Part shown: piece by piece, positions 1 through 64,000 of the stretch
Layout: each line of letters begins with the position of its first letter
Numbering within the stretch: position 1 is the stretch's first letter
Source of the DNA: a virus
Virus record (IMG/VR): IMGVR_UViG_3300036444_000030
Location: 5,965 to 69,964 of that record
Length of the DNA stretch: 64,000 nucleotides
Reading direction: 5' to 3' (one strand)
Notes under the pieces: generated by a model
The model's database searches: none
What the model saw: only the letters and a program-made list of their open reading frames with translations
Told to the model about the DNA's origin: nothing
Position numbers and translations under genes: made by a program

Positions 1-1224
1 GACTGGATTCGCGAGGGGGAATTCATCCGACCGGGCTCAGACAAACACATCGATGTCAGACCCGGTATGAAGGTCACAAGGTCTTCGATCGCATCTTTTT
101 GGCTAAAAGGCCCTGCGGCCGCATATCAGGATTGGGGCCAACTGGTTGAAAAAGAACTTCGGGCGTTGAAGGCTCTTGAGGATACCGGTGACGATGGCCC
201 CCTACGGAAGACGAGAACCACTGACCAAGGTGGTTTCTACATCCCGCAGGCACGCCTGTCCGATTTCGCGCCAGAACTGCTGAAAGCCAAGGGTGAAGAC
301 TGGGGGTCGACACCAGAGGAACCGCTTGTTCCTGAAGGCGTGCGTTATCTTGTCGCCACGGTCGATATCCAGAAGAGCGCGTTTGTCGTTCAGGTCTTGG
401 GATACACGGCCGACGGTGATCGCGTTGTCGTCGACATGTTCAAGGTTCGTCTGTCGAACCGCCGTAATGCGAACGCCGATCGTCTGCCTATTGATCCTGC
501 CGCATTCGGCGAGGACTGGGATGTCCTGATTCCAGAGGTGATGAACAAGACATACGAACTAGGCGACGGAAGTGGCCGGCGCATGGCGATCCGCGCAACC
601 GCCTCCGACTCGGGTGGCGCGGAAGGGGTTACCGCCCATGCGTATAATTTTTGGCGTCGGTTGAAGGCGAAACAGGATGGGTCGCATCGCCGTTTCATCC
701 TGGTGAAGGGTGAGGCTTCCAAGTCGAAACCGTTGGCGCGGACTGAATGGCCAGACTCGTCGCAGAAAGGCCCGCTTGCCATCGCACGCGGTGACGTGCC
801 CGTGGTCATGCTCAATTCCAACAAGCTCAAGGACGCCGTCTCGTTGCTGATGTCCCGGCGAATCGCTGACGAGGGTGTCGACGGCGGCATGCTGCGATTC
901 CCTGACTGGGCCGAGGACTGGTATTTTGTGCAGCTCACTTCGGAAACACGAACAGCCAAGGGGTGGTTGAACACGCGGAAGAAGCGCAACGAAGCATTCG
1001 ACCTGACCTACTATGCCGAGGGTATTTCGTTGAGGCCGATCGAGAAGAACGTGCCCTACACACACTTCGGTTTCGACCGCATCGACTGGAAAAACCCGCC
1101 ATCTTGGGCGGAAGAGTGGGATCGCAACGACCTCGTTTCAGGCGGTCAGGTTGATGACGATCCTCCCCCAGTTAAACCCACCGGACTTAACGCACTGGCG
1201 GAGCTTGCAAAAAAATTAGCATAA
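1..1224 (+). CDS. Terminase large subunit, lambda GpA family, C-terminal nuclease part (5' truncated)
   Basis: Frame is open from base 1; LVATVDIQ, DSGG and RNEAFDLTYYA motifs; lies upstream of gpW and portal. Confidence 0.92.
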   Translation, partial: DWIREGEFIRPGSDKHIDVRPGMKVTRSSIASFWLKGPAAAYQDWGQLVEKELRALKALEDTGDDGPLRKTRTTDQGGFYIPQARLSDFAPELLKAKGEDWGSTPEEPLVPEGVRYLVATVDIQKSAFVVQVLGYTADGDRVVVDMFKVRLSNRRNANADRLPIDPAAFGEDWDVLIPEVMNKTYELGDGSGRRMAIRATASDSGGAEGVTAHAYNFWRRLKAKQDGSHRRFILVKGEASKSKPLARTEWPDSSQKGPLAIARGDVPVVMLNSNKLKDAVSLLMSRRIADEGVDGGMLRFPDWAEDWYFVQLTSETRTAKGWLNTRKKRNEAFDLTYYAEGISLRPIEKNVPYTHFGFDRIDWKNPPSWAEEWDRNDLVSGGQVDDDPPPVKPTGLNALAELAKKLA

Positions 1225-1305
1225 AAATCACATCAAGATTGACTTTCACTTTTTGAGTGCATATTTGTCACGTAACGACAACGCTTGAAAAGAAAGGAGG
1301 CCTTG

Positions 1306-1383
1306 ATGAACTTGCTCATTAACGTGGTTGAAATTGCTTTGTTTATGCATTTTCGCCCGCTGCGGTTATTACGACGCCTGTGA
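1306..1383 (+). CDS. Putative 25-aa peptide MNLLINVVEIALFMHFRPLRLLRRL
   Basis: Strong RBS AAGGAGG at 1294-1300; upstream TTGACT promoter-like element at 1239; too short for the ORF track. Confidence 0.4.
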   Translation: MNLLINVVEIALFMHFRPLRLLRRL

Positions 1384-1486
1384 TAGGCGCTACACGGAAA
1401 TGGTTTATAAAATTCCAACTTAATATTGTAATTAAGAATGAACGGCGGTATTACTCACCCTGCAAGAGCGCATTGCGGGGTGACAA

Positions 1487-1714
1487 ATGGCGACGAACGC
1501 CGAATTGCAGGTTTGGTTACGAGAGGCTCAAAAAGCCCTCCACGAGCTATTGACCGGCAAAGGCATCGCCGAGGTTCGTGATAGCAACGGCGAGTCCGTC
1601 CGCTACACGATGGCAAATATCTCCCGCCTTCGTCAGTATATCGAAGACCTCAAAGCTCAAATCGCTGGACAGCCGACAACTCCGCATCGTGTCATGAGGC
1701 CGACGTGGGGATGA
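1487..1714 (+). CDS. Head-tail joining protein, gpW family
   Basis: 75 aa with ALHELLTG...VRY...LRQYIEDLKAQ; between terminase and portal. Confidence 0.9.
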   Translation: MATNAELQVWLREAQKALHELLTGKGIAEVRDSNGESVRYTMANISRLRQYIEDLKAQIAGQPTTPHRVMRPTWG

Positions 1715-3402
1715 GAGCGGCTGTTGATCTTTCAGACCTGATCGGAACTGCCGCTGATGTCTCCACAGCGGTTGCCGATGCGGTGCAACCGCCCGGTGCT
1801 ACGGCGGCAGCATCGGGCGGTGTCGCTTATGATGGCGCATCGAAAGTCGACCGTCTTGCACGCTGGCAGCCCGCCATTCGCTCGGCCGACGCCGAAATTC
1901 TCCCTGAGAAAACCAATCTTGATGCCCGGTCGCGCGATACGATTCGCAATGATGCGTTCGTGTCTGGTGGCGCTGACATCTACCGCGACTCAATCGTCGG
2001 TTCCCGCTACCAGCTCAATGCTCGTCCTGAGACGAAGGTCCTGTGGGGCAAGGAAGACCCGAAGTGGGAAGAGGCGTTTCAGGAAGAGGTTGAGACCAAG
2101 TTCATGCTGTGGGGCGAAAGCCAGCAGAAATGGGTCGACGCCGCCCGCATCAACACCTTCACCGCGCAGGTTCGCCTCGGTGTCTGCACGTTCTTCGGCG
2201 GCGGGGAAATTCTGGCAAGCGCCGAATGGATGCCGGCCGATGGCCGCCCTTATCGGTCAGCAGTGCAGATGATCGACACGGACAGGCTCTCCACGCCGAT
2301 GGACAAGCTGATTCAGGATTGGTCACGTATCCGAAACGGCGTTGAGCGGGATCGGCGCGGTGCTCCCATTGCGTATCACATCCGGAACTCCCATCCGAAC
2401 GACGGCCCTTATCACGATTTCTCCAGTCTTTCCGAGATGAACTGGACACGGGTTCCCGCTCGCAACCGGTGGGGTCGACCAATGATCCTGCATATTTATG
2501 AGCAGGATCGCCCTGATCAGTCCCGCGGCGTATCTGACTTGGTTTCGGCGCTTTCCGAAATGCGTATGACGAAGCATTTTCGTCGCACGGAACTGGAACG
2601 CGCTGTCGTCGCAGCCAGCTACGCAGCTTCGGTTGAGTCGGAAATTCCTGATGATGTCTTGGCAGCCCTTGGCGGACAGACTCCTGAGGGCAACGCCACT
2701 GTCGAATGGATGACCGCATACTTGGGGGCTATTGAGGCCTACAATTCCAATGCAACTAACTTGCACATGGACGGCGCCAAAATTCCTGTGTTTGCGCCCG
2801 GCACGAAGCTGAAGCTTCAAAATACCGGTGCAACCGGCCCCCTCGGCGACAAGTACGAACAAAGCCTTCTGCGCTACATCGCAGCAGCCCTCGGGCTTTC
2901 CTACGAGCAGTTCTCGCGCGATTTCACACAGACGAACTATTCCTCGGCTCGCGCTTCGATTGGCGAAACGCAGAAGGGTATGAATGCCAAGAAGGCGATT
3001 GCCGCCGATGGCGTTGCCAACTTCATCTATCGCCTCTGGCTCGAGGAAGCGATCAACAAGAACGACCTCGAATGCCTCAAAAGAAAGAACGTGCCGCTCT
3101 TTTACGAGGGATTGAACGCCGAAGCCTACTGCGCGTGCGAATGGATCGGCGCGGGGCAGGGTCAGATCGATCCGCTCAAGGAAACTCAGGCCGCCGTTCT
3201 CAAGGTGAAAAGCGGGTTCTCCACGAAGGAAGCCGAGATCGCGAAAATGAGCGGCGGCGACTATCGCCGCGTCGCACGCCAGATCCAGCGAGAGCGGGAA
3301 CTGGACAGCTTTTACGGCAATCCGTCGATCTACGACAGCACTGATACCAAGGACATGGAAAACTCACTGTCCGCCACACCAAGAGAAGGAGAGGCGGCGT
3401 GA
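1711..3402 (+). CDS. Portal protein, lambda family
   Basis: RPDQSRGVS, NYSSARAS and IDPLKE motifs; ATGA overlap with the gpW stop. Confidence 0.95.
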   Translation: MRAAVDLSDLIGTAADVSTAVADAVQPPGATAAASGGVAYDGASKVDRLARWQPAIRSADAEILPEKTNLDARSRDTIRNDAFVSGGADIYRDSIVGSRYQLNARPETKVLWGKEDPKWEEAFQEEVETKFMLWGESQQKWVDAARINTFTAQVRLGVCTFFGGGEILASAEWMPADGRPYRSAVQMIDTDRLSTPMDKLIQDWSRIRNGVERDRRGAPIAYHIRNSHPNDGPYHDFSSLSEMNWTRVPARNRWGRPMILHIYEQDRPDQSRGVSDLVSALSEMRMTKHFRRTELERAVVAASYAASVESEIPDDVLAALGGQTPEGNATVEWMTAYLGAIEAYNSNATNLHMDGAKIPVFAPGTKLKLQNTGATGPLGDKYEQSLLRYIAAALGLSYEQFSRDFTQTNYSSARASIGETQKGMNAKKAIAADGVANFIYRLWLEEAINKNDLECLKRKNVPLFYEGLNAEAYCACEWIGAGQGQIDPLKETQAAVLKVKSGFSTKEAEIAKMSGGDYRRVARQIQRERELDSFYGNPSIYDSTDTKDMENSLSATPREGEAA

Positions 3403-4694
3403 ACGCAATCCTCGCACGTTTTCAGGACAGCACCGCTCTCGTTGCCGAAACCCGTGGTTCGTGGCTCGAAACTTATTCGCATATGGCGGCAGATCATCTC
3501 GCAGAGATCGACAAGATGGCCGCGAACGAAAACGATTTCTGGTACGCCGAGGATGATTACCGTTATCGGTATCGTCCATACAATGTGAAGAACGGCATTC
3601 TTTATGTGCCGGTTCAAGGCATTCTTCTGAACAATTTTCCGTATCAGGTTGGCGATTGGCTGACCGGTTACGAATACATCCGTGAAGCGGTTCGTCGTGG
3701 ACGCGACGATAGTCAGGTCAAGTCGATCATCCTCGTCATTGATTCAGGCGGCGGGATGGTCTCCGGAAACTGGGATCTCTGCGATTTCATTTACGAGACG
3801 CGCTCAATTAAGCAGATTCGCGCTGTCGCTGCCGAGTTTGCCTACTCCGCCGCCTACAACATCGCCGCTGCCACATCACACATCACTGTTGCTCGCACTG
3901 GGGGCGTAGGTTCGATCGGCGTGGTCCGGACACATGTCGAACGTTCCAAGATGCTCGAGCAGGCGGGTATCACCCCAACGATCGTTCGATCGAAGCCGGG
4001 CAAGTTTCAAGGCAATTCAATCGAACCTCTGTCGAACGCCACGAAGGAAAAGTGGCAGGCGGAGGTCGAAGAACTGCATTCGCAATTCGTCGCCATGGTG
4101 GCGAGGGGTCGGGGCATGAGTGATGAGGCGGTCGACGAGACCGATGCTCAAACCTTCATGTCTCGTCAGGCACTCGAGATTGGACTGGCTGATGCCATCG
4201 GAAATCTTGAAGACGCCGTATCGGCCTTACAGGCCACATTCTCACAAGAAGGAGATGAACCAATGGCCGAAAACTCTCAGGCCGAACACGAAGCTGCGGT
4301 CGCTGCCGCACGTGCCGAAGGTGTCGCAGAAGGTGAAAAGACCGGCGCCGCCAACGCAATTTTTCGCATCAACGCGATCATCGGCTCGGACGCTGGCAAG
4401 GCGCGTCCCACTGCCGCGCTGACCGCCGCCCTTAAGACATCGATGTCTGCTGATGAGGCGACGGAGTTTCTGGCATCGCTGCCGGAAGAAGCAAAACCCG
4501 ACGCTGCCGCCGCCACGCAGCCCGGCGCGGGTGCCCCTGCCGGCATGTTCACCGCCGCCATGGACGGCACGACGCAGCCGAACATCGCTGCTGGTGCCGA
4601 TGCCAATGACGACAACCAGGCAACCGATGCCGAGAAGGACCGAGCGCTGATCCGCGGCTACGGCCTCGCCGGCTTCTCTGACAACAAGGAGTAA
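3399..4694 (+). CDS. S49 prohead protease with C-terminal scaffold (probable nested scaffold start at 4263)
   Basis: IDSGGG, AYSAAYNIA and GSIGV motifs; internal AAGGAG RBS before MAENSQ. Confidence 0.92.
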   Translation: MNAILARFQDSTALVAETRGSWLETYSHMAADHLAEIDKMAANENDFWYAEDDYRYRYRPYNVKNGILYVPVQGILLNNFPYQVGDWLTGYEYIREAVRRGRDDSQVKSIILVIDSGGGMVSGNWDLCDFIYETRSIKQIRAVAAEFAYSAAYNIAAATSHITVARTGGVGSIGVVRTHVERSKMLEQAGITPTIVRSKPGKFQGNSIEPLSNATKEKWQAEVEELHSQFVAMVARGRGMSDEAVDETDAQTFMSRQALEIGLADAIGNLEDAVSALQATFSQEGDEPMAENSQAEHEAAVAAARAEGVAEGEKTGAANAIFRINAIIGSDAGKARPTAALTAALKTSMSADEATEFLASLPEEAKPDAAAATQPGAGAPAGMFTAAMDGTTQPNIAAGADANDDNQATDAEKDRALIRGYGLAGFSDNKE

Positions 4695-4700
4695 ACCGCG

Positions 4701-5132
4701 ATGGCAAACATTACGCCTCCCTATGCAGATCCCGGCCGCGCAGCGTTCGAGGAACTCGACACCTACCTGCAGAACCATCTGTTGGCAGGTTCCCACCCGG
4801 AACTGGCACCTGCCTATTCGTTCCCGATTCCGCTGAACGCGAATTACGCGCAGTTCACCGTTCTCGGCCTGAACGCAACCGGTGAACTGGTGCCGGCCGT
4901 TACCGGGAGCGCCAGCCCCGACGACGACGTGCAGGCTATCGGCGTACTCGCCCACGCCGTGTCGCGCGGCGGTGCTGGTTCCCCGGCCGTCAACGGTCAG
5001 GTGTTCTACTCCGGCTGCTTTAACCAGGACGCGCTCGTATGGGACGACTCTTTCAGCACGGATGCGCTGAAACAGGCGGCTTTCCGTGGCGCGCCCACTC
5101 CCACCACCATCATCGTCGCCAAGCGCGCGTAA
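4701..5132 (+). CDS. Head decoration protein (lambda gpD-like)
   Basis: Position; AIGVLA...FYSGCFNQDALVW motif. Confidence 0.85.
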   Translation: MANITPPYADPGRAAFEELDTYLQNHLLAGSHPELAPAYSFPIPLNANYAQFTVLGLNATGELVPAVTGSASPDDDVQAIGVLAHAVSRGGAGSPAVNGQVFYSGCFNQDALVWDDSFSTDALKQAAFRGAPTPTTIIVAKRA

Positions 5133-5144
5133 CAGGAGGCTTCA

Positions 5145-6242
5145 ATGGTCGCTCAGACCCAACATCTCGAACTCTGGGACACCAGCCGCTTCCTTGGCGT
5201 GTTCCGTGACATCAAGCCCGATCCGCTCTACTGGACTCAGTGGTTCCCCTACGAACTGCGCTCCAACGACGAGTGGATCGATTTCGAAAAGATGCCGGTG
5301 CAGGGCCGCAAGCTCGCTCCGTTCGTCATGCCGCTCGCGCGCGGCGAGTCGGTCTACGAAGACACCGGCACGGCGTTCCGCTTCAAGCCGGCGTACATCA
5401 AACTGGAAGATCAGGTCGACCCGCTCATGCCGCTTCGCCGTCGTGTCGGTATCGATGCAAACATGTCTCAGATGCCCGTGCAGCTTACGCCGATGCAGCG
5501 CCTCACGCTCATCCGCGCTGCCATCGCCGAGAGCCATGTTCGTGCCATCAATCGCCGCTGGAACTGGATGGCGGCGACCGCGCTTCGCGACGGCAAGGTC
5601 ACCATCTCTGGTGAAAACTACCCGACCACGCTCGTCGACTTCAAACGCGCAGCGAACCACACCATCACGCTCGGTGCCGGCAGCCGCTTCGGCGAAGCCG
5701 GTGTTTCGATCGTCGACTTCTTCCAGTTGGTGATCGACCGGATGGCGACGGCAGACTTCGGCGGCGTCCCGGTTCGTGCGACCATGGGCGGCGGTGTTTG
5801 GGCCATCATGCGCAAGGACGCAGAGTTCAAGACGCACCTGGACCTGAACCTGAAGGGCGGGAACATCACCTACGAACGCGGCCTCGTTTCCGGCGATCCG
5901 GTGTTCAAAGTGGGTGAAATGACCATCGGTGGCGGGTCTGGTCAGTCGATCGAGCTTTGGGTCGACAATTCGACCTACATCGATCCGCAAACCGGTGCAG
6001 CAGCGCGCTACATCGGCAACCACCAGATCCTCTTCACGAGCACCGCGGAGGCAGTCAGCGGTACTCGCGCATTCGGTCGGATCATCGACAAGAAAGCTGG
6101 CTACGAAGCTCTCCCGATCTTCCCGAAGAACTGGGAGCAGCCGGGCGACCTGGAAGTCGAATACATCACCCACAAGTCGGCTCCGCTGTTCGTTCCGATC
6201 AACCCGAACGCCACTCTCTTGGCTAACGTCATCGCACCGTAA
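5145..6242 (+). CDS. Major capsid protein (lambda gpE family)
   Basis: LAPFVMP, FKPAYIK and SAPLFVP motifs; strongly biased codon usage. Confidence 0.95.
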   Translation: MVAQTQHLELWDTSRFLGVFRDIKPDPLYWTQWFPYELRSNDEWIDFEKMPVQGRKLAPFVMPLARGESVYEDTGTAFRFKPAYIKLEDQVDPLMPLRRRVGIDANMSQMPVQLTPMQRLTLIRAAIAESHVRAINRRWNWMAATALRDGKVTISGENYPTTLVDFKRAANHTITLGAGSRFGEAGVSIVDFFQLVIDRMATADFGGVPVRATMGGGVWAIMRKDAEFKTHLDLNLKGGNITYERGLVSGDPVFKVGEMTIGGGSGQSIELWVDNSTYIDPQTGAAARYIGNHQILFTSTAEAVSGTRAFGRIIDKKAGYEALPIFPKNWEQPGDLEVEYITHKSAPLFVPINPNATLLANVIAP

Positions 6243-6271
6243 CCAGCGGGCGGCGTCGGTTCAAAGAGCAT

Positions 6272-6300
6272 ACAGCATCCCCTGCACGGGGATGCTTTTT
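6272..6300 (+). terminator. Intrinsic terminator after the capsid gene
   Basis: AGCATCCCC-TGCAC-GGGGATGCT hairpin followed by a T run. Confidence 0.75.
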
Positions 6301-6323
6301 CCCATCAACAGGAGACTGAGAAA

Positions 6324-6668
6324 ATGGAATACGGTTTTACGCTTCATAGCATCCGTCGCAAGGATGAAGAGCTTCCCGTCGGTCAGGTGCAACAGTTCAC
6401 CGACAAAGACTACAAAGACATGCTCCGTCTCGGCGCAGTTCGCGAGCCGACCACCGACGAGATGAAGCTTTACAAGCTAGCCCATCCCGACGAGGAAATC
6501 GATCTCGACAATGACGAGACCGGCGCCGACGAAACCAAGTCGGGCAAAGGCAAGGGAAAGGGTAAAGCGACGCCGTCGAAGACTTCGGCAGCCGGAACCG
6601 AACCTCCTGCATCGGGCGAGGGTGTAACCCTTGCGGCTGGCGAAGGTGAAAGCGGAGCGCTCGTCTGA
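6324..6668 (+). CDS. Virion morphogenesis protein (gpFI position)
   Basis: RBS AGGAG; synteny; low-complexity C-terminus. Confidence 0.65.
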   Translation: MEYGFTLHSIRRKDEELPVGQVQQFTDKDYKDMLRLGAVREPTTDEMKLYKLAHPDEEIDLDNDETGADETKSGKGKGKGKATPSKTSAAGTEPPASGEGVTLAAGEGESGALV

Positions 6669-7078
6669 TGAACTGGCGGGAAAGGAAGCGAGAACACCTG
6701 CTTCCAGTCCATGAAACCTTCTCGATTCCCGCGGTGTATCTCACCCACGCCGCGGGAACTCCCGTGCCCGTCAACATCCGGCTGCATCAGCGCCCTGCTG
6801 TCCTTGAGGCGCAGGGTGAAGATGGAACCGGGCAGATTGTCGACATCGTCGATCGCGTCATCTTCAAGGTCGCAGAAGTGGCCAACGTGGTCGCCAGCGC
6901 CTTCGTCATTCTCAGCGATGTCGAGGCATATGTGACCGGCCCGAGCCGCCCTGAACGAGAGGGTTTCATATGGGTTGAGGTCAGGACCGCCACGAAAGCG
7001 GAACTGGCAAGCTTGCTCTCTCAGGTCGACACCTCGGGCGACGAGTGGAGGGGCATCCCACCATGGTCGCAGCAGTAA
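6668..7078 (+). CDS. Head closure / head-tail joining protein
   Basis: Synteny; coupled start (TGATG). Confidence 0.65.
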   Translation: MNWRERKREHLLPVHETFSIPAVYLTHAAGTPVPVNIRLHQRPAVLEAQGEDGTGQIVDIVDRVIFKVAEVANVVASAFVILSDVEAYVTGPSRPEREGFIWVEVRTATKAELASLLSQVDTSGDEWRGIPPWSQQ

Positions 7079-7674
7079 TTGCCATCGAATTCGATCAACT
7101 TTCGTTCGTCAATGAAATGACGAACACGACCGAGTTGGCGTTGGTTCGTGCTCTCAACACGACAGCGACGCGCGACCGCACCAAGTTTGCCCGTGCTGCC
7201 CGTAACCAGGTAGCGTTTCCAGCGTCTTACGTTTCTCCTTCTAGCAAGCGGCTCTGGCTGAAGACGAAGGCGAAACGTAGTTCGCTTGAGACCGTGATTG
7301 AGGGTAGGGGGTCCGCAACCTCGCTGGCCCGTTTCACGAAGCAAAAACCGTTGTCCGGTGGACAGCGTCACAAAGGCGGAAAGATCAACGTGACGGTCAA
7401 GCCGGGTCAGACCCGATCCATTCGCCGCGCGTTTCTCATGCGCCTGAAGAACAACAACGTCGGACTCGCTGTCCGCACAGACGGGTCGCTGCCCAAGGGA
7501 GCGTACAAGCCCCGGTCGTTGGGAAAGAACCTATGGCTTTTGTACGGCCCGTCGGTCGACCAGGCGCTTCGCTCCGCCTCCGATGGCGGTGGCATTTATG
7601 AAGAGATGACACCTGAGTCATTGGAATTCCTCGAAAAAGAGTTTTTCAGGCAGTTGGAGCTGTTGAATGGTTGA
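7063..7674 (+). CDS. Tail completion protein (lambda gpZ-like)
   Basis: Basic protein with RALNTTA, AFLMRL and LYGPSVDQ motifs. Confidence 0.75.
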   Translation: MVAAVIAIEFDQLSFVNEMTNTTELALVRALNTTATRDRTKFARAARNQVAFPASYVSPSSKRLWLKTKAKRSSLETVIEGRGSATSLARFTKQKPLSGGQRHKGGKINVTVKPGQTRSIRRAFLMRLKNNNVGLAVRTDGSLPKGAYKPRSLGKNLWLLYGPSVDQALRSASDGGGIYEEMTPESLEFLEKEFFRQLELLNG

Positions 7675-8194
7675 TCCTTTTCGCCTGCGGGCCATGAAGC
7701 AATTGAGCCACTATGTGAAGCAGGTCAATCCAGCGAACGACTGTGAGTTCGATCTGTCGGATTTCGTCGATAGTGCCGGCCGCCCTGCAGAACGCGTGTT
7801 CCGTGGAAGGACGCTGTTTGGCGACAACGATCCTCGCCCCATGGTCGTGTTGCTTGAAGATCCGCGGCCAGTGGACGCAGTGAACGGGACATCAACCTCT
7901 CCCGCAGCCGTCAATCAGTTCCGCGTGCTCATCCAGGGTTTCGTCGAAGACGATCACGAACATCCGCTCGATCCGGCTTACAAATTGTCCGCCGAAGTCA
8001 TCCGGGCGCTGGTCCGCGCCAAAGCGAATCGCTTCGATATTCTCGACCTGGGAAATAAAGCGCCATGCGTGATGTCGTTGTCGATCGGCCAGCCCGTACA
8101 TCGCCCACCGGACGACGAGGTTTCGAGCGTGGCCTATTTCCTCATACCAGTAACCCTCGGCCTTGCCGAAAACCTTGAGACGCCTTTCGCGTAG
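7667..8194 (+). CDS. Tail terminator-like protein
   Basis: Synteny; RVFRGR motif; acidic. Confidence 0.65.
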   Translation: MVDPFRLRAMKQLSHYVKQVNPANDCEFDLSDFVDSAGRPAERVFRGRTLFGDNDPRPMVVLLEDPRPVDAVNGTSTSPAAVNQFRVLIQGFVEDDHEHPLDPAYKLSAEVIRALVRAKANRFDILDLGNKAPCVMSLSIGQPVHRPPDDEVSSVAYFLIPVTLGLAENLETPFA

Positions 8195-8240
8195 CATAAA
8201 ATCACGTTATAGTCGTAATACTCACAAGGAGAGAAATTCA

Positions 8241-9035
8241 ATGGACCTGCAATCCCGCAATCTTACTGTACCGCGCGGAACCGCTCTTTTCGCCAAATAT
8301 AAGCCCGGAACGCAGATTCCAGGTCCCTTTCGCGAACTCGGTAATACGCCCGAATTCACACTGGCTCGCGAAGCTGAAACGATGCCGCACTATTCGTCGC
8401 GGCTCGGCTTCCGCACACTGGACGAAGAAGTTGCCATCGAAGCGACGTTGACCGGCTCCGTAACGACGGACGATATGAAGGCCGAGAATGCAGCGTACTT
8501 CTTTATGAGCGAGGTGACGACGGTCACCGTCACCGCCAGTTCGAACGTTGAAGAAACCTTCGAAGAAGTCAAAGCCGGCGATCTTTATCAGCTCGGTTTC
8601 AGCGACACCAATCCGTCCGGTGCCCGAAAGGTCGCAACCGTCGTTATTACCGATGGGGCTGCGACGACGCCGGTGACCTTCACGCTCGATGAGGATTACA
8701 TTCTCGATGCCGACCTCGGCACGGTTTACATCCCCGTCGGAAGCGCAGCGATCGGTGGATCCATCGAAGTGAACTATTCCGTGGCGGCGTCCACGCGCGA
8801 TCAGATCGTTGCCGGGGAAACTCAGGTTGAAGGCGCGCTCAAGTTCATTTCGAACAACCCGATCGGCCCGCAGTTCGACATCACCTTCCCCCGTGTCCGT
8901 CTGTCGCCGAACGGCGACCTCGCGCTCATCATGGACCCCGAGTCGACCGAATGGCAGCAGTTGCCGCTTTCGATCAGCGTCATGAAAAAGGGCAACCTCG
9001 CGCTCGCGTATCGCGACGGTCGTCCGGTAGCGTAA
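8241..9035 (+). CDS. Major tail tube protein
   Basis: RBS AAGGAG; RELGNTPEF and PRVRLSPNGDLALI motifs. Confidence 0.85.
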   Translation: MDLQSRNLTVPRGTALFAKYKPGTQIPGPFRELGNTPEFTLAREAETMPHYSSRLGFRTLDEEVAIEATLTGSVTTDDMKAENAAYFFMSEVTTVTVTASSNVEETFEEVKAGDLYQLGFSDTNPSGARKVATVVITDGAATTPVTFTLDEDYILDADLGTVYIPVGSAAIGGSIEVNYSVAASTRDQIVAGETQVEGALKFISNNPIGPQFDITFPRVRLSPNGDLALIMDPESTEWQQLPLSISVMKKGNLALAYRDGRPVA

Positions 9036-9044
9036 GGGATCGAC

Positions 9045-9461
9045 ATGGATCAGTTGGAGACACTGATACTGCCGAGCGAGACCGTGAAAGTCGGGACCCA
9101 GTCCTTCGAAGTTTACGGTCTCGCCTTTGCGCATATCACCCGCATCATTCGTGAACATCGCAGCGTGTGTGCAGATCTTTACACCAAGGCTATCGCTGGC
9201 GAGCTGAGCGGAAGCGTCGAAGAGATTGCCTTGAGCATGACGGACGATTTCGCACCGCTTGCAGCAATGGTCATCGCTTACGGCTCGGGCAATCCTAACG
9301 CGGTCAACATGGCCGCGCGGTTGCCTCTAAGCGTTCAGGTCGATGCTCTCGAGAAGATTGTCAACCTCACCCTCGTCGCGGAGGGCGGCTTGGAAAAACT
9401 CATGGAGATCGTCGTTCGGGCGATAGCGGGCGCGGCAAGCCTGACATCCCCGAAAGCCTGA
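9045..9461 (+). CDS. Tail assembly chaperone (gpG-like)
   Basis: Between tail tube and tape measure genes; slippery heptamer near its 3' end. Confidence 0.8.
   Translation: MDQLETLILPSETVKVGTQSFEVYGLAFAHITRIIREHRSVCADLYTKAIAGELSGSVEEIALSMTDDFAPLAAMVIAYGSGNPNAVNMAARLPLSVQVDALEKIVNLTLVAEGGLEKLMEIVVRAIAGAASLTSPKA
9392..9398 (+). other. Programmed -1 frameshift site G-GAA-AAA giving a gpGT-like fusion that ends at 9727
   Basis: In-frame heptamer; the -1 frame is open from here into ORF 9500-9727. Confidence 0.75.
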
Positions 9462-9499
9462 CGGACTGGGTAGAGGGTGTCCATCGCCAGGTCAGTTTA

Positions 9500-9727
9500 T
9501 TGCTGGCCCACGGACACCCATCAGCCTGGTTCTATCCGGTCAGCAAGGTTTTTGTAGAGGCTCGCTTCGTGGTCGACAGGATCAACGCTCAAATGGCAAG
9601 CGAAGCAGCTCTTCTGCAAATGGCGATCTCCACAGTCCCAAATCAGAGCGTGAAGCCCGCCTCCACCAAGAAAGCCCTCAAGGCTTTCCAGTCGCAATTG
9701 AAGGTGCTGAACAATGGCGAGCCGTGA
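9500..9727 (+). CDS. gpT-like C-terminal part of the frameshifted chaperone
   Basis: No good start of its own; in the -1 frame of 9045-9461. Confidence 0.7.
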   Translation: MLAHGHPSAWFYPVSKVFVEARFVVDRINAQMASEAALLQMAISTVPNQSVKPASTKKALKAFQSQLKVLNNGEP

Positions 9728-12700
9728 AAGAGTCGTCGAATTTGCCGTCAAGGCTCGCGATGAATATTCGAAAGTTCTCAGGAATCTCGAGCAGCAGCAG
9801 AAGCGCCTTTCAGCTTCGGCTGCTGCTCAGGGCCGTAGAGCCGTCGTCGGTGTTGCTAAAGGTGAGATCGAGACCGCTGTCGCGAATTACAGGCGTCTCA
9901 ACAGCGAAGTTGATCGTTATCGCGCAGTCCAGGCCAATGCTGCCCGCACGGGCTCGTTGTCTGCGGCGGAAATGCGAGAACTGGGCGACACAATCAAACT
10001 GGTGCGTGACCGTTCTCGTGAAGCCATGGGCGCGTTGCAACAGAAGCGCGCGGCTCTCCAGCAAATCAACGGCGAGGCTCGTGTAGGCTTCGCGAGTTTC
10101 AGCCGGCTTGCGACAGAGATGCAGCGCGGTGCTGTGGCGTCCACGAACGAGAGCGTTTCGCTCGTCAACACCACAGCAGAACTGAACAAGCTAACCACGG
10201 CGTCGAAGAAAGCTGCCGCCGCGCAGGGTTCGCTCGGTGACCGGATGGATTCCGTAGCCAACGCGGGCGGTGGAGCCAAGAAGGGTTCCCGAGCAGGCGG
10301 CGATCCCGAAGATATTTTGGTCTATGGTTTGCGCCCGTGGCAGTTGACGAACCTTGGTTATCAGGTGAACGACGTTGTGTCGGGTCTCGCCATGGGTCAG
10401 GCGCCATTGCAGGTACTGGCACAGCAGGCCGGTCAGTTCGCGCAGATCTGGCCAAACGTCATGGTCAGCGTTGCTCGCTCTATCCCGCAGCTCGCAATGC
10501 TTGGCGTTGTTCTGGCCCCGTTCATCTCTGCGGCGATGCGCCTGAAGGAAGCCGGCGACTCTGTCGAATATTTCCAGAAGAAGCTCGCACTCTCAGCCGA
10601 TGGCTATCGTTACACCGCTGAGGGGCTCACGGAAATCACCGACAAGATCAAGGATATGGGGGTCTCGATCGACGACGCCCGTTCGCTGGTTGCCGGCTTT
10701 GCTTCCGACGGCATTTCCGGTGGCCGGTTCGCAGGTCTCGCGGACCTTGCCAAGAACCTCGATGCTGTGACCGGTGAAGGGGTTGTCGAAGCTGGCAGGA
10801 GGGTTTCCGCCGCGTTCAGAGGCTCGGTTGACGACGTCCGAGCGTTGGATCAGGAACTGAACTTCCTTACTGCTTCGCAATATGAGCAGATCAAGGCGAT
10901 GGATGCGAGCGGAAATCGCGCAGGCGCTTTGGCCATGGCGCAGGATGTCCTTCGCACCAAACTCGAGGGAACGAAGACAGAGGCAAGCGACTGGGCGAAA
11001 GCGATCAATGAGATGCGCGCCGCGTGGGATGAACTTGTCGGTGCGCTTGAGGACAGCGGCATCATTCAATTCGTGACGCGTGAGATTAACTATTTCGGTC
11101 GCGATGTGAAAAACTTCACCCGCGATATCCGAGCCGCGACCAAAGTTGTGCAGGGAGCCTTCGAAGACCAGAGCGTCGGTGACCGTATTTCTGAACTGCG
11201 GCAGGCCATCGCACTGGAAGAGAAGCTTCGGGAGGGAGGCATTTCGACCGGTTCGATGGGTATGACCGGGGTCGATAATCTCGCCGAAATGAAGACGGAG
11301 CTAAACGACCTGCTCGGCCTTCAGCGGGAAATCGCCAAGGTTGAGCGTGAGCGCAATGTCGAAACTGCTGCAATGAGCAGGGAATCGGAAGCACAGCGAA
11401 AGGCTCAGACGGATATCAATGCTGCCGTTGAAAAGGGTCTCGACAGTATGCGCGAGGAGGCCTCTGCGGTTACCCTCACCAACCGTGAGCGCTTTATTGA
11501 AGAAAAGCTGCTGAAGGCGCGCAACGACGCACTGGAACAGGCGAAAAAGCTCAATCAGGAATTCCTCGGCCTCACAAAGGAGCAAACCGAGGCCATCCGC
11601 CAGCAGGCCGGCGCGCTCTATGATGCGCAGAACCGGAACTTCGAGGCGCAGTACACGGCGGAGCGAGGCACGCCGCAAGGCCGGCAGATGGAGGAACTGA
11701 TTGCGGCGACCGTCAAGCTTGCCGAGCAGATGGGCGTCAGCGCGAAAGATTTGCTCACCGCTATGTCCTACGAGACAGGCGGAACCTTCGACCCATGGAA
11801 AGCGGGCCCCACGACGCAGAACGGTCAGCACCGCGGTTTGATCCAGTGGGGTGAACCTCAGGCCGCCAGATATGGAGTGACTGGTGAATCCACAATCTCG
11901 CAGCAGATCGAGGCGGTCGGAAAATATCTGGCAGATGCCGGCGTGAAAGCTGGTGATGGCTTGCTGCAGATTTATGCGGCCATCAATGCGGGCAATGCGA
12001 AAAACATCAATGCCTCGGACGCCAAGAACGGCGGCGCGCCTGGTACAGTCCTCGACAAGGTCTCCGAGCAGATGGGCGGTCACGAGGCGAGGGCGCAAGG
12101 GCTGCTCGCAGCGTATGCGGGAACCGTCGAACACGCGACCAAACTTGCACAGTTTGACAAGGATCGGGCGCTCGATCAGCAGGAGTATCTTACCGATTAT
12201 CAGAAGCGCGTCGAGCAGCAGAAGTTCGAACTCGACCTGATGTCCAAGTCCGCCCGCGAGGCTGCTATTCTCAAAGCCGTTCGTGATGAGGAGAACCGGG
12301 CACGGGAAACTGGACTTCAACTGACGAAAGAGCAACGCGCTGAAACGGAGCGACTGGCTGCGGAAGAATTTGACCGGAGCAACGTCAATCGCGAAGTGAA
12401 CGAACTTCTCGAACAGCGTTCCTTGTTGCTTGAGCGCATGGATCTTGCGCAATCGAGCGGCGACCAATCGCTATTCGCGTCGACGGCTACCGAACTGGAT
12501 AACGTGAACACGAAGCTCAACGAGGCTATCGCCTCCGCCATTGCCTTCTGGCAGGCGATGGGTGGCGAGGGTGCAGCCAACGCTATTAGTCAGTTGCAGA
12601 ACATGCAGATTACGATCGGTCAGTCGACCGATCGCATGAAAACGCAATTCCTCCCAACAGCGGAAGACATTAACGAAAAGCTCGCCGACATTGGTGGCAA

Positions 12701-13259
12701 TGCGTTCAGTGCCTTCGCGCAGGCCATAGCAAACGGTGAAAATGCCGCCGACGCGTTCTTCAACGCGCTGCTGCAAGGAATCTCCGAGTTCCTGATTGAG
12801 ATCGGGAAAGCTATCATCAAACAGGCTCTGTTCAACGCTTTGACTGGAGGGACGTCGTCAGGCGCTGGCGCAGGGGGCGGTATTGGCGGGCTTCTATCAG
12901 GACTCTTCGGCGCCAAGCATAGCGGCGGTATGGTCGGTGCTACGACCCAAACCCGTCGCGTTAACCCGATGGTTTTTGCCGGTGCGCAGCGATATCACGG
13001 CGGGGGTATCGTCACCGACGGCTTACGTCAGGGTGAAGTCCCGATCGTCGCCCTCGAAGGTGAAGAGGTTCTGACCGAGAACGATCCGCGTCATTCTGCG
13101 AATGGCGGCGGCGGTAAAGCCGTCAATCTGAAAGTGGTCAACGCGTTCAATCCTGAAGAGGTGCTGGAAGCTGCGTTGTCCAGCGTTGCGGGGGAACGGA
13201 TATTGACCAACTGGATGACCCGAAATCAGAACAAGGTCAACGGTGCTCTCGGTCGATAG
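9714..13259 (+). CDS. Tape measure protein with internal lysozyme-like domain
   Basis: 1181 aa, Ala-rich helical; NLGYQVNDVVSGLAMGQ motif; AMSYETGG...RGLIQW segment; C-terminal HSGG/YHGGG/GEEVL. Confidence 0.95.
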   Translation: MASRERVVEFAVKARDEYSKVLRNLEQQQKRLSASAAAQGRRAVVGVAKGEIETAVANYRRLNSEVDRYRAVQANAARTGSLSAAEMRELGDTIKLVRDRSREAMGALQQKRAALQQINGEARVGFASFSRLATEMQRGAVASTNESVSLVNTTAELNKLTTASKKAAAAQGSLGDRMDSVANAGGGAKKGSRAGGDPEDILVYGLRPWQLTNLGYQVNDVVSGLAMGQAPLQVLAQQAGQFAQIWPNVMVSVARSIPQLAMLGVVLAPFISAAMRLKEAGDSVEYFQKKLALSADGYRYTAEGLTEITDKIKDMGVSIDDARSLVAGFASDGISGGRFAGLADLAKNLDAVTGEGVVEAGRRVSAAFRGSVDDVRALDQELNFLTASQYEQIKAMDASGNRAGALAMAQDVLRTKLEGTKTEASDWAKAINEMRAAWDELVGALEDSGIIQFVTREINYFGRDVKNFTRDIRAATKVVQGAFEDQSVGDRISELRQAIALEEKLREGGISTGSMGMTGVDNLAEMKTELNDLLGLQREIAKVERERNVETAAMSRESEAQRKAQTDINAAVEKGLDSMREEASAVTLTNRERFIEEKLLKARNDALEQAKKLNQEFLGLTKEQTEAIRQQAGALYDAQNRNFEAQYTAERGTPQGRQMEELIAATVKLAEQMGVSAKDLLTAMSYETGGTFDPWKAGPTTQNGQHRGLIQWGEPQAARYGVTGESTISQQIEAVGKYLADAGVKAGDGLLQIYAAINAGNAKNINASDAKNGGAPGTVLDKVSEQMGGHEARAQGLLAAYAGTVEHATKLAQFDKDRALDQQEYLTDYQKRVEQQKFELDLMSKSAREAAILKAVRDEENRARETGLQLTKEQRAETERLAAEEFDRSNVNREVNELLEQRSLLLERMDLAQSSGDQSLFASTATELDNVNTKLNEAIASAIAFWQAMGGEGAANAISQLQNMQITIGQSTDRMKTQFLPTAEDINEKLADIGGNAFSAFAQAIANGENAADAFFNALLQGISEFLIEIGKAIIKQALFNALTGGTSSGAGAGGGIGGLLSGLFGAKHSGGMVGATTQTRRVNPMVFAGAQRYHGGGIVTDGLRQGEVPIVALEGEEVLTENDPRHSANGGGGKAVNLKVVNAFNPEEVLEAALSSVAGERILTNWMTRNQNKVNGALGR

Positions 13260-13319
13260 TTCGTTGCAAAATTACTCTTAATATGAGAAATTCCCGCCAA
13301 ACGAGGATCGGTTCGACAC

Positions 13320-14621
13320 ATGGCAGTCTTCCTCCCTTTCGTGCCCAACTGGCGTAACGGAATCCGGGATACCTACGAGTTCAAAACGGACGTGTTCACC
13401 ACCCGAAACGGGAGCGAGCAGCGCCGGGCACTTCGCATTCAGCCACGGCGCGCTGTTGAAGCAACCATCCTTCTCGATGGTGAGCGGATGCGCAATTTCG
13501 CCGATGCGGTGAACCGGGCGCGGGACGGCAAGGTCGAGATTGCTGACTTCTCAGCGGAGCCCGCTTTGGTGAAGAGCACCACGGCAGCCGGCGCGACTGT
13601 TCTGTTGATAGAGTCAACACCGCTCTGGCTGGTCAACGACGGAACCTACGTTCTGATGACGGGACGCACGGCGGCCAAGGTGCAGATCGACTTCGTGGAC
13701 AACAACACGGTCGTCCTCGTAAACCCGCTACCCAAGCCGATCGGCGCAGGCGCGTATCTGCTCCCGTATCTACCCGCTCAACTCGCCAACTCGAACACGC
13801 TTTCACTTTACACCAATCAGGTCGCGACGGCTCCGGTCAAGTTTGATGTCGAGCCGGGCTCCGTGGTGCGGACTCCGGACGATCTGCCGTTCGATGAAAG
13901 TGCCGAGGGTGACAGTGTTCAATCCTTCGGGCCAGCAGCCATCCTGTTCGGCCGCTACGTCCTCCTGCGCAAGCCGAATTATCTCAATCGACCGCAGGTG
14001 CAGTTCAATCTCAAATTCGAGACCGTTGATTATTCGCGCGGTGTCGTAAAAACCTTCACGCCTGTTCCGCTTGTCTCCCGAACGCTGACCGCCACCTACA
14101 TGGCGATGAGCCGTGCGGATGCGATGGCTATTCTGGACATCTTCGTGCGATGCAAGGGGAGGGCGGGTGAGATTTACGTTCCGACGTGGGGAAGTGATTT
14201 CCCTGCCGCCATGAATGTGGCGGACAAGGTGATCCAGTTCGCAGGGACGGATTTCTTTGACACCTACAACGAAGACCGCGCGCACGCGGCGGTTTTGATC
14301 CGGACACGCTCCGGGCAGCTTCTGCCTCGCGAGATTACCTTGATGGCGACGAGCGGCGGAAACACCTTCGTCGAGTTCCATGAGGATATCGGCGTTGCCG
14401 CCTCGGAGATCGAGCAGATTTCGTGGATGTTCGTCTCCCGATTCGCGCAGGACAGCCTCACGATCGAATGGGTGACGAACACGGTGGCAAACATCAGCCT
14501 CTCGTTTGTCACGCTCGAAAACCTGGCAGCCGAAAGCTCCTACGGCAGCAACTGGATTTTGGCGACGGGTTATTGGCGAGATCGCGGGCAGTGGGTCGAC
14601 TCCGCAGTGTGGGAGGACTGA
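13320..14621 (+). CDS. Distal tail / tail-tip protein
   Basis: PNW...EFKTDV...GSEQRRALR N-terminus; follows the tape measure gene. Confidence 0.75.
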   Translation: MAVFLPFVPNWRNGIRDTYEFKTDVFTTRNGSEQRRALRIQPRRAVEATILLDGERMRNFADAVNRARDGKVEIADFSAEPALVKSTTAAGATVLLIESTPLWLVNDGTYVLMTGRTAAKVQIDFVDNNTVVLVNPLPKPIGAGAYLLPYLPAQLANSNTLSLYTNQVATAPVKFDVEPGSVVRTPDDLPFDESAEGDSVQSFGPAAILFGRYVLLRKPNYLNRPQVQFNLKFETVDYSRGVVKTFTPVPLVSRTLTATYMAMSRADAMAILDIFVRCKGRAGEIYVPTWGSDFPAAMNVADKVIQFAGTDFFDTYNEDRAHAAVLIRTRSGQLLPREITLMATSGGNTFVEFHEDIGVAASEIEQISWMFVSRFAQDSLTIEWVTNTVANISLSFVTLENLAAESSYGSNWILATGYWRDRGQWVDSAVWED

Positions 14622-14622
14622 G

Positions 14623-16944
14623 ATGCCTATCGGTCCTGTCGATCTCATCAAGAATGGCGAATCCGGCGCCAGCGTTCGCTCAAAACTCAATCTTCTGTTA
14701 CAGGGAGCGATCGACGGTTCCCTCGGCTCCGTCACGCCCGAAGATCTTGATGCACTGGTCGACACGATCGCGCCGGCACGTCCGAAAGACTTCAAACTTG
14801 ATTCGACGCTGGTGCCATCCAATCTGGTGATCGGAACGTGGGCTCCTTCGCTCGAGGATGATTTTGCATACTACGAGCTGCAATTGAAGCAGGGTCTCGG
14901 AAGCTGGATCGGTTACCAGACCAGTTCGACCATGTATCAGGTTCCAATGATACCAAACACGGTCTACACCGGCCGCGTTTATGCGATCGACAAGTCAGGA
15001 AACAAGTCTGAGCCGAGCGTCGAATTCACACACACCACCGTGGCAGACGAGATTCCGCCTGCGATGCCTGTAGGCCTCACGGCTACGGGTGGCATCAATT
15101 CCACTTGGTTGAAGTGGGGGGCCAGCACCGAAAGCGACTTTGCCAGATATGACCTCTTCGAGGCGTTGGAGGAATTTCCTGCTCCAACGGAAGTCTCTAT
15201 TCCTTCATTCACGTCTCAAACAAACGCTTTCGTCATTGGCGGTCAGGATCCGGAGGTGACGCGCTGGTATTGGGTGCGTGCTGTCGACACGTCAGGAAAC
15301 GCATCTCCATGGTCAGCGCCGGCTTCGGCGACGACTACTGAAGTCAGAAGCGAAGTCAAAGCAACTTTGGTGGGCATCCTCTTCAAGCCGGGTGATCCAC
15401 CCAACGGAAACCGGCTTACGTGGACAGCAGGTCAGATCAGCTTTGGCACCGATGGCAGCATTCCTGTTACGAAAAACATCCCTGCCGGCTATGTCGATTT
15501 CAGCGGCGCGACCGTCTACGTCTATTACATCCTCGATGACAATAAGTTTTCGGTCACCACGTCACTCGTGACGATGTACGCACAGGATTCAATCCTCATC
15601 GGCGTCTATCAGGGTGAAACCGACTATCAGGCCGTCGAAGGCAAAGCGTTCATCGATGGCGGCACGATCCTGGCACAGACGATTGGTGCAAACCAGCTAG
15701 TTGCCAATCAGGCCGTCATTACCGGCGCGGCACAGATAGCTGAAGCAATCATCGAAAACGCCCATATCGTGGAATTGAGCGCAGCAAAGCTGATGGCGAA
15801 CACTGCCTTGGCAGGCTCGATTACGGTCAGCGGGCACGCGCTCGGCGACGTGGCGGGTTACGCGAACGATCCTGCCGGCCGCATCAATCAGGCACTGACA
15901 CAAATTGACCCCGGCAAGATCCTGATCGCTGGCGGAACTTCGCTCGCGGACTGGCGCTCAGGCGGCGACAATACCAAAATCAACGGCGGCAACATCGCCA
16001 CCAACTCGGTACGCGCAAACGTGCTCGAGATCGGAGCCAGAGGGGTAACGGCAACTGGGATCGCATTCTCAGGAAACACGCCGACATCCAACCGTGTCAG
16101 TTGGACCGCTGGAACTATTACATATCTGGACGACGCCGGAGCTACGGTTGAGGTTGCTGTGTCGGAGAACCCCATCGGGGCGATGTGGACCGACGCGACG
16201 ATTTACATCTACTGGGCGAAAGGCGCGTCTTCCCTATCGTCGACAACGTTACCCTCCACCGCTTTCGCCTCGAACAACATCGTTCTCGCCACGTATAAGG
16301 GTGGTCTTAACCTGAGCACCGACTATGGGCGAACCATCATCGACGGGCAAGGGATCAAGACCGGAACGGTTGGTGCCGACCAGATCGCAGCCAATGCGAT
16401 CCGCGCGCAGCATATTGCTGCCGACGCTATTCAGGCAGGTCATCTCCAGGCAGGCATCATCTCCACGGATAAACTTGCTGCAGGTTCCGTCACCGCCGCA
16501 AAGATGAGCGTCGGTTCTCTTTCGGCCATCTCTGCCATTTTGGGCTACGTCGACATTGGTGACGCGAACATAACCAGGTTGGTGGTTCAAGAGCACAACA
16601 TTGCAACTGGTGCAATCACTGCAGTCGCGGCCGGGGTAGATGTCGTGGATCTCACCCACGGGCTGAATTCGCCGACGGTGAGAATAGACACAGGCCTTGT
16701 GGTGCGAACTGATTCAAATTCCACGAACTACACGAGTTACGAATTTTGGATCGATAGCGATGGAGCCCGCGTCGAGCAATTCCGTATTCAGAACATCGGA
16801 GGAACGACCGTTCCCGCATCAAGAACGTACCTCTACACCCCTCCTGCAGGTCGCTCAACAACGCGCTTTAGGTTCGCGGCATCAGATACATCGGGGGTTA
16901 CTGTTTTCTCTAAAACGATTGTCGCACAAGCGTTCAAGAAATGA
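14623..16944 (+). CDS. Tail fibre protein with fibronectin-III-like domains
   Basis: RBS GAGGA before MPIGP; VYAIDKSGNKS and VRAVDTSGNAS repeats; I-A-A-x-A-I fibre repeats. Confidence 0.75.
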   Translation: MPIGPVDLIKNGESGASVRSKLNLLLQGAIDGSLGSVTPEDLDALVDTIAPARPKDFKLDSTLVPSNLVIGTWAPSLEDDFAYYELQLKQGLGSWIGYQTSSTMYQVPMIPNTVYTGRVYAIDKSGNKSEPSVEFTHTTVADEIPPAMPVGLTATGGINSTWLKWGASTESDFARYDLFEALEEFPAPTEVSIPSFTSQTNAFVIGGQDPEVTRWYWVRAVDTSGNASPWSAPASATTTEVRSEVKATLVGILFKPGDPPNGNRLTWTAGQISFGTDGSIPVTKNIPAGYVDFSGATVYVYYILDDNKFSVTTSLVTMYAQDSILIGVYQGETDYQAVEGKAFIDGGTILAQTIGANQLVANQAVITGAAQIAEAIIENAHIVELSAAKLMANTALAGSITVSGHALGDVAGYANDPAGRINQALTQIDPGKILIAGGTSLADWRSGGDNTKINGGNIATNSVRANVLEIGARGVTATGIAFSGNTPTSNRVSWTAGTITYLDDAGATVEVAVSENPIGAMWTDATIYIYWAKGASSLSSTTLPSTAFASNNIVLATYKGGLNLSTDYGRTIIDGQGIKTGTVGADQIAANAIRAQHIAADAIQAGHLQAGIISTDKLAAGSVTAAKMSVGSLSAISAILGYVDIGDANITRLVVQEHNIATGAITAVAAGVDVVDLTHGLNSPTVRIDTGLVVRTDSNSTNYTSYEFWIDSDGARVEQFRIQNIGGTTVPASRTYLYTPPAGRSTTRFRFAASDTSGVTVFSKTIVAQAFKK

Positions 16945-16959
16945 GAGCTAGGTCATTCG

Positions 16960-17853
16960 ATGTCATTTAATCAACGAGAGAACAGCCGATATAGCGGCAC
17001 ACCGGTCTCCCTCTATCTCATCCAGGGTGCTGAAAACTCCGCTGAGAGCGGGATGATCGGCCCTTACGGTTTCAACAATGGTGAAACGATCATCAACCGG
17101 AAGATCGGCGTAAACGATCTCGGTCAGGATATCATTCTCCCGTTCTACCCTTGGCCGATCAAAAACAGCGCGATCACCCATGACGGCACGCTGGACAAAT
17201 CAGATGTCACGATCTCCATGTCACTCGGCAGCGAAATCGACCAGTTGTTTCTGGCATATCCCCCGTCGCAGGTGGTCAACCTGACGATTTTCGAGGGGCA
17301 CGTAGGCGATCCCGTGACCGAAGAAAACTACCCGGCTCTTTGGCTTGGTCGCATCCTCGGTAGCACCTACAAGAAGAACGAGATCGAACTTTCCTGCCAG
17401 CCCGTCTCAACCTCGTTGAAGCGACCGGGGCTCCGTCGAAATTATCAGATCGGCTGCCCTCATGTCCTCTACGGTTCGCAGTGCCGAGCGAGTCGCGCAA
17501 CCGCCACGGTCACCCGCTCGGTAACAAACGTGACTCGCAACCAGGTCATGGTCGATGCGTGGTTGGGTGCCCAGTTTGGACTTTACATCGGCGGGCTGCT
17601 GGAATGGACGAACTCGGATACCGGCGTTCGAGAACTGCGCACCATTGCGAACGTGATTAACGACAGCGGGACCAGTGTAATCATCGTTCGTGGCATTGCC
17701 CGAGGGCTCGCTGTCGGAACCCAACTCTCTGTCATCAGGGGATGCAATCGGCAAATGAGCGGGTGCAATCAGCACAACAATATTCATAACTATGGCGGCC
17801 AACCATTCATTCCGCTTGAAAATCCGCTTTCCTCCAAGAACCAGTTCTACTAG
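16960..17853 (+). CDS. Tail hub protein (DUF2163/BR0599 family)
   Basis: CPHVLYGSQC and GCNRQMSGC...NNIHNYGGQPFIP Cys motifs. Confidence 0.88.
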   Translation: MSFNQRENSRYSGTPVSLYLIQGAENSAESGMIGPYGFNNGETIINRKIGVNDLGQDIILPFYPWPIKNSAITHDGTLDKSDVTISMSLGSEIDQLFLAYPPSQVVNLTIFEGHVGDPVTEENYPALWLGRILGSTYKKNEIELSCQPVSTSLKRPGLRRNYQIGCPHVLYGSQCRASRATATVTRSVTNVTRNQVMVDAWLGAQFGLYIGGLLEWTNSDTGVRELRTIANVINDSGTSVIIVRGIARGLAVGTQLSVIRGCNRQMSGCNQHNNIHNYGGQPFIPLENPLSSKNQFY

Positions 17854-17891
17854 AATTGCTCACTAAACGTGAAACGCGCGAAAAGTGAGCC

Positions 17892-18131
17892 ATGCCCCTT
17901 CCTTTCCTGGCATCATTTCTGGTCCAGCTTCTCATCGGCGTAGGCTCGATGGTGATCGGCTACCTGATGATGCCGAAAGCTGCCACCTCGCAACCTGATG
18001 AACTTCGGGACATGGATGAGCCGACGGCCGAAAGCCGTCCCATACCTGTGGTGTTCGGTGAACTTGATGTCGCCCCTAACGTGCTGTGGTGGGGCGATAA
18101 GGCGACGACCAGCAGAAAGGTCTCAGCTTGA
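17892..18131 (+). CDS. Small tail assembly protein
   Basis: PTAESRPIPVVFGE...PNVLWWGD motif. Confidence 0.8.
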   Translation: MPLPFLASFLVQLLIGVGSMVIGYLMMPKAATSQPDELRDMDEPTAESRPIPVVFGELDVAPNVLWWGDKATTSRKVSA

Positions 18132-18331
18132 GCGAGTCGGACCCCATCGTCACGATTAGCGACATGCGACCCTTCTTCTGCGTGAAAGGGGTTCGCAAGG
18201 CGTTCGTGACGGGCGGCGGCGATTTCGAGCACTTCCTGAAAAATGGCATGCCGGCATCACAACTGCGCGGTAAAGGTTTCGACGCTCAGCTTGATCGCGT
18301 GCTCGACGCCATCCGAGCGAGGTCGTCCTGA
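18128..18331 (+). CDS. Small tail assembly protein
   Basis: FCVKGVRKAF...FLKNG motif; coupled to both neighbours. Confidence 0.75.
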   Translation: MSESDPIVTISDMRPFFCVKGVRKAFVTGGGDFEHFLKNGMPASQLRGKGFDAQLDRVLDAIRARSS

Positions 18332-20697
18332 TGGGAATGGGCGGCAAGGGCGAAGGTAAAGTTGAAATCTTCGAATACACCATGGGCCTCCACATGGGTA
18401 TTTGCGCCTATGGTGACGGCCTGACACTGGTCGCCGCAAAATACAACGACAAGGAAATCTGGCGCGGCGGACTGGTTGACGAGGGTACAGTGCCGGTGAA
18501 CCGGCCCGATCTTTTCGGGGATGTGAAAAAAGAGGGCGGCGTCAAAGGCCTTTTATGGTGGCTGCCCGGCAAAGCGACTCAGGTCATGCCGGAGTCGCTG
18601 GCAGCGCGTCTCGGGTTAACGAGCGCGACATGCCCCGGTTTCCGCGGGCTCGCCAGCGTCTTTCTTACCGGTATCGCTGATGTATGGGAAGGCGCTTATC
18701 AAGGGCTTGTCAACGCGTTGAACAATCAGCCGTCGGCATTCAAACGCGGCTTCTATCTGGCGGCAAATAACCCGTATCTGCGTGCCTTTTCTTTCCGTGT
18801 CCGTCGCGCTCCGATCGGTCTCAATCCGGCCCTCGCATTGATCCAGGTCGACAATGATTCCCTTGGAAATCCCCAGTTTGCCGCCAATCCAGCTCACATC
18901 ATTTACGAATGCCTGACGAATCAGGACTGGGGAATGGGCGAGTCGCCTGGCGTTATCGACAAGCCGTCTTTCGAGGCAGCCGCCCAACTTTTTCACAATG
19001 AAAAGCTCGGCATGAGTTTGATCTGGACGCGTCAGAGCGAGATCGAAAAATTCATCGGCGAGGTCTGCAACCATGTTCAGGCCGCAGTGTTCGTGAAGCC
19101 CTCGACCGGCAAGCATACCATCAAGGCGCTTCGCGGCGACTACGATGTCGACTTGCTGCCTGTGATTGACCCGAGCAACGCCGATCTTTCCAGTTTTGCC
19201 CGCAAGGCATGGGGCGAACTGGCGAACGAGATCGTCGTCACGATGACGAACGCCGAAACTGGAAAGACTGAAACGATTACCGTTCAGGATCTTGCCGGCA
19301 TCGCAGCAGAAGGCGGAATCGTAAGTTCATCGAGAAACTACTACGGTTTCACCTCGAGAACGGCGGCGCAGTATGTGGCCGAGCGTGACCTTGCTGCGTC
19401 TGTGAATCCGATCGCCACATGTCAGGCTCAGGTGACGCGGCAGTTTTGGGACTCGGTCAGCAGTGACGTGGTGGTTTTGTCGTGGCCCGAATACGACATC
19501 GAGCGGATCGTCTTCCGGGTTTCCGAGGTCCAGAAAGACAGTAACGTCGTTACGCTCGATCTTTACGAAGACATCTTCGGTCTCGATCTTGCCAGCTACC
19601 TTGAGTCTGACGACACGGCTTGGGTAAACCCGTCGCAACCGCCGACACCTGCTTCCTACTACCAGATCGGCACGGCTCCAGCGTTCATGGCCGCCGCCGC
19701 ACTGAAACTCAACGATCCTTCCGAACTGGAATATCCGGAGGCGCTCGCCGCCGTCACGGTCGGTGCCGACAGCGATGATGACGTGAACTACGATCTTGTG
19801 ACCTACGTCACGGACGTGAACGGCACGACCAAACGTTCATCGATCGGCACCCGGCCGTTCTTCGGCACTTTTGCGCTCACCACTCCGCTCGTTGCCGAGT
19901 CGCAAAGCCAGTTGACCTCGTTGCCGGGATTGCGCGGCGGCGTTCCATCGGCTGGCGATTTTATTCTCATTGGGACCGGGAACGACGAATACACGGAAAT
20001 CTGCACGGTTCAGACTGCGGACGCGCTCGGATATCTCTTGAACCGTGGAATGCTCGATACCATCCCGAAGGCGTGGCCTGTCGGAACACGCTGCTTCATC
20101 ATTCCGGCCGACTCCATCATGGTCGACCCGACTGTGAGATCGGTGTTCGAGAGCACGGCCTACTGGCTGCTGACCAGAACGACAGCCGGCGCTCTTCCGC
20201 TGGCGGATGCTCCGCAGTTGAATATCTCGATCACACCGCGCCCGTATCGCCCCAACCGGCCTGCCAACGTCAAGATCAACGGTGTGGGTTTCGGCGCGGT
20301 CGATGCGCGAGCCGCATCCGAGTTGTCGGTAACCTGGTCGAACCGTAACCGTATTCTTGAGTCGACGCAGGCTCTGAAATGGAACGAGGCTGACGTTGGC
20401 GGCGAAGACGGTCAGACGACGCGCATCGATGTTCGAACGACGACCGGAACTCTGATCGTCAGCTATCCCGGTTTGACGGGCAACAGTTTCTCCATTCCGC
20501 TCAGCGAACTCGGCACAAACGTCAACTCGACGATCACAGTATCGGCCGAGCGTGACGGATATCGTTCCCTCCAGGCACACACGCTGGCGGTTCAAATCAC
20601 ACCTCGCGATGCGATCATATTGTCCGGTGACGAGAGCGGCTATCTCCGCCTGTCGGGCGACGAGAGCGGACGCATTCTACTTTCAGGAGACGCCTGA
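18331..20697 (+). CDS. Central tail fibre / tip attachment protein (gpJ-like)
   Basis: NPAHIIYECLTNQDWGMG motif; LSGD repeats at the C-terminus. Confidence 0.88.
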   Translation: MGMGGKGEGKVEIFEYTMGLHMGICAYGDGLTLVAAKYNDKEIWRGGLVDEGTVPVNRPDLFGDVKKEGGVKGLLWWLPGKATQVMPESLAARLGLTSATCPGFRGLASVFLTGIADVWEGAYQGLVNALNNQPSAFKRGFYLAANNPYLRAFSFRVRRAPIGLNPALALIQVDNDSLGNPQFAANPAHIIYECLTNQDWGMGESPGVIDKPSFEAAAQLFHNEKLGMSLIWTRQSEIEKFIGEVCNHVQAAVFVKPSTGKHTIKALRGDYDVDLLPVIDPSNADLSSFARKAWGELANEIVVTMTNAETGKTETITVQDLAGIAAEGGIVSSSRNYYGFTSRTAAQYVAERDLAASVNPIATCQAQVTRQFWDSVSSDVVVLSWPEYDIERIVFRVSEVQKDSNVVTLDLYEDIFGLDLASYLESDDTAWVNPSQPPTPASYYQIGTAPAFMAAAALKLNDPSELEYPEALAAVTVGADSDDDVNYDLVTYVTDVNGTTKRSSIGTRPFFGTFALTTPLVAESQSQLTSLPGLRGGVPSAGDFILIGTGNDEYTEICTVQTADALGYLLNRGMLDTIPKAWPVGTRCFIIPADSIMVDPTVRSVFESTAYWLLTRTTAGALPLADAPQLNISITPRPYRPNRPANVKINGVGFGAVDARAASELSVTWSNRNRILESTQALKWNEADVGGEDGQTTRIDVRTTTGTLIVSYPGLTGNSFSIPLSELGTNVNSTITVSAERDGYRSLQAHTLAVQITPRDAIILSGDESGYLRLSGDESGRILLSGDA

Positions 20698-21767
20698 TGG
20701 CCGACAAGGAACTTGGAGCATTATCGCCGATCGAAGCGCTGCTTGCGGCGGCGCTGTTTCACACTGTGCAGCAAGGGAATAGTCGAAAGGTCACGGCGCA
20801 GCAGATTGCTGACTTTGTGAACGGGAACTATCCGGCGTTCATTCAGACGCTTCTGTCGGCGCAGAGTGCGGAGGACGTTTACGAGGCTATCGGCGCGGCG
20901 CCAGAAGCCGAAAACGCAGACAGACTCGGCGGACACTTGCCTGCATTCTTCGCCTCGGCACAAGACGTGGCAACGGCGTTCGAACAGCTCACGAAGGCTG
21001 ATGTCGATCTCGGAAACGTCGATAACACGTCGGATGAGGATAAGCCTGTCAGCACTACGCAACAGGCTGCGCTTGATTTGAAAGTTGAAGGCCCCGCTGG
21101 CACTGTCACTGACAGTGTATTCGTCCAGTTCGATGGGGTGGATGGACGTAAAGCAAAAGCTGCCGTCATCCCAACGAATGTCTTTATCGGTCGGATGTCC
21201 GCTGGCAATGGCCCACCTGAGTATCTTACCCCGTCTCAGGCGCGACAGGGTATAGGCGGTCTCGAACCCATCGGGGAGCGTGTGAGCTTGATCGGTATAG
21301 GGCAGGCCATATGGACAGGTTTGGCCCCATTTGTTGCAATTTATCTAGAGGTCGAGGGTAGGGGTAATACCGCCGTATCGTCGGGAATCCTGCTAGCTCA
21401 GGCGAGTTCCGATAACGGTTCGAGTTGGCTCTCAGGTGCAAATGATTACCCGTTTTTTGGACAATCGCAGGAAGATAGCGCGATAACCGGTTATGCCACT
21501 ACATCCAACCCCTTTATGGCCTTGAGCCGAGACAGTTTGGCATTGGCGAGCTTGTTTACGCTTTCATTCAAGATCGGAAACTTCAATAAAGCGTCTTCGT
21601 CCATGTTTAAAAGCGAAACTGCTTATGCCCGCCTATCAGGATCAAATCGTCAGGACTTCAATTCCGGTTACTGTGGCGTGGCGGCTTCTAAAAATGCTTT
21701 CAGGTTTGCTTGCACTGGCAACGCTTTCGTTACCGGATCGGCTCAGTTGTTTGGAATAAGGGGATAG
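20697..21767 (+). CDS. Tail fibre / receptor-binding protein
   Basis: LTKADVDLGNVDNTSDEDKPVST fibre motif; compositionally distinct C-terminus. Confidence 0.75.
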   Translation: MADKELGALSPIEALLAAALFHTVQQGNSRKVTAQQIADFVNGNYPAFIQTLLSAQSAEDVYEAIGAAPEAENADRLGGHLPAFFASAQDVATAFEQLTKADVDLGNVDNTSDEDKPVSTTQQAALDLKVEGPAGTVTDSVFVQFDGVDGRKAKAAVIPTNVFIGRMSAGNGPPEYLTPSQARQGIGGLEPIGERVSLIGIGQAIWTGLAPFVAIYLEVEGRGNTAVSSGILLAQASSDNGSSWLSGANDYPFFGQSQEDSAITGYATTSNPFMALSRDSLALASLFTLSFKIGNFNKASSSMFKSETAYARLSGSNRQDFNSGYCGVAASKNAFRFACTGNAFVTGSAQLFGIRG

Positions 21768-21769
21768 CA

Positions 21770-22102
21770 ATGAAGAAAGTTGTCGATGGAAAAACGGTTG
21801 CGATGACATCGGATGAAATTGCCGAACTGCGCTCTTATACACCGATAGAAATCGCACCTGTCACGGTGGTATACAGCGTCGACTTCTGGACCCGCCTAGA
21901 TGGCGGCGCGGATGGCAACAGCGGCGAAGTCGCGCAGGTTCTCGCCGCCATGGAGCAGCAACCAATCCGCATTCGCAAAATCTTCGAAACCGCGAATTCG
22001 TACCGCAGTGACCACGAGATGTGGCCGCTCCTGGTGCAGATCGCTACCACGCTTTTCGGCGCAGACCGCGCAGCCGAGATCCTCGCGCCTTCCATCCCCT
22101 GA
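21770..22102 (+). CDS. Putative tail fibre chaperone
   Basis: Directly follows the fibre gene. Confidence 0.6.
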   Translation: MKKVVDGKTVAMTSDEIAELRSYTPIEIAPVTVVYSVDFWTRLDGGADGNSGEVAQVLAAMEQQPIRIRKIFETANSYRSDHEMWPLLVQIATTLFGADRAAEILAPSIP

Positions 22103-22120
22103 GACTCCTGAGAGATAAAC

Positions 22121-22318
22121 ATGGCTTCCTACATCGACTCATTGAAACGACAGAACACCTTCCTGCAGTCGGAAATCGAGCGTCATGCGAACGCGTGCGA
22201 TGCTCTTGCGTCCGAACTGGAACTGGCGAGCCGCCAGCGCGACGCGCTTCAAAAGCAGCTCGAAGACATGCTGAACGATCAGACGGAGCTTCCTTTTGAT
22301 GCTCAAAATTCCTCATAA
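22121..22318 (+). CDS. Small coiled-coil hypothetical protein
   Basis: RBS GAGAG; heptad pattern. Confidence 0.6.
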   Translation: MASYIDSLKRQNTFLQSEIERHANACDALASELELASRQRDALQKQLEDMLNDQTELPFDAQNSS

Positions 22319-22385
22319 AAGTTGTAATTTAGGGTGATGTTGTGTATTTCTCATCGGGTCCACTTCCGTTCCCGAGGATTAATCC

Positions 22386-23381
22386 ATGACAGCAGTGTCC
22401 GTCTCTCAGGTCCGCGCCGCAGCAAAGGGGCGCGTTGACGAAAGCAACCTGAATTCTGTCATGATGGCGCTGTCGAAATACGGCCCAAGTGCCGGTTTGG
22501 ACCTTCCACACCGAACGGTTCCCTACCTTTCCCAGTTGATGCATGAAAGCGGATCGTTCCGCTATGACCGCGAGATTTGGGGCCCGACGCCGGCACAGGA
22601 GCGCTACGACACCCGAACGGACCTCGGCAACACGCCACAGAAGGACGGCGACGGCTACAAGAACCGTGGTCGCGGCCCGATCCAGGTGACCGGAGCCCGC
22701 AACATCCGCGCGTTCTACCAGTGGTGCAAGCGGAAGGGCTTCAACCCGCCCGACTTCGTGAAGAACCCCGACCTGATCAATACCGATCCGTGGGAAGGGC
22801 TTTCGGCGATCTGGTACTGGGACGAAGGTAACCCCGACGGCAAGAGCCTCAATCGCTACGCAGATCGTAACGATCCCGAAATGATCACCCGCCGCATCAA
22901 CGGCGGCCTGAACGGCTTCGCGGATCGCCTCGACTATTACACGCGCCTCGGCCTTGTCGTGCTCGGGTTCAAAGTCACCGATATCATCGGCCTGCAGAAC
23001 GCCGGGCAGAAGACGGGCCACTACAAGGGCAAGCTTGACGGCCTCGACGGTCCGCAGACGCGTGCTGCCATCCACCTGATGCTCGTCGACCTGTCGCCGA
23101 AGTCGGAGGTTGTGCAGGTCAAAGCGGCTCCCGTCGTCGAGGAAAAGCCGGTTCCGGTCACACCGCCGAGCCTTGATGCGCCGTGGTGGAAGTCGAAGGA
23201 AGTCATCGTGCCTGTTGTAACAGGCAGCGGTCTCTCTTCTGTTTTGGCAGCGGTCGGCTCGATGCCGTGGCAGAACCTCGCGCTGATCCTCCTCGCGTTC
23301 GGGCTTGCTGGCGCTTTCCTGCTCTGGCGCAAGAAGTCGGATGCCAAAGTTGTATCTGAACAGGTGCGGGGGATGGCGTGA
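22386..23381 (+). CDS. Endolysin: GH19-like lysozyme domain, peptidoglycan-binding segment and C-terminal membrane helices
   Basis: QLMHESGSF, RGRGPIQVTG..N, ITRRINGGLNG..DR, LDGLDGPQT motifs; hydrophobic C-terminus. Confidence 0.9.
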   Translation: MTAVSVSQVRAAAKGRVDESNLNSVMMALSKYGPSAGLDLPHRTVPYLSQLMHESGSFRYDREIWGPTPAQERYDTRTDLGNTPQKDGDGYKNRGRGPIQVTGARNIRAFYQWCKRKGFNPPDFVKNPDLINTDPWEGLSAIWYWDEGNPDGKSLNRYADRNDPEMITRRINGGLNGFADRLDYYTRLGLVVLGFKVTDIIGLQNAGQKTGHYKGKLDGLDGPQTRAAIHLMLVDLSPKSEVVQVKAAPVVEEKPVPVTPPSLDAPWWKSKEVIVPVVTGSGLSSVLAAVGSMPWQNLALILLAFGLAGAFLLWRKKSDAKVVSEQVRGMA

Positions 23382-23674
23382 TGGCGGAAGTCAGAACTGC
23401 TCCGGTTACGGCCACCTACTGCGAAGATATCGAGGATGTGAAGGCCACCGCAGGTGCTTTCGAGTTCTTCGTCGATCGCGATCAGAAGATCGCAGGACTG
23501 GTTTACTCCTGCCCGTGCGGGTGCGGCCGAACCGGAGCGCTGAATTTCCGACCGCATCCGTCGCCTTCGTGGCAGTGGAATGGCGATCGTGAAAAGCCGA
23601 CCCTGACGCCGAGCGTCCACCATGTCGGCCACTGGCATGGCTTTCTCACTGACGGCGTTTGGAGATCGTGCTGA
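23378..23674 (+). CDS. DUF6527-like Cys/His protein
   Basis: CPCGCG...PTLTPSV...WHGFLTDGVW motif. Confidence 0.75.
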   Translation: MMAEVRTAPVTATYCEDIEDVKATAGAFEFFVDRDQKIAGLVYSCPCGCGRTGALNFRPHPSPSWQWNGDREKPTLTPSVHHVGHWHGFLTDGVWRSC

Positions 23675-23925
23675 TGTTCGGACTCACCGACTATTTCAAA
23701 CTGGGCATCGGTGCCGTCGTAGGCGCAGCGTTGATGGTTGTCCCGGCTTGCTCTTACGGTTCATTCCGCGAACGGGAAAATGCCAAGCTCGAGGCTGCAA
23801 AAGAGGCTCTCAACCGCATCACCAAACTGGAGAAAAACGATGCTTCGTTCCGCAAGCTTTCGTCTCGCGAGCGTTGTCTTGCTTTCATGCGTGACAGCAA
23901 GTTGCCAGACAGCAACTGCGATTAA
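23674..23925 (+). CDS. Inner-membrane spanin (Rz-like)
   Basis: N-terminal membrane helix, coiled coil, Cys near the C-terminus. Confidence 0.7.
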   Translation: MFGLTDYFKLGIGAVVGAALMVVPACSYGSFRERENAKLEAAKEALNRITKLEKNDASFRKLSSRERCLAFMRDSKLPDSNCD

Positions 23926-24058
23926 TGGAAGCGGGTATCAGCACATCGGCTTTTCCGATCCAGAGGCAGCACGTCTCGCGTCGCAGGATCCGACGGCCGG
24001 CCCCGCTATCTACTCCAACAACCGCCAGTGCAGCCAAGACGCTGCCTGCCGCAAATAA
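23840..24058 (+). CDS. Outer-membrane lipoprotein spanin (Rz1-like)
   Basis: Overlaps the Rz-like gene in another frame; lipobox-like VTASC. Confidence 0.7.
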   Translation: MLRSASFRLASVVLLSCVTASCQTATAINGSGYQHIGFSDPEAARLASQDPTAGPAIYSNNRQCSQDAACRK

Positions 24059-24074
24059 GGGCAGGGGAGTGAAC

Positions 24075-24527
24075 ATGGAACCTGGTTATCATGGCACCGG
24101 GATGTGGGTGAGAATTCAACATCGCTTCGGGCCACGGATGATGGAGTGGTTCATGGCAGGCCACTTGATTGCCTTCGGGTGGGTCCTGTTGCTTCCGTCG
24201 CAAACCTTCAACCAGCCGGCTTTCATGGGCTTCAATGAGATTGTCCCGTCAGAGAATTTCCTTGGCTGGATCATGTTCGTTATCGGCTGCCTCCGTATCA
24301 TCGGTTTGGTGATTAACGGAGCCAGAAAGACCGTCACACCGCAGATCCGGCAGATTTCAGCCGGAGCCGGTTGTCTAGTTTGGGCTGGCATCGCATACGC
24401 TTTTGCATCTTCCGGGGTCATCAGTACGTGGATCGCCATCTATCCGCTCTTCGCTGTAGGAGAGCTGGTCAACATCCATCGTGCAGCGCATGACCAGGGA
24501 GAGGTTCCCAATGGAAAGATTGGCTGA
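24075..24527 (+). CDS. Multi-pass membrane protein (holin-like)
   Basis: About four hydrophobic segments; in the lysis cassette. Confidence 0.6.
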   Translation: MEPGYHGTGMWVRIQHRFGPRMMEWFMAGHLIAFGWVLLLPSQTFNQPAFMGFNEIVPSENFLGWIMFVIGCLRIIGLVINGARKTVTPQIRQISAGAGCLVWAGIAYAFASSGVISTWIAIYPLFAVGELVNIHRAAHDQGEVPNGKIG

Positions 24528-24840
24528 GCTTCCTCCGCTCGCTCTCGTCGTCTTTGGCGCTACGCTGGCGATCATTTTCGCCGTGCGTCATCTAGGCATT
24601 CTTGCCGGCGCGAAAGCTACTCCCGAGAAATCTCAGGCCGCAGCGCAGGTTGCTGCGGTTATCGTCGATCCCACCGCGCTTAACAACGCGACGAAAGCGC
24701 TCGAGGCGCACACCGACGCAATCACGGACATGACTGAAGTAATGAAAGAAGCCGGCCGCCACTGGGGCCACATGGCAACTGAGATGGATCGCATTCGCGA
24801 AGAGTTGCGAATTCACCGGGAACTGGCACGCCGCACGTAG
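24511..24840 (+). CDS. Membrane-anchored coiled-coil lysis protein (holin/antiholin-like)
   Basis: One N-terminal membrane helix; RBS GGAGAGG. Confidence 0.55.
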   Translation: MERLAELPPLALVVFGATLAIIFAVRHLGILAGAKATPEKSQAAAQVAAVIVDPTALNNATKALEAHTDAITDMTEVMKEAGRHWGHMATEMDRIREELRIHRELARRT

Positions 24841-24928
24841 GTCACGCTCAGATATCCGATTTTCCTAAATGCGCTTCACACATTTCGGTTCGATGCTGTA
24901 AACAGGCATTTCGAATTCCAGAAAACCT

Positions 24929-25618
24929 GTGCAGGACGTGACATTGGCCGAAAAGACCGGATTGTTCATCAGCTTCGAAGGCGGCGAAGGCGCCGGCAAG
25001 TCGACGCAGATTCGCATGCTTGCAGAGGCGCTTCGCGGCCGTGGTTTCGAGGTGGTCGTGACGCGTGAGCCGGGTGGCTCGCCGGGTGCGGAGGCTGTCC
25101 GGCATGTGATCCTGTCGGGTGCGGCCGAATCCTTCGGCGTGCGCATGGAAGCGATCCTGTTTGCGGCTGCCCGCAACGACCATGTCGAAGAGGTCATTCG
25201 CCCGGCGCTCGCGCGCGGCGAGATCGTGCTCTGCGACCGGTTTCTCGATTCTTCTCGCGTTTATCAGGGCACGACCGGCAATCTGGAGCCGGAATTCATC
25301 GAAACCCTGCAACGCATCGCGATTGACGGCGTCGTGCCCGAACTGACACTGATTTTCGATATCGCCGCCCAAAAGGGGCTCGCCCGCGCCAGAAAGCGTG
25401 CGGATGAGGGTGCTGCGCCTGATCGGTTCGAGAAAGAGGAAATCGAAACCCACGAGAAGCGGCGGGAAGCCTATCTGGATATTGCGCTCGCCGAACCGCG
25501 TCGCTGCCGAATTGTCAATGCCGACCAGCCGGAAGGAAAGGTGGCGGAGGATGTCCTGTCCTTCGTCGAGCCTTTGCTTGAACAGCTGGGAACAGCAGCG
25601 GGCGCGGCGCATGAGTGA
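24929..25618 (+). CDS. tmk: Thymidylate (dTMP) kinase, host type (start may be GTG 24938)
   Basis: [16 protein letters not shown]-loop, [24 protein letters not shown]. Confidence 0.97.
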
Positions 25619-26636
25619 GGTTCAGGGCGTTCTCGACGGCGCGATTGCACCGCAGCAGAACACGAAGCTTTTTGGCCATGACGAGGCGGAAGCGTTTCTC
25701 ACGCAATCCTATCGCTCCGGCAAGGGCCATCACGCCATTCTGATCGAGGGGCCGGAGGGGATCGGCAAGGCGACGCTTGCCTTCCGTTTTGCCAATCATG
25801 TGCTCAGCCATCCCGATCCGTTGCTGGCGCCGGATTTTCTTGCCGATCCCGATCCGCAATCGCTGGTCAGCCGGCAGATCACCGCAGGCGCCTCGCATAA
25901 TCTCCTGCATCTCACCCGTCCGGTGGACGAAAAGACCGGCCGCGTGAAATCAGCCATCACCGTGGATGAGGTGCGGCGGGCAGGGCACTTCTTCTCGCAG
26001 ACCTCGGGCACCGGCAACTGGCGCATCGTCATCATCGATCCCGCCGACGATCTCAACCGCAATGCCGCGAATGCGATCCTCAAAATACTGGAGGAACCGC
26101 CAAAGCGGGCGATGTTCCTCGTCCTGTCGCACGCGCCGGGAAAATTGCTGCCGACCATCCGCTCGCGCTGCATGCCGCTCAGGCTCCTGCCGCTTTCCGA
26201 CGCGGCCATGGTGCAATCGCTCGATCATCTCGGCATCAGCCCATCCGGTGAAAAACGAGATGCCCTGCTTGCCGCCTCCAAGGGCAGCGTCGCGCAGGCG
26301 CTCAAGCTGCTGAATTACGGCGGCTCGGACATCGTCGAGGCCTTTGCCGAGGTCATGGGAGCCGAAGGGCCGGGCGCGCGCAAGCAGATGCACAAGCTTG
26401 CCGAGATTCTCGCGCAGAAGGACGGCGACATCGTCCTCGGCTTCTTCATGGAGCATGTGACGGAAGAGCTGATGGAGCGCGCAAGAGCGGCGGCGATGGC
26501 GGGCGATATCGCGGCGGCGGAAAAGCATGCGCGGCTTTCCTCGGCGCTTTCGGAACGCATCAGCGTGGCACAGGCCTATAATCTCGACAAGAAGCAGATG
26601 GTGCTTTCCATTCTGGAAGATATTCGCGGCATGTGA
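25611..26636 (+). CDS. holB: DNA polymerase III subunit delta-prime, host type
   Basis: [40 protein letters not shown]; the canonical tmk-holB pair. Confidence 0.97.
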
Positions 26637-26711
26637 GGCCGGGCGCAACGCCTTCTCCGCCGCCGCTCCGGTGTAACGAAGAGTCAATGTTTCTGGCGCA
26701 GGCTCTCGCCA

Positions 26712-27770
26712 ATGACGAAAACGCCACGCTCTCGATCCAAACCTCTCCTCCGCAACGACGTGAAGCCAGTCGCGTCGCGTCCGATCCGCAAGCGTAACAA
26801 GTCGCAGCCGGCATTGCCGCTCGATCCGATGCCAGGGCGTGTCGACCCCGCTCTTGCGCTGCTGAAACAGAAGCCGCCTCGCGGTGACAAGTGGGGATGG
26901 GAGATCAAGTGGGACGGGTATCGTCTGGCGGTTCACAATGAACCCGGTGGCGTCAGGATATTTACGCGAGGCGGCTACGACTGGGCGGTCAGGTTCCCCG
27001 CGATTGCCGAAGCGGCTAAGGATTTGGGCCCGGCATCATTCATAATCGACGGTGAAGGCGTCGTCCTTGACGAACAGGGACGCTCGGACTTCAACGCGTT
27101 GCAGAACAACCTCGGTGCTTCGGGTGCTCGGAGTGGGGGCAAGAACGCAGACCATGCGATCCTTTACGCGTTTGATATTCTCTATCTTGACGGCAAAGAC
27201 CTTCGTGACGAGCCTTACAGCGTGCGGCGGCATCTGCTCGAAGAGATGTTGCAAGGCTACGAGGGAGCGATCCGGATTTCCGAAGAATTGCTCGATGTTG
27301 ATCCCTCCGACCTTTTACGCCATGCGTGCGGCCATGGGTTGGAAGGGATTGTCGGCAAAGATCGCACGGCCGCCTACCGCAGCGGCCGAACCGGCGACTG
27401 GGTGAAACTGAAATGCGTTCAGTCGGAAGCCTTCTTTATAGTTGGCTACGAACCGGACTCTTTAGGCGGTTTCTCATCCTTGCTGCTGGCTGGTTACGAT
27501 GGAGATGACCTGCGCTATGTCGGTAGTGTTGGCACCGGATTCAAAGCCCGAAGTGCCGCGGAGTTGCAAAAACTGATGGGGAAACTTCCGTGGCGAAAGA
27601 AAACGCCTCCGGTATCGTACAGCGGCCGACGGAAAGTCGTTTGGTTGCAACCCACTTTAATTGCCGAAATCGAATTCCGCCAAATAACGCCGGACAAAAA
27701 GCTTCGGCATGCTGCCTACAAGGGCCTGCGCGAGCGTCAGGATAACGCTGACGTGTATCGGCTAGACTAG
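26712..27770 (+). CDS. ATP-dependent DNA ligase (LigD ligase-domain type)
   Basis: EIKWDGYR, DGEGVV, AFDILYLDG, EGIVGK, YRSGR..DWVKLK, KLRHAAYKGLR. Confidence 0.95.
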   Translation: MTKTPRSRSKPLLRNDVKPVASRPIRKRNKSQPALPLDPMPGRVDPALALLKQKPPRGDKWGWEIKWDGYRLAVHNEPGGVRIFTRGGYDWAVRFPAIAEAAKDLGPASFIIDGEGVVLDEQGRSDFNALQNNLGASGARSGGKNADHAILYAFDILYLDGKDLRDEPYSVRRHLLEEMLQGYEGAIRISEELLDVDPSDLLRHACGHGLEGIVGKDRTAAYRSGRTGDWVKLKCVQSEAFFIVGYEPDSLGGFSSLLLAGYDGDDLRYVGSVGTGFKARSAAELQKLMGKLPWRKKTPPVSYSGRRKVVWLQPTLIAEIEFRQITPDKKLRHAAYKGLRERQDNADVYRLD

Positions 27771-28027
27771 CACAGGGCCTCGGCCATAGCCTGGGCAAAG
27801 CCGATCTCAACACCTTCCCATTTGCCGGCTTCGACCTGCGCTTGTAACACGCGAGAAAGGTGGAGCGGATTTTCCGTAGCCATCATCACAGAATGAAGCT
27901 GCGTGAAATATAAGCGACCAGCGTCGCAGTCAGCCTGATAATCGTTGGTGCGAACCGGCGTCCATGGATGCAGCCGGCCTGCGTTTGAGACGACAAAAGG
28001 AAGCTGTTCAAAACTCATTACATTCAT
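27767..28027 (-). CDS. Hypothetical protein, probably SOS-regulated
   Basis: 86 aa, RBS GAGTGGA, LexA box upstream. Confidence 0.65.
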   Translation of the reverse strand: MNVMSFEQLPFVVSNAGRLHPWTPVRTNDYQADCDAGRLYFTQLHSVMMATENPLHLSRVLQAQVEAGKWEGVEIGFAQAMAEALC

Positions 28028-28037
28028 TGTTCCACTC

Positions 28038-29378
28038 TCACATTAAGTCGCTCAGGTCGACGTTTTCACCGATCAAATCTGACAAGTAGGAATTTAATCC
28101 TTTTCTTTTAGGATGTGAACATACCGTGAACAAGTTTTCATCAAGTAGTTCATCTGAAAGCAACATTTTTTGGTTGCAATCGTTAATCTCTGGAAACCTG
28201 CGTCCTAAAAATTCGACGTATTCAGTTTCGGCTTCCATGAGAATGCAGTCAAACCCCTCGCGCCGAGCTGCCTCAGCGGTTGTTCCGGAGCCGGCAAATG
28301 GATCGAGCACGATGCCGCCCGGTGGCGTGATGTGCCGGATCAAATTCTGCATCAGGGCGATGGGTTTTACGGTGGGGTGGCTGCTGCCAGCGCGATCTGC
28401 TTTGCCCGCTTTCCCATTGTAGATGAGAGCAGCACCGCGGTCTTCGCCGATGACACCCACGGCTATCGCATGCGCGTAATCTTCGTCGCTAAGTGGAAAC
28501 TGGTGAAAGAAACGAGCAGCAGAACCTTCATCATTGAAGAACGTGCCGGGAGTCCGACCGTTGAACTTGCCGTAAATGTCCTTAGTCACACCTGATGGCT
28601 CGGTCCCTTTATCTGGCGCCGCAGCACCAGCTTTTGCCGGGAACATCGCGACAACTTCCGGTGAACCGTCGAGGATCAGGTTGGCGGGATGACGACCGTT
28701 CACACGACAACCATCTATGTTTACAGCTCCAACACCATGCATCTGCAGGTTTGCAGCGCCATTCTTTTCAGTGAATGGTTTCTGCCCAAGGAAAACCGGC
28801 TCGAGTGCAGGTTTCTGCGACTGGGTTCCGTAACCCCAACCCACCCAAGGATCACCTTCTTCGCAAGAGTCGCAAACGTGATCATCTGGTCGAGGATCGC
28901 TTGGAAGGGCGGACTCATAATGACGGCCCGGGCGGTCACATCTATGCGCGTCGATCGCTCTTTCGGCATTGCTGGCCTTCGGAAAACCCGAGCCAAAGCA
29001 CCAACCGTGCATCGGGTGCATGATGAAGCCGGCCATCTCCATGGCGCAGGCCTGCCAGTGACCGGTGCGGCTCCCGCTGAAAGCGAAGACATAGCCGCCC
29101 GGTAACAAGATGTCGTAAATCAGCTTCCAGAACTCGGGATCACGCTCGATACCTGTTCCATCCCACGCGCGGCCCATGAAGCCGCCAGACAGGCGCGCGA
29201 AGCTCCCATCGTTCTTCTCACGACGGGCAGGGGCCGAACCTTCCTTGCCGAAACGCTTCTGGATCGAAACCAGTCCATACGGTGGGTCTGTCACAACAGA
29301 ATGGACGCGCACGCCCTGTGCAATCAGGCGTCGTAACGAGGCGCGGTTGTCGCCGGGATGCAGCGTGATGTTCGTCAT
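28038..29378 (-). CDS. Orphan DNA amino-methyltransferase (N6A/N4C, beta class)
   Basis: VTDPPY precedes HPTVKP...VLDPFAGSGTT. Confidence 0.92.
   Translation of the reverse strand: MTNITLHPGDNRASLRRLIAQGVRVHSVVTDPPYGLVSIQKRFGKEGSAPARREKNDGSFARLSGGFMGRAWDGTGIERDPEFWKLIYDILLPGGYVFAFSGSRTGHWQACAMEMAGFIMHPMHGWCFGSGFPKASNAERAIDAHRCDRPGRHYESALPSDPRPDDHVCDSCEEGDPWVGWGYGTQSQKPALEPVFLGQKPFTEKNGAANLQMHGVGAVNIDGCRVNGRHPANLILDGSPEVVAMFPAKAGAAAPDKGTEPSGVTKDIYGKFNGRTPGTFFNDEGSAARFFHQFPLSDEDYAHAIAVGVIGEDRGAALIYNGKAGKADRAGSSHPTVKPIALMQNLIRHITPPGGIVLDPFAGSGTTAEAARREGFDCILMEAETEYVEFLGRRFPEINDCNQKMLLSDELLDENLFTVCSHPKRKGLNSYLSDLIGENVDLSDLM
28117..28131 (-). promoter_or_regulatory. Alphaproteobacterial LexA box overlapping a leftward promoter
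   Basis: GAAC-ATACCGT-GAAC; on the minus strand TTGTTC-17 nt-TAAAAG. Confidence 0.65.
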
Positions 29379-29388
29379 AGGAATACTT

Positions 29389-29640
29389 TCAGACCAGAAG
29401 ATCGTCGGATGTGTCGGTTGGCGCTTTGTTTCGCAGAACCTGAAGCAGGACGTGGCGCAACTTCTCCGAAGGCGCGGACTCGGGCACAAGAGCGTCGACA
29501 ACGAAGCTGCTGTGATCGCGGCCCATGCTGACCATATTGCCGCCGCCGCTCATTTTGCCGTTGAAAATGCGGATCGAGTGCCATTCGCCGTTGGACATGG
29601 CGAGATCGATCAGTTCTTCGAGAGACATATCTTCGATCAT
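29389..29640 (-). CDS. Hypothetical protein ending SDDLLV
   Basis: Coupled ORF in the leftward operon. Confidence 0.7.
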   Translation of the reverse strand: MIEDMSLEELIDLAMSNGEWHSIRIFNGKMSGGGNMVSMGRDHSSFVVDALVPESAPSEKLRHVLLQVLRNKAPTDTSDDLLV

Positions 29641-29882
29641 ACGAGCAACTCGTCATCAGAGGGATCGGCAGGTGCAACGAAAGCCGGCATGTCGTCTGTT
29701 CGATGGTTCGGCGGAAGCAGCTTGATCGCTTCGAAGATTGCCTGATCGAGGTCGGTGACATGTTGGGTGTCGGTTTGGGATGTGTCCTGAGAGATTGCCC
29801 ACAGGGTGGCAATCGCCTCATAGGCGGCGTCCAGTTGGCCGCGCAGAAAAGCAACTTGGATGTAGTTGTCGCTGGCGGCCAT
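29637..29882 (-). CDS. Hypothetical protein ending SDDELLV
   Basis: Coupled ORF in the leftward operon. Confidence 0.7.
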   Translation of the reverse strand: MAASDNYIQVAFLRGQLDAAYEAIATLWAISQDTSQTDTQHVTDLDQAIFEAIKLLPPNHRTDDMPAFVAPADPSDDELLV

Positions 29883-29885
29883 GGT

Positions 29886-30227
29886 TCACACCAGCAGGTC
29901 GTCGGAATCCGCGTTGCGAAGCATCGCGTCTGCCGTAACCAAAGTGCCGTGTGCGATCTCAGCAAGGTCAAGATCGATATCGTCGTTGATGACAACTGCT
30001 GTGACGGACGCCTGAGCGGCGGTGTCGAAGCCTTCAAGTTTGCCGGTGGCCGCGTCGAACGTCAGGCCGGTTTCAGCAGCCTTGCCGCCCGGAAACACGC
30101 GGTCAAGTTCTTCGAGGAGAGGGGTCTTTTGCAGCACGAGCGTAACAGCCTCGCCGCCGATGGTTACGATGGTGAAGGGGCTACCCTTCGTCTTGCGGAT
30201 TGCGCCGCGCAGTTCGCCGAGTTTCAT
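29886..30227 (-). CDS. Hypothetical protein ending SDDLLV
   Basis: RBS GGAG; operon packing. Confidence 0.75.
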   Translation of the reverse strand: MKLGELRGAIRKTKGSPFTIVTIGGEAVTLVLQKTPLLEELDRVFPGGKAAETGLTFDAATGKLEGFDTAAQASVTAVVINDDIDLDLAEIAHGTLVTADAMLRNADSDDLLV

Positions 30228-30248
30228 TTGTTGTCTCCGTTGTTGGGA

Positions 30249-30518
30249 TCAGGGGTCGAGCATCGTCATGCCGAGCGCGGCCATGTACGTCTGCAGAATG
30301 GTTTCTTCTTCGAGACGCTCGTTGGCGTCCTTCTTTCGAAGGCGGATGATGGTGCGGATTGCCTTGGTGTCGTAACCGCGACCCTTGGCCTCACCCATCA
30401 CGTCTTTGATGTCGCCCTGGATCGCCGCCTTTTCTTCCTCAAGCCGCTCTACGCGCTCGATAATCTGGCGCAATTCTGCGGAAGCGACCGTGTCGCCGCT
30501 GTTGTGTCCGATAGACAT
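30249..30518 (-). CDS. gapR: GapR-like nucleoid-associated protein (DUF2312/UPF0335)
   Basis: [15 protein letters not shown]...[21 protein letters not shown]...Y..ALGM signature. Confidence 0.92.
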
Positions 30519-30542
30519 TTCGACTCCTAATTATTGAAAGTC

Positions 30543-30571
30543 ACGTTAAACGTGAAATATAAGCGCGTCAA
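30543..30571 (-). promoter_or_regulatory. Sigma70-type leftward promoter with overlapping operator
   Basis: TTGACG-17 nt-TAACGT; operator GTCAC-N7-GTGAA at 30540-30556. Confidence 0.7.
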
Positions 30572-30577
30572 GCAGCC

Positions 30578-31213
30578 CTACGTGGCCATAGCGTATTCCA
30601 TTGTAGAAAGCATCGCGAACTCGTCGGATGCTTCCTCGTCGCCTGCAAGGCCACCGTCGATGAACGATTTGGCGGATTGGAAGTGTGCAGGTTTTTGCCC
30701 GAGATCCTCCAATTTCGCCGACAGTGCCCCAGCGGTAAAGCATTGAGCTTCTGCGATAACCACATCTGTCAACGTTGGTAGACGAGAATGCTTTGCTTCT
30801 GTGTAAGGCTCCACGCCTTCCGGGTACTTCTCAAACATCTCGTCAACAACGCGCTGAAGTTCGGTACGAATCGCTTCCAGATTGGCTTTCGGCGGACGGT
30901 CGTCGTTCAACTGCTGCTGGATCATCGCGTCGCGCAGAACCACGAGGCTGCTGATCGCTTTGGTGATGTGGGAGAGTTGGCTATCGGCATCGATGTCTTC
31001 GCCTTCCCACCACTGCATGATGTGACCCGTTGCAGCGTCGACGTAGACCGATGCCTTGACGCCGGAAACCCGGTAGTTGTGCCGGCCGTATTTCGCCGCG
31101 CCTTCCAGCATAGCGATGCCGACTTCGGCCATGACAGTCATTGGAATAGTGGCAAACTGGCGCCATTTCTTGATACCGATGCCGTCCTTGGGGTTCGTTT
31201 CCTTCGTGCTCAT
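30578..31213 (-). CDS. dATP/dGTP diphosphohydrolase-domain protein (DUF5664-like)
   Basis: NPKD..G..K, GAAKYGRHNYR, WWEGEDIDADSQLSH motifs. Confidence 0.85.
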   Translation of the reverse strand: MSTKETNPKDGIGIKKWRQFATIPMTVMAEVGIAMLEGAAKYGRHNYRVSGVKASVYVDAATGHIMQWWEGEDIDADSQLSHITKAISSLVVLRDAMIQQQLNDDRPPKANLEAIRTELQRVVDEMFEKYPEGVEPYTEAKHSRLPTLTDVVIAEAQCFTAGALSAKLEDLGQKPAHFQSAKSFIDGGLAGDEEASDEFAMLSTMEYAMAT

Positions 31214-31422
31214 GAGCAGGCCTCCGCAACCATTGCCTCGCGGACGCGATCGTAGGCTTCCCACACACTCTCGTTGTGCACCGGCTGGACGTTGTGCTCA
31301 ACACCATCGCGCATGCGTACGGTAACGTGCCCGGAGCTATAGTAGCACTGGATGCTCTGGACGTAACGGGGATTGACGCTGGTGGTTTTCGTAATCTCGA
31401 CGAGCGCCATGGAAATCACCAC
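31210..31422 (-). CDS. Small hypothetical protein
   Basis: Fills the gap between coupled genes. Confidence 0.6.
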   Translation of the reverse strand: MVISMALVEITKTTSVNPRYVQSIQCYYSSGHVTVRMRDGVEHNVQPVHNESVWEAYDRVREAMVAEACS

Positions 31423-31955
31423 TTCTTGCCGTTTGCAGCAAGCCTGGCTTCATTCTTGTGATCGGCGCGGACGGCATTGTAAGCTCGCTTTTCAGCAACG
31501 GCGCCGTCGACATCGTAGCCGAACTTGGCAGCGTAAGCATCGATCGTAGCAAGGACGCGCGTGATCTCGATGCCGACACGAACGTGCCAGTTCGACTCGA
31601 TCAGATTGCCGATCCCTGTAATGAGGCGGGTAATTGCAAACAGCGCTTCGGCGCGATTGTCGGTCAGGTCGATCGCAAGCCCTTCCGGATTGACGAGCCT
31701 GTATCCGCAGCCGCCAGCAAAATCGAAGAGCCTGATCTTGGCGTCAGCCAGTTCGACTTCCGCCATCTTGCGATTGGGCAGGTGGTCATCCATCAGGTCT
31801 TTCCGCTCGCCTTCCATGGCTTCGGAAAGTTCGCTGACAACGAGCATCAGCATTTCGCCCTTGTTCCGATTGAGGCGCTCGCCTGTCGCCGGGTCACGCC
31901 ACCAGTGGGCATTGGAGGCATGGATTGCGGCAGCGAGGGTGTTTAAGTCTGTCAT
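31416..31955 (-). CDS. MazG-like NTP pyrophosphohydrolase
   Basis: LVVSELSEAMEGERK...EVELADAKIRLFD...EKRAYN motif. Confidence 0.85.
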   Translation of the reverse strand: MTDLNTLAAAIHASNAHWWRDPATGERLNRNKGEMLMLVVSELSEAMEGERKDLMDDHLPNRKMAEVELADAKIRLFDFAGGCGYRLVNPEGLAIDLTDNRAEALFAITRLITGIGNLIESNWHVRVGIEITRVLATIDAYAAKFGYDVDGAVAEKRAYNAVRADHKNEARLAANGKKW

Positions 31956-32137
31956 TTCCAGTTTCTCCTTCTTTTGCGCTTTGCCGTTTGGCGTCCGAGG
32001 TGGAAAAAGCCGCAGAATTTGCATTTGTAAGGTTCAGCCTTCGGATATCGCTTGCGCACCGAGGCTACGACTTTCGCGGCGAACCGCTCTTTCCCCTGAC
32101 ACGCCGACTCCCAGTCTTCATCTTCACTTACATTCAT
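31952..32137 (-). CDS. Small Zn-binding basic protein
   Basis: C.GK.RF...YKCKFCGFFH motif. Confidence 0.65.
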   Translation of the reverse strand: MNVSEDEDWESACQGKERFAAKVVASVRKRYPKAEPYKCKFCGFFHLGRQTAKRKRRRNWK

Positions 32138-32159
32138 ATTTCCACCTTAAAAGTGAAAG

Positions 32160-32759
32160 TCAAGATAAAAGTGAAACGATTGGCCGCAGATCGTCTATCC
32201 ACGTGACCAAGGGATCGCCGGGCGTCTCGTGGGATCGATTGTGTGATCGTCGAACCATAAAAGACTTGTGGCCGCAATCGTGACCGGAGACGGCGTGGTT
32301 GTAGTTGTCTTCGATCCAGACACCGCGCTCGAGGATACCGAGCCACTTCTTTTTGCTTTCGCCGAGCGGCAGGCAAATCACCTGTTCGAAGATGTCGCCG
32401 AATATCAGATCGAGGTTGAGCTTCCGCCTGGCGACGATGAGGGGGTTGTCCGAGCAACTGGTCAACACTGTCAGCCTGTGGCCCATCTCCTTGAGCGCTG
32501 TGACGTTCTCTACGGCATGCGGGCATGCTTCGAGATACTGGAACTGGGAGCTGTGATTGAAGCCGACGACCATCTCGCGCGACGCTGCCGGCGTCAGGCC
32601 GAGCCATCCGCTCATGTCCCACGAATCCGGCAATCCTTCGATAGGACGGTTCTCGACGGCTGAAACAAACCGTCTGAACGCGCCGAGCCAGTCTAAGAGC
32701 ACGTCGTCGCAATCGAGGATGATGTGAAGGTTTCGGTTCTGGCGATGGAAGTCGATCAT
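32160..32759 (-). CDS. HAD-family 5'(3')-deoxyribonucleotidase-like protein
   Basis: ILDCDDVLLDW, LTS and WIEDN HAD motifs. Confidence 0.85.
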   Translation of the reverse strand: MIDFHRQNRNLHIILDCDDVLLDWLGAFRRFVSAVENRPIEGLPDSWDMSGWLGLTPAASREMVVGFNHSSQFQYLEACPHAVENVTALKEMGHRLTVLTSCSDNPLIVARRKLNLDLIFGDIFEQVICLPLGESKKKWLGILERGVWIEDNYNHAVSGHDCGHKSFMVRRSHNRSHETPGDPLVTWIDDLRPIVSLLS

Positions 32760-33682
32760 GCCTGCAACTCCAGTTGACGGCGGCGCTGGCGGAAGCCGAC
32801 GAAGTTGCCGTGTTCTTCGCTGTGCTTCCAGCAGGCGGCGGTTTTGAATGCCGGTCGCTCGAAATGATAAGCCAGGTCTTCGAATTCATCAGCCTGCGCG
32901 ACGTGCTCGAACGGGCTGGCATGGAATGGTTTTGTGTGCAGCTTGTCGTAGATCGCGACGGCGCGGTCGAAGGTCATATCGAAGCCGTCGGTGGTTTTAT
33001 AGGACGTGCTGGCGCAGCGGGCGACGGAGAGTTTTTGCAGGATCTCGACGCCGATGTTGTGATCCCCACCACTTGCCTCATAGAGGAGATCTTCGTCGAA
33101 GCTGGTGATGAACGGCAGATGCCATTTACCAGGATTAAGCGTCTGCACCGTCGACTCGTCTTCAAGGCACTTCCGGATTTCGCGAGCGAGCATCTGGATA
33201 TGCGGCTCGGCGTCCTTGTGGTCGCGCAATTCGAGGAAGTTGTCCCATTCCGTCGACGACACGAGCACAGTGATATGGAGGAACGGTTCGAGCAGGCGGT
33301 TGATGACCTGCTTGTGGTAGCCGGCTGCTTCGAAGGCACGGGCAATACGGATCGCTTCATCACGTGCCCATAGCCATGCCCGTTCGCGCGAAACGCCTCC
33401 CGGCACAATGAGACGCAATCGTGCATCACATTCCTGGTCAGCCTGCATACCCTTCTGCGCCGCTCCCCAATGGATGGGCATGGCGGTGTCGGCGAGGATG
33501 TCGTCGATCATTTTCTTCACGGGGATAGCGCGACTGCTGGCAGCATTCCGGCTGAACACGCGATGAGTGAGGAATTCGGCATGGATGAACCGAGGGTAGC
33601 GCAAGAGAAGCGTCGAGAGCACCTTGTCAGGCGCACTGGCATTACGTGATCGCAGAATAGTCTTGGCGGAGATGGTGGTCAT
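32756..33682 (-). CDS. thyX: FAD-dependent thymidylate synthase, phage type
   Basis: AEFLTHRVFSRNAASSRAIP, HKQ..NRLLEPF, HASPFEH. Confidence 0.9.
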   Translation of the reverse strand: MTTISAKTILRSRNASAPDKVLSTLLLRYPRFIHAEFLTHRVFSRNAASSRAIPVKKMIDDILADTAMPIHWGAAQKGMQADQECDARLRLIVPGGVSRERAWLWARDEAIRIARAFEAAGYHKQVINRLLEPFLHITVLVSSTEWDNFLELRDHKDAEPHIQMLAREIRKCLEDESTVQTLNPGKWHLPFITSFDEDLLYEASGGDHNIGVEILQKLSVARCASTSYKTTDGFDMTFDRAVAIYDKLHTKPFHASPFEHVAQADEFEDLAYHFERPAFKTAACWKHSEEHGNFVGFRQRRRQLELQA

Positions 33683-33903
33683 AATTGATGGATTCCTTCT
33701 TCGATCAGGACCTCGAGTAGAAAGTCGAACCCGATCTGGTTAAATGCTCTCGCGTTGTCGATTTGGACCCGCCCCGTAGTTGGGTAGTAGTTGACAGTTC
33801 TGCACTTGATATGAGTACCCCCGTTGCGGACCACGAACGGAATGCCGAGCCTACCCAGTTTACAAATGACTTCATGCCAATCGTCGACAGGTGTTGACCT
33901 CAT
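33679..33903 (-). CDS. Hypothetical protein
   Basis: NGGTH...NYYPTTGR; coupled to thyX. Confidence 0.65.
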   Translation of the reverse strand: MRSTPVDDWHEVICKLGRLGIPFVVRNGGTHIKCRTVNYYPTTGRVQIDNARAFNQIGFDFLLEVLIEEGIHQL

Positions 33904-33912
33904 GTCGGATTC

Positions 33913-34731
33913 CTAAAGATCGAGCGCGCTGCGCAGCTCGGCGTACTGGTCGGGTGTGAGGCTGATCGTGTACGGACCTTCTTCGACATGGAAAATTTCA
34001 GCGGCTTCGAACAACGTCGTCAGCCGGTCCTTGAGGGTTTTTGGCTTTTCGCCGGCATCCAGGTGCTTCGCGGTGGCGCGCTTTTTCCCTTCCGCCTGCG
34101 CCTTGTCGACTGCACGCGTCAGATCGCCAGCGGCTTTAACACCGTCGCCGCCGTGCTTCTTCAACGTGGCCATGGCGAGCGTCGCGGCGACTTGGCCTGT
34201 GGCCACCAGGTTGGTGACGGCAGCCGGCGCGGCCTGCAGTTCGAGAAGTTCGACGATCCACTGGCGAGCAAGCCCGGTCTTCTGCTGGATGTCTTTTTCC
34301 GTCCAGCCGAGGTCGATGAGACGCTTGAAGACGCGCGCCTGTTCGATCGGTGTCAGCGGTTTGCCGGAATTGCGGACGATCTGGCTGAATACACGATCAG
34401 CCTCGCTCGAATACCGATCCTCCGTCTGCACCGGTACGCTTTTGATCTCGGCTCCGAGATGCTCGATCGCGTACATGGTGGCGCCGTGGCGGCGATGACC
34501 GTCGGAAATGAAAGCCTTGCCATCTTCCGTGTAGACGGTGAGCGGCTGTTTGATGCCGACCTGCGAGATGGATTCCGCCAGCGCCAAGTCTTCGGGATCA
34601 TCGGCATTGAAGTTGATCGAGCGGCAATTCCAATCGACCTTCACGTTCAGGTCGTGCGGGTCCATGCGGTAGATGTCGGAGCGGCCGACGGCGAGCGATT
34701 TGATGACGCCTTGGTTTGATGCAGCGGTCAT
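33913..34731 (-). CDS. ParB/Srx N-terminal-domain protein with HTH
   Basis: LAESISQVGIKQPL, SDGHRR, LTPIEQA motifs. Confidence 0.85.
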   Translation of the reverse strand: MTAASNQGVIKSLAVGRSDIYRMDPHDLNVKVDWNCRSINFNADDPEDLALAESISQVGIKQPLTVYTEDGKAFISDGHRRHGATMYAIEHLGAEIKSVPVQTEDRYSSEADRVFSQIVRNSGKPLTPIEQARVFKRLIDLGWTEKDIQQKTGLARQWIVELLELQAAPAAVTNLVATGQVAATLAMATLKKHGGDGVKAAGDLTRAVDKAQAEGKKRATAKHLDAGEKPKTLKDRLTTLFEAAEIFHVEEGPYTISLTPDQYAELRSALDL

Positions 34732-34741
34732 GCGTGTTTCC

Positions 34742-35020
34742 TCACACGAGCAGGTCGCCGAGATCGACCGGCTTCGGTTTGACAGGGGGAGAGTCGATCA
34801 GGTCATCCAAATCGACGGTCCGCTTAGGGGAAGGTGGCGCGGTGAAGATCCGCCATGTGGCTCCGAAATGCCTGACGCCCCGAGGATCCTCGACGAGCAC
34901 ATTGGTTTCGCCGTAGTGTTTGATCACGACGCCATCGATAGGTTCCAGCCCGTAGGCGTTAAGGTAGGTGACCTTGGTGCCGACCGGCCATAGTGTGTTG
35001 GGGCGGTTTTCGGCTGCCAT
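34742..35020 (-). CDS. Hypothetical protein ending DLDDLID...DLGDLLV
   Basis: Operon packing. Confidence 0.6.
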   Translation of the reverse strand: MAAENRPNTLWPVGTKVTYLNAYGLEPIDGVVIKHYGETNVLVEDPRGVRHFGATWRIFTAPPSPKRTVDLDDLIDSPPVKPKPVDLGDLLV

Positions 35021-35111
35021 CACAAGACCCCGATCAGTAAAAGGATCCGAAGCGTTGACAGCAGCAGGAACCACGCGGCGAGCCCAAGCGCTGCGCAAAC
35101 GAGAAAAGCCC

Positions 35112-35354
35112 TCATCGCGCGTACCTCGATTGCTGGTTTGCCCGTAAACCGGTCTCCTCGACTAAACAACGAATGCTGCCGTCGACGAAGCGTTCGAGAA
35201 GCTCGCCACGGAACTCGGACAGAGGTGTGCCAGGGGCGACTTCATCCCGCATTGGAACGGCGGTTTCATGTATCCACTGGCGGTAAGCGGGGTTACGTCT
35301 AGAATGGGTGCAAATATCTCGAGCGCTACGAGCGATGTCGGCTTCGGTCATCAT
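35112..35354 (-). CDS. Hypothetical protein
   Basis: Coupled ORF. Confidence 0.55.
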   Translation of the reverse strand: MMTEADIARSARDICTHSRRNPAYRQWIHETAVPMRDEVAPGTPLSEFRGELLERFVDGSIRCLVEETGLRANQQSRYAR

Positions 35355-35854
35355 GCGTCACCGCCTTCGCTCGGTGCGCACGGCACGTTTTTCCCGCTGC
35401 TGAGTATGTAGTCGCGCCATGGCGTCCAACACCATTGCCCATCCCGGTTTTTCAGGAAGCCCCACGCGCGCCCGGAGCTGCCCCGCCACACGAGGGTGTA
35501 AATCCGTCCGTTTTCGGTTTGGAGGCCTTGACCGCTTGAGCGTCCGACAACGCGGTGGCAATGGGTCGCAGGTCTGTAATGGAGCCGAAAGGCTCGGACT
35601 AGTTGACGGCGAAGGTGATATTGCATGGGGAGCGGGCCGCTCATCCATATCGGCTCGGCTACTTCTTCCACATAACTGGTGAGTGGGAACGTCCAGAAGT
35701 CCCACGGGTGGTCGTGGCAGTCGGGGTCGGCGTCGCCGCGATGGAATACGTGAAAGCGCAGTCGCCCGATCCAAACCCGTGTCATGTACGAGGTTCGCCG
35801 TTCACCTTCATCGCCATAGATGGTGTGAAAGCCAAGGAAACTATCAGCCATCAC
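35351..35854 (-). CDS. Cupin-like hypothetical protein
   Basis: HVFHRGD.D...HDHPW...Y.EE...HRV motif. Confidence 0.7.
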   Translation of the reverse strand: MMADSFLGFHTIYGDEGERRTSYMTRVWIGRLRFHVFHRGDADPDCHDHPWDFWTFPLTSYVEEVAEPIWMSGPLPMQYHLRRQLVRAFRLHYRPATHCHRVVGRSSGQGLQTENGRIYTLVWRGSSGRAWGFLKNRDGQWCWTPWRDYILSSGKNVPCAPSEGGDA

Positions 35855-36342
35855 ACACCGCCTTCTGCGATTTTGACCATCTGTCGACCCATGTTGGTCA
35901 AACGGTAACCCGACCCGCAGACCTCACCTTCATCAGTCATCAAACCGCGCACATGCTCGGTGATACCTTTGCGTGCCAATGCGCGGGTGATGCTGCGAGC
36001 GGTTTCGTCGTTGTGGATGCCAGCCTCGCTGGATATCCACTTGAAGGTGACAGCGAAGTCGGGGTCGAGGGCATAGAGTGTCACGGCGATGTCCTGCTGG
36101 CGCTTTGACAGGGAGGCGAGGTTTGGAACGGACTCCATGTTTCGAAGCAACTCAGGCAGCCCTTCGGCGAGCTTTCCGGCTTCGTGTCGCAGGATCATGC
36201 AAAGGGCTTCAAGCTCACAAAGCTGGAACTCGTCTGACAGCCATGCTCGGCCGCCCTTGCTGGTACTGCGTCCTTCGTCCGCACCATTTGCGCGATCGTT
36301 CCATACTTCGTAGGCTTGGGAAATGGTGACCTTTTTCATCAC
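35851..36342 (-). CDS. Hypothetical protein with C-terminal winged-helix-like region
   Basis: RALARKG...GSGYRLT..G. Confidence 0.6.
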   Translation of the reverse strand: MMKKVTISQAYEVWNDRANGADEGRSTSKGGRAWLSDEFQLCELEALCMILRHEAGKLAEGLPELLRNMESVPNLASLSKRQQDIAVTLYALDPDFAVTFKWISSEAGIHNDETARSITRALARKGITEHVRGLMTDEGEVCGSGYRLTNMGRQMVKIAEGGV

Positions 36343-36623
36343 GCTTCTCCCCCATCAAACAGATGAAATACGAGGGTGCCGTTCCGCAGAAGAAGTGTCG
36401 AAATGAAGCGAGCGTCAGCAAGCGCTGGAAATCCGGTTCCCACGACGTGGATAGTGCGGCGGGTTTTGGGACGACCCGGATCGCATCGATACCAAATCGC
36501 AATCTGCCCAGGGTATTGAACGGCGGCGCTGAGGATTTCGGATTGAGCCGGGCAATCGAGTTCTACGCAGTCGGCAATATCTTCGAAATTAATCGTGGCC
36601 TTGTGGACGGTAAACATTTTCAT
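36339..36623 (-). CDS. Conserved phage hypothetical protein
   Basis: IHVVGTG...FIST...LVFHLF; RBS AGGAG. Confidence 0.7.
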   Translation of the reverse strand: MKMFTVHKATINFEDIADCVELDCPAQSEILSAAVQYPGQIAIWYRCDPGRPKTRRTIHVVGTGFPALADARFISTLLLRNGTLVFHLFDGGEA

Positions 36624-36643
36624 CGTCTCCTAAACAGAATTGC

Positions 36644-36672
36644 ACGATAAAAGTGAAATTAAATCGCGTCAA
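36644..36672 (-). promoter_or_regulatory. Sigma70-type leftward promoter flanked by two operators
   Basis: TTGACG-17 nt-TATCGT; operators at 36641-36657 and 36679-36695. Confidence 0.7.
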
Positions 36673-36698
36673 CTGTAATTCTCATTAAAAGTGAAATT

Positions 36699-36902
36699 CT
36701 ATGCGTTTGAACTGATCTTCTGAGGCCTTTTGACGGGGCAGGCGGGCAACCGCTCAAACTGGGTATTCCAGCCAAGTCCATTCTTTGGATCGGCGATGAA
36801 CTTGGACATGACGTTCTTGGCGGCATAAGCGCTCGGCGCTGAGACCTCGAATGTCTTGCGACTGCGACCGACGGCAAACCAGAACTGTTTCTGTGGGCTC
36901 AT
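36699..36902 (-). CDS. Hypothetical protein
   Basis: RBS GAGGA; 67 aa. Confidence 0.5.
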   Translation of the reverse strand: MSPQKQFWFAVGRSRKTFEVSAPSAYAAKNVMSKFIADPKNGLGWNTQFERLPACPVKRPQKISSNA

Positions 36903-36914
36903 CCGAGCGTCCTC

Positions 36915-36949
36915 TTGACTGTCACATTCAACGTGAACAAAATAGGAAC
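36915..36949 (+). promoter_or_regulatory. Rightward promoter with phage operator and LexA box
   Basis: TTGACT-17 nt-CAAAAT; GTCAC-N7-GTGAA at 36921-36937; GAAC-AAAATAG-GAAC at 36935-36949. Confidence 0.75.
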
Positions 36950-37237
36950 ATGAAACACCGTCGCGGCATAAACCTGGTTCCGGATTCCTTTCGGGTGATC
37001 TACGAAGGGACGGTGAGTCGTGATCTGTATCCGACGCTCAATGCCTATCCGGAGTGGTACGTGTTCGGAGGCCGATGCTCCCGTTGTGAGCGGGAAGGGT
37101 GGCTCGATCGCCGGGAGTTGGTTCGGCGCTTCGGTAACAACGTGTTCCTCAACCAGCTGCGTCCGAAGCTGCGCTGCATGAAGTGCGGGAATAAGGGCAA
37201 CAACAACTGGATCATCGGGAAGCTGGCGAGGGATTAG
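36950..37237 (+). CDS. Small Zn-finger protein, probably leaderless and SOS-controlled
   Basis: CSRC...CMKC; ATG directly follows the LexA box. Confidence 0.75.
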   Translation: MKHRRGINLVPDSFRVIYEGTVSRDLYPTLNAYPEWYVFGGRCSRCEREGWLDRRELVRRFGNNVFLNQLRPKLRCMKCGNKGNNNWIIGKLARD

Positions 37238-38094
37238 TCAACGGCTGGCGACACGGGCCATTAACTCGGGCAAGATGATGTGCCACATCGTGGCGTCGTA
37301 GACCGGTTCACCCGGTGCGAATTGCATCGGCGCCATGTGCGACATGTAGAATTTCGCGGTCGCAACCAGGTTCTCGTCTGACAGCGCGCGCATCTCACCT
37401 CGTTTCCTGCGTGACCAGTCTTCGTATTGTTGCGCTCGTGCCTGCGCTTCCGGCGTCAGTTTAAAGGTCATCGAGTTTCTTCCGTTCAAATGCGTCTGCC
37501 AGCAGAGAGCCTGCGAAATAGGGCCAAACGAGTGATTTCCAGAAACCGTGTTTTTCGGCGAAGCCGTCAGCGATGCCGGCGTAAATAATGCAGAGGAGAA
37601 CGGAGGTCATCGGCAGGTTCCCCGTAAAACAGACTCCTCGAGAGCGCTGGCTGCGCGGCGGAAATGCCCGCACGCGGTGACGCATTGATGGTCGTCATCC
37701 CAAGACGCAGGGATATCGGAAACGACCGCTGCCAACGGTCCCAATGCTTCCCGAAGCAGTTCCACTTCCGCAACGAGATCAGAATGCTCGTAGCACTTTT
37801 GCATCGATCGCAGGTCGCCGCCGAACTGAGCATGTGCTTTTAGGACATCAGGATGGAACTTCATTCCCCACTCCTGATGTTGGTGTGTTTGTGGAGAATG
37901 CGGGGAGGAATCTCCTCGTGATGTGCTGTTTCCACGTATTGTATCGGACCATCGATTTTATAGACGGTGCCGTAAGACGCAGACTTGTCGCCTTCAATCT
38001 CCTTTGTCCTGAGGTAATAGGACAAGATTCTGTATCCGAGGAAACCTGCCAACAGGCCGAGCGGAAACAAAATCTGATTTAAAATCTCGCTCAT
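37238..38094 (-). CDS. Four short coupled hypothetical ORFs (37238-37471, 37461-37610, 37607-37864, 37861-38094)
   Basis: Overlapping start/stop codons; two have hydrophobic N-termini. Confidence 0.55.
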
Positions 38095-38096
38095 AT

Positions 38097-38759
38097 CTAG
38101 CCCTCCTGCTTTGCGGGTGCTGCGGGGAGAGCGCGCATAATGGCGTCAACAATAGGCTGCAATTCGTTAGATGACCTATTAGCGTTTTCAACGCGGATCA
38201 TGATGTCATTCACCATCACCGGCTCGCCTTTACGCCATCCGTCCTGCTTCAAGCAGTAGATGAGAACAGAACCGCTATTTGACGCCACCTGCCAACCTTC
38301 CGCCACGTCCTGCACCTGTGCGGAGAGGGCGGAAACCATCGTTCGAATTTTGGCGAGGGTTTCCCGGTCCTGCTCGTCGTTAACCAGAACATTGTCCAAC
38401 TCCGCAAGAATGGCTTTCACAGCCACGGATGGCGCGGTTGGGGCGGCGTAGACTGGGCGATACTCGGTGCCAGGAAGCTTGTCCTCTCTTGGCCCATCGG
38501 GGCAATGCTGCCACTGGTCGCCGACCGTCCATCGCGGGTTTCGCCACTGCCAACCCACGGGCTCCGCAGCGGACAGGGCGGCTTCGAGGCGGTCGGCAAT
38601 GGCCTGCGACATACCGCCACCGATATTCGAGCTAAGAAACGATGGATCGTCAGGGAGATCAAATAGCTTTAGGCGCGCGCCACGCTTCATAAGCTGAATG
38701 AGGTTTCGAAGATGATCGTCAACGGTCGTTTCTGATGCTTGCGTTTCGGTGGTCATCAT
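38097..38759 (-). CDS. Mosaic phage early hypothetical protein
   Basis: ALSAAEPVGWQ, YRPVYAAP and LPAAP linker motifs. Confidence 0.65.
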   Translation of the reverse strand: MMTTETQASETTVDDHLRNLIQLMKRGARLKLFDLPDDPSFLSSNIGGGMSQAIADRLEAALSAAEPVGWQWRNPRWTVGDQWQHCPDGPREDKLPGTEYRPVYAAPTAPSVAVKAILAELDNVLVNDEQDRETLAKIRTMVSALSAQVQDVAEGWQVASNSGSVLIYCLKQDGWRKGEPVMVNDIMIRVENANRSSNELQPIVDAIMRALPAAPAKQEG

Positions 38760-38802
38760 CGTTCCGGTCTCCGCAAATCGGCAATCTGTAGCTTGTTGCG
38801 GT

Positions 38803-39471
38803 TCATAGCGCGCTCCTTTTCCAAAGAACGTTGCCTTCCAAGTCCTCAATGCTGACGACGTGGTCATTCAGCCGGCCGTGGTCCTCAGGTTTGCATTTGT
38901 CGCTCGGCTGGATCGGATAGAACCCGCCGTCAGCCGTTCTCATTATCCAGACAGTTGGGAGGAGAGAGGTGAGGGGCTCAAAGCGTCCGTCGTTGAATTC
39001 CTCAACCGGCCTCACCCACAAAGAGCCGTCATCAATGCTGCGATAGACTGCGACCTCGCGCATGTCAGCAGATGCGCCGGTATCGTACTCGAACCACTTC
39101 TCCGCCTGCATCTTTCCGACGCCGAGCAGCACGTATTCGGTGCCGCGCTTCTTGTGTCGATGAGTTGGGGGAGCCGCTTTGCTGACTTCGACGATGGCCG
39201 CTTCGGCTTGAGGTCGATAGGCGTGTGACCATTTCTCCCAAAAGTAATCGCCCATCTCGGATTCATCGAATTGACCGCGCAATTCAGGATCAGCTTTAGC
39301 TATCGCTCGCCCCACTCGGTCAACGAGAGTTGTGTTAGATTGTGCTGCTACAGCGCTGTGCTTCAACACCAGCTCGACGATGTCATTCTTGTCGACAGCA
39401 TAGCGTTCGCCATCAAACCAGCCTGCCAGCAGTTCATCCACGTCTTTCGAGATTTCGTCTCTGTTTGTCAT
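38803..39471 (-). CDS. Hypothetical protein with DUF1653-like segment
   Basis: THRHKKRGTEY...VYRS..DG.LWVRP.EEF.DGRF. Confidence 0.7.
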   Translation of the reverse strand: MTNRDEISKDVDELLAGWFDGERYAVDKNDIVELVLKHSAVAAQSNTTLVDRVGRAIAKADPELRGQFDESEMGDYFWEKWSHAYRPQAEAAIVEVSKAAPPTHRHKKRGTEYVLLGVGKMQAEKWFEYDTGASADMREVAVYRSIDDGSLWVRPVEEFNDGRFEPLTSLLPTVWIMRTADGGFYPIQPSDKCKPEDHGRLNDHVVSIEDLEGNVLWKRSAL

Positions 39472-39703
39472 AGTCCACCGTTGATCCTGATTTGAATTTC
39501 TTGCTGCTCTCGATCGACCACGCTGGCGCCCAAAAGCCGCCTTCGGCTTTCACGAGCACCTTCTTCGGGATCCAGACCTCGTGGCCGTAATACTGGAAGA
39601 GGTATGCTCGGTGCGTCTCGTTGAGGCACGGGCCGAGGCCGCGATAGCCTGCCGGCACCTCGTCGAGTTCTTTCGCTTTGACTTGTTTGTCGGGGATCAT
39701 CAA
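39434..39703 (-). CDS. Hypothetical protein
   Basis: ET.RAYLF...EVWIPK motif. Confidence 0.55.
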   Translation of the reverse strand: MMIPDKQVKAKELDEVPAGYRGLGPCLNETHRAYLFQYYGHEVWIPKKVLVKAEGGFWAPAWSIESSKKFKSGSTVDYDKQRRNLERRG

Positions 39704-39709
39704 CGAATC

Positions 39710-40297
39710 CTATCCCCTGACATCTGCAAGACTGCGGCGGAGATCGGCCAGCCACCGGTTCCGTAGTGCGACACGATGGATTTCGTCGGCGATGTGTGTT
39801 TCGTAGTAACTGATGTCGCGAAGCGCTTCTTTTCGTGTTTTTACCAACCATTGGGCTCCGGTAAGTTCGACCGGTGGCTCACCAGCGTATGTGTCAATCG
39901 AGATGGTGAGCTGCTGGAGCATGAAATCGCGAATGCCTTCGGCTTCTGTTGTCCAGCCGCGGACCTTTTGCAACATGCTCTCGTAACGAGCGTTACGTTC
40001 CTTCCGCTCAGCTTCCCGCTGTTCAAAATTAGCTGTGAGTTCTCTGAAATCATTGGCGGCCCGCGAGTCGCACTGCTCAGGCGTCAGATTTTCCAACACT
40101 TTGAGAAGCTCGTGTGCTGCCGTAAGACGTGTCTGATAAAACTCGACTTCCGGCTCAAACTGATCTGGAATTGGCGCATCAAAAGGAGCGTCACGCATCG
40201 TAATGCATGCTCCCATACCTCTGGCACATTGGAGAGCGAACTGCTTCAAGGTGGTGATTTCGCCGCTTTCAACGGCAGCAGTGAATCCAGTTGGCAT
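39710..40297 (-). CDS. Conserved phage hypothetical protein
   Basis: MPTGFTA...FALQCARGMGACITMRD; RBS GGAG. Confidence 0.75.
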   Translation of the reverse strand: MPTGFTAAVESGEITTLKQFALQCARGMGACITMRDAPFDAPIPDQFEPEVEFYQTRLTAAHELLKVLENLTPEQCDSRAANDFRELTANFEQREAERKERNARYESMLQKVRGWTTEAEGIRDFMLQQLTISIDTYAGEPPVELTGAQWLVKTRKEALRDISYYETHIADEIHRVALRNRWLADLRRSLADVRG

Positions 40298-40474
40298 GAA
40301 AATTCTCCGTTGAACGAACCTGTTGGGAAACCGGCATCTCTGACCTGCCGGAAACCAAAGAGGCTCATTTCGCCATCCAGCGCTCAAAGCGCCGGCCGAC
40401 GTAGAAGAGGACGCTGCTCCAGCAGAAACCGAGGATCAGATCGGGAAGATTGTTGAGGAGGGCGATGACCACGG

Positions 40475-41341
40475 TCAGCTCCCGAAGTTGGAGACGATGC
40501 CGCCGCGCGCCTTCATGACCGAGCGGATGAATGTCTTCAGTTCGGCCTGGTCAGCGACAGCGTCCTTGTTGACGTAGACCTTCGCCAGCCATGTCAGCGT
40601 CGACTTGTCGGAGAACCAACCCTGCAGGTTCTTCTTGTAGGTCTTGCTCGGGATTTCAGCGTAGGCGTAGAGCGGCTTGCCCTGCGGATCGACAGCATCG
40701 TCGAAGTCCCGGTCGTTGACGCCGACCAGTGACAAGCTTTCGCCGTAGAACTCGTCAGCCGATCGAACCAGTGTGTTGCCGAGTGCTGCCGGCACCAACA
40801 TGCAGGTCGTCTGCTCGTTGCTCACCGAGGATAGTGCAATATCACCGGACTCGTCAGTCTGACGGACCGGAGCATAATCAGCGTCTTCCGAAATGAAGTT
40901 CTGCCAGATGAGCCAAGCGCCCGACCCACGTTCGCCGAGTGTAATCGAATACTTCTTCGGGTCGCTCTCGAGGTCGCCTATGTCGTCGACTCCTGAGTTC
41001 TTGCCGCAGAGCGCGTGCAGATATTCACGGTGAAGATCGGCGACGGGTACGAACTTGGCAGCATTGGCCGGCTCGGTGCGCTTGAGATAGGCCAGTCCGT
41101 CAGGCTGACCAACGAAGGCATCGCATTTGCCCTGAAGGCTGAGCTGGATGTTGCCCCAGGTACCACCCGTGTCTTTGACAACGTCAACGGTCAGGCCTGC
41201 TCCTTTCGCTTCGGCGCGGATCATTTCACCCGCTGCGGCATAGGGCTGGTCGGCGGCGCCAGTGCAAAGCGTAAGTGCGGCGGCCGGACTGGTGAACATG
41301 CAAGCGAGCGCGAGCGCCGCTCCGATGAAAAGCTTCCTCAT
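40475..41341 (-). CDS. TAXI-family TRAP solute-binding-like periplasmic protein
   Basis: Signal peptide; CTG...Y, TGGT..N, QPD, LHREYLH, GERGSG motifs. Confidence 0.75.
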   Translation of the reverse strand: MRKLFIGAALALACMFTSPAAALTLCTGAADQPYAAAGEMIRAEAKGAGLTVDVVKDTGGTWGNIQLSLQGKCDAFVGQPDGLAYLKRTEPANAAKFVPVADLHREYLHALCGKNSGVDDIGDLESDPKKYSITLGERGSGAWLIWQNFISEDADYAPVRQTDESGDIALSSVSNEQTTCMLVPAALGNTLVRSADEFYGESLSLVGVNDRDFDDAVDPQGKPLYAYAEIPSKTYKKNLQGWFSDKSTLTWLAKVYVNKDAVADQAELKTFIRSVMKARGGIVSNFGS

Positions 41342-41376
41342 GTTGTCTCCTGTTGGGTTGAATTGTCGGTTGGAAG

Positions 41377-41790
41377 TCATCGTATGCTCCGCACCGGTCT
41401 GAGGTTGCGGCCGGTCGCCCCGCGCTTGGCGGGATAGCTGCGGATTGCATGACGAACGGTGGTATGGTCACGACTGCCGAGGTAGGCGCCGATCTCGACA
41501 AGGCTCGACGTGGTTCTGCGGACCATCCAATAGCAGCAGGCCTGCCGCACGAGGACGACGTGCCTTTGCATGCGGTCGCTCGTTATCAGGTCGGCAGAAA
41601 GCCCTGTACGCCTGCAGAACAGTGCGAGGATGCGTTCCTTCGTCGTCATCAGGCGCGTAGGCTCGACGACGGGTGCGGCCAACTTCGGTTTCGCGGCTAT
41701 GTTGACGACCTTGGGTGCGCCGTAGATGCGCCGACGGACATCGGCATAGCGCGCCAGCAGCTCCTCGGCTGTTTTTGGTTCAGGGCTCAT
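41377..41790 (-). CDS. DnaA C-terminal (domain IV-like) HTH protein
   Basis: RQACCY...SLVEIGAYLGSRDHTTVRHA. Confidence 0.88.
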   Translation of the reverse strand: MSPEPKTAEELLARYADVRRRIYGAPKVVNIAAKPKLAAPVVEPTRLMTTKERILALFCRRTGLSADLITSDRMQRHVVLVRQACCYWMVRRTTSSLVEIGAYLGSRDHTTVRHAIRSYPAKRGATGRNLRPVRSIR

Positions 41791-42300
41791 AGCAGCCCCA
41801 TGATCGAGGCAGCCGAGGCGACGGAGAGGGTGAGGAGTAACGTCACCGTGCTTTCGATCACCGCGTTGATGCGATCTGCTGCGCCCCGATGACGGTCGAA
41901 ACAGGCGGTCGCACGTTCGAGAAGTAACTGTGCGTCGCGGACATCGCGTTTAAGGCTCATCACTGATCCCTCTCGAAACGGCCGCTGAGCACGCCAAAGA
42001 GGAATGCGGTCAGAGCGCCGGTTGCGAATGCGTAAAGAAGCATGCTCATTTCGAATTCCTCGTAAAACGTGAAAGTCAGGGCGCGAAATTGAGCCGCCCG
42101 GCTGCAAGCTGACGAGCAATGCGGCTATTCTGCCTCGTTGACGAATGCGGATACTTTCGACCCGTGCGACGGGTTTTCGGGCGGCTGAAATCGGCTGCCC
42201 GGTGCAGTGGAACGACCTGCATGCCGCGCGCCAAGTCGATAGTGGAGCCCAACGAGGCGAGGAGGGCGGTTGCTGCGGAAAAAATCGATCGTCTCATCAT
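41787..42300 (-). CDS. Short hypothetical ORFs (41787-41960, about 41957-42049, 42076-42300)
   Basis: RBS-preceded ATGs downstream of a leftward promoter near 42335-42363. Confidence 0.5.
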
Positions 42301-42436
42301 GGTCACGTCTCCTTTGAATTTCACGTTTAATGAGCAATATTGCACGATATTGCAGGAAGTCAATCGAGAAGTGAAAATAATTGATATTTCTCCGAGGCCC
42401 CGGTATCCCTATTTCTCCGAGGGCAGGGAGACAGGG

Positions 42437-42907
42437 ATGATCAGATTTCTCCGAGGTGCGCTTGTTGTCGCACTTCTCGCAAGTTGCACGTCAACGCCGG
42501 GCACCGTGGATGATGTCCACACCGGTATGAAGGGCAAGCACTCCGCTTTCTATTCCGTTCATACAGGCCTTCTGGACAACCTGAACGCAGCGGCAATTAT
42601 AGGCACTCAGAAAGGTGTTACCAAATACGGGATCGCCGTCCGCTACACGTCAACCGGCGTCGGATGGGCATCCTTCCATGAAGCCTGGTCCTTCGGTGAA
42701 AAGTTACCCTATGCTGTAGTACGCGAGCAGTTGGCTGGCTGCGGCGGTGGAAATTGTTCGATCATTGAAGAGGGGTCGATCGAATTGACCAAGGACCAGT
42801 TCGAGCAAGCCGCTAAGACAGGTTTCGAATTCAAACTAGTCGGCAAAAACCGCAGCTTTGTGGCTAAAATGCCTGCATCGGTGTTTCAGGAGGCCTTGGC
42901 CCAATGA
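42437..42907 (+). CDS. Moron lipoprotein, 156 aa
   Basis: MIRFLRGALVVALLASC lipobox; RBS GGAG; opposite strand to the flanking early genes. Confidence 0.82.
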   Translation: MIRFLRGALVVALLASCTSTPGTVDDVHTGMKGKHSAFYSVHTGLLDNLNAAAIIGTQKGVTKYGIAVRYTSTGVGWASFHEAWSFGEKLPYAVVREQLAGCGGGNCSIIEEGSIELTKDQFEQAAKTGFEFKLVGKNRSFVAKMPASVFQEALAQ

Positions 42908-43392
42908 TGAGATTTCTCCGAGGGGTTTTTCTGGCAACAGTTGTTTCCACTTCCGCCTTGGCGGCGGAGCCATTCTCGGCATCAGATTTTTCGCCCATGG
43001 TCAAATTTTCGGTGGACGGTCCCGCTCATGATCCTGCCTTCCTTTCAAAGATGGCGAACATTCTCGTGAAGTATGGGGCCACCGAGGACGACGCATATGC
43101 GACCATTAAAACACTTCTTCCTTTTGATCCGGCAGATATGAGCAACCTCGTACTTGCCTCGGGACTGCTAAGTGCAATGGACCGAACCTCCACGAGAACG
43201 GCGTCGCGCCGTGTTGCGAAAGCGTTTTCCGGTGACGTGGATGGCGTGAGGGCGCTGGATGACGAACTGAATTTCTTGACGGCCGACCAGTACACCGAAA
43301 TGAAAAAACTGGAAGACGCCGGCGCGATACAAGGCGCAAAAAGGTTGGCCCTAGGTCTCTTGGTGAAGAGACTGGAAACAGCTTTCGAGTGA
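42904..43392 (+). CDS. Exported protein homologous to a segment of the tape measure protein
   Basis: Sec signal MMRFLRGVFLATVVSTSALA; 22/29 identical core to the tape measure segment encoded at 10797-10883. Confidence 0.85.
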   Translation: MMRFLRGVFLATVVSTSALAAEPFSASDFSPMVKFSVDGPAHDPAFLSKMANILVKYGATEDDAYATIKTLLPFDPADMSNLVLASGLLSAMDRTSTRTASRRVAKAFSGDVDGVRALDDELNFLTADQYTEMKKLEDAGAIQGAKRLALGLLVKRLETAFE

Positions 43393-43687
43393 TATGTAGA
43401 TTTCTCCTAGGTGCAGATTTCTCCGAGGGCGTTTTAACGTAGTCGGATACAGGTGTTGTAGAGCGACCGGTTTTTCGCGACGAAATCCGCCATGATATGT
43501 GATAACATAACACATGAAATAAAAATTTCACGATAGAGTTGAAATTTATTTTCTTAGATGATAGGGCTTGTAATATGCGCCGATTTGCGTTTCCCTAATC
43601 GTGCCGTGACGGAGTCGCGGTGCGGGTTGAGAGCCGCCAAATTGGAGCGCACAAGCGCCTTAGAGAACCGTCTACGGGCGCTTTTTC

Positions 43688-43768
43688 TATGGTCGGGCGC
43701 AATGGGAAGCCGTGAGGCTTGCCGGTACTCCAATTCCGGTCTCTCAACCCGTTGACGCCCGGCCACCA
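43688..43768 (+). ncRNA. C4-type antisense RNA (P1 C4 / P4 CI family)
   Basis: ATGGTCGGGCG...CGCCCGGCCACC closing stem; AGCC-GTGA-GGCT hairpin; CTCCAATT and CTCTCAACCC complementary to flanking target boxes. Confidence 0.85.
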
Positions 43769-43814
43769 CGATTGAGAGCGTGGAACCGGGTTCACCTCAA
43801 TTGGAGAACTCACT

Positions 43815-44357
43815 ATGCAAAACGTTCTTATCCCTGCAGAGTCCCTCATTGATTTTGACGATGAGCCGCGTCTTCTCGATACCGAATTGGCTTCCCATCT
43901 CGAATTCAAACGTTCGTACGATATCCGGGAACTAATCAACCGCAATCGAGAGGAGCTTGGGATGTACGGCCCACTACCCGTACGGCGCGGGCAGTCTAGA
44001 GGGCAAGCATTCACGGCCTATTATCTAAACGAAGGGCAGGCGCTTGTAATATGCGCACTATCCCGCACGCCGAAGGCCGCGCAAGTCCGCAAGCTCCTGA
44101 TTGACGTTTTCATGGCATACCGGCAGGGCAAACTTGTTCACGTCAAAGAACATCGCCGTTCATTGCCGCAACGGCGACGGAATCAAATCCAATTCTCATT
44201 TGAGGAGAACTTGGAGACGGTTTACGCCAGCACTCAATCCACCGAAGAACTCATGGCCGGGCTCATGACGCGGCTGCAAAATCTGGAAATAGCGGCCTTT
44301 GGCGAACCTCAGAACGCACGGCAGATTGTGCCCACGGGTCACATCAGGGGCTACTAA
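43815..44357 (+). CDS. Antirepressor-like DNA-binding protein
   Basis: IRELINRN.EEL, YYLNEGQALVIC..SRTPKAAQVR..LIDVF; directly after the C4 RNA. Confidence 0.78.
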   Translation: MQNVLIPAESLIDFDDEPRLLDTELASHLEFKRSYDIRELINRNREELGMYGPLPVRRGQSRGQAFTAYYLNEGQALVICALSRTPKAAQVRKLLIDVFMAYRQGKLVHVKEHRRSLPQRRRNQIQFSFEENLETVYASTQSTEELMAGLMTRLQNLEIAAFGEPQNARQIVPTGHIRGY

Positions 44358-44542
44358 TGGAGACGAGCCTATTGCGAGTCGGCGACGTGTCGAAAGTCAC
44401 CACGTTATCCCGCGCCGAGATTTACCGTCGCATTCGTGCGGGAACCTTTCCCAAACAAACCCGCATCTCGTGGCGGTTTGCAGTCTGGAAAAGCAGCGAC
44501 ATTGAGAAATGGATTGCTGAAACCACGGACCAATCAAAATAG
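44357..44542 (+). CDS. AlpA-family regulator / excisionase-like protein
   Basis: LLRV.DV...T.LSRAEIYRRI..GTFPK...AVW..SDIEKWI. Confidence 0.9.
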   Translation: METSLLRVGDVSKVTTLSRAEIYRRIRAGTFPKQTRISWRFAVWKSSDIEKWIAETTDQSK

Positions 44543-44546
44543 ACTA

Positions 44547-44576
44547 AGCCCGGCCTTTGAAGCCGGGCTTTTCTTT
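44547..44576. terminator. Terminator between convergent units
   Basis: AAGCCCGGC-CTTTGAA-GCCGGGCTT followed by TTCTTT. Confidence 0.75.
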
Positions 44577-45750
44577 AACTCATAGCGTTCGATAGCGCCG
44601 CAAGCCCATACAACACAAGGCCAATCGACACGGGCATGAAATACCATTTCCCGCGCAAGCGTTCCCATAGACCTGGATCTGGCGCATACGTCGCTTCGCT
44701 CGAGACCATTGGCGCGGTTGCAGGCTGAACGACAGGCCGCGACACGCCCACGCTGTGCAGCGGCTTGGAGCCGCGCGACACTGCAACCTTGCAAGCCGGC
44801 ATAGGAGCGCCGGCAGCATTCGGAACAGACACAATCGCTTGCCCAGTTCCAAGTCCTGCAATGTCGGCAGCCGTGATATTGCCCGGCATGGTATCGGCTG
44901 CAGCCTTCAAGGCCTTTTGGTGGACCGGAGTCGCGCCGCGCAAGGCGTGCTGAATCCGCGTCGCCAATTGCCCGCTAATGACGTGCGGCAGGTCCGACGG
45001 CGCTTGAGTCACATAAATGAGGCCGACTCCCTTGGATCGAATTAGCCGCGTGATTTGCTCTATCCGCTGCACAATGGCCGGGCTTGCGCCGTCGAAAACC
45101 AAATGCGCTTCATCGATCAAAACCATGAGTCCAGGCGCGCCAGCGTCGCCAATCTCGCCAAGGCCGCGATAGAGCGAATCCAGCACATGCGCGACAAATG
45201 CACCATAGAGGCCGGGCAGGTGGGTTAGTCCTGAGGCCGCATAGACCGTTATAGCTTTCGTGTCGCGTGGATCATGCCGGGCATTGCCGAACGCCCACGT
45301 AGCGCCGCGCTCGAGACGCAACATGGCACGTTGAACGGCAGCAACCGAAACAGGCGATATCAGGCCATAGGAGTCGGAAAGGTTCGCCCGCGTGGCGTCA
45401 TTCAATAGCTGGCGCAAGTCCTGCAGCGTGGCGACGGCGCGGCCGATATCTTCCGCCCATGCAAGGGCAATCGCCAACGCGCCCGCTTGCGCCTCAGACA
45501 GATTAAGGGCACGTGCGATCAAGTCCGCCCCCAAATCATCGATGCGCATTTGCGGGCATATCAGAGTTGAGCCTAGCGACTCCAAGTCGCCTTTCGCGTC
45601 CAGCACCAAAACCGGACACGGGCAGCGTTCCGCGATCGCTCCTAGTGTCGTGGTTTTACCCGTGCCCGTAGCGCCAAAAATGCCGACATGGCGCGACAGA
45701 TACCGATATGGAATCTGTGCGCCTGGTCCGATGGAAAGGGCGTAAGTCAT
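44575..45750 (-). CDS. HerA/FtsK-like ATPase (DUF853-like) with C-terminal membrane helix
   Basis: GATGTGKT, DAKGDL, IDEAHLVF, RLIRSKGVG...TQ.P.DLP, RIQHALR. Confidence 0.88.
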   Translation of the reverse strand: MTYALSIGPGAQIPYRYLSRHVGIFGATGTGKTTTLGAIAERCPCPVLVLDAKGDLESLGSTLICPQMRIDDLGADLIARALNLSEAQAGALAIALAWAEDIGRAVATLQDLRQLLNDATRANLSDSYGLISPVSVAAVQRAMLRLERGATWAFGNARHDPRDTKAITVYAASGLTHLPGLYGAFVAHVLDSLYRGLGEIGDAGAPGLMVLIDEAHLVFDGASPAIVQRIEQITRLIRSKGVGLIYVTQAPSDLPHVISGQLATRIQHALRGATPVHQKALKAAADTMPGNITAADIAGLGTGQAIVSVPNAAGAPMPACKVAVSRGSKPLHSVGVSRPVVQPATAPMVSSEATYAPDPGLWERLRGKWYFMPVSIGLVLYGLAALSNAMS

Positions 45751-46560
45751 TACCGCCCCCAACGTCTGACTTGCGCGGCAACGTCTCGGCCCTGAATAAC
45801 AAGGGGTTCGCCTGTCAATTCAACACGAAAAATGGCAACGCAGCGGGTGCCGGAACAATCTGTCTCGGATAGTTCCCAGTTGGACGGGAAAACCGCTTTA
45901 CCGGTATCCGTCGCTTTCCAGAGACGTTCAGGGTTGTTGCAGGGGAACGCTATTTTCATATCTGACCATGGCAAGGCTATATCTCTGACTCCGTTGGCGT
46001 GAAATTCCCGCAACGGCCGGATTGCGCCAGCCGTTCAAGGAACGTCACGCCGTGGCGTAGTCGCTCATGCTTTGGTGAAGGAAGGCGGGCAGGGCGGTTT
46101 CATCGCTTGACTCGTCCGCTGCGTCATATTGATCGCGCCATGTGGTGGCGTCGTCGCCCTGCAAAAAGAATTCGCGTCCGTCCGCTTCATTGGTGACGGC
46201 ATAGGCCAGCCCATTGCCATATGAGGTGATAGCGAAGTTTGCGATATGCCAAGTTACCTGTTTCATGGTTGCCCCTCAATCGGCCATGCCGTCATGGCGT
46301 TGATAGTGGTGCGGGTTTTCGGCCATGGCCGAAGGGTCCGAGTCTTCGTTTTCCTCAATCTCGGTTTCAGCCTGGAAATGCAGCGCTGCCCGATTCAATT
46401 CGGCGAGAAAGTCCGTTTCGCTTTCCGCGCAATAGTGCATGAGGTTGCAAAGCAGGTCCGATATCGCGTCACCCTCATCAGTGCGGGTTACCCTTATAAA
46501 GGCGTCAATTGCTACCCGCGCCCATTCTGCCCGTTGTGTGTTGTCGACTTCCCGAAACAT
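45750..46560 (-). CDS. Three short early hypothetical ORFs (45750-46013, 46045-46266, 46276-46560)
   Basis: Tight packing with RBSs; last has AISDLLCNLMHYC motif. Confidence 0.65.
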
Positions 46561-46588
46561 TGTGTAATTCCTCTTTAAACGTGAAACT

Positions 46589-47044
46589 TTAGGCGTAAAT
46601 CTGCCCGTCGTCGCCAACGTACAAATCGATGTTGCCGAATTCCTTGCTTGCGGTATCGAGCGCGGTTGCAGCCGGTTCCGGCCAGTCGCCATCCCAAAAG
46701 CCTGCACCATGTCCGCAACGCGTTAGCCAAAAATCATGACCTGCCATGGCGGCTTCACGTGCTGCAATCGAGCCTTCAAATTCGCGGGAAAGCGGCGCGC
46801 CGTCGCAATGGATATGCTCCTTATTGGCGTCATAGAAACGGGCGCAATCCTGCAGCATGGTTTCGAGTGTGAAGCAAAACACGTCATGGATATCGTGCTC
46901 ATCTGTGATAACGGGACCTTCCGAGTCGTGGTCGCTGACGCTGGACCATAGCGCCGTGTCGACATAGGAGCGGAAAAAGTGCCATTCGGCGGTGTGACCG
47001 GAAACCGGCCTATCGGCGCGCATTGCTTCAAGTGTGCTTGTCAT
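46589..47044 (-). CDS. Conserved early hypothetical protein
   Basis: YVDTALWSS, AGHDFWLTRCGHGAGFWDGDW motif. Confidence 0.75.
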   Translation of the reverse strand: MTSTLEAMRADRPVSGHTAEWHFFRSYVDTALWSSVSDHDSEGPVITDEHDIHDVFCFTLETMLQDCARFYDANKEHIHCDGAPLSREFEGSIAAREAAMAGHDFWLTRCGHGAGFWDGDWPEPAATALDTASKEFGNIDLYVGDDGQIYA

Positions 47045-47045
47045 T

Positions 47046-47261
47046 TTAAATATCCCCTTTTTCAATGATGCGGCGAATATAGGCGGCGAAGTACCGCCCA
47101 CGACTCCCGTTTGCATTCTTGGGCTGCCGATATTTCACGGAGTCGGCGGCGCGAACGACGGCGTCTTTGCTAGCCGTGCTCATAGCGTGGAAATCTTCGA
47201 GCGGGTTGAAACCGAATGTCGACGCCAAAGCCCGCGCTTCCCAGTAAGTGAGACGTGCCAT
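47046..47261 (-). CDS. Small early hypothetical protein
   Basis: RBS GGAGG; DFH...YRQPKNANGSRGRYF. Confidence 0.7.
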   Translation of the reverse strand: MARLTYWEARALASTFGFNPLEDFHAMSTASKDAVVRAADSVKYRQPKNANGSRGRYFAAYIRRIIEKGDI

Positions 47262-47262
47262 T

Positions 47263-49188
47263 TTACGCCTCCAGCACGATCATAACGGTTGCAATACCCG
47301 TGCCGCTTTCCTTGAAAGCCCCTGCCGGAATGTCCGTTTTGTATCCGCCAAGGTTTTCGAACCAATCGCGGAATTCTTGGGCTTTGCGGTCTTTACGGAA
47401 AAACGGACCGGGCGACATGATGGCAACCAATCGGCCGCCCGGTTTGAGGAAATCGAACGCATGTCGGACGTGCGCCATGTCCTGCCCGTTTTCGAAGGGA
47501 GGATTCATTAGAACGCGGTCAAAGGTCCGCACGGGTTCAGCTTCGAGAAAGTCGGAACCGGCCAACGAATAGCCTTTGAGCCTCAGAACCTCCCGCAGGC
47601 TTTCGTGCCGTTCATATGTCGTAAGACGGGCCATCGGGCAGGCGACTTTAACGCAGTCCAGGATCGCGCCGCTCCCGCCTTCAGGTTCGAGCACGTCGAC
47701 CGGTTCGCTATGCGGAATCTCAGCAGCTTCGATCATGTTGGAAACAATGGCGACAGGAGTCGGGAAATAACCGGGAATGTTGGCAAACTGCAGGGAATTC
47801 ACCTTGCGGCGCAACTCTTCCGCTTGCTTCTTTTCCTCCGATTGCCCTTGGATCATAGCCCACAAGGCGAGTGCTTCGGGTGTCGTTATCGCCGGTTTAC
47901 CCGTGTCGATTCCGGCGTCATAGTAACCGGCATTCGTGCGGTCTATAACAGACGCCATCAGCTCGAACGCTTTCGCCTTGCTTGTCACCTTACTGAGAAT
48001 AGCCGGAACCGTGCCCGCGTCATGATGAGCGGCAAGAGCGCGTAATGCCTGTTGTGTCCGTTCCAGTCTGTTACCTTCGAGTCGTGCCGAGTCTGCCTCC
48101 CGCCGCCGCTTCGGGGTGTTTGTTTGGCGGCTGGCAAATTTATGATCGATGTCACTTTGCAGGCGGTCCGCCATCTCCCGCAGCTTATCACCCATGCCGG
48201 GGACCGCGCGCGACGCTGCTTCGCTCGACTCTGCGGCTGGCTGCCCTGTCGCAAATGTTTCCGCTTTAGCGCGATCCTTGAAGGCAAAGCCGCCCGGCGT
48301 GCCGTTCCATGGGCGGGAATACCAGCCGCCCAAAAGCTTTGCGGCGTCAAGCAAGCGGCTGAATTCGTCGCGTTCCACGCGGCCGGGCATGATCGCAATG
48401 AACATCTGAAAACCCTTTGTCGTGTGCGTGTGCTCTTCGAGCCGCATACCTTTGACGTTGGCGATTTCAGTAGCAGGCGCAACGTTTTCGGCAGGTGTAA
48501 AAATGTGCCATTCGGCATAGTCCGGCATGGAGTCCGCGCCGTTATGGAGCCGCAGCTTGCGAACTTGCCAACCGTCAGCATGACGATAGCCCGCCTTAAG
48601 ATAGTATCCCGCGCCCATAGACCATTTTTCACGGTGTTCAGCCGACTCGGGAGCGTCTGCCAGATGCGCCGTTTCCTCAAACGTGGCGGCAAATTTGCGC
48701 ATTTCTGGAAACAGGTCACGGGTATGTCGCGAAAATCCGAGAATGACGGTGCGCATGGTTTGCGAGTGGAAATAATCTGTCATGCTATCGGACCGGTCCG
48801 CCTGCAGTTCCGCAACGATAACGGCTTGTGCCCACTTGGGAGTCTTTTCACGGGCTTCGGCTTTGAAGGCTGCCCGGCGCTCGGTCGCCTCATCCGCGGC
48901 GCGTCGCTGTTCATCTTTGGCCGCGCGTTCGATAGCGCGAATTTCCGTTTTTCGCTCTTCGATGTTTTCTACTTTGGGCAGGTGACTAGCGCGGTCGATG
49001 AAAGGCGCGACAATGCCGTCAGACAGGCGGGACACCCTGCCGTTCTCAAAGTAAACTTCATATTCGGTTCGGACTTCCGACATGCCCGCGCCGATGATGA
49101 AAATCTTTGACTCGGGTTCGAGCGCCGCGCCGATGAATCCGCGCGTGCCGTAAGGGTCGATAACAGGGGTTCCGATTGCGTAAGTCAT
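47263..49188 (-). CDS. Multidomain protein with C-terminal N6-adenine methyltransferase (polyvalent-protein-like)
   Basis: GYFPTP, VLEPEGGSGAI, VLMNPPF, FKESGT; N-terminal SDSMTDYF domain. Confidence 0.85.
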   Translation of the reverse strand: MTYAIGTPVIDPYGTRGFIGAALEPESKIFIIGAGMSEVRTEYEVYFENGRVSRLSDGIVAPFIDRASHLPKVENIEERKTEIRAIERAAKDEQRRAADEATERRAAFKAEAREKTPKWAQAVIVAELQADRSDSMTDYFHSQTMRTVILGFSRHTRDLFPEMRKFAATFEETAHLADAPESAEHREKWSMGAGYYLKAGYRHADGWQVRKLRLHNGADSMPDYAEWHIFTPAENVAPATEIANVKGMRLEEHTHTTKGFQMFIAIMPGRVERDEFSRLLDAAKLLGGWYSRPWNGTPGGFAFKDRAKAETFATGQPAAESSEAASRAVPGMGDKLREMADRLQSDIDHKFASRQTNTPKRRREADSARLEGNRLERTQQALRALAAHHDAGTVPAILSKVTSKAKAFELMASVIDRTNAGYYDAGIDTGKPAITTPEALALWAMIQGQSEEKKQAEELRRKVNSLQFANIPGYFPTPVAIVSNMIEAAEIPHSEPVDVLEPEGGSGAILDCVKVACPMARLTTYERHESLREVLRLKGYSLAGSDFLEAEPVRTFDRVLMNPPFENGQDMAHVRHAFDFLKPGGRLVAIMSPGPFFRKDRKAQEFRDWFENLGGYKTDIPAGAFKESGTGIATVMIVLEA

Positions 49189-49216
49189 ATCTCGAATTCC
49201 TCTTAAAACGTGAAAA

Positions 49217-50158
49217 TTAGCGCAAAACGACGCAATCGGCGCCTTCGTTGAAAGCAGCCTGAAGGCGTTCATCGCCCGGCCAGAAATAGAGCGAGTCCGC
49301 TTCGCCACCTTTGAGGCGTTCCATCCGCTGGAAAATGGTTTCCCGTTGCCGCAATTCCGCTTTGATGGACGAACGCAGCCGGGCTTTCAGGCTATCAGGC
49401 AGGGCGCGCAACGTGGCGCATGCACCTTTCATGTCGCGGATAGTCTGGCGAACCGATTCACGGATTGCGGCCAGTTTCTGAAGGCAATCGGCATATTGAG
49501 AACCGGCCTGCCATGCGGTCTGATATTCCCGTTCCTTTTCGGCCTCTGACTCTGCAAAGTCATTTGCGGCGCGTGCGGCTTCTTTCTTCGCCGTCTCATG
49601 CGCGGCTTCCGCCCAGTAACTGGGGTTCAGCATGGCGGAGGTTTGGTAACACTTGCCGATGTCGCGCAATGCTGAACGCATTTCAGCCACGAAGTCGGAC
49701 CGGTAAACCGTGGAAAAGTCGACATATGCAGGACCGCCGCAATCTGCCGCGCCATTGTCCTCATTGTCATGGGCGGCCACAAAGCGCGCCTTGCCGCCGC
49801 GTCCGGGCAACCGGTAGACGCAACCGCGAATCTTGCCGTCCTGATGCGGGTCTGTGAACCATCCCGTGTGGCGAATGGAGTCGCTGAGAACGTCGCAATA
49901 TCCGACGAAACGGAGACCCATGGCAGCCGGGTTTTCGATCCACCTGCAGCCGTTGTCCGTGCTGCCGTTGGTGACGGGCTTTGCCCAAGGGCTTGCTGCA
50001 TAACGGCGTACCGAATTCACAGCATCACGGCGCGCCTTATCAAGGGCAGCAACAGCAAACGTCGTCGGAATACCCTTCAGCCCGTGGCGGGTAGGGTTCC
50101 AACGCGAAAGCATGTCCGAACGGTGAAAGCGATACGCCGATAATAATAACTCGTTCAT
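49217..50158 (-). CDS. Early hypothetical protein
   Basis: 313 aa; RBS GAGGA; HTGWFTD..QD...RG.V..LP motif. Confidence 0.75.
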   Translation of the reverse strand: MNELLLSAYRFHRSDMLSRWNPTRHGLKGIPTTFAVAALDKARRDAVNSVRRYAASPWAKPVTNGSTDNGCRWIENPAAMGLRFVGYCDVLSDSIRHTGWFTDPHQDGKIRGCVYRLPGRGGKARFVAAHDNEDNGAADCGGPAYVDFSTVYRSDFVAEMRSALRDIGKCYQTSAMLNPSYWAEAAHETAKKEAARAANDFAESEAEKEREYQTAWQAGSQYADCLQKLAAIRESVRQTIRDMKGACATLRALPDSLKARLRSSIKAELRQRETIFQRMERLKGGEADSLYFWPGDERLQAAFNEGADCVVLR

Positions 50159-50190
50159 GGTTGAATTCCTCTTTTAAGTTGAAAGTGTGG

Positions 50191-50283
50191 TTACAGAAAG
50201 AGCGGTGCTATGAGCTGGCCAAACTGGAGACCGGCCAACAGGACTGCAGGGAGGGTGAAGGGTAATAAAAGCGGGTGGATCAT
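50191..50283 (-). CDS. Putative 30-aa hydrophobic peptide
   Basis: MIHPLLLPFTLPAVLLAGLQFGQLIAPLFL fills the intergenic gap; weak RBS. Confidence 0.4.
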   Translation of the reverse strand: MIHPLLLPFTLPAVLLAGLQFGQLIAPLFL

Positions 50284-50291
50284 GGCAGCGC

Positions 50292-50909
50292 CTAAGCGAA
50301 GAATTCAGCCGCCTTGGCAATCTGCCATGCGTCATTCCAAAGGGCCAAATCTGCCACATCTTCGGGATTGGTAAGGAATACCGGATCACGTTCGAAAGTG
50401 ACTTTGAACGCTTCAAGCATCAGCATGTTAGCGTCACAAAAGTCATGCGTGTGGCATGCGGCAGAGTCGTTGCGGTTCAATTCCAGAACGGAGCGGAAGT
50501 CCGCACGGCTCAATTCCTCTTGCACCTTGCTGCCGAATTCGCGGGCTAGGATAATCTTCTCGCCGATTGTGGCGGCAGGTGTCACGACGTGACCACCCAA
50601 CGCAAGGTCAAAAGCGTCCGCCGCTGCCAAGGCTTCGGCAACAGTTGCGGCCTCTACACAACGATCCACATAGTCACCATTGTCATTATGCGCGCCGACA
50701 ATCCATGTGCCGTCCTCTGATACATGGTCGCAACCACCTATGTCAGTCATAAGCACTTTCCAGCCGGTTTCACCTACCTGCCGTTCCCATGCGGACGTGC
50801 CGCCACCATTGTGACCGACATGGAAATTAGAATCTGCAAATAGCTTGCCCGTATCCGTCAATTCGGCTGCAGCGGCCATTTCATTAAAGCGTGTCCAGAA
50901 ATCGGTCAT
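50292..50909 (-). CDS. First gene of the leftward early operon, hypothetical
   Basis: RBS GGAG; CHTHDFCDANM...WNDAW motif. Confidence 0.75.
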   Translation of the reverse strand: MTDFWTRFNEMAAAAELTDTGKLFADSNFHVGHNGGGTSAWERQVGETGWKVLMTDIGGCDHVSEDGTWIVGAHNDNGDYVDRCVEAATVAEALAAADAFDLALGGHVVTPAATIGEKIILAREFGSKVQEELSRADFRSVLELNRNDSAACHTHDFCDANMLMLEAFKVTFERDPVFLTNPEDVADLALWNDAWQIAKAAEFFA

Positions 50910-50946
50910 TGGTGCGTCTCCGTTTCGTATTCGTTTCGATAATTCC

Positions 50947-50975
50947 AATCTAAACGTGAAATATGCGAAGTGCAA
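50947..50975 (-). promoter_or_regulatory. Major leftward early promoter with two operators
   Basis: TTGCAC-17 nt-TAGATT; operators at 50944-50960 and 50982-50998. Confidence 0.75.
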
Positions 50976-51274
50976 GAGACATTCACATTAAAAGTGAAAG
51001 TTAGTTTGTTCGGCCTAGTTCACGGCTGCCGGATACATTGAGGGCCATTGTTGCCCGCCTTCCTGCTTACATCATCGACGAAACCGTGTCGCTGCGTCTC
51101 AATGCGTCTGTGCGTGTGTTGAGCTGTCGTCATTGTCTCTGTGCGTCTCATCGTTACTGCAGCGGAGCAGCGTGTCTCAATGCGTCTCGGTAAGGTGCAA
51201 ATGGGCTGTATCGCATCATGTGATAGGATCGATTATCGCTAAAAGATCAATTAAAACAATGACATAGTGGCTTT

Positions 51275-51322
51275 GGGTCCTTCCTGGGGGTGGCGCCGAG
51301 GGGGCGGGAGGCACCGACCGCG
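51275..51322 (+). other. Putative cos site (cosQ GGGTCCT; candidate 12-nt cohesive end GGAGGCACCGAC at 51307-51318)
   Basis: Lambda-identical cosQ heptamer 25 nt before a GC-rich 12-mer flanked by GCG/CGC symmetry; GpA-type terminase. Confidence 0.65.
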
Positions 51323-51420
51323 ATTCACGCGCAATTTGAAAATTTCGGCAACGAAACGACTTTTGAGGCGTAATGTTGTAACGTTCAGGCGAGAAAATGG
51401 GATAAAATCGATCGATGAAG

Positions 51421-51726
51421 CGGCTGATACAGTTGGATTTAGACTGTATCGGGCAACTGTATCGGAAATTTCCCTTTAAAATCAATGGTTGATACAGTGA
51501 GTCAGTTGATACAGTAGGATTCTATATAGTTGTTTATAGAGAGGTATAATCAGTGCGGAGCACGAACCAGTGGTAAAAGCAAAAAGGGGTAAATAAGGAA
51601 AAGATATAGGAATCCGTATGTATTGACTGTATCAACTGTATCAGACGAGATAACATACTGATTTTTAATGCGTATTTGCGATACAGTTGCCCGATACAGT
51701 TGCCTTAGCCCCTACTGTATCGGTCG
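51421..51726. repeat. Nested inverted repeats built of GATACAG units around an A-rich core; putative replication origin
   Basis: Perfect 22-bp arms at 51443-51464 and 51679-51700; 13-bp arms at 51503-51515 and 51626-51638. Confidence 0.8.
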
Positions 51727-51782
51727 TTTAAGGATGCGATACAGCGCATTTGTCGAGGAAATAGGATACAGCGCATCTCAGC

Positions 51783-51804
51783 AAAAACCCCGCCGTAGCG
51801 GGGT
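51783..51804 (-). terminator. Intrinsic terminator after the primase gene
   Basis: Minus strand ACCCCGC-TACG-GCGGGGT followed by a T run. Confidence 0.8.
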
Positions 51805-51831
51805 CAAATGCGATAAAATCGAAGTTCGATC

Positions 51832-54246
51832 CTAATCAATTTCGTCGGGTCGCGTATAAACGCGGCATTTTCCGTATTTTTTATTGATCTCGAGACCTGT
51901 CACCATTCCCTTTGATCTGTCCCAACCTACGATCTGCATCGCGCGGCCGATCTTGATCGTTTCGGTATGAGGAACGGAACCGTCGCGTCCCATCATCTCT
52001 CGCCATATCTGGGCGATGCAGGTATCTTCGCGGTAGATCTTTGGCAGATCGTCGTCCAGGTCTTCGAATTCGGCCCCTAGCGGAGTGTCCAGCCAGGCGG
52101 CAATTTCGCCAGCCAGTGTCTCTTCGGAAGTCTCGACACGACGGCTTTCCTGCATCTCGTGGGCTATCTGAGCAGCTTCGTCCTGCATGTAGAGCGGTAG
52201 GGTCGGCAGATAGGCGTATTGCTTCATCATCTGCTGATAAATCGATACCGCTTCCGCCCAAATCTGCATGACGTTGGCGCGGAATTTCAGGTTGTCGATC
52301 TGCTTGTCACCGGGGAGGTTGCAGACAATCGGCCAGAAACGCCGGCCACCGGTCTGGTCTCGCAGGTACTCGCGATCATTGGTCGAACCGATGAAAATGC
52401 ACTGACGGCCGAACTCTTTCGCGCGCTTCTCCCATGCAAGACGAGCCTTGTCGTGCGTGCGGCTGACGAACGCCTTCAGGTCGTTGACCTCTGACCGCTG
52501 CATGGCTGAAAGCTCGCCCAATTCGAGGATCCATTTGCCCTGCATCACCTCGATCATCTGCTTCGGATCACCGACATCACCTGTCAGTTCACCGTACCAT
52601 TGGAGCCCGAGGACCTCGATGAAGGTGGATTTACCCTTACCCTGGACACCTTCAAGAATCGGGACGAAATCGAACTTGTGGCCGGGCTGAAATATGCGCG
52701 CCACCGCGCCAACGAGGGTGAGAAGGGCGGCTTGTCGGTTATAGGTGTTGTCCTCGCAGCCGAGATAGTCGACGAACATCGTCTCTGCTCGCGGCACCCC
52801 GTCCCATTCAACTGACGTGATGACTTCCTTAACCGGGTGGAACGTCCTTTTGTGGGCGGCCATGTCGATCGCGCCACGTAAGTCGCGGTCGGAGACCTTG
52901 ATGCCGTAGCCTTGGAGCTGAGTTTTGGTCTCGATCAGCGATCGGATGGCGATATCATGGCTATCGGTCCAGTTGTCGCCGTTCAGCTCGTCCTTCACCT
53001 TCCAGATCGAACTGTCCAGATTGACCGGCTCGTAGGCCGCGTCGCGTTTCTTTTTCGCGCGCTTCGGCGAAGCCCGGAGCACCACTTCCTGTGAAAACTC
53101 GTTAAAATGGGCGATACCGCGGACGCGGAGGTCGTTTTCGACAATCAGATTGATGTTCGGAAGAGTGGTTTTTAACTCGCCTTCTTCATTGCGATGGAAG
53201 CGCTGCATCCAGTTGGGGTCGATCTCGTCGACAATCTCCGCTTTCGCGGGAATTGGGGAGGGCGCGTCGCCTAAGAGGTCGGACAGATCGACGGCAGGCT
53301 TGTCAAAGTCAGTTTCGATGTCGAGATCGAGATCCTGTGACATGCGGTTGCTGTTGGCGGCCTGGATCAGCGTGCGGAAGGTGACTGGGTGCGGTTTGCC
53401 CTTGAAGGAATTCCACCTGACCTCGGAATATTTGCGGTCGAACTTGGCCGATTGCTCTGACCAGTCGCACCAGGCCTCGAACCCTTCATCTTCGCCACGG
53501 AACTGGTGATGGAAGGCCATGCCGACGGTGAGCCAGTAGTCGCGATCCTCGACCCAGTCTTCGGGAAGGTCGTCGAGGATGGCTTGAATTTCCTCATCGT
53601 CGATGTCGAGCGGGTCGGCGCGGACGATCGCGAACAGGTCGTCGTCATCAGGTTCCGCTGCAACAGCGCGCGCGCCGCTGATCTTCGCGACCATAAGCTC
53701 GGTGAAATCCAGATCAAGCGGGCGTTCCCATCGATACGGTTTCCCGGTGTCGGGGTGGATGGAAGGTGGGATGGCGACTTGGGTGCCCGTGCCCTTGAGG
53801 TCGATTTCCCAGTCGTTCTTCTTTACGTCGCGACCCTTCTTTGGATCGAACACCATCTCGAAACCGTCGGATTTGTGCAGCTTTTTGCTGGCGAGCGCCT
53901 CGGTCGAGAGGAAATAGATGTGACGGCTTTCGCCTCCTGATCCTGAGATGACCCGTGGCAGGGATTTAGCTGCCGGCATCATTTCGACCAGCGCTGCCCA
54001 TGCCTCACTCGCTTTTTCAGGCTTGCGAATGTCCAGGTCGATGACATGCAGATACAACCCGTCAATCCGAGACGGTTCGCCGGTTCTAAGACCTACGTTG
54101 TTGCCCTGACGGTAGCTGTTTCGAAGCTGCTCGGCCGAGTAGCGCGGTGCGGAGGACCAGTGATCTTCGATCGGCATCTTGTCGCGAGGTCGCAGCCAAT
54201 GCAGCGCGGCGCCCGCTTCGATGAGAGCGAGGTTTTCGGTGAGCAT
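51832..54246 (-). CDS. Primase-helicase (Prim-Pol, PriCT-2 and VapE-like ATPase domains)
   Basis: VIDLD, SGSGGESRHIY, PPSIHPDTG..Y.W, W..VGMA.H, GVQGKGKST, DQTGGRRFWP. Confidence 0.93.
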   Translation of the reverse strand: MLTENLALIEAGAALHWLRPRDKMPIEDHWSSAPRYSAEQLRNSYRQGNNVGLRTGEPSRIDGLYLHVIDLDIRKPEKASEAWAALVEMMPAAKSLPRVISGSGGESRHIYFLSTEALASKKLHKSDGFEMVFDPKKGRDVKKNDWEIDLKGTGTQVAIPPSIHPDTGKPYRWERPLDLDFTELMVAKISGARAVAAEPDDDDLFAIVRADPLDIDDEEIQAILDDLPEDWVEDRDYWLTVGMAFHHQFRGEDEGFEAWCDWSEQSAKFDRKYSEVRWNSFKGKPHPVTFRTLIQAANSNRMSQDLDLDIETDFDKPAVDLSDLLGDAPSPIPAKAEIVDEIDPNWMQRFHRNEEGELKTTLPNINLIVENDLRVRGIAHFNEFSQEVVLRASPKRAKKKRDAAYEPVNLDSSIWKVKDELNGDNWTDSHDIAIRSLIETKTQLQGYGIKVSDRDLRGAIDMAAHKRTFHPVKEVITSVEWDGVPRAETMFVDYLGCEDNTYNRQAALLTLVGAVARIFQPGHKFDFVPILEGVQGKGKSTFIEVLGLQWYGELTGDVGDPKQMIEVMQGKWILELGELSAMQRSEVNDLKAFVSRTHDKARLAWEKRAKEFGRQCIFIGSTNDREYLRDQTGGRRFWPIVCNLPGDKQIDNLKFRANVMQIWAEAVSIYQQMMKQYAYLPTLPLYMQDEAAQIAHEMQESRRVETSEETLAGEIAAWLDTPLGAEFEDLDDDLPKIYREDTCIAQIWREMMGRDGSVPHTETIKIGRAMQIVGWDRSKGMVTGLEINKKYGKCRVYTRPDEID

Positions 54247-54265
54247 GGATTACTGTCCCGTTCGA

Positions 54266-54550
54266 TCAGGGGATGGGGAGGAACGGAATCAGGTCATTCT
54301 TGGTGAGTCGGTCCTTTTCGTCCGGTCGATCGGCCTTCGCTGAAACTTCGAGAAGCGACTTGATCGCCTTCGGAGATAACTTGTTCTCGTGGAACCAGCG
54401 ATAAATGGTGAAGCGAGCGTTTTCAGTGGCTTCGCTTAAAAGGCGCGTGTTTACCTTGCCGTCGTGAACATACTCCGACGGCAGCTTATCGCGCAGGAGG
54501 CTGTAAAGCTCACCCTCATACAGCTCTTTGGTATTGGCAGGCTGATCCAT
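54266..54550 (-). CDS. Cro-like HTH protein
   Basis: LLSEAT...RFTIYRWF; upstream of primase at a divergent promoter region. Confidence 0.7.
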   Translation of the reverse strand: MDQPANTKELYEGELYSLLRDKLPSEYVHDGKVNTRLLSEATENARFTIYRWFHENKLSPKAIKSLLEVSAKADRPDEKDRLTKNDLIPFLPIP

Positions 54551-54719
54551 ATTCGAACCCCTAATGAAACATGGAGGCACCTTAGTCGCCTCATTTCTAA
54601 ATTTCAACATAGGTGAGAAATAATTCCAACAAAGTGTTGCAAGTTGCCCGGTGTCGTGCCATAAAAATCGAAATTACACGAGAGAAGTGTAATTGACCGC
54701 CGAACCAATGGAGACATCA

Positions 54720-55193
54720 ATGAGCTTAGAAGCAACCATTTCCGAACTGACTGCTGCCGTCAGCAAGCTGACCGTTATTACCCAGGCACTGCATGATCTG
54801 CGCGCCGACGCCATCGAAAAGACCACGGCAGCCGCCGCGACCGGGTCCAAGTCGGCGACGAAGACCAAAGAGGCTGAAAAGCCCGCCGCCGACAAGGGTG
54901 CGATCAGCGAGAGCCCCGAGGACCGTGTTAATCCGATCGAGGCGCTGACCGATGCCGCCAGCGACTATATCGGCGCCAGCGATCGCGAAGAAGAGCGCGC
55001 TGCCCGTAAGGAGAAGGTCAAGGCGCTTCTCAACCACGAAAAAATCCGCGATCCGAAGGTTGAAGCCGGCAAGGGCCTCTTCAGCACAATCCAGCCCGAA
55101 GCTCACGATCTCTTCAAGTCTCAGATCGCGAAGCTCAAGGAAAAGGGCGACATCACGACGCCGAAAAAGGCTGAAGACGACCTCCTGGACTGA
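54720..55193 (+). CDS. Hypothetical replication-module protein ending EDDLLD
   Basis: RBS GGAG; MSLE..I..LT.A start; Ala/Lys linker. Confidence 0.75.
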   Translation: MSLEATISELTAAVSKLTVITQALHDLRADAIEKTTAAAATGSKSATKTKEAEKPAADKGAISESPEDRVNPIEALTDAASDYIGASDREEERAARKEKVKALLNHEKIRDPKVEAGKGLFSTIQPEAHDLFKSQIAKLKEKGDITTPKKAEDDLLD

Positions 55194-55203
55194 TCCGGCG
55201 CCA

Positions 55204-55332
55204 ACGCTCTCCGACTTCGGTCGGGGGCGTTTCGGCGGGAAGCGCAGAGTAGGACTGCAATGTTCTCCTCCTCCCGACAGAGTGGTCCAGGTTCCCACCG
55301 CCTCCCACCTCTGCGCTTCCTCCCCAAACGCC
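55204..55332 (+). ncRNA. Structured intergenic RNA with UUCG hairpin and CCUCCUCCC loop
   Basis: C-TTCG-G hairpin; 12-bp helix 55238-55249 with 55309-55320; loop motif at 55267-55275. Confidence 0.5.
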
Positions 55333-55346
55333 TTTAGGAGAAAGAC

Positions 55347-55538
55347 ATGCCTTCCCCCATTATGAAGTATTTCACGTTCGAGCATCTTCGCGACCCGGGT
55401 CTCAAGGAGGTCTCGCGTCAATGCGCGTCTCTCGCACGCGCGATGGAAGAAGAACTTCCTGACGGCCCGGAGAAGTCTGCCGGCCTGCGACTCCTGTTGC
55501 AGGCAAAGGACTGTTTTGTTCGCTCGAAGATGGATTGA
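55347..55538 (+). CDS. Small helical-hairpin phage protein (possibly Acb2/Tad1-like)
   Basis: RBS AGGAG; YF.FEHL...GPEKSAGLRLLLQAKDCFVR. Confidence 0.7.
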   Translation: MPSPIMKYFTFEHLRDPGLKEVSRQCASLARAMEEELPDGPEKSAGLRLLLQAKDCFVRSKMD

Positions 55539-55549
55539 CAGTTAGTACG

Positions 55550-56167
55550 ATGGTCAAATTTATCGACATCACCGGTGAGCGTTTTGAGAGGCTTGTTGCC
55601 GTTGAACGCGCCGAGAATAATCGCCACGGTCGGGCGCGGTTTGTTTGCCGATGTGACTGTGGCGGTTCCGTGACTGTCGATGCTCAGGCATTACGACGAA
55701 ACATGGTCAAATCCTGCGGGTGTTTTCGGCGGGAATTTGCAGTCTCACAATTCACAAAACATGGTCTGAAAGGCAGCGCGGAGTATCGCGCCTGGACGCA
55801 GATGAAAACCCGCTGCCTTAATCCAAAGAACCGTTTCTACCATCGATATGGTGGTAGAGGGATTACGATCTGCGCCGAGTGGCAAGAGAGCTTCGAAACG
55901 TTCTATCGCGATATGGGACCTCGCCCGAGCAAGCGTCACTCGATCGAGCGAAAGGACAACGACGAGGGTTATCGTCCAGGAAACTGCGAGTGGGCGTTGC
56001 CTGCTGTCCAAGCAGCTAACCGATCTACAGTCTGCAACATTGAATGCAACGGCATCAGCGACAGCATGGCCGGATGGAGCCGACGTACAGGTATACCTTA
56101 TACGCGACTTCGCCGACGCTTGCGTGATGGCTGGCCTGTTGGCCGTGCTTTGGAGATACGTCCATGA
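55550..56167 (+). CDS. HNH-type homing-endonuclease-like protein
   Basis: CRCDCG, KSCGC, YGGRGITIC, SIERKDNDEGYRPGNCEWA. Confidence 0.85.
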   Translation: MVKFIDITGERFERLVAVERAENNRHGRARFVCRCDCGGSVTVDAQALRRNMVKSCGCFRREFAVSQFTKHGLKGSAEYRAWTQMKTRCLNPKNRFYHRYGGRGITICAEWQESFETFYRDMGPRPSKRHSIERKDNDEGYRPGNCEWALPAVQAANRSTVCNIECNGISDSMAGWSRRTGIPYTRLRRRLRDGWPVGRALEIRP

Positions 56168-57462
56168 AGGCGCACGCTCGATTATCACCCTCATCGGCGG
56201 ATCGGTGGATGACCTGCACGGCTTCGGTCGCGCTGATCGACCATTTGGTCGCCAAGGGTGAGTTGAGCGAAAGCGATCTTGATGAAGATTGCGATGCGCC
56301 CGTCGTCGACGATGAGGATGAGCAGGATTATTCGGCCTATGAGGGCGAGACGCTTGACCTGAGCAGGGACTCCACCGCCTATTCGGCCGAAGGGACCGTT
56401 ATGCATGAGATCAGGGAGCATTGCCTTGATCTTGGATGCGACCCGCATCATTTCGTCGGCGCCACGCTGACAGCCGACGGTCATTCGTTCAAGATTGACG
56501 ACCATATGGCTGATCGTCTCGTTGCGGGTATCGACTGGATCCGCCAGCACACAAACAATCCGCTCGTTGAGATACGAGTTGACCTGTCGCATTGGCTGCC
56601 CGGTCAGTTTGGCACCTGCGACACTGCATTCCTGTACCGAAAGATGCTCGGCGTCAGCGACTACAAGGATGGGGCAGGGGAGCCAGTCGAGGTTGTCGGC
56701 ACGAGGCAGCTCCGTCTCTACGCCCTCGGCGCTTGGGAGCACCTTGGTCGCCCGCAGGTCGAGGATGTCGTTCTGAATATCGACCAGCCCCGCGCGGGTG
56801 GGATGAAGTTTTGGGAAATCACGCTCGCCGAGCTGCTGGAGTTTGGCGAGGAAGTGAAACGGGTGTTCTCGCGGATCGAGCGGGGCGACGTGGAATTCGT
56901 TCCGTCGACGAAGGGCTGCCGCTGGTGCCCCGTGCGCAAGACGAAGCGCGGTTGTGCGGCGCGCAATCAGTGGCTCATGCAGATGTTTGGCAGTGCATTG
57001 CTCGACCCGAGCGAGCCTGAGCCGAAGTTCACGGACCCCGCGCAGATGCCGCGCGCCCTGCGCTTCTACATCGTCAATCATTCCAAGGCCGCACGTGCCT
57101 GGCTCACCGAGCTGCACCAGCAGTCGCTGCAGGCGGCGCTGGATGGCGACCCCGACCCCGGTTCCAAGGCCATCGATGGCGGGCTCGGAAACAGATACTT
57201 CACCGCGCCTGCCGAGGCAGAGGCCATTTTGGTCGGGGCACTGGGTGAGAAGGCCTACAAGCCACGCCAACTCATCGGCTTCACGGACATCGACCGGCTC
57301 ATGAAGCCGGGCAAGCGAAAGAAGGGTATGCCCGAACCGTGGGACGCTCTGCAGGAACTGGTCGACCGACCAGACGGGAAACCGAAACTGGTTCCCGTAG
57401 ACCACCCAAAGCCGGCGTTAGAGGTCACGCCGATTGCGGATCAATTTGAAGACCTCGACTAA
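56164..57462 (+). CDS. DUF2800 PD-(D/E)xK (Cas4-like) exonuclease
   Basis: HARLSPSSADRW..C, EGTVMH, FGTCD, DYKDG, QLRLYALG, CRWC. Confidence 0.9.
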   Translation: MKAHARLSPSSADRWMTCTASVALIDHLVAKGELSESDLDEDCDAPVVDDEDEQDYSAYEGETLDLSRDSTAYSAEGTVMHEIREHCLDLGCDPHHFVGATLTADGHSFKIDDHMADRLVAGIDWIRQHTNNPLVEIRVDLSHWLPGQFGTCDTAFLYRKMLGVSDYKDGAGEPVEVVGTRQLRLYALGAWEHLGRPQVEDVVLNIDQPRAGGMKFWEITLAELLEFGEEVKRVFSRIERGDVEFVPSTKGCRWCPVRKTKRGCAARNQWLMQMFGSALLDPSEPEPKFTDPAQMPRALRFYIVNHSKAARAWLTELHQQSLQAALDGDPDPGSKAIDGGLGNRYFTAPAEAEAILVGALGEKAYKPRQLIGFTDIDRLMKPGKRKKGMPEPWDALQELVDRPDGKPKLVPVDHPKPALEVTPIADQFEDLD

Positions 57463-57507
57463 CCACAGCCGCTGCAACCGAACTACCGAGAAAAAGGAAA
57501 CCGACAA

Positions 57508-58236
57508 ATGGCAATCGAAGAAAAATCCGACGGTCGCACCGTCCAGTTGAAGCGCGTTCGTCTGTCCTTCACCGACTCGTTGAAGGAAAAAAAGAAGACG
57601 AGCGACGATCCCAACGCGAAGCCGAAACACGGCTTGAATATCATCAATGAAAAGGATTCGCCTCACTATGAGGAGAACCACAAGAAAATCATGGCAGCTA
57701 TTCGTGCGGCCGGTGAGAAGCAGTGGAAGAATCCCGACGCCTATAAGGATATTCTCGAAGACAATCCGAAGCGGGTTTGCTTCCGCAAAGGCGAGAAGTT
57801 CAAGAACAAAGAGGGCAAACCTTACGCTGGTTACGAGGGCAACTACGCCTTCTCGGCGTCTGGTCCTTCGGCAGGGCAGAAACGCCCGAAGCTTCTCGAT
57901 CGTCGCAAACGTGGTCTGCGCGATCAGGCTTCCGCGGAACAGGTCAAGGCCGACAAGGTGTTTGAGGAGGCTGAAATCCTCGATATCTTCTATGGCGGCG
58001 TTTACGCGGACGTGATCGTATCGTTTTTCGGCACGGACAAGGGTTCTCGCGGCATCTTCGCTTCGGCGGAAGCTATCCGCTCTCACGAAGAAGGCGAGCG
58101 CATGGGCGGCGGCATCTACGTCGACGCCGACGACTTCGATGATCTTGAAGAAGACGACAGCTTCGATAGCGGCCCGTCGACCTCCTCGGAAAAAGAGACC
58201 AAGTCCTCGTCTGACGACGATCTCCTCGACTTCTGA
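57508..58236 (+). CDS. ssDNA-binding protein (DUF2815 family)
   Basis: VRLSF, FYGGVYAD, EGERMGGG; acidic tail. Confidence 0.9.
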   Translation: MAIEEKSDGRTVQLKRVRLSFTDSLKEKKKTSDDPNAKPKHGLNIINEKDSPHYEENHKKIMAAIRAAGEKQWKNPDAYKDILEDNPKRVCFRKGEKFKNKEGKPYAGYEGNYAFSASGPSAGQKRPKLLDRRKRGLRDQASAEQVKADKVFEEAEILDIFYGGVYADVIVSFFGTDKGSRGIFASAEAIRSHEEGERMGGGIYVDADDFDDLEEDDSFDSGPSTSSEKETKSSSDDDLLDF

Positions 58237-58300
58237 TCCAGCGGAACTGGCGGCATTACTGTGTCGCCAGTTTCAACTTTTGAGAGGAATTCCTTGAGCC

Positions 58301-59539
58301 ATGGGTGCGAAGCCGTATGCCCTCTACAATGAAATTGACGAATACGCCGCCGACTGGCTCGAAAACCTTATTGCCCTTGGAGTCATTGCGCCGGGCATTG
58401 TCGATCGACGAAGCGTTGAAGATTTGCGTGGGGATGACCTTAGAGGATTTCGACAGGTTCATCTTTTTGCTGGCATCGGAGTTTGGAGTTACGCCTTCCG
58501 TCGCGCTGGCGTCTCGGATGACACTGCAATTTGGTCCCTCTCATGTCCCTGCCAACCTTTCTCCGCGGCAGGCAAAGGAGCAGGGGTGGATGACGAGCGG
58601 CACCTTTGGCCGCACGCCCACCATCTCATCCGAGAGTGCCGCCCTGCAAAAGTCTATGGCGAGCAGGTTGCAAGCAAGGACGGACTTACTTGGCTCGACA
58701 TTGTATCGAATGACATGGAAGGATCGGACTACGCCTTTGGGGCGGTTGATACCTGCAGTGCGAGCGTCGGCGCACCGCACATCCGGCAAAGACTCCGGTT
58801 CCATGCCTACGATCTACGATCTGCCGCAAGCAGGGTTTCCCTCGCCGAGAGCGTCGGACGCCGGCCGGGGAGCGGATTTGAAACGAAGGGATCACGATTC
58901 CCACAATTCCGACTTGGTGACAGTGACATCGCTCGCCGGCCGGCCGACTGCGACAGTCACGAACCACGGCAAGGGCGAGACACCGGAAGCGCGCAAGGCG
59001 AAGGGGTTTGGCCTCAATCTGGCGGACGCGGTCAGTCTGTCTGGATGGACGACGACGACGACGACGAGGGACTGGAAGGATTCAGGGGCGGACATCAAGC
59101 CTCGATCCGACACGGGGAAAGATCGATTCGACCAACTCCCGCGTCAGGCGAATTTGGCGGGATGGCAGACGCCGACGACGGACAACTTTCGGTCCCGTGG
59201 CGGGGATCGCAAAGACGAAATGGGTCCACAGCAACTGATGCAGAATTTGTCGGAACCAGCCCGACTAACGGTTTCTGGCGAGATGCTGATTGGCTCTTTT
59301 GCCGGGATGGAAAGTGGCGGCCAGTTGAACCCGGCACATTCCCGCTGGCTCATGGCGCTGCCTCCCGAGTGGGATCAGGCAGCGCCTTTGAAGGCAAGTC
59401 GCGCCAAGGAATGCTCAAAGGTTACGGGAACGCCGTCGACGCGGAAGCGACGCGCGTCTTCATCCAAGCCTGTGCCGACTTCTTTGCTCATTTGGATGCT
59501 CGCCGCGTGACGGCAGAATTGATCGGAGACCTGCTGTGA
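58301..59539 (+). CDS. C5 cytosine DNA methyltransferase, alpha polypeptide
   Basis: LFAGIG (motif I), CPCQPFS (IV), EQV (VI), HIRQRL (VIII), LKGYGNAV (X). Confidence 0.92.
58305..59510 (+). CDS. Overlapping +1-frame ORF, probable methyltransferase beta polypeptide (true start uncertain)
   Basis: 401 open codons; four (A/S)G-x-x-(T/S) repeats; [18 protein letters not shown] resembles motif IX. Confidence 0.7.
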
Positions 59540-59730
59540 GCCGCTTTTACTACGTTCATCCCGAGAGTGGGTGCGCTTTCTCCTCGGAAGTCCCTCCAGA
59601 GGTGGTTTTGGCATCCGGAGACGGCCTCTGCATGGAGGTTGACCGGCACGAATATCTGAAAAGCTGCATCGAGTGGGGAATCGAACCCGACCTCGAACCC
59701 ATCGCCGACCTGCTAGGAGACCTCCTATGA
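59536..59730 (+). CDS. Hypothetical protein ending IADLLGDLL
   Basis: Coupled to both neighbours; HPESGC motif. Confidence 0.7.
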   Translation: MSRFYYVHPESGCAFSSEVPPEVVLASGDGLCMEVDRHEYLKSCIEWGIEPDLEPIADLLGDLL

Positions 59731-60353
59731 AATTCACCGACCTCATGATCGACCTTGAAACCCTTGGAACCGCCGTGAACGCACCTGTCGTTGCGATCGG
59801 CGCCGTTTTCTTCAATCCTGAGACCGGTGAACTCGGCGAGACCTTCGATGCAGCGATCGATGTCGAAGACGCAATGCGCTACGGCAAGGCGTCGGGCTCG
59901 ACCATTCGCTGGTGGCTCGGGCAGGGCGATGCAGCGCGCCAGAAGGTCGTTCGCGGCAAGCATCCGTCACACCTCGTTTTCACGAAGTTCCATGAGTTCT
60001 GTTTGAAGCACGGCGATAACGTGAAGCCGTGGGGCAACGGCGCTTCGTTCGACATCTCGATCCTCGAATATGCGTTCGGACGGATCATTGAGCGCCCCGC
60101 TCCGTGGAAATTCTGGAATGTGTGCGACTGCCGGACGATCAAGCGATTGGCTGACGGCATAGTTACTTTCGACGAAAAACTCGAGGGGACCGCACATACA
60201 GCTCTCGATGACGCCAAGCATCAGGCGAAATGGGTTTCCGTTTACTGGCAAGGGTTACGTCGTCGTTCACAGGTGCAAACCTCTCTGCCGTCGTCGTCTG
60301 CGGGTTGGAGCACTCCGACTAATGCAGCATCGGACTTGCTCGACGGCCTTTGA
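59727..60353 (+). CDS. DEDDh 3'-5' exonuclease (ExoVIII/Rv2179c-like)
   Basis: MIDLETLG, WGNGASFD, DCRT, HTALDDA.HQA. Confidence 0.92.
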   Translation: MKFTDLMIDLETLGTAVNAPVVAIGAVFFNPETGELGETFDAAIDVEDAMRYGKASGSTIRWWLGQGDAARQKVVRGKHPSHLVFTKFHEFCLKHGDNVKPWGNGASFDISILEYAFGRIIERPAPWKFWNVCDCRTIKRLADGIVTFDEKLEGTAHTALDDAKHQAKWVSVYWQGLRRRSQVQTSLPSSSAGWSTPTNAASDLLDGL

Positions 60354-61759
60354 TGTCTCTCCGCACCCGCTCAGCCTTGCGTGCCGGCCAGCAGGCTATT
60401 AGCCGCATCGTTCGCACCGAAAAGGCCAAACTGATCATCAGCGGCATGGGCTCTGGCAAGACTGGCGCCACGCTTGATGGATTGACCTACCTGCTGAACC
60501 GTTTCGACGTTCAGCACGTCCTTGTCATCGCCCCTCGCTATGTAGCTCTGAACACGTGGCACGACGAGGTTAAGGCGTGGGCGCACACGCAGGCCATCTC
60601 CTGCGCTATCGCCGTGGGCGACGCTTCCGAGCGTGCCGCCGCAATCGCGCAGGGTGCCGAGATTACGACCATCAATCCGGAGAACCTGTCATGGTTGGCG
60701 AAGCATATTCGCACGGTCGAGAACTGGATTTGGGACACGGTCATCATCGACGAGTCCAGCCGATTCAAGGCAGGTGAAGCGCGAACTAAGGCCACCAAGA
60801 CCAAGCGTGCTGATGGGACTGTTCGCGCCTCAAAGGGTGGCAACATGACCCGGTTTGGGATCATGACGACGGCGCGCAGAAAGATCGAACGGATTTTCCT
60901 TTTGACCGGCACGCCTGCACCGCAGGGTGTTATAGACCTATGGGCGCAGTCATATCTGCTCGACCAAGGGAAAGCCCTCGGCCGCAGCAAGTCCGATTTC
61001 GAGAAAGAGTATTTTGACAAAGACCGGTTCACGCATGCCGTGACGATCAAGCCCGGAGCCGAGGAGAAGATCCTTTCGAAGATCGACCATCTCATCGTCA
61101 CGATCCCGCAGGAGAAAGTGACGGAGGAACCTCAGTTCATTCCGATGCCGGTCGACCTGCCGGCGAAAGCGTTCGAAGAATACAAAGACTTCGAGAGAAC
61201 GCTTTACACCGAGCCTTACGACGTGGAGGCAGTTTCGAGCGGTGTCCTCGCGAACAAACTCTTGCAATTTGCTAACGGCAGTCTCTACCGCGAAGACCGC
61301 AGCGTTGTGGAAATTCATGACGCCAAGCTGGCGGCATTGGAAGAACTCGTCGAAACCGCACACGGCGAGAACCTGCTTATTTTCTACAGCTTCAAATTCG
61401 ACAAGGATAAAATCAAGACCCGGTATCCTGATGCGGTGGTCGCCAACGACTATAAGGGTGACCTCGTCGGCGACTGGAACAAGGGAAAGATCCGGAAGCT
61501 GCTGGCGCATCCAGCGTCGATCGGACATGGTACCAACCTTCAGTACGGTGGGCATATCGCCGCCTGGTATGGTCTGACATTCTCCCTCGAGCTTTGGCAG
61601 CAGGCGAACATGCGCCTTCCGCGACCCGGTCAGACGCGCCAAGTCTTGATTTATCCGATAATTGCACGCGGGACATATGATGAAAGAGCGCTCTCAGTCC
61701 TTAGCCGCAAGGAATCGACGCAAGACCACATCATTCAAACATTTGCAATGAAACCTTGA
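60353..61759 (+). CDS. SNF2-related SF2 helicase
   Basis: MGSGKT, IDESS, LTGTP, HPASIGHGTNLQ, QANMRL.RPGQ. Confidence 0.93.
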   Translation: MSLRTRSALRAGQQAISRIVRTEKAKLIISGMGSGKTGATLDGLTYLLNRFDVQHVLVIAPRYVALNTWHDEVKAWAHTQAISCAIAVGDASERAAAIAQGAEITTINPENLSWLAKHIRTVENWIWDTVIIDESSRFKAGEARTKATKTKRADGTVRASKGGNMTRFGIMTTARRKIERIFLLTGTPAPQGVIDLWAQSYLLDQGKALGRSKSDFEKEYFDKDRFTHAVTIKPGAEEKILSKIDHLIVTIPQEKVTEEPQFIPMPVDLPAKAFEEYKDFERTLYTEPYDVEAVSSGVLANKLLQFANGSLYREDRSVVEIHDAKLAALEELVETAHGENLLIFYSFKFDKDKIKTRYPDAVVANDYKGDLVGDWNKGKIRKLLAHPASIGHGTNLQYGGHIAAWYGLTFSLELWQQANMRLPRPGQTRQVLIYPIIARGTYDERALSVLSRKESTQDHIIQTFAMKP

Positions 61760-61839
61760 CTTTCACATTAGATGTGACATTTCATGACGGTGAATCGGGG
61801 CGCTTGACGTCTTGATATTCCGTTTTGAAAGGATTCACT

Positions 61840-62520
61840 GTGAGCGTTCCCTTCCGGACACCTGACAAACAGGTGCATCCTGAGTTTGCCCGTCGAATGG
61901 TACAGGCTGCTGACAGCAATTACCAGGTTCCGGCACCCAACGAAGGTCGCCTCCGCTGGTTCTCAGAGCAGTTCGAGCAGCGCGGACACAAGGTTTCCAT
62001 GGAGACCATCCGGAAGTGGTTCGCCGGCATGACGGTGCCGCGAGCGAAATTGCTCATCCCACTGGCCGAAATTCTCAAGGTTGATGCGGGCTGGCTTGCG
62101 GCCGGAACACCTGCGAAGCTCACGGGTGCTCAGCAGCGCGCGAACGTAATGGCCGAGCAGGGCGCTACGAACGTTATCGCCGGCTTCGTTCAGATGGACG
62201 GTGGTCAAGCTGCGTTTCCCGGCCCCAACGACCGGGAGGCACGTGATAAGTCGATAGACATGCACGCGATCATCCGCGGGGCGAAATACGATATTACCAT
62301 CACGACACTTGTTCAGGGGCAATTCAAAGTCCCGGTCTCTGCGGCGGAGAACATCATTCTGGCGGTAGCCCGCGAGCCTACGCCCGGTTTTGGTGTGAAG
62401 GTGCTGGAGATCGACTGGGCCCGAGGTCTCGAAGTCGGAAAACTGGAGAACGGCGCGCTCATTCTCGACGACAACCTCGAAAACTGGCGAGAAGTAAAAT
62501 CGTTCACTGAGAGGCTTTAG
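61840..62520 (+). CDS. HTH (XRE-like) regulator, probable immunity repressor
   Basis: VSMETIRKWFAG...PR...LAEILKV...WL..G; operator at 61762-61778 in its promoter; next to att. Confidence 0.75.
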   Translation: MSVPFRTPDKQVHPEFARRMVQAADSNYQVPAPNEGRLRWFSEQFEQRGHKVSMETIRKWFAGMTVPRAKLLIPLAEILKVDAGWLAAGTPAKLTGAQQRANVMAEQGATNVIAGFVQMDGGQAAFPGPNDREARDKSIDMHAIIRGAKYDITITTLVQGQFKVPVSAAENIILAVAREPTPGFGVKVLEIDWARGLEVGKLENGALILDDNLENWREVKSFTERL

Positions 62521-62610
62521 GTCCCGATACGTCTCAATACATCAACTGAGAACGTGGTATAATTTTGTGGTTCTGCAATTGTAACCAATTGTTTTCAAAC
62601 GAAATTAGGT

Positions 62611-62627
62611 TCCCTCCGGGCCCACCA
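62611..62627 (+). other. att core: duplicated tRNA 3' end TCCCTCCGGGCCCACCA
   Basis: T-arm 3' side, acceptor stem and CCA with no tRNA body upstream; from memory it matches the alphaproteobacterial CAT-anticodon (Ile2/Met) tRNA; sits at the phage/host boundary. Confidence 0.8.
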
Positions 62628-62784
62628 TTTTTCTCATATTTTAGACAAAATAGCGAGATTCCAGGCAGCGGATCCCTATTTTATCGATCATCGCCCTCTT
62701 CTGGATTTTTTGTTCCATCCAACAAAAATCCGACCAGCCGGTTAGGCTGATCGGATCATCTAGATTGAGTTTTCAGCTATCGGG

Positions 62785-63156
62785 TCAGTTACAAACCCGC
62801 ATACTCTCCGTATGCCAGCCGCCGTCATAAGAATTGGGAACGCGGCGGTCTTCGAACCAGCAGCGCGGCGGGGGCGGCGGTGGCGGTTCGTAGTAGCGGG
62901 GGCCGCCGTTGCCGTTGGCGATGGCGCCGCCGATCAGGCCGCCGATGACGCCTGCGGCGAGGCCGCCGGCAATCGCTGCGCCATCATTGTGGCGGCGATG
63001 TTCGCGGTAGGGCGGCGGAGGTGGGCCGCCACGGTCATAACCCCGGTCGTAGCGCGGGCGATAGGGATAGTCCTGCGCGGCAGCGGTGCCATAGGATGCA
63101 AAAATGCTGCCGGTGGCGACCAGCGCGGCAATAGTGGAAAGAATTATCTTTTTCAT
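62785..63156 (-). CDS. Host exported Pro/Gly-rich protein with glycine-zipper segment
   Basis: Signal peptide; GLAAGVIGGLIGGAIA; poly-Pro. Confidence 0.8.
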   Translation of the reverse strand: MKKIILSTIAALVATGSIFASYGTAAAQDYPYRPRYDRGYDRGGPPPPPYREHRRHNDGAAIAGGLAAGVIGGLIGGAIANGNGGPRYYEPPPPPPPRCWFEDRRVPNSYDGGWHTESMRVCN

Positions 63157-63316
63157 CGGGGGCTACTCCATAAGCCTGCTTCGGGAGATAGAGGCTCATT
63201 ATGCCCGGATGATGGCACGGGACGGGTGAACGGCCTGTGAATATCTCATTTTCAAGCGGTTCATATTTTCCTGATTTCCGACTGCAGGATCGCGGAAGAT
63301 GCACGCTTTCCGCAAT

Positions 63317-63346
63317 AAAAAAGCCCGGCGGACGGCCGGGCTTCTT
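63317..63346 (-). terminator. Intrinsic terminator after the outer membrane protein gene
   Basis: Minus strand AAGCCCGGC-CGTCC-GCCGGGCTT followed by a T run. Confidence 0.85.
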
Positions 63347-63367
63347 GTCGAAATCCTTCGGTCGCGA

Positions 63368-64000
63368 TCAGAACTTCACGCCGAGACCCACTTTCACAGT
63401 GTGCTGGTCGACATCGGTGTTGATACCGAAGATGTCCTTGTCGCTATAGTCGTTGTATCGATATTCCAGCCTGCCGAACACGTTGTCGGTGAAGGCATAG
63501 TCCAGACCCGCGCCGACGGTATAGCCGTTGAACGTGGTGCTGTCCTTGCCGGCTCCGGGCGTTTCGATGAAGCCGCGTGTCGCGGTCCAGCCAGCGGTGG
63601 CATAGAGCAGGGCGTGGTCGAAGGCATAGCCGACGCGGCCGCGAACGGAACCCTGCCAGTCGGTACCGATCTGCACGCCGGCATAGTCATTGTCGTTCCA
63701 GTTATAATCGACATCACCTTCGATGCCGAGCACCAGATTATTGTCGAACTGGTAATTGTAACCAACGAAGGCGCCGAGAATGCCGCCATCGAAATTATCC
63801 GAGGCGACCGGGCCGCCGGCCGAAAAATCGCCATTTGCCCAGCCCGCGCCGCCTTGAATACCAAGATAGGGGCCAGACCAGGTGAAGACCGGCAGGGTTT
63901 CCTGCGCGACCGGAGGTGCGGGCGTTTCGTAGACGGCATCCGCGGCCATTGCGGTGCTGGCCGACAGGGCCAGGAGTGACGTTACGATCAGCGTTTTCAT
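63368..64000 (-). CDS. Host outer membrane protein, Omp25/RopB family
   Basis: Signal peptide; FTWSGPYLG, GYNYQF, RGRVGYAFD, EYRY; terminal Phe. Confidence 0.93.
   Translation of the reverse strand: MKTLIVTSLLALSASTAMAADAVYETPAPPVAQETLPVFTWSGPYLGIQGGAGWANGDFSAGGPVASDNFDGGILGAFVGYNYQFDNNLVLGIEGDVDYNWNDNDYAGVQIGTDWQGSVRGRVGYAFDHALLYATAGWTATRGFIETPGAGKDSTTFNGYTVGAGLDYAFTDNVFGRLEYRYNDYSDKDIFGINTDVDQHTVKVGLGVKF

Follow-up and report, generated by a model that had tools for sequence, protein, structure and literature searches.

The captured genes and their surroundings

The window considered here, which is the whole 64,000-nucleotide stretch analysed from the IMG/VR virus record IMGVR_UViG_3300036444_000030, contains at ~24848-26645 a 1.8-kb piece of Agrobacterium chromosome made up of 88 bp of upstream DNA and the genes tmk and holB. 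Comparison of the sequences confirms that this pair, situated within an Agrobacterium prophage, is a genuine and intact second copy of essential genes of the host. The captured non-coding region upstream of tmk lies at 24841..24928 (+), with host homology starting from ~24848 as judged by junction alignment and the limits of the blastn matches, and it corresponds to the ~85 bp of the dacC-tmk spacer nearest to tmk. Inside it, a block at ~24873-24915 that is conserved across Agrobacterium species in the alignment is the putative native tmk promoter; a scan of 24300-27000, where this native upstream block is retained, gave no match to a sigma-70-type promoter.

The tmk gene, of host origin, runs from a GTG at 24929 (or a GTG at 24939) to 25618 (+). 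Its product reaches 160 bits on the TIGR00041 equivalog (cut-off 83.25), covering profile positions 3-195 of 196, and 144 bits on PF02223. dTMP kinases are defined by a P-loop and a DR(F/Y) motif, and the translation has GGEGAGKST near the N-terminus and CDRFLDS in mid-protein; by its full-length equivalog score and these motifs, the product is predicted to be a dTMP kinase. It is identical (100%) to the Tmk of a second phage copy, described below, and 99.1% identical to the native copy of Agrobacterium radiobacter (2/228 residues differ). The holB gene, also of host origin, follows at 25611..26636 (+) and is predicted to encode the delta-prime subunit of DNA polymerase III, on the grounds of its score on the NF006586 delta-prime equivalog (526.9 bits; cut-off 308), its best PDB sequence match (E. 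coli delta-prime 1a5t, 2.5e-15) and its orthology to chromosomal holB, to which it is 98.5% identical at the amino-acid level in A. radiobacter; the score on PF13177 is 131.5 bits. The holB ATG overlaps the tmk stop by 8 bp, an overlap shared by the native loci, and both genes are full length against their host orthologues. The chromosome fragment reaches its 3' limit ~10 bp past the holB stop, in a right junction and spacer (26637..26711, +) where host homology fades within ~10 bp in the alignments and where similarity to the conserved leader of the ligase module in other phages starts at ~26680. Neither junction of the insert has a terminator-like site.

Upstream of the insert, the lysis block starts with a glycoside hydrolase 19-like endolysin gene at 22386..23381 (+; phrog_14712, 2e-137; endolysin PHROGs 9506 and 181). 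At 23925..24527 (+) is a gene for a 200-aa phage protein of unassigned function (phrog_8980), which is conserved in related prophages and, with a relative encoded at 25 viral loci, served as the anchor for finding them. The last phage gene before the insert, at 24481..24840 (+), is a 119-aa frame whose translation gives a small protein with a hydrophobic N-terminus. Its TAG stop at 24838-24840 adjoins the left junction, and its homologues in the related contigs L100 and L111 end at the same place; Pfam and PHROG profile searches returned no family match, and the position of the gene suggests a lysis accessory protein. The phage also has a DNA polymerase gene, which lies ~2 kb before the first position of the window (L098:1856-3895; phrog_1252, E 7e-169), the product of which faintly matches the family-B enzyme 1s5j (E 1e-4). 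The observation in an earlier note on this DNA that no phage polymerase is visible in the window is thus correct for the window alone and, since the phage has its own polymerase, the argument that it needs host polymerase III is weak.

In composition, the region of the insert departs from its surroundings, with a GC content of 0.62 in 25001-27000, against 0.52-0.60 in the neighbouring kilobases, and a GC3 of 0.76 for the long frame holding holB (25398-26636), against 0.63-0.65 for flanking phage genes. Much of what the earlier note had described is borne out by these data: the genes are intact, full length and in their usual chromosomal order behind the ~90 bp of upstream non-coding DNA that it reported; their composition is GC-rich; the flanking gene calls place them between the last lysis gene and an ATP-dependent ligase; and the carboxypeptidase gene and metG that it found missing are absent from the window, the native order in A. 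radiobacter being an rlpA-like gene, the DD-carboxypeptidase gene dacC, tmk, holB, metG and tatD.

Junctions, second copy and distribution

Both junctions are present in an independent IMG/VR contig, L002, which is 99.63% identical to the window over 24841-26711 and whose genes farther from the insert share only 63-88% amino-acid identity with those of the window. Junction-spanning contigs are also present in four public runs, which come from four studies: 4/4 (X1, X4, X6 and X7) have one across the left junction and 3/4 (X1, X4 and X6) one across the right, the right phage junction not being covered in X7, which is taken as an RNA run by guess only. In the isolate run X4, tmk-holB contigs lead into both phage flanks and native flanks on both sides, with a depth of 15.5-15.9 in the shared part, 12.4 in the phage flanks and 8.5-9.3 in the native flanks; having phage-type and native-type junctions, this isolate therefore has two tmk-holB copies, the second being the one that the earlier note had advised looking for. 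Native-type junctions accompany phage-type ones in X1, X4 and X7, X1 having a native-type right junction without a contig for the native-type left junction, at a depth of 5-7x that is too low to interpret. At first sight, the composition jump and the essential-gene content raised the suspicion of an assembly or binning chimera joining phage and chromosome. Such a chimera is hardly credible, because the junctions recur in L002, assembled independently, and in contigs from runs of four studies, because the relative L111 has a decayed scar at this very position, and because phage synteny continues beyond the insert in both directions; of the two options left by the earlier note, capture stands, and artefact is rejected as far as contig evidence goes.

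In IMG/VR, scanning located the phage-type tmk leader in the L002 and L111 contigs only. Exact-pattern scanning of JGI metagenome contigs gave 0 matches to the right junction and 0 to the left, a result with no bearing on prevalence. When 22000-29000 was compared with cultivated phages by blastn, no phage record covered tmk-holB, and the best tblastn matches among phage records (50,697 for Tmk) were 43% identical for Tmk and 31% for HolB. Several of the top tblastn matches come from contigs that are labelled 'phage' but carry no annotation, and these may be host contamination. In the open-access literature, no report of tmk-holB in an Agrobacterium phage was found.

Donor and route of capture

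In blastn comparisons with 29 Agrobacterium-group genome loci (L018-L046), all matches of which fall inside window positions 24848-26642, the insert aligns over 1775 nt with the native locus in A. radiobacter DSM 30147 at 97.4% identity, and is 87-92% identical to the loci of 12 other species of the A. tumefaciens complex and 75-81% identical to the remaining 16 Agrobacterium-group loci; an intact native locus is present in 29/29. The two phage copies form a single clade in a tree (support 0.997), with the A. radiobacter copy as their sister (support 1.0). Alignments and tree together show the donor to have been an A. radiobacter-like chromosome.

The prophage ends at an attR (62600..62627, +), a remnant of the 3' end of a tRNA-Met gene that marks the prophage-chromosome boundary in alignment with the empty site of A. 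radiobacter (tRNA-Met at L132 1442-1517). It is followed by a host chromosome flank (62611..64000, +) that is 99% identical to A. radiobacter DSM 30147 and includes an outer-membrane beta-barrel gene (63368-64000, -). On the reference chromosome the integration site (G001:C1:~399966) and native tmk-holB (C1:1061806) are ~660 kb apart, and the insert is internal to the prophage, 36 kb from attR, with no phage genes lost.

Several routes of capture were considered and rejected. The earlier note had seen no insertion-sequence ends, transposase or target duplication, and likewise no repeat pairing the two junctions was found and no transposase or integrase family among the ORFs scanned; an IS- or transposon-borne passenger is rejected for want of such a repeat and of a transposase family in the neighbouring ORFs. 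Aberrant excision, as in specialised transduction, is rejected because the native locus lies ~660 kb from the attachment site and the insert is internal. A tRNA-Ser gene 3.2 kb upstream of tmk in A. radiobacter is, in host L003, occupied by a different prophage; aberrant excision from that site is rejected because rlpA and dacC are absent from the insert and the phage sits at tRNA-Met. Microhomology at the left junction was dropped as a candidate when the similar stretch in L111 proved to be a remnant of the same insert. On sequence grounds, the lack of transposon features combined with the distance of the native locus from the attachment site shows the capture to have been an illegitimate-recombination event, neither transposition nor aberrant excision.

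A variable slot with dispensable cargo

The insert is located in a variable slot that extends from the lysis genes to a DNA methyltransferase gene (28038..29501, -; PF01555), the conserved right border of the slot in relatives, with homologues directly after the slot in L100 and L111. Here, the slot also holds a gene for an ATP-dependent DNA ligase with a LigD-like ligase domain (26712..27770, +; PF01068, PF04679; TIGR02779, 304 bits against a cut-off of 228). This ligase, to judge from its distribution, is a separate mobile module: it is absent from L100 and L111, and none of 13 other viral contigs with a homologue (50-78% amino-acid identity) shares the lysis genes or tmk-holB, these contigs being uninformative on the slot itself.

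The alignment of related prophages called for in the earlier note finds the slot without tmk-holB in G006 and L100, and with a scar in L111. In L100 and L111, the tail, lysis, slot, methylase and ThyX-like genes stand in this order without an intact tmk-holB. G006, which is 97% complete and has a polymerase 96% identical in amino acids, gives no tmk or holB match and has a 463-aa ORF in its slot, and relatives with a 96-97% identical polymerase lack holB. The scar in L111, at the same site, fuses the equivalent of window 24855-24914 (88% identity) to that of 26567-26626 (90% identity). Among 24 other contigs with a homologue of the phrog_8980 gene, tmk-holB is found in 0 and the scar in 1, many of them ending within ~2 kb after the lysis genes and so being uninformative. 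Because G006 is without both genes and L111 has deleted them, leaving a decayed scar, these comparisons show tmk-holB to be dispensable cargo that is gained and lost. Presence or absence at a fixed slot and deviant composition place the insert, as far as such features can, among morons or accessory cargo. These data also run counter to the suggestion that the captured genes might have made the prophage indispensable, given that native-type junctions co-occur with phage-type ones in X1, X4 and X7 and that G006 does without both genes.

Sequence change and possible gene conversion

Relative to A. radiobacter, dN/dS is 0.12 for tmk and 0.14 for holB, with both frames intact. Between the window and the L002 phage copy there are 0/682 changes in tmk and 4/1026 in holB, the latter altering 3 codons, and just 8 substitutions set the phage copies apart. 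Most of the low dN/dS reflects the earlier history of the genes in the host, and they may have been captured too recently for their intact state to be evidence of selection.

X4 differs from the window at 2/2408 positions of the flanks and at 13/1753 positions of tmk-holB (Fisher p 0.0008), and carries the A. radiobacter state at 11/13 of the differing tmk-holB positions. This pattern, read from simplified contigs, which can drop variants, and not from phased reads, hints at gene conversion between the prophage and native copies.

Proposed role and alternatives

The preferred reading, to which a probability of about 0.55 is given, is that the captured host fragment is cargo in a temperate tailed phage of Agrobacterium, with tmk contributing to nucleotide supply and holB along for the ride. 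By this account tmk would be the gene that pays its way: Tmk would convert dTMP to dTDP, directly after the phage ThyX-like enzyme and alongside two nucleotide pyrophosphohydrolases, and a phage-borne copy might thereby yield more dTTP during phage DNA synthesis. Besides the ThyX-like gene, the nucleotide genes of the phage are a PF18909 dATP/dGTP diphosphohydrolase-like gene and a MazG-like gene. The earlier note had set Tmk downstream of a phage ThyX; membership of the ThyX family holds for the thymidylate-synthase-like gene at 32756..33682 (-; phrog_85, 3.6e-71; PF02511, 33.6 bits), but its product is divergent, scoring 29 bits on the NCBIfam thyX equivalog, below the cut-off of 88, and the ThyX-to-Tmk link is therefore weaker than it looks. 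Also against a benefit from tmk, its loss from L111 and absence from G006 show that the phage does well without it. holB is probably a neutral passenger, which its overlap and translational coupling with tmk would have brought into the phage. As both genes lie on the late-operon strand without a recognisable terminator on either side, read-through from the late genes is possible, and the retained native upstream region could be a second source of expression. In a lysogen, gene conversion could pass sequence between the 1.8-kb duplicate and the native copy, which would keep the duplicate host-like.

Somewhat unlikely, but the strongest of the competing explanations, is that the insert is neutral passenger DNA, an accidental pick-up of no benefit to phage or host, kept intact by its youth or by conversion repair and heading for deletion. 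The deletion scar in L111, the absence from the 97%-complete G006, the mere 8 phage-specific substitutions, the protein change caused by three of the four holB differences between phage copies, and the X4 pattern, which fits conversion by the native copy, all agree with it. However, the limits of the fragment coincide almost exactly with those of a unit that can be expressed (upstream region, two ORFs and stop), the same insert is kept in phage variants whose other genes are 63-88% identical in amino acids, it is present in runs of several studies, and tmk fits the nucleotide-metabolism set of the phage.

Also unlikely, and more so, is a more far-reaching proposal in which the prophage and chromosomal tmk-holB form a two-way conversion pair, such that the phage shuttles alleles of the two essential genes, including that of a replisome subunit, between Agrobacterium strains and its own copy is repeatedly 'refreshed' in each new host. 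It would explain why the L111 scar has drifted by ~10%, against <0.5% phage-specific change in the intact copies and, if true, the 1.8 kb of homology could allow RecA-dependent integration or rearrangement at the native locus, and loss of the native copy could lock the prophage in place.

A function on the side of the lysogen, with the insert giving the host extra dosage of two essential genes or a reserve of them, or acting as an anti-curing 'addiction' device if the native copy decays, is quite improbable. In its favour, the insert still has the native upstream region, one isolate (X4) has both copies, and in Pseudomonas putida KT2440 a kinase encoded on an island is reported to stand in for tmk (PMC10653934), but native-type junctions occur wherever they can be checked (X1, X4 and X7), and with the native locus intact in all 29 genome loci (L018-L046), no native loss is seen.

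It is highly improbable that holB, or both genes, are the selected cargo, with extra delta-prime biasing or reinforcing the host clamp loader on behalf of the phage or counteracting some factor directed against that loader. Clamps are used by some family-B polymerases and, given the faint family-B match of the phage polymerase, which is of uncharacterised type, a role for holB is possible; holB is also intact and of equivalog grade, and clamp-loader families exist in PHROGs (phrog_5846, 1.6e-27). On the other side, relatives with a 96-97% identical polymerase do without holB, no phage clamp, gamma/tau or delta subunit was found among the ORFs scanned, the sole amino-acid changes between the two phage copies fall in holB, and delta-prime alone is not known to have any activity.

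Comparison with known systems

Temperate phages carry morons and host-derived auxiliary metabolic genes in variable slots. The insert resembles these in being a compact, expressible unit of foreign composition between conserved modules, present in some relatives, absent from others and unneeded for the phage life cycle. It differs in that the cargo is a copy, 97% identical in nucleotides, of a pair of essential housekeeping genes from the species that the phage itself inhabits, that one of these encodes a replisome subunit, and that the donor locus can be named exactly. Phage thymidylate and dNMP kinases (PHROG 761 and 16057), of which T4 gp1 is an example of the dNMP kinase type, catalyse the same step, and here too the phage has thymidylate-synthase-like and dNTP pyrophosphohydrolase genes; those kinases, however, are old, diverged phage lineages, whereas the Tmk described here is a recent orthologous copy from the host. 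Specialised transducing phages such as lambda gal and bio, formed by aberrant excision, are likewise temperate phages with host chromosomal genes, but the DNA captured here is internal, 1.8 kb long and from a site away from the attachment site, and no phage genes were lost.

For HolB, the comparison is with viral clamp loaders, T4 gp44/62 being that of a phage. Viral small subunits (phrog_5846, phrog_168) place the same AAA+ clamp-loader fold family in viral genomes, and divergent viral HolB/DnaX-like clusters are reported in PMC12153180; those proteins are diverged and work with viral clamps and partners, whereas the prophage has a lone host delta-prime.

Capture of this kind by a phage is unusual but not unprecedented. 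In Pseudomonas putida KT2440, a prophage-like genomic island inserted in tmk is reported to supply the essential, and only, dTMP kinase (PMC10653934). Common to both cases are a prophage-type element with the dTMP-kinase function of the cell and the tmk-holB theme. In KT2440, the island disrupts tmk and brings in a non-orthologous, T4-like dNMP kinase, holB staying chromosomal (PMC10653934). In the Agrobacterium prophage, by contrast, the native locus is untouched, the cargo is orthologous tmk plus holB, and no dependence is seen. The KT2440 case shows that such cargo can turn essential (PMC10653934).

Significance

The tmk-holB insert is a clean, datable case of a temperate phage copying an essential host operon, for which the locus of origin and the two breakpoints are known and the intact insert can be compared with a form that predates or never underwent the capture and with the decayed remnant of a deletion. 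It shows that phage capture extends to essential genes of replication and nucleotide metabolism, and that lysogens can be merodiploid for them. This affects essentiality screens and core-gene phylogenies of the A. tumefaciens complex, as well as the calling of provirus boundaries and of contamination where genes of this sort are taken to mark the host. Should gene conversion be confirmed, the phage would be a vehicle for the exchange of core-gene alleles.

Capture of tmk and holB by an Agrobacterium prophage

Between the lysis region and a ligase gene of this Agrobacterium prophage lie two intact plus-strand genes, tmk (GTG start at 24929 or GTG at 24939, stop at 25616-25618) and holB (ATG at 25611, stop at 26634-26636), which overlap by 8 bp. 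Tmk matches PF02223 (144 bits) and the equivalog TIGR00041 (160 bits; cut-off 83), and HolB matches PF13177 (131.5 bits) and the delta-prime equivalog NF006586 (526.9 bits; cut-off 308), its best relative of solved structure being E. coli delta-prime. With a G+C content of 0.62 vs 0.52-0.60 in the adjacent kilobases, and a non-coding stretch of 88 bp upstream of tmk, the segment at 24841-26660 is as an earlier note on this DNA had described it.

That note left a choice between real capture and an assembly or chimeric artefact. An independent IMG/VR contig from a metagenome (L002, also L013 and L099) has the same gene order and junctions; it is 99.63 % identical to the window over 24841-26711 (7 differences), with farther genes at 68 % (methylase), 68 % (a small lysis-region ORF) and 88 % (pyrophosphatase) amino acid identity. 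At least part of the stretch is present in 20 public sequencing runs from 16 studies, and the junctions were checked in four runs from four studies, all as Logan contigs. Contigs span the left junction in X1 (3075-nt contig, 23800-26605), X4 (5143 nt), X6 (1408 nt) and X7 (432 nt), and the right junction in X1 (343 nt), X4 (2823 nt) and X6 (11,008 nt); none spans the right junction in X7. X1 differs from the window at three positions and could be its source sample; X4 (an isolate), X6 and X7 are independent. Since the junctions recur in L002 and in bridging contigs from four studies, the capture is real and an artefact very improbable.

Organization of the prophage

The window corresponds to bases 5965-69964 of an IMG/VR 'provirus' record of 69,964 bp. 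Its left part encodes the small and large terminase, portal, protease, capsid, tail, tape measure and tail tip proteins; the endolysin gene (22386-23381) is followed by small ORFs and then by tmk-holB, to the right of which is a LigD-like ATP ligase gene (26712-27770). Genes for a methyltransferase, a PF18909 dATP/dGTP diphosphohydrolase-like protein, a MazG-like pyrophosphatase, a ThyX-family protein and ParB lie on the strand opposite to tmk-holB, and a replication block comprises a PrimPol/VapE-type primase-helicase, a DUF2800 exonuclease, a Gp2.5-like annealing protein and a helicase. The earlier statement that no phage polymerase is visible stands for the window but not for the record, which encodes a DNA polymerase (phrog_1252, E 7e-169) on the minus strand at record bases 1856-3895, just outside the window. 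This protein, a poorly characterized type of polymerase, has no Pfam or NCBIfam match and only a faint one to the family-B polymerase structure 1s5j (E 1e-4).

From about 62611 on, the record continues into host chromosome that matches A. radiobacter DSM 30147 at 99 % identity. The right boundary of the prophage (in the region 62520-62700) is the 3' end of a tRNA-Met gene that is intact at the empty site of that strain (L132 1442-1517), and the core common to the prophage right end and the empty site is about 17-27 nt. On the left, the record stops within phage sequence; attL lies outside it, and no integrase was found in the record.

Several other features of the prophage deserve mention. The PF18909, MazG-like (phrog_5658) and ThyX-family genes form a minus-strand cluster (30578-33682) that may represent a dNTP-pool editing or base-modification pathway. 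There are three DNA methyltransferase-like genes, at 28038-29501 (minus), 47263-49308 (minus) and 58301-59539 (plus). On the minus strand, the early region encodes a small protein with a DnaA C-terminal HTH domain (PF08299, 2e-15; 41377-41790) and a HerA-like ATPase (PF05872, 3e-72; 44575-45762). The G+C minimum of the window (0.47, 51001-52000) falls just upstream of the primase-helicase gene and may be an origin or regulatory region.

Source and boundaries of the captured segment

HolB, used as the query against species-representative genomes, gave 80 loci, and the nucleotide homology of the 29 closest Agrobacterium-group loci to the window is restricted to 24848-26642. The best match, 97.4 % identical over 1775 nt, is A. 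radiobacter DSM 30147; 12 further A. tumefaciens-complex species follow at 87-92 %, and the other 16 loci at 75-81 %. A maximum-likelihood tree built from the coding region places both phage copies in one clade (0.997), whose sister is the A. radiobacter copy (1.0), deep within the complex. The native order in A. radiobacter (rlpA-like, DD-carboxypeptidase, tmk, holB, metG, tatD) bears out the neighbours, carboxypeptidase and metG, that had been expected.

By alignment, host homology begins a few bases past the TAG of the last phage ORF and is over within about 10 bp past the holB stop, and the conserved leader that precedes the ligase module in other phages is recognizable from about 26680 on. 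No repeat pairs the two insert ends and profile scans of the neighbouring ORFs found no transposase, in agreement with the initial reading. Aberrant excision is ruled out because the native locus (C1:1061806) and the integration site (C1:~399966) are about 660 kb apart on the reference chromosome; the remaining route of capture would be pick-up by illegitimate recombination.

A different provirus record, L003 (4235-10501), ends in native host genes: its integrase gene (4235-5470) adjoins a tRNA-Ser(tga) gene (5640-5729), followed by rlpA, DD-carboxypeptidase, tmk and holB. In this record tmk-holB reflects boundary overrun, with no capture. A. radiobacter has the same tRNA-Ser gene at L018 5985-6074, upstream of tmk by 3.2 kb.

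Absence and loss of the insert in related prophages

In two syntenic relatives, G006 (locus L100) and G007 (locus L111), tail, lysis, slot, methylase and, farther on, the ThyX-like gene and parB are conserved in this order, and tmk, holB and the ligase are absent from both. When the slot was examined, as the earlier note had proposed, it held other cargo in both, and G007 has a deletion scar as well. G006 (97 % complete, with the same polymerase at an amino acid identity of 96 %) gave no Tmk or HolB match; its slot (L100 8923-10605) contains a 463-aa ORF with a tail-fibre PHROG match and an 87-aa ORF. In G007 (polymerase at 97 %), the scar directly adjoins the stop codon of the final lysis-region ORF: the tmk leader (window 24855-24914, 88 %) is joined to the last 60 nt of holB (26567-26626, 90 %), a deletion of about 1.65 kb. 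The slot (L111 9084-10972) has 520-aa and 109-aa ORFs with no Pfam or PHROG match. The scar descends from the same insertion, since its leader resembles the phage copies (88 %) more than it does any host sequence (80-87 %). The insert is therefore older than the divergence of these phages, and one line deleted it afterwards. The cargo is thus dispensable and has been lost.

In many related proviruses (L101-L123), the record ends 0.3-2.6 kb past homologues of orf23925 and orf24481, the lysis block lying at a prophage or contig end; it seems that a mosaic boundary generally falls just past the lysis genes. The ligase, with about 30 nt of its leader, is common to 13 other viral contigs (among L004-L017; 50-78 % amino acid identity) that share no lysis genes with the window phage, and one of them, L010, also has pyrophosphatase and dGTPase-like matches. 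The ligase thus represents a separate mobile module.

Coexistence and possible exchange with the native copy

In the isolate run X4, the tmk-holB contigs fork at both ends into phage and native flanks, the loose ends before 24860 and after 26623 being identical to the native A. radiobacter flanks. Depth is 15.5-15.9 in the shared part, 12.4 in the phage flanks and 8.5-9.3 in the native flanks, and there is a two-allele bubble at 25619-25763. Given this branching, the X4 genome has both the native locus and the prophage copy, the second copy for which the note had suggested a search. Native-type right junctions also occur in X1 and X7. The prophage had been envisaged as indispensable should the native copy be lost; no sign of such loss was seen in X1, X4 or X7, and no dependence is apparent.

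Relative to A. radiobacter, dS and dN/dS are 0.075 and 0.12 for tmk and 0.063 and 0.14 for holB, host-host means of dN/dS (78 pairs) being 0.057 and 0.054, respectively. Within 24875-26636, only eight positions carry a phage-specific state (two leader, four synonymous, two replacement), so most of the distance to A. radiobacter is host polymorphism and did not arise on the phage branch. The two phage copies have identical tmk genes and differ in holB at four positions, which alter three codons (T31A, H261Y, M341V), too few to test. Drift is about 10 % in the scar vs <0.5 % phage-specific change in the intact copies, and one explanation for this contrast is repeated gene conversion by a resident native copy. 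The pattern in X4 fits gene conversion: compared with the window, the prophage flanks have 2/2408 differences and tmk-holB 13/1753 (Fisher p 0.0008), with the A. radiobacter state at 11 of the 13, clustered at 25258-25889, a signal drawn from Logan contigs, whose simplified graphs can drop variants.

Proposed function and significance

Tmk, which converts dTMP to dTDP, acts directly after thymidylate synthase. Because the phage carries a ThyX-family gene, whose product scores under the NCBIfam thyX equivalog cut-off, and two nucleotide pyrophosphohydrolase-type genes, the most economical reading is that tmk would raise dTTP supply in phage replication. Given the overlap, holB would be co-captured by any event that took a working tmk with its 3' end. 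Both genes are on the same strand as the late operon; there is no terminator-like site at either junction, and a scan of 24300-27000 found no consensus promoter. That the pair is a neutral passenger, of a kind that could be dropped as in G007, is possible but rather unlikely. A host-side backup or addiction function, for which a second copy of an essential gene might speak, is improbable with native-type junctions in three runs. Selection for holB itself, an equally intact gene, is similarly improbable: a lone delta-prime is not known to have any activity, and holB is absent from relatives that have the same polymerase.

Among known elements, morons and host-derived auxiliary genes that occupy variable slots come closest. 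The Tmk-fold kinases (PHROG 761) and clamp-loader subunits (PHROG 5846) of phages are diverged viral lineages; in a set of 50,697 phage records, Tmk finds no match better than 43 % and HolB none better than 31 %. An island of P. putida KT2440 disrupts tmk and supplies a T4-like dNMP kinase, showing that such cargo can become essential; that kinase is non-orthologous, and holB stays chromosomal there (PMC10653934). No report of tmk-holB in an Agrobacterium phage was found in the open-access full-text literature searched. The tmk-holB insert is a real and well-documented capture, with intact, absent and scarred states all known. While interest is tempered by the lack of any visible dependence, by the phage's own polymerase and by the settling of the artefact question, it lies in the essential-gene content of the prophage and in the possible conversion traffic between its copy and that of the host.

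What the first reader, a model, noticed from the sequence alone, without database searches (positions are those of the whole stretch)
42386..43428. Six ATTTCTCCGAGG repeats punctuate the moron and encode both signal-peptide starts
Seen: copies at 42386 and 42411 (inside and just after a TTGATA-17-TATCCC promoter-like element), at 42445 and 42912 (encoding RFLRG in MIRFLRG and MMRFLRG, the starts of two otherwise unrelated genes), and at 43400 (one mismatch) and 43417, right after the last stop. All are in the same orientation, and I noticed none elsewhere. Inference: either cassette boundaries, where recombination swaps or adds exported-protein genes behind a common leader, or binding sites for a dedicated DNA/RNA regulator. 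The downstream pair looks like empty slots.
Basis: partly seen in the sequence, partly recalled or inferred. Interest (0 to 1): 0.75.

Follow-up and report, generated by a model that had tools for sequence, protein, structure and literature searches.

The report
Polar 12-mer repeats joining phage gene cassettes
A short one-directional DNA repeat marks the edges of a swap-prone accessory-gene slot in a whole group of temperate phages of Alphaproteobacteria, and in this prophage it also supplies the first codons of two secreted proteins.

Summary
ATTTCTCCGAGG occurs 5 times exactly and once with one mismatch, all on the + strand, only at 42386-43428 of the 69,964-bp provirus (6 found against 0.40 expected). 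It is not private to this prophage. It is the core of a ~17-bp repeat (WTTTCTCYGRSG plus a 5' flank) found in every one of 13 related phage genomes examined, including the cultured Rhodobacter RcD phages. All 79 of 79 strict copies lie on the strand of the structural genes. The copies cluster at the edges of accessory-gene slots.

Close relatives match the window up to a copy and then carry different cargo. The window and its relative L135/L142 differ by three indels, each running from one copy to another. In this sub-lineage the joint lies in frame, so four genes of three unrelated protein families start ATGATNAGATTTCTCCGRGG or a decayed form of it. More distant ORF A homologues have other N-termini.

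So the cassette-boundary reading is supported as an evolutionary pattern. What keeps the motif conserved is unknown. My inference is a polar protein-binding site, with exchange by short-homology recombination. No dedicated recombinase, hairpin or promoter was found. This is a new variant of known kinds (T4 PeSLs, mycobacteriophage stoperators).

The parts
42386..42397 (+). Copy 1 of the repeat. It is the left joint of the accessory slot.
   Evidence: Exact match. Homology to G005/L012, L135 and L136 ends at 42394-42397 (alignment A4).
42411..42422 (+). Copy 2, in the untranslated leader
   Evidence: Exact match. It has decayed in the homologous leader of L142.
42381..42466 (+). Shared leader unit: TTGAT, copy 1, copy 2, Shine-Dalgarno GGGAGA, ATGATCAG, copy 3
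   Evidence: 75% identical to the leader of a different gene (gene Z) in L135 (blastn; alignment).
42445..42456 (+). Copy 3, which is codons 3-7 (part of MIRFLRG) of ORF A
   Evidence: Homology to the L135 gene-Z leader ends about 10 nt after it.
42437..42907 (+). ORF A, a 156-aa lipoprotein-like cargo gene (LASC lipobox read by eye)
   Evidence: 17 homologues in Alphaproteobacteria. Only the closest ones carry the motif-encoded N-terminus. No Pfam or PHROG family.
42912..42923 (+). Copy 4, which is codons 3-7 of ORF B. It is the joint between the ORF A and ORF B cassettes.
   Evidence: Homology of ORF A to its L135 counterpart runs to 42923 and then stops.
42904..43392 (+). ORF B, a 162-aa signal-peptide protein. 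Its ATGA start overlaps the ORF A stop.
   Evidence: Only 3 near-identical homologues were found, all starting M(M)RFLRG. It is absent from L012, L135 and L136.
43400..43428 (+). Copies 5 (one mismatch) and 6, 17 nt apart. They form the right terminal cluster of the slot.
   Evidence: This is the only stretch between 42394 and 44574 that still matches G005 (43400-43430, 94%). The same tgcagATTTCTCCGRGG unit occurs twice in Rhodobacter phage RcCWillis.
42336..42363 (-). Leftward promoter-like site of the early operon, beside copy 1
   Evidence: TTGACT-16-AATATT with TG.
42048..42082 (+). Copy of a second repeat family (operator/RBS-like, TTCCTC-N7-GTGAAA). It is another mosaic joint.
   Evidence: the repeat finder families D1/D2. 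Contigs of runs X8 and X10 replace 42080/42084-42303 with other DNA.
43526..43544 (+). Palindromic operator-like site TTTCAC-N7-TTGAAA ahead of the C4/ant module
   Evidence: One mismatch to TTTCAC-N7-GTGAAA.
43685..43770 (+). C4 antisense RNA gene. It belongs to a C4-ant-alpA insert that the close relatives lack.
   Evidence: Rfam RF01695, 66 bits. The stretch 43430-44574 has no match in L012, L135 or L136.
43815..44542 (+). Anti-repressor-like gene (43815-44357) and AlpA-family gene (44357-44542)
   Evidence: phrog_63 Ant, E 4e-4. PF05930, E 2e-13.
44575..45762 (-). HerA_C/DUF853-type ATPase. It is the conserved right neighbour of the slot.
   Evidence: PF05872, E 3e-72. Homologues lie next to motif clusters in 10 clade genomes.

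Best explanation
The 12-mer is the conserved core of a ~17-bp, strictly one-directional intergenic repeat. Its consensus is roughly GGT(C/G)(T/C)(A/G)(A/T)-TTTCTC(C/T)G(A/G)(G/C)G. The repeat is a hallmark of a clade of temperate, Casjensviridae-related siphophages of Alphaproteobacteria. Copies stand in small clusters at the edges of the accessory-gene slot(s) next to the early control region.

Shown: the copies are module joints. Related phages are collinear up to a copy and then carry different cargo up to the next copy. The window and its nearest relatives differ by indels that each run from one copy to another. In the window's sub-lineage the joint lies inside the reading frame. The repeat and its 5' flank then supply the start codon and residues 3-7 (RFLRG, a positively charged signal-peptide n-region) of four genes from three unrelated exported-protein families.

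Inferred: the motif is kept unchanged across phages whose proteins are only 30-70% identical because it is the binding site of a sequence-specific protein that works in one orientation. Most likely it acts as a polar transcription block or insulator between cargo genes and dangerous neighbours such as the anti-repressor. Cassette gain, loss and exchange would then happen as a by-product, through short-homology recombination between copies, as described for T4 PeSLs. I do not think a dedicated integrase is involved. The binding protein is not identified.
For: Enrichment and uniqueness.

Conservation: the tandem-pair pattern found 5 further IMG/VR contigs. Searches with the HerA protein found 10 more relatives. 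Every one of the 13 clade genomes examined has 2-14 strict copies, with 0 reversed-pattern controls. All 79 of 79 copies lie on the tail-gene strand, although the HerA orientation flips (6 same, 4 opposite). The cultured phages RcCWillis and RcMcDreamy carry the repeat at two homologous places. The paper on these phages notes right-end repeats that correlate with gene diversity (PMC8601537, passages read).

Joints: homology with G005, L135 and L136 ends at 42394-42397. G005 matches again only at 43400-43430. L135 matches 42381-42466 (leader) and 42437-42923 (ORF A). So every internal breakpoint lies at a copy.

Cassettes flanked by copies are also seen in G004, G006, G007 and G001. Upstream genes often end in the TGA of the flank cTGATTTTCTC (8 cases).

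The N-terminus is secondary. Of 17 ORF A homologues, only the 4 closest start M[IM][RK]F[LF]RG; the others have different n-regions, mostly about 4 residues longer.

The motif is not common in hosts: 284 scattered hits in 201 genomes of one host family, about 1.4 per genome (this includes the unpublished genome G094 with 2 hits, on which nothing rests). The one genome with 8 copies on a single contig carries a clade prophage.

A second repeat family (operator/RBS-like) also coincides with mosaic joints. This fits recombination at short conserved regulatory sequences in general.

No intrinsic terminator separates ORF B from the anti-repressor module, which leaves room for a protein-dependent block.
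Against: No binding protein was identified. No HTH protein is shared by all motif-bearing genomes at the blastp level. The ParB-like protein is missing from most of them.

The conserved CI-like repressor (61825-62520) more plausibly uses the palindromic TTTCAC-N7-GTGAAA sites. One such site overlaps its own promoter in 5 of 6 genomes.

Breakpoints must fall next to any conserved island, so the coincidence with copies is partly built in.

Two relatives at 95-99% identity (runs X8, X10) keep the whole moron unchanged, so exchange is not frequent.

Some cargo genes between clusters lie on the opposite strand (G005, L136, G001). This does not fit a simple block that works in the direction of transcription.

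Twelve to twenty base pairs is short for RecA-type recombination.
Confidence: 0.5

Rival explanations
1. The repeats are purely regulatory: asymmetric operators or stoperator-like roadblocks for a phage regulator. On this view they play no part in recombination, and the breakpoints coincide with them only because selection preserves the sites while everything around them turns over.
For: The motif is asymmetric. It shows strict polarity (79 of 79). It is intergenic. It sits in the divergent early control region of the RcD phages. It lies between the moron and the anti-repressor module, where no terminator is present. Stoperators are 13-bp asymmetric, orientation-dependent sites (PMC9283540 and PMC3029335, passages read).
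Against: Three motif-to-motif indels separate the window from L135. Gene stops and starts are built from the repeat's flank. Both are hard to obtain without crossing-over at the copies. The sites are clustered at 1-3 loci rather than dispersed. The clade repressor appears to have palindromic operators.
Confidence: 0.2
2. The repeats belong to a dedicated site-specific cassette system, integron-like but with 12-bp polar sites. A phage-encoded recombinase or nuclease would excise and insert motif-bounded cassettes.
For: The cassette units run from motif to motif. The core sequence is conserved over large phage distances. The conserved HTH protein next to the integrase has a C-terminal domain with a Holliday-junction-resolvase-like (PD-(D/E)XK) fold (pLDDT 93; Foldseek hit to Hjc, E 6e-5, TM 0.54-0.57 normalised to the target).
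Against: No recombinase gene lies in or beside the locus. The sites have no inverted-repeat core or foldable hairpin. The number of copies per joint varies from 1 to 7. The resolvase-like domain lacks a conserved (D/E)xK in the expected strand.
Confidence: 0.08
3. The repeats are polar recognition sites for a DNA-handling machine. They could be iterons of an origin, a partition centromere, or KOPS-like loading sites for the neighbouring membrane-anchored HerA/FtsK-type ATPase.
For: The repeats are direct and tandem, with absolute polarity relative to the genome backbone. A HerA-type ATPase lies within 0.3-6 kb in 10 clade genomes. AT-rich DNA follows copies 5-6. The unrelated phage G003 carries a palindromic version four times inside a replication-like ORF.
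Against: Spacings of 15, 17, 25 and 27 nt are not in helical phase. DnaA boxes are not enriched (6 found, 6.4 expected). The primase-helicase gene is 8 kb away. The clusters are split by cargo genes. G001 and G002 have the motif, but no HerA homologue was found in them (G002 is a fragment).
Confidence: 0.1
4. The repeats are leftovers of duplicated gene starts. On this view one ancestral signal-peptide 5' end was copied repeatedly, and the non-coding copies are decayed gene starts with no function of their own.
For: Copy 5 with its flank (ATGTAGATTTCTCCTAGGTGC) resembles the ORF A start (ATGATCAGATTTCTCCGAGGTGC), and copy 6 resembles the ORF B start. The ORF A homologue P0002 and the ORF B homologues share MRFLRGALLATV.
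Against: In the clade, 69 of 74 copies have no gene start at them. The motif is present and intergenic in distant phages that lack these genes. Polarity and core sequence are conserved far beyond neutral expectation.
Confidence: 0.04

Closest known systems
PeSL regulatory cassettes of T4-type phages (Arbiol et al. 2010, PMC2839356, abstract read; Comeau et al. 2014, PMC4122927, listing only)
   Same: Both are short conserved motifs repeated in hyperplastic, ORFan-rich regions. In both, insertions, deletions and replacements between close relatives are bounded by copies, with recombination between copies as the proposed driver.
   Different: PeSLs are about 50-bp composites of a sigma-70 promoter and a terminator stem-loop. 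Here there is no promoter consensus and no hairpin. The unit is 12-17 bp and strictly polar, and in one sub-lineage it lies inside coding sequence. Mini-circles were not tested.
Stoperators of Cluster A mycobacteriophages (PMC9283540 and PMC3029335, passages read; PMC6550527, listing only)
   Same: Both are asymmetric 12-13-bp sites, mostly intergenic, in a fixed orientation, with many copies per genome and variant consensus sequences between related phages.
   Different: Stoperators number 20-34 per genome and are dispersed, one per intergenic gap. Here there are 2-14 copies in tandem clusters at 1-3 loci. The binding protein is unknown, and the clade's CI-like repressor seems to use palindromic sites.
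Repeat-rich right end of the Rhodobacter capsulatus RcD phages (Rapala et al. 2021, PMC8601537, passages read; its S5 Fig could not be seen)
   Same: This is the same phage clade and the same repeat. [quoted passage not shown]
   Different: In the passages I read, the paper does not define the motif, its polarity, its spread to Rhizobiales-type prophages or its use as a gene start.
Integron attC / gene cassettes (recalled from general knowledge; no call)
   Same: Both involve promoter-poor cargo genes delimited by repeated sites and arranged in an array.
   Different: There is no IntI-type integrase next to the array and no imperfect inverted repeat that folds as single-stranded DNA. The sites are direct 12-mers.
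Asymmetric C1 operators and the immI (c4-icd-ant) module of phage P1 (recalled; the C4 RNA itself was found)
   Same: A C4 antisense RNA stands ahead of an anti-repressor gene just downstream of copies 5-6. P1 C1 binds asymmetric operators.
   Different: The C4-ant module is an insert that the closest relatives lack, and they keep the repeats anyway. The C4 loops pair with other sequences, as read by eye.

Membership tests
PeSL-type recombinogenic regulatory cassette | Copies flank non-essential ORFs in variable regions, and indels between close relatives are bounded by copies | tested here: met
PeSL-type recombinogenic regulatory cassette | Each unit contains a strong sigma-70-like promoter and a stem-loop terminator | tested here: not met
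   No rightward promoter or terminator at the copies. Folds are no better than shuffles (z -0.68, +1.24, +0.47).
PeSL-type recombinogenic regulatory cassette | Recombination between nearby copies yields mini-circles | not testable with these tools
   Only assembled contigs were available for the runs.
Stoperator (Cluster A mycobacteriophages) | Asymmetric site of about 13 bp in one orientation | tested here: met
   Asymmetric 12-mer. All 79 of 79 copies lie on one strand relative to the backbone.
Stoperator (Cluster A mycobacteriophages) | Orientation follows the local direction of transcription | tested here: inconclusive
   Co-directional with the rightward operon in the RcD phages and with the moron here. 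Some cargo genes in G005, L136 and G001 are antisense.
Stoperator (Cluster A mycobacteriophages) | Twenty or more sites dispersed through short intergenic gaps of the whole genome | tested here: not met
   2-14 copies, clustered at 1-3 loci.
Stoperator (Cluster A mycobacteriophages) | Bound by the immunity repressor; blocks elongation | not testable with these tools
   The candidate repressor has palindromic sites at its own promoter.
Integron cassette array | IntI tyrosine recombinase with attI and Pc next to the array | tested here: not met
   No recombinase domain in the neighbouring genes.
Integron cassette array | attC sites are imperfect inverted repeats | tested here: not met
   Direct repeats with no dyad in the window copies.
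Origin iterons | Tandem direct repeats beside an initiator gene, an AT-rich region and DnaA boxes | tested here: inconclusive
   The direct repeats and an AT-rich stretch are present. DnaA boxes are not enriched. The neighbouring protein is a DnaA_C-domain HTH protein only, and it is restricted to the 4 closest relatives.
Moron | Extra gene(s) absent from close relatives, inserted between conserved genes | tested here: met
   ORF B is absent from L012, L135 and L136. ORF A is present only in L135.
Moron | Own promoter and terminator | tested here: not met
   Neither passes the scan.

The most novel reading that the evidence does not exclude
The repeat is the recognition site of a dedicated phage cassette-capture system. 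Polar 12-bp sites would let the phage take up foreign ORFs and, where the joint is in frame, fuse them to a ready-made start codon and signal-peptide n-region (M-I/M-R-F-L-R-G). That would act as a gene trap, turning captured sequences into exported lysogenic-conversion proteins. The enzyme could be the conserved HTH protein with a resolvase-like fold, or the HerA-type ATPase.
Probability: 0.1. Interest if true: 0.85.

Novelty: new variant of a known kind. Interest (0 to 1): 0.6.

Why it matters
If this holds, it gives a concrete, sequence-defined handle on how accessory (moron) genes are shuffled in a widespread group of temperate phages of Rhizobiales and Rhodobacterales. A 12-mer could predict where cargo sits and where exchange happens. 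It also shows a regulatory or joint sequence being co-opted as the start of secreted proteins. The clade includes cultivable, harmless Rhodobacter capsulatus phages, so the polarity, the binding factor and the copy-dependent recombination are all directly testable.

Tried and rejected
1. RNA element. Folds around the copies are no better than shuffles. Rfam finds only the C4 RNA. Rejected.

2. Target of the C4 RNA. The C4 loops pair with sequences at 43630-43660 and 43775-43810 (read by eye), not with the 12-mer. Rejected.

3. ParB-like protein (33913-34731) as the binder. It was found only in G000, G001, G002 and G005 and in none of 9 other records. Rejected as a universal partner.

4. CI-like repressor (61825-62520) as the binder. 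Its own promoter carries the palindrome TTTCAC-N7-GTGAAA in 5 of 6 genomes, so it more likely uses that family. One point is left open: the half-site TTTCAC differs from TTTCTC by a single base.

5. Host Chi-like or other genome-wide host motif. There are about 1.4 hits per host genome, scattered. Rejected.

6. The genome-contig scan with a degenerate tandem pattern returned 120 loci. Nearly all were unrelated tandem repeats or chance pairs in many phyla. Only L065 is a clade prophage. The degenerate 11-mer scan of 5 genomes was likewise uninformative, and the HerA hits there are 500-590-aa chromosomal homologues.

7. G003 carries the motif as a 20-bp palindrome inside an ORF but shares only one protein with the clade. 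I treated it as a separate or coincidental case.

8. C-to-T covariation at position 7 between RcCWillis and RcMcDreamy looked like a phage-encoded specificity, but both variants coexist within clusters. Dropped.

9. Sequencing runs. No RNA holder is listed. Contigs of run X9 end at 42444 and at 43428/43448, next to copies 3 and 6, but contig ends are not counted as evidence.

10. The search for related loci with ORF A in viral contigs found no relative.

11. A literature search for the motif strings found 71 papers. The 15 listed are primers or unrelated topics.

13. Supplementary figures of PMC8601537 could not be read. They may already show these repeats.
Full report
**Observation.** The 12-mer ATTTCTCCGAGG stands at 42386, 42411, 42445, 42912 and 43417, and with one mismatch at 43400. 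All copies are on the + strand. At up to one mismatch the window holds 6 matches against 0.40 expected, and 0 of 100 shuffles reach 6. The whole 69,964-bp IMG/VR provirus record that contains the window has these 6 forward copies, none in reverse and none for the reversed-pattern control.

Copies 3 and 4 are codons 3-7 of ORF A (42437-42907, MIRFLRG..., lipobox-like LASC) and ORF B (42904-43392, MMRFLRG...). The two proteins are alike only in the first 16-20 residues. Copies 5 and 6 follow the ORF B stop. The TTGATA-17-TATCCC pair exists but is a poor promoter. The scan finds only a leftward TTGACT-16-AATATT at 42363-42336, and the only terminator before the hairpin at 44546-44570 is none at all.

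**Surroundings.** The locus is a small rightward island inside a long leftward early region.
- To the left lie a small ORF (42076-42303), a DnaA_C-domain HTH protein (41377-41790) and an exported TAXI/NMT1-like protein.
- To the right lie a palindromic operator-like site (43526-43544), a C4 antisense RNA (43685-43770, Rfam 66 bits), an anti-repressor-like gene, an AlpA gene and a convergent HerA_C-type ATPase.
- Elsewhere the phage encodes a primase-polymerase/VapE helicase, DUF2800, an Enc34-type ssDNA-binding protein, ThyX, a ParB-like HTH protein and methylases.
- It shares six proteins of the early region, and the structural module, with Rhodobacter phage RcCWillis, which its GenBank record places in Casjensviridae.

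**The motif is a clade feature.** A scan of IMG/VR for two copies 3-30 nt apart found five further contigs. Searches with the HerA protein found ten more relatives. I fetched the full records and counted [AT]TTTCTC[CT]G[AG][CG][GT].
- Each of the 13 clade genomes has 2-14 copies (G000, G001, G002, G004-G011, RcCWillis, RcMcDreamy). Reversed-pattern controls gave 0 everywhere.
- All 79 copies lie on the strand of the tail genes. The HerA gene is co-oriented in 6 genomes and opposite in 4.
- G012, whose HerA is only about 37% identical, has no copy.
- G003 is an unrelated lambdoid contig sharing one protein with the clade. It carries a palindromic version inside an ORF, and I set it aside.
- Aligning 106 clustered cores gives an extended unit with three common 5' flanks (tgcAGA-, tcTGAT-, gtCTA-) and a 3' end RSG.
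- In RcCWillis and RcMcDreamy the clusters sit in the divergent early control region and directly after the stop codon of the last gene of the rightward operon.
[quoted passage not shown] Its S5 Fig could not be seen.

**The motif is not a host motif.** In 201 genomes of one host family the 12-mer occurs 284 times, as scattered singles, about 1.4 per genome (one of these genomes, G094, is unpublished and nothing rests on it). The only genome with 8 copies on one contig carries a clade prophage.

**The copies are module joints.**
- The close relatives G005 (L012), L135/L142 and L136/L143 are 82-90% identical to the window on both sides of the slot.
- In all three, the left block ends at 42394-42397, inside or at the end of copy 1 (alignment A4).
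- G005 then carries 1.24 kb of other genes: two small membrane ORFs and an exported protein on the opposite strand. It matches the window again only at 43400-43430, which is copies 5-6, and then from HerA onward.
- L136 carries yet other cargo, including a weak GNAT-like ORF.
- L135 has a 1.17-kb insert after the left copy. Next comes a 75-nt leader homologous to 42381-42466, driving a different exported gene (gene Z, MIRFLRGTILMASIAL...). Then comes an ORF A homologue (69% nt) whose start has decayed to MIKFFRG, and then two copies.
- The window and L135 therefore differ by three indels, each running from one copy to another: the 1.17-kb insert, gene Z and ORF B.
- The C4-ant-alpA module is a further insert to the right of copy 6. 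The three relatives have an 8-bp microsatellite there instead.
- Motif-flanked cassettes are also seen in G004, G006, G007 and G001.
- In 8 cases the upstream gene ends in the TGA of the flank cTGATTTTCTC.

There is a caveat. A conserved island between variable DNA will always look like a breakpoint, so part of this coincidence is built in. The motif-to-motif indels are the stronger argument.

Two further relatives, at 95-99% identity in runs of other studies, keep the moron intact. They replace 42080/42084-42303 instead, with the left breakpoint in a copy of a second repeat family. That family (TTCCTC-N7-GTGAAA, operator/RBS-like, 7 copies) also coincides with blastn breakpoints at 36625, 42088, 46566 and 49184. 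Mosaic joints at short conserved regulatory sequences thus seem to be general in this phage.

**Coding use is secondary.** Only 5 of 74 clustered copies in the clade have an ATG within 24 nt upstream and 60 or more codons running through them. Two of those five are the window's. Of 17 ORF A homologues, only the four closest start M[IM][RK]F[LF]RG. The others have unrelated n-regions, mostly about four residues longer. ORF B has only three near-identical homologues, all with the motif start. The repeat was therefore joined to pre-existing exported-protein genes, within the n-region of their signal peptides.

**What keeps the motif?** A 12-nt sequence that stays unchanged among phages whose proteins are 30-70% identical must be recognised by something.
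- It is not an RNA structure, not a promoter or terminator and not the C4 target.
- No dedicated recombinase is nearby.
- No HTH protein is shared by all carriers at the blastp level, and the ParB-like protein is not universal.
- The conserved 231-aa HTH protein (61825-62520; next to the integrase in RcCWillis) has an almost invariant recognition helix (ETVRKW). Its C-terminal domain has a Holliday-junction-resolvase-like fold (pLDDT 93; Foldseek E 6e-5 to Hjc), without a conserved (D/E)xK.
- That protein's own promoter overlaps the palindrome TTTCAC-N7-GTGAAA in 5 of 6 genomes. The same palindrome recurs at early promoters, so this protein probably uses the palindromic family. I note that its half-site differs from TTTCTC by one base.

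My inference is a polar protein-binding site, plausibly an insulator. In the window it would separate lysogen-expressed cargo from the anti-repressor, where no terminator exists. Cassette exchange by short-homology recombination between copies would be a by-product. The rivals are pure operators, a dedicated cassette recombinase, polar sites for replication, partition or the HerA-type translocase, and relics of duplicated gene starts. They are weighed in their own sections.

**Comparison and novelty.** Functionally the closest systems are the T4-type PeSLs and the Cluster A stoperators.
- PeSLs share copy-bounded indels in ORFan-rich regions, but they are promoter-terminator composites.
- Stoperators share asymmetry and orientation dependence, but they are dispersed and bound by a known repressor.

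The locus meets some defining features of each and fails others, so I file it under neither. The repeats in RcD phages were noticed in print but, in the passages I read, not defined. A search for the motif strings found nothing relevant among the 15 listed of 71 papers.

Noticed in passing
window 43685-43770 (+), with 43815-44357 and 44357-44542: A P1-type C4 antisense RNA (Rfam RF01695, 66 bits) stands ahead of an anti-repressor-like gene and an AlpA gene. Complementary target pairs (gttgagag / aattggag) lie both upstream and at the ant ribosome-binding site. The whole module is an insert that is absent from the three closest relatives.
   Followed up: partly
window 61825-62520 (+), with operator-like site 61761-61779: The conserved clade repressor candidate is a CI-type HTH fused to a domain with a Holliday-junction-resolvase (PD-(D/E)XK, Hjc-like) fold. 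The model has pLDDT 93, and 577 homologues were found. The canonical catalytic (D/E)xK is not conserved. The -35 of its promoter overlaps a TTTCAC-N7-GTGACA palindrome.
   Followed up: partly
window 32140, 36640, 36678, 42056, 43526, 46568, 49197, 50943, 50981, 61761 and others: A second, palindromic repeat family, TT(T/C)CAC-N7-GTGAAA, gives 54 matches at up to 3 mismatches against 24 expected. It lies at early promoters and at the ribosome-binding sites of leftward genes. It is conserved from the Rhodobacter RcD phages to this prophage and coincides with several mosaic breakpoints.
   Followed up: partly
L012 11415-11515; L135 and L136 at the homologous place; L008 12120-12230: 8-bp microsatellites, (GCAGCAGG)n in the close relatives and (ATACGCAT)n in G002, stand a short distance downstream of the terminal motif cluster. 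The window has the C4-ant insert at that place.
   Followed up: no
window 44575-45762 (-): The HerA_C/DUF853 ATPase ends in a hydrophobic stretch (WYFMPVSIGLVLYGLAALSNAMS) that looks like a membrane anchor. It is the non-structural protein most consistently found near the motif clusters.
   Followed up: no
window 30578-31264 (-), 32756-33682 (-), 30249-30518 (-): There is a dATP/dGTP diphosphohydrolase N-terminal domain (PF18909) and a ThyX-like gene, which may hint at nucleotide-pool remodelling. There is also an 89-aa protein present in all clade genomes that, from memory, resembles the GapR/DUF2312 nucleoid protein. It is annotated 'DsbA-like' in the RcD records.
   Followed up: no
L014 9322-9460 (G003): An unrelated lambdoid-type contig carries four copies of a 20-bp palindrome, CCTCGGAGATTTCTCCGAGG, inside the linker of a 307-aa ORF next to a CI/S24 repressor gene. 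The arrangement resembles lambda origin iterons inside gene O.
   Followed up: partly
window 63368-64000 (-): An outer-membrane beta-barrel (OMP_b-brl) gene lies at the right edge, beyond the repressor gene. It is either host flank or another cargo gene.
   Followed up: no
L136 8213-8971 (+): One alternative cargo of the slot is a weak GNAT-like 174-aa ORF preceded by a 75-aa ORF. The layout is reminiscent of a GNAT toxin-antitoxin pair.
   Followed up: no

What the first reader, a model, noticed from the sequence alone, without database searches (positions are those of the whole stretch)
42904..43392. Exported stand-alone copy of the phage's own tape-measure domain: candidate decoy superinfection-exclusion protein
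Seen: behind a Sec signal peptide, this 162-aa ORF aligns by eye over about 130 aa with the tape measure protein (TMP) 32 kb away. The core RRVAKAFSGDVDGVRALDDELNFLTADQY (43207-43293) matches TMP RRVSAAFRGSVDDVRALDQELNFLTASQY (10797-10883) at 22/29 positions. The upstream S.DG...L...G...DDA and downstream G...GA...A..L...LE patterns also match. Synonymous sites differ, which argues against a fresh duplication. The TMP segment follows a hydrophobic stretch (IPQLAMLGVVLAPFISAAM). The gene is on the opposite strand to the early arm, paired with a lipoprotein, and next to the C4/antirepressor unit. Known: siphophage TMPs are ejected to help form the DNA entry conduit, and some Sie proteins act on TMP. 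Inference: a periplasmic TMP fragment could poison the incoming channel or occupy its host partner. I do not know of a described system like this.
Basis: partly seen in the sequence, partly recalled or inferred. Interest (0 to 1): 0.92.

Follow-up and report, generated by a model that had tools for sequence, protein, structure and literature searches.

The report
Exported stand-alone tape-measure module in prophage
A prophage carries a small accessory gene for an exported copy of the membrane-inserting part of phage tail tape-measure proteins; it belongs to a rare, unnamed protein family that may block DNA injection by other phages, though this has not been tested.

Summary
ORF 42904-43392 (+, 162 aa) aligns with the resident tape measure protein (TMP, 9714-13259) at 32% identity over 155 residues (E 2e-15). 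Its signal-peptide core aligns with the TMP's hydrophobic helix. AlphaFold2 gives a confident eight-helix bundle whose only clear structural matches are predicted lambda-GpH-type TMPs.

The reading "copy of the phage's own TMP" does not hold. The protein is no closer to its own TMP (rank 21 of 84 TMP segments) than to foreign ones. A sister provirus has a 96%-identical TMP but a 46%-identical small protein. Two near-complete relatives lack the gene.

It belongs to an old, fast-evolving family of leader-bearing stand-alone copies: 14 of the 17 short clusters carry a leader. All named members are "hypothetical", from Agrobacterium or Rhizobium. The gene sits in a swappable cassette with conserved leader-coding 5' ends and 12-mer borders.

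A role in blocking TMP-mediated genome entry is plausible, given recent T4 Imm-TMP and lambda TMP-ManYZ work. It remains inference: I obtained no expression, localisation or binding evidence. The scan's first-stage notes also list an unchecked similar case in another genome (e1-6179804).

The parts
42904..43392 (+). Gene for the 162-aa exported stand-alone TMP-module protein (stop included)
   Evidence: ORF. BLASTP to the TMP gives E 2e-15. phmmer family search. AF2 model has pLDDT 91.6.
42904..42963 (+). Predicted Sec signal peptide (residues 1-20, cleavage A-L-A|A-E read by eye). It aligns with the TMP hydrophobic helix.
   Evidence: Sequence. The alignment starts at residue 7. Residues 1-25 have low pLDDT. 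The 59-bp leader-coding segment is 86% identical to the L003 counterpart.
42979..43389 (+). Mature eight-helix bundle domain (residues ~26-162)
   Evidence: AF2 places helices at 30-161. The best BFVD match is a GpH-type TMP (TMq 0.76, rmsd 1.9 over 138 columns).
42437..42907 (+). Upstream, translationally coupled lipoprotein gene (156 aa, lipobox L-L-A-S-C). It is a separate, swappable cassette.
   Evidence: It has 17 homologues. AF2 predicts a beta-sandwich, pLDDT 87.9. No family name was found.
42385..43428 (+). Six copies of the 12-mer ATTTCTCCGAGG (starting at 42386, 42411, 42445, 42912, 43400 and 43417; one or two letters differ in some). Two lie before the cassette, one in codons 3-6 of each gene, and two after the stop.
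   Evidence: 7 matches in the window at up to 2 mismatches, 6 of them here, against 2.55 expected. The same motif sits at cassette borders in the sister provirus.
9714..13259 (+). Resident tail tape measure protein gene (1181 aa)
   Evidence: Pfam TMP_2 E 1e-24 at residues 210-394. Flanked by major tail, chaperone-like and tail-tip genes.
10479..10967 (+). TMP hydrophobic helix (aa 256-274) plus the helical domain (to aa 418) that is homologous to the small protein
   Evidence: The profile of the short family matches TMP 264-418. The same module maps to lambda gpH 128-282.
43685..43770 (+). C4 antisense RNA gene downstream on the same strand
   Evidence: Rfam RF01695, 66 bits, E 1.3e-10.
43815..44357 (+). 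Ant-like (antirepressor/Rha-like) ORF. Weak matches only.
   Evidence: phrog_63 E 4e-4. Phage_pRha E 0.0093, below cut-off.

Best explanation
What it is (shown). The gene encodes a Sec-leader-bearing protein of about 140 mature residues that folds as an eight-helix bundle. It is a diverged paralogue of the module 'hydrophobic helix + helical domain' found inside lambda-type siphophage tape measure proteins (own TMP residues 264-418; lambda gpH 128-282). It belongs to a small, old, fast-evolving family of stand-alone copies of this module that keep an N-terminal leader or anchor. In this prophage lineage it is an accessory cassette. The leader-coding 5' ends and flanking 12-mers are conserved, and the mature parts are exchanged.

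How it most likely works (inferred). The protein is exported to the periplasmic face of the inner membrane. There it mimics the membrane-engaging module of incoming tape measure proteins and interferes with formation of the DNA conduit, giving superinfection exclusion at the genome-entry step. It could do this in two ways. It could capture the incoming TMP's hydrophobic helix or bundle domain. Or it could occupy the envelope site that this module needs.

Its targets are more likely a range of phages with this TMP type than specifically its own phage.

The confidence given is for the whole statement including the inferred function. The descriptive part alone I hold at about 0.95.
For: Homology:
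- BLASTP E 2e-15 over 155 aa, including leader on TMP helix.
- phmmer finds 76 long TMP-like hits among 93.
- All 23 phage-record hits lie in annotated TMP genes.
- A profile of the short family maps to lambda gpH 128-282 (24.8 bits) and to T1 TMP 304-424 in PDB 9l9p_B (E 1.3e-6).

Fold:
- AF2 pLDDT 91.6, pTM 0.82.
- BFVD matches at E<=1e-3: 3, two of them named GpH-type TMPs and one unnamed. Named rows down to rank 26 are mostly TMP, GpH or minor-tail proteins.

Architecture kept on both sides:
- 84 of 84 TMP segments have a hydrophobic 15-mer (mean Kyte-Doolittle >=1.9) within 45 aa before the domain.
- 27 of 30 short rows have an N-terminal hydrophobic leader by eye (16 pass my 1.6 threshold). 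3 have none.

Real family under constraint:
- 17 short clusters at 50% identity, all intact.
- One clade of the 27 leader-bearing rows is not rejected. The constrained tree scores 28.3 lnL units better, p-AU 0.78.

Accessory and swappable:
- GC 0.53 against 0.57 for the window.
- Absent from two 96-100% complete relatives that have the TMP module.
- DNA homology with the sister provirus stops at the first 12-mer and resumes only over the two leader segments.

Known biology:
- T4 TMP has a TM helix followed by a helical bundle domain. The exclusion protein Imm binds that bundle (preprint 10.64898/2026.03.06.709160, abstract and sections 9-10 read).
- Lambda TMP is the only phage protein robustly labelled by TurboID-ManZ at the inner membrane during injection (PMC13190303, passages).
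- HK97 gp15 and TP-J34 Ltp exclusion is escaped through tail or TMP changes (PMC10883804 and PMC3594210, passages).
Against: - No evidence of expression. The only runs holding the stretch look like DNA (see Tried and rejected).
- The consensus scan found no rightward sigma-70-like promoter before 42437 and no terminator after 43392.
- Two operator-like TTCAC-N7-GTGAA sites (42320, 42359; 2 mismatches each) lie in the 136-bp upstream region. The cassette could therefore be repressed in the lysogen rather than expressed.
- The protein does not track its cognate TMP (46% against 96%) and is not closest to it (rank 21 of 84). This weakens a model of specific co-assembly with the resident phage's TMP.
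- The family is rare (1-5 members per 90% cluster) and absent from close relatives.
- No PADLOC, Pfam or NCBIfam defence family matches.
- The domain profile shows no sequence similarity to T4 gp29, so the T4 parallel is one of architecture only.
- Lambda's ManYZ-bypass change A304V lies about 20 residues beyond the mapped module, not in it.
Confidence: 0.45

Rival explanations
1. An exported helical-bundle protein with an envelope role that is not anti-phage. Examples are lysogenic conversion that changes envelope properties, or a helper used late in the phage's own cycle, such as preventing progeny from ejecting into lysing cells or debris.
For: It shares the export leader and accessory-cassette position with other unrelated exported proteins: the lipoprotein here and a different protein in L003. 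This suggests a general 'exported cargo' slot. Operator-like sites upstream would fit lytic-cycle expression. No defence family matches.
Against: This does not explain why the TMP membrane module in particular, with its most conserved motif (L-D-x-E-L-N-F-L-T), is retained across the family. Fast divergence with swapped alleles fits conflict better than housekeeping.
Confidence: 0.25
2. A membrane-active, pore-forming protein used as a toxin or lysis-timing factor. The neighbouring exported protein would act as its modulator.
For: The T4 preprint likens the TMP bundle domain to pore-forming colicin domains (section 10). The module is the hydrophobic helix plus bundle, and it is coupled to a second exported gene.
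Against: - The neighbour is not conserved.
- The lysis cassette elsewhere (22386-24840) has its own endolysin and, by eye, a spanin-like pair.
- The leader looks cleavable, which would remove the hydrophobic helix.
- No colicin-like chain appears among the 50 best VIA-align rows. That absence is inconclusive.
Confidence: 0.07
3. A decaying remnant of a foreign tape measure gene left by recombination. It would have no function, and the open frame and leader would be fortuitous.
For: Phage genomes are mosaic. The family is rare, and close relatives lack the gene.
Against: - 30 short rows from 17 clusters at 50% identity are all intact. They keep the same length class (150-233 aa), and 27 keep a leader.
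- There is a coupled RBS.
- The fold is confident and compact.
- The same conserved positions are kept as in TMPs.
- The eight close variants at 88-100% identity have no stops.
Confidence: 0.03
4. The lipoprotein and the leader-bearing helical protein form a two-component spanin (outer-membrane lipoprotein plus inner-membrane helical protein) used in lysis.
For: A lipoprotein gene overlaps a gene for an N-terminally hydrophobic, all-helical periplasmic protein.
Against: - The gene order is the reverse of the usual inner-then-outer order (recalled knowledge).
- The pair lies 18 kb from the lysis cassette, which has its own candidates (by eye).
- In L003 the partner is not a lipoprotein.
- The helical protein is a globular bundle homologous to TMPs, not an extended coiled coil.
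Confidence: 0.02

Closest known systems
Lambda-type tape measure proteins (Pfam TMP_2, PF06791): module at lambda gpH 128-282, own TMP 264-418, T1 TMP 304-424
   Same: Homologous over the whole length, including the hydrophobic helix. Same predicted helical-bundle fold and the same most-conserved motif.
   Different: It is 162 aa rather than ~850-2300 aa. It lies outside the tail operon on the other arm. It has a cleavable-looking Sec leader in place of an internal helix. It is below the Pfam cut-off (14.5 against 30.2 bits), so it cannot measure a tail.
T4 Imm acting on the TM-helix + helical-bundle module of the T4 tape measure protein gp29 (preprint 10.64898/2026.03.06.709160)
   Same: A phage-encoded envelope protein proposed to stop genome entry at the TMP pore-forming module. 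The module architecture (TM helix followed by a globular helical bundle) matches what is duplicated here.
   Different: Imm is a multi-helix inner-membrane protein unrelated to TMP. Here the candidate inhibitor is itself a copy of the module. No sequence similarity exists between this domain profile and T4 gp29. T4 is a myovirus.
HK97 gp15 moron (YebO-like inner-membrane exclusion protein)
   Same: A prophage accessory gene whose envelope-located product blocks genome entry. Sensitivity depends on the incoming phage's tail/TMP region (PMC3594210 passages; PMC10883804 passages).
   Different: gp15 derives from a host YebO-like gene and sits inside the tail operon. No homology to TMP was reported in the passages read. 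The function here is untested.
TP-J34 Ltp lipoprotein (Gram-positive exclusion protein whose target is the tape measure protein)
   Same: An exported, prophage-encoded protein acting outside the cytoplasmic membrane on TMP-dependent entry. I saw only the title of Bebeacua et al. 2013 in reference lists and a summary passage in PMC10883804.
   Different: Ltp is a lipoprotein with a different domain make-up (recalled, not checked here). It is not a TMP paralogue.
SNIPE (DUF4041-GIY-YIG membrane nuclease, PMC13190303)
   Same: It exploits the TMP and the inner-membrane entry site as the point of attack.
   Different: It is a cytoplasm-facing nuclease that cleaves incoming DNA. There is no nuclease here, the location is periplasmic, and PADLOC finds no match.

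Membership tests
Tape measure protein (Pfam TMP_2 PF06791) | Scores above the Pfam gathering threshold | tested here: not met
   14.5 bits against a cut-off of 30.2, E 0.029, residues 75-133 on profile 149-207. The resident TMP scores 87.8 bits.
Tape measure protein (Pfam TMP_2 PF06791) | Sequence homology to the TMP module by pairwise and profile search | tested here: met
   BLASTP E 2e-15. phmmer gives E values down to 7.9e-12 for long TMP-like proteins. phrog_24 (TMP) E 1.6e-5.
Tape measure protein (Pfam TMP_2 PF06791) | [quoted passage not shown] | tested here: not met
   It is 162 aa, about 30 kb from the tail operon, beside the C4/Ant unit.
Superinfection exclusion proteins acting at TMP-mediated entry (gp15 / Ltp / Imm type) | Located in the cell envelope | tested here: inconclusive
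   The Sec-type leader was read by eye, and 27 of 30 family rows have a leader. No predictor and no experiment were available.
Superinfection exclusion proteins acting at TMP-mediated entry (gp15 / Ltp / Imm type) | Expressed from the repressed prophage or early in infection | not testable with these tools
   No RNA holder was listed, and the laid runs look like DNA.
Superinfection exclusion proteins acting at TMP-mediated entry (gp15 / Ltp / Imm type) | Blocks genome entry without blocking adsorption, with escape through TMP changes | not testable with these tools
   Needs plating, adsorption and DNA-entry assays.
Moron (accessory transcription unit in a prophage) | Present or absent among otherwise related phages, with deviating base composition | tested here: met
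   Absent from G004 (96% complete) and G005 (100%); present in G000 and G002. GC 0.53 against 0.57.
Moron (accessory transcription unit in a prophage) | Own promoter and terminator | tested here: inconclusive
   The consensus scan found no rightward promoter-like site before 42437 and no terminator-like site in 41900-43900. The scan covers only sigma-70 consensus and simple hairpins.
Two-component spanin | Lies in or next to the lysis cassette; conserved pairing of an inner-membrane component with an outer-membrane lipoprotein | tested here: not met
   It is 18 kb from the endolysin gene at 22386. The partner in L003 has no lipobox.
Pore-forming colicin-like helical bundle | Structural similarity to solved colicin pore domains | tested here: inconclusive
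   None appears among the Foldseek PDB rows (no match at E<=1e-3) or the 50 best VIA-align rows (best Z 6.8).

The most novel reading that the evidence does not exclude
Prophages of Rhizobiaceae carry a periplasmic mimic of the tape measure protein's own membrane-insertion module. It acts as a dominant-negative inhibitor, or site competitor, of genome injection by other siphophages. This would parallel the restriction factors that animals derive from viral structural genes (recalled knowledge). The gene is one cargo in a shufflable array of exported proteins. The alleles are exchanged through conserved leader-coding segments and 12-mer border repeats, giving rapid diversification in an arms race.
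Probability: 0.33. Interest if true: 0.85.

Novelty: new variant of a known kind. Interest (0 to 1): 0.6.

Why it matters
How long-tailed phages get DNA across the inner membrane is a long-standing open question, as is what their tape measure proteins do there. It is only now being resolved by work on T4 TMP-Imm and on lambda TMP-ManYZ-SNIPE.

A natural, soluble, exported copy of the TMP 'helix + bundle' module would be a ready-made probe for that step. It could reveal what the module binds in the envelope.

If it excludes phages, it would be the first exclusion protein built from the target itself. None turned up in the five literature searches listed under Tried and rejected, where I saw only listings and the starts of abstracts.

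The conserved-leader, swapped-cargo cassette is also a clean example of how prophages diversify exported accessory proteins.

Tried and rejected
Genomic context of other family members:
- Scans of genome contigs with the protein and with alignment A2 found none.
- Viral contigs with the single protein found none.
- Metagenome contigs with A2 found none.
- tblastn in plasmids found none.
- As a result only one other context (L003/G002) could be read. The 'tracking' test rests on one pair.

Expression: no RNA holder was listed. Runs X1-X4 (one sample) were laid on 25501-45500. They gave even depth over all 30 bins in X1 and X2, so they look like DNA. This says nothing about expression.

Binding: complex prediction with the TMP domain (A4, residues 13-159) and the mature small protein (A1, residues 22-162) scored 0.00, 'no answer'. 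It is no evidence either way.

Fold of the small protein in solved structures:
- Foldseek PDB gave no match at E<=1e-3.
- VIA-align wide gave best Z 6.8, generic helical.
- The ESM Atlas gave no usable hit.

Link to the lambda ManYZ-bypass site: the module maps to gpH 128-282. A304V lies outside it, and the weak second match at 294-314 scores 0.1 bits. I rejected this as evidence.

Homology to T4 gp29: profile scores are negative.

Function of the lipoprotein neighbour:
- No Pfam, PADLOC or NCBIfam family.
- The AF2 beta-sandwich has its best VIA hit in Bartonella IalB (3dtd_A), Z 7.8, rmsd 3.5 over 114 residues. That is within the range of chance arrangements.
- Foldseek gave nothing at E<=1e-3.

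C4 RNA as regulator of the 12-mer: the C4 loop is complementary to the Ant ribosome-binding site, not to the 12-mer (by eye).

Multiple origins of the short family: the free quick tree needs 5 changes (at least 2 forced by starred branches). The AU test does not reject one clade. I named the group after seeing the tree, and long branches are in play. I make no claim of recurrent capture.

Tree rows: 9 of 123 sequences were left out of the tree. P0001 is identical to the window protein. I dropped P0026 as identical to the window TMP, but later showed it is not letter-identical. The rest were dropped for a best-domain E above 1e-20 or fewer than 120 profile positions.

Literature: five searches listed no paper describing an exported TMP-derived exclusion protein. 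I saw only listings and the starts of abstracts. Cumby et al. 2012 (PMC3430355) is not held. Supplementary files were not consulted.
Full report
**Setting.** The window is bases 5965-69964 of a 69,964-base IMG/VR provirus record that CheckV rates 100% complete. The left arm (+ strand) is a lambda-like siphophage structural module. It has portal, major head, a major tail protein with an Ig-like domain, a chaperone-like protein, the 1181-aa tape measure protein (TMP, 9714-13259) and J-like tail-tip proteins. The early genes run leftward to about 42300. Then comes a short rightward block:
- a lipoprotein gene (42437-42907);
- the ORF in question (42904-43392);
- a C4 antisense RNA (43685-43770, 66 bits);
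- an Ant-like ORF and a small excisionase/AlpA-like HTH protein.

- BLASTP of the 162-aa product against the resident TMP gives E 2e-15, 50/155 identical, residues 7-158 on TMP 264-418. The alignment therefore starts inside the leader, which lies on the TMP's hydrophobic helix (aa 256-274).
Only 7 of the 22 shared residues use the same codon.
- An exhaustive phmmer search of 1.84 billion representatives returns 93 hits at E<=1e-3. Of these, 76 are 388-2364 aa and match at the equivalent internal place. The other 17 are 150-233 aa.
- In 50,697 phage records, the 23 tblastn hits are all Rhodobacter capsulatus phages and all lie under annotated tape measure genes, at 31-35% identity.

**What the module is.**
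- The TMP carries Pfam TMP_2 at residues 210-394 (E 1e-24). The small protein touches the last quarter of that model only weakly (E 0.029, below cut-off).
- A profile built from short proteins plus TMP segments (A3) maps to lambda gpH residues 128-282 (24.8 bits against that one sequence). It also maps to residues 304-424 of the T1 TMP chain 9l9p_B (E 1.3e-6; that entry belongs to PMC11945409, seen as a listing only).
- AlphaFold2 with a 31-row alignment gives mean pLDDT 91.6 and pTM 0.82. Helices lie at 30-35, 44-56, 61-71, 76-93, 97-107, 113-122, 127-138 and 142-161. Residues 1-25 are at low confidence.
- The only clear structural matches are predicted GpH-type TMPs in BFVD (best TMq 0.76, rmsd 1.9 over 138 columns). 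Solved structures gave nothing specific.
- In all 84 TMP segments I extracted, a strongly hydrophobic 15-mer lies within 45 residues before the domain.
- The unit is therefore 'hydrophobic helix + ~135-aa helical bundle'. The stand-alone proteins are that unit with the helix in the position of a Sec leader or anchor.

**A family, not a one-off.**
- Of the 17 short clusters, 14 have an N-terminal leader or anchor. These are P0003-7, 17, 18, 25, 28, 29, 47, 55, 83 and 84.
- The other three (P0022, P0024, P0092) have none. At least one of them (P0024, on an 893-base contig) may be a fragment.
- Every name given by a source is 'hypothetical protein'. The organisms named are Agrobacterium species, Rhizobium wenxiniae and unclassified Rhizobium.
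- Clusters are tiny, at 1-5 members each.
- In a quick maximum-likelihood tree of 114 domain rows (30 short, 84 TMP), the window protein sits in a starred group of 8 close variants. Nineteen short rows lie on one side of the midpoint and the short rows have long branches.
- Holding all 27 leader-bearing rows together gives a better likelihood than the free quick search (by 28.3) and p-AU 0.78. A single old origin is therefore not excluded.

**It is not 'the phage's own' domain in any special sense.**
- By BLASTP bits its own TMP ranks 21st of 84 TMP segments (61.6 against 73.2 for the best).
- One other provirus (G002; loci L003 and L012) has both genes. Its TMP is 96% identical to the window's (1052/1091), but its small protein is only 46% identical. 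That protein's cognate TMP ranks 5th of 84.
- Two relatives with the same TMP module, 96% and 100% complete, have no short homologue. Two fragments (63% and 37% complete) cannot be judged.
- So the proposed test 'homologues track their cognate TMP' fails in the one pair available. The gene behaves as an accessory.

**Cassette anatomy.**
- Window and L003 are 88% identical in DNA from 40315 up to 42398, which is the first 12-mer.
- Homology then resumes only over 42379-42481 (12-mers, ribosome site and leader of the first exported gene; 82.5%) and over 42907-42965 (leader of the TMP-like gene; 86%). The mature parts do not align in DNA.
- In L003 the upstream gene encodes a different exported protein with the same R-F-L-R-G start. 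Two leftward genes are inserted between two 12-mer copies.
- The 12-mer occurs six times in the window, only here. It occurs four times in G002, only at these borders, and not at all in the four other related records.
- One lipoprotein homologue (P0107) even carries the leader typical of the TMP-like proteins.
- The lipoprotein family has 17 members, in Agrobacterium, Paracoccus and Tabrizicola where named. It mostly does not share contigs with the TMP-like family, judging by longest-contig lengths. There is one coincidence at 25,909 bases, P0117 and P0006.
- I conclude that the two genes are independent cargos of one exported-protein slot, not an obligate pair.

**Mechanism.**
- Shown: homology, fold, leader, family, accessory status and lack of co-variation.
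- Inferred: export, time of expression, and function.
- The best-supported reading is interference with genome entry by mimicry of the TMP's membrane module. Three lines of recent work make this concrete:
  - In T4, the TMP has a TM helix followed by a globular helical bundle with a hydrophobic patch that holds the helix. A truncated TM+bundle construct purifies from membranes as a dimer. The exclusion protein Imm binds the bundle and disturbs its interplay with the helix. The authors state that predicted TM helices are common in TMPs of siphoviruses too (preprint, sections 9-10).
  - In lambda, the TMP is the only phage protein robustly labelled from ManZ during injection (PMC13190303).
  - gp15 and Ltp exclusion is escaped through tail or TMP changes.
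- A leader-cleaved copy of the bundle in the periplasm could hold the incoming helix, pair with the incoming bundle, or occupy the module's envelope site.
- Rapid divergence with allele swapping fits a conflict with varied incoming phages rather than fidelity to the resident TMP.

**Against this reading.**
- There is no expression evidence.
- No recognisable promoter or terminator was found.
- Operator-like palindromes lie upstream (54 matches in the window against 27.5 expected).
- The family is rare.
- No known defence family matches.
- There is no sequence link to T4 gp29.
- The lambda ManYZ-bypass site lies just outside the module.

**Rivals.** These are an envelope role unrelated to defence, a membrane-active toxin or lysis factor, a dead remnant, and a spanin pair. 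They are weighed in the Rival explanations section. The last two are poorly compatible with the family data and with the separate lysis cassette.

**Novelty.** Exclusion at the TMP step is known. An exported paralogue of the TMP module as the agent did not turn up in the five literature searches I ran (listings and the starts of abstracts only). No Pfam, NCBIfam or PADLOC model names the family. The scan's own notes hold an unchecked first-reader report of a similar exported TMP-domain gene in another genome (e1-6179804). I did not test that case.

**Verdict.** This is an undescribed accessory protein family with a specific, testable mechanistic hypothesis. Function is unproven.

Noticed in passing
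window 42385-43428; L003 8323-8334, 9481-9492, 9536-9547, 10009-10020: The 12-mer ATTTCTCCG(A/G)GG marks cassette borders and encodes R-F-L-R-G in the leaders of unrelated exported proteins. DNA homology between the two proviruses breaks exactly at these repeats and leader segments. In L003 two copies flank an insert of two leftward genes. It may be a recombination linker or a regulator site; which one is undecided.
   Followed up: partly
L003 8386-9006 (-) and 9008-9400 (-): Two leftward genes are inserted in the sister provirus at the cassette border. Both have hydrophobic segments. The 206-aa product has weak, below-cut-off matches to HEPN_RiboL-PSP (E 0.0097) and carries an R-N-A-I-A-H stretch. 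It is a possible membrane-bound abortive-infection gene, which would make this locus a defence hotspot. PADLOC found nothing.
   Followed up: partly
window 42437-42907: The lipoprotein family has 17 homologues, in Agrobacterium, Paracoccus and Tabrizicola where named. It has invariant Cys102 and Cys107 in a G-C-G-G-G-x-C loop and a predicted beta-sandwich (pLDDT 87.9). The best solved match is Bartonella IalB, Z 7.8, which is not decisive.
   Followed up: partly
window 42076-42300 (-): A small leftward ORF (74 aa from the internal M-M-R-R start) has a signal-like N-terminus and a basic tail. It is conserved in L003 (8014-8283). No family was found.
   Followed up: no
window 43685-43815: The second C4 hairpin loop (C-U-C-C-A-A-U-U) is exactly complementary to A-A-T-T-G-G-A-G at the Ant-like gene's ribosome-binding site about 9 nt before ATG 43815. 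The same 8-mer also occurs about 40 nt upstream of C4. This is as expected for a P1-type immI unit (by eye).
   Followed up: no
window 44575-45762 (-): A 395-aa P-loop ATPase with a C-terminal hydrophobic tail matches PADLOC mad8 (E 5.5e-19) and HerA models (E down to 1.2e-11). It lies directly after the Xis-like gene.
   Followed up: no
window 23659-24058: Within the lysis region there is an 88-aa TM + coiled-coil-like ORF. An overlapping 106-aa ORF in another frame carries a lipobox L-L-S-C. By eye this looks like an overlapped spanin pair.
   Followed up: no
window-wide, e.g. 30540, 36641, 36679, 50982: TTCAC-N7-GTGAA palindromes give 54 matches at up to 2 mismatches, against 27.5 expected and a maximum of 38 in 100 shuffles. 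Many have AT-rich spacers. Two weak copies (42320, 42359) overlap a leftward promoter-like site upstream of the cassette.
   Followed up: partly
window 38100-38600: In runs X1, X2 and X4, a contig at about 40x depth (against 6-10x elsewhere) matches only short pieces here, with three skips between 38131 and 38560 and loose ends on both sides. A related sequence at higher copy number seems to exist in that sample.
   Followed up: no
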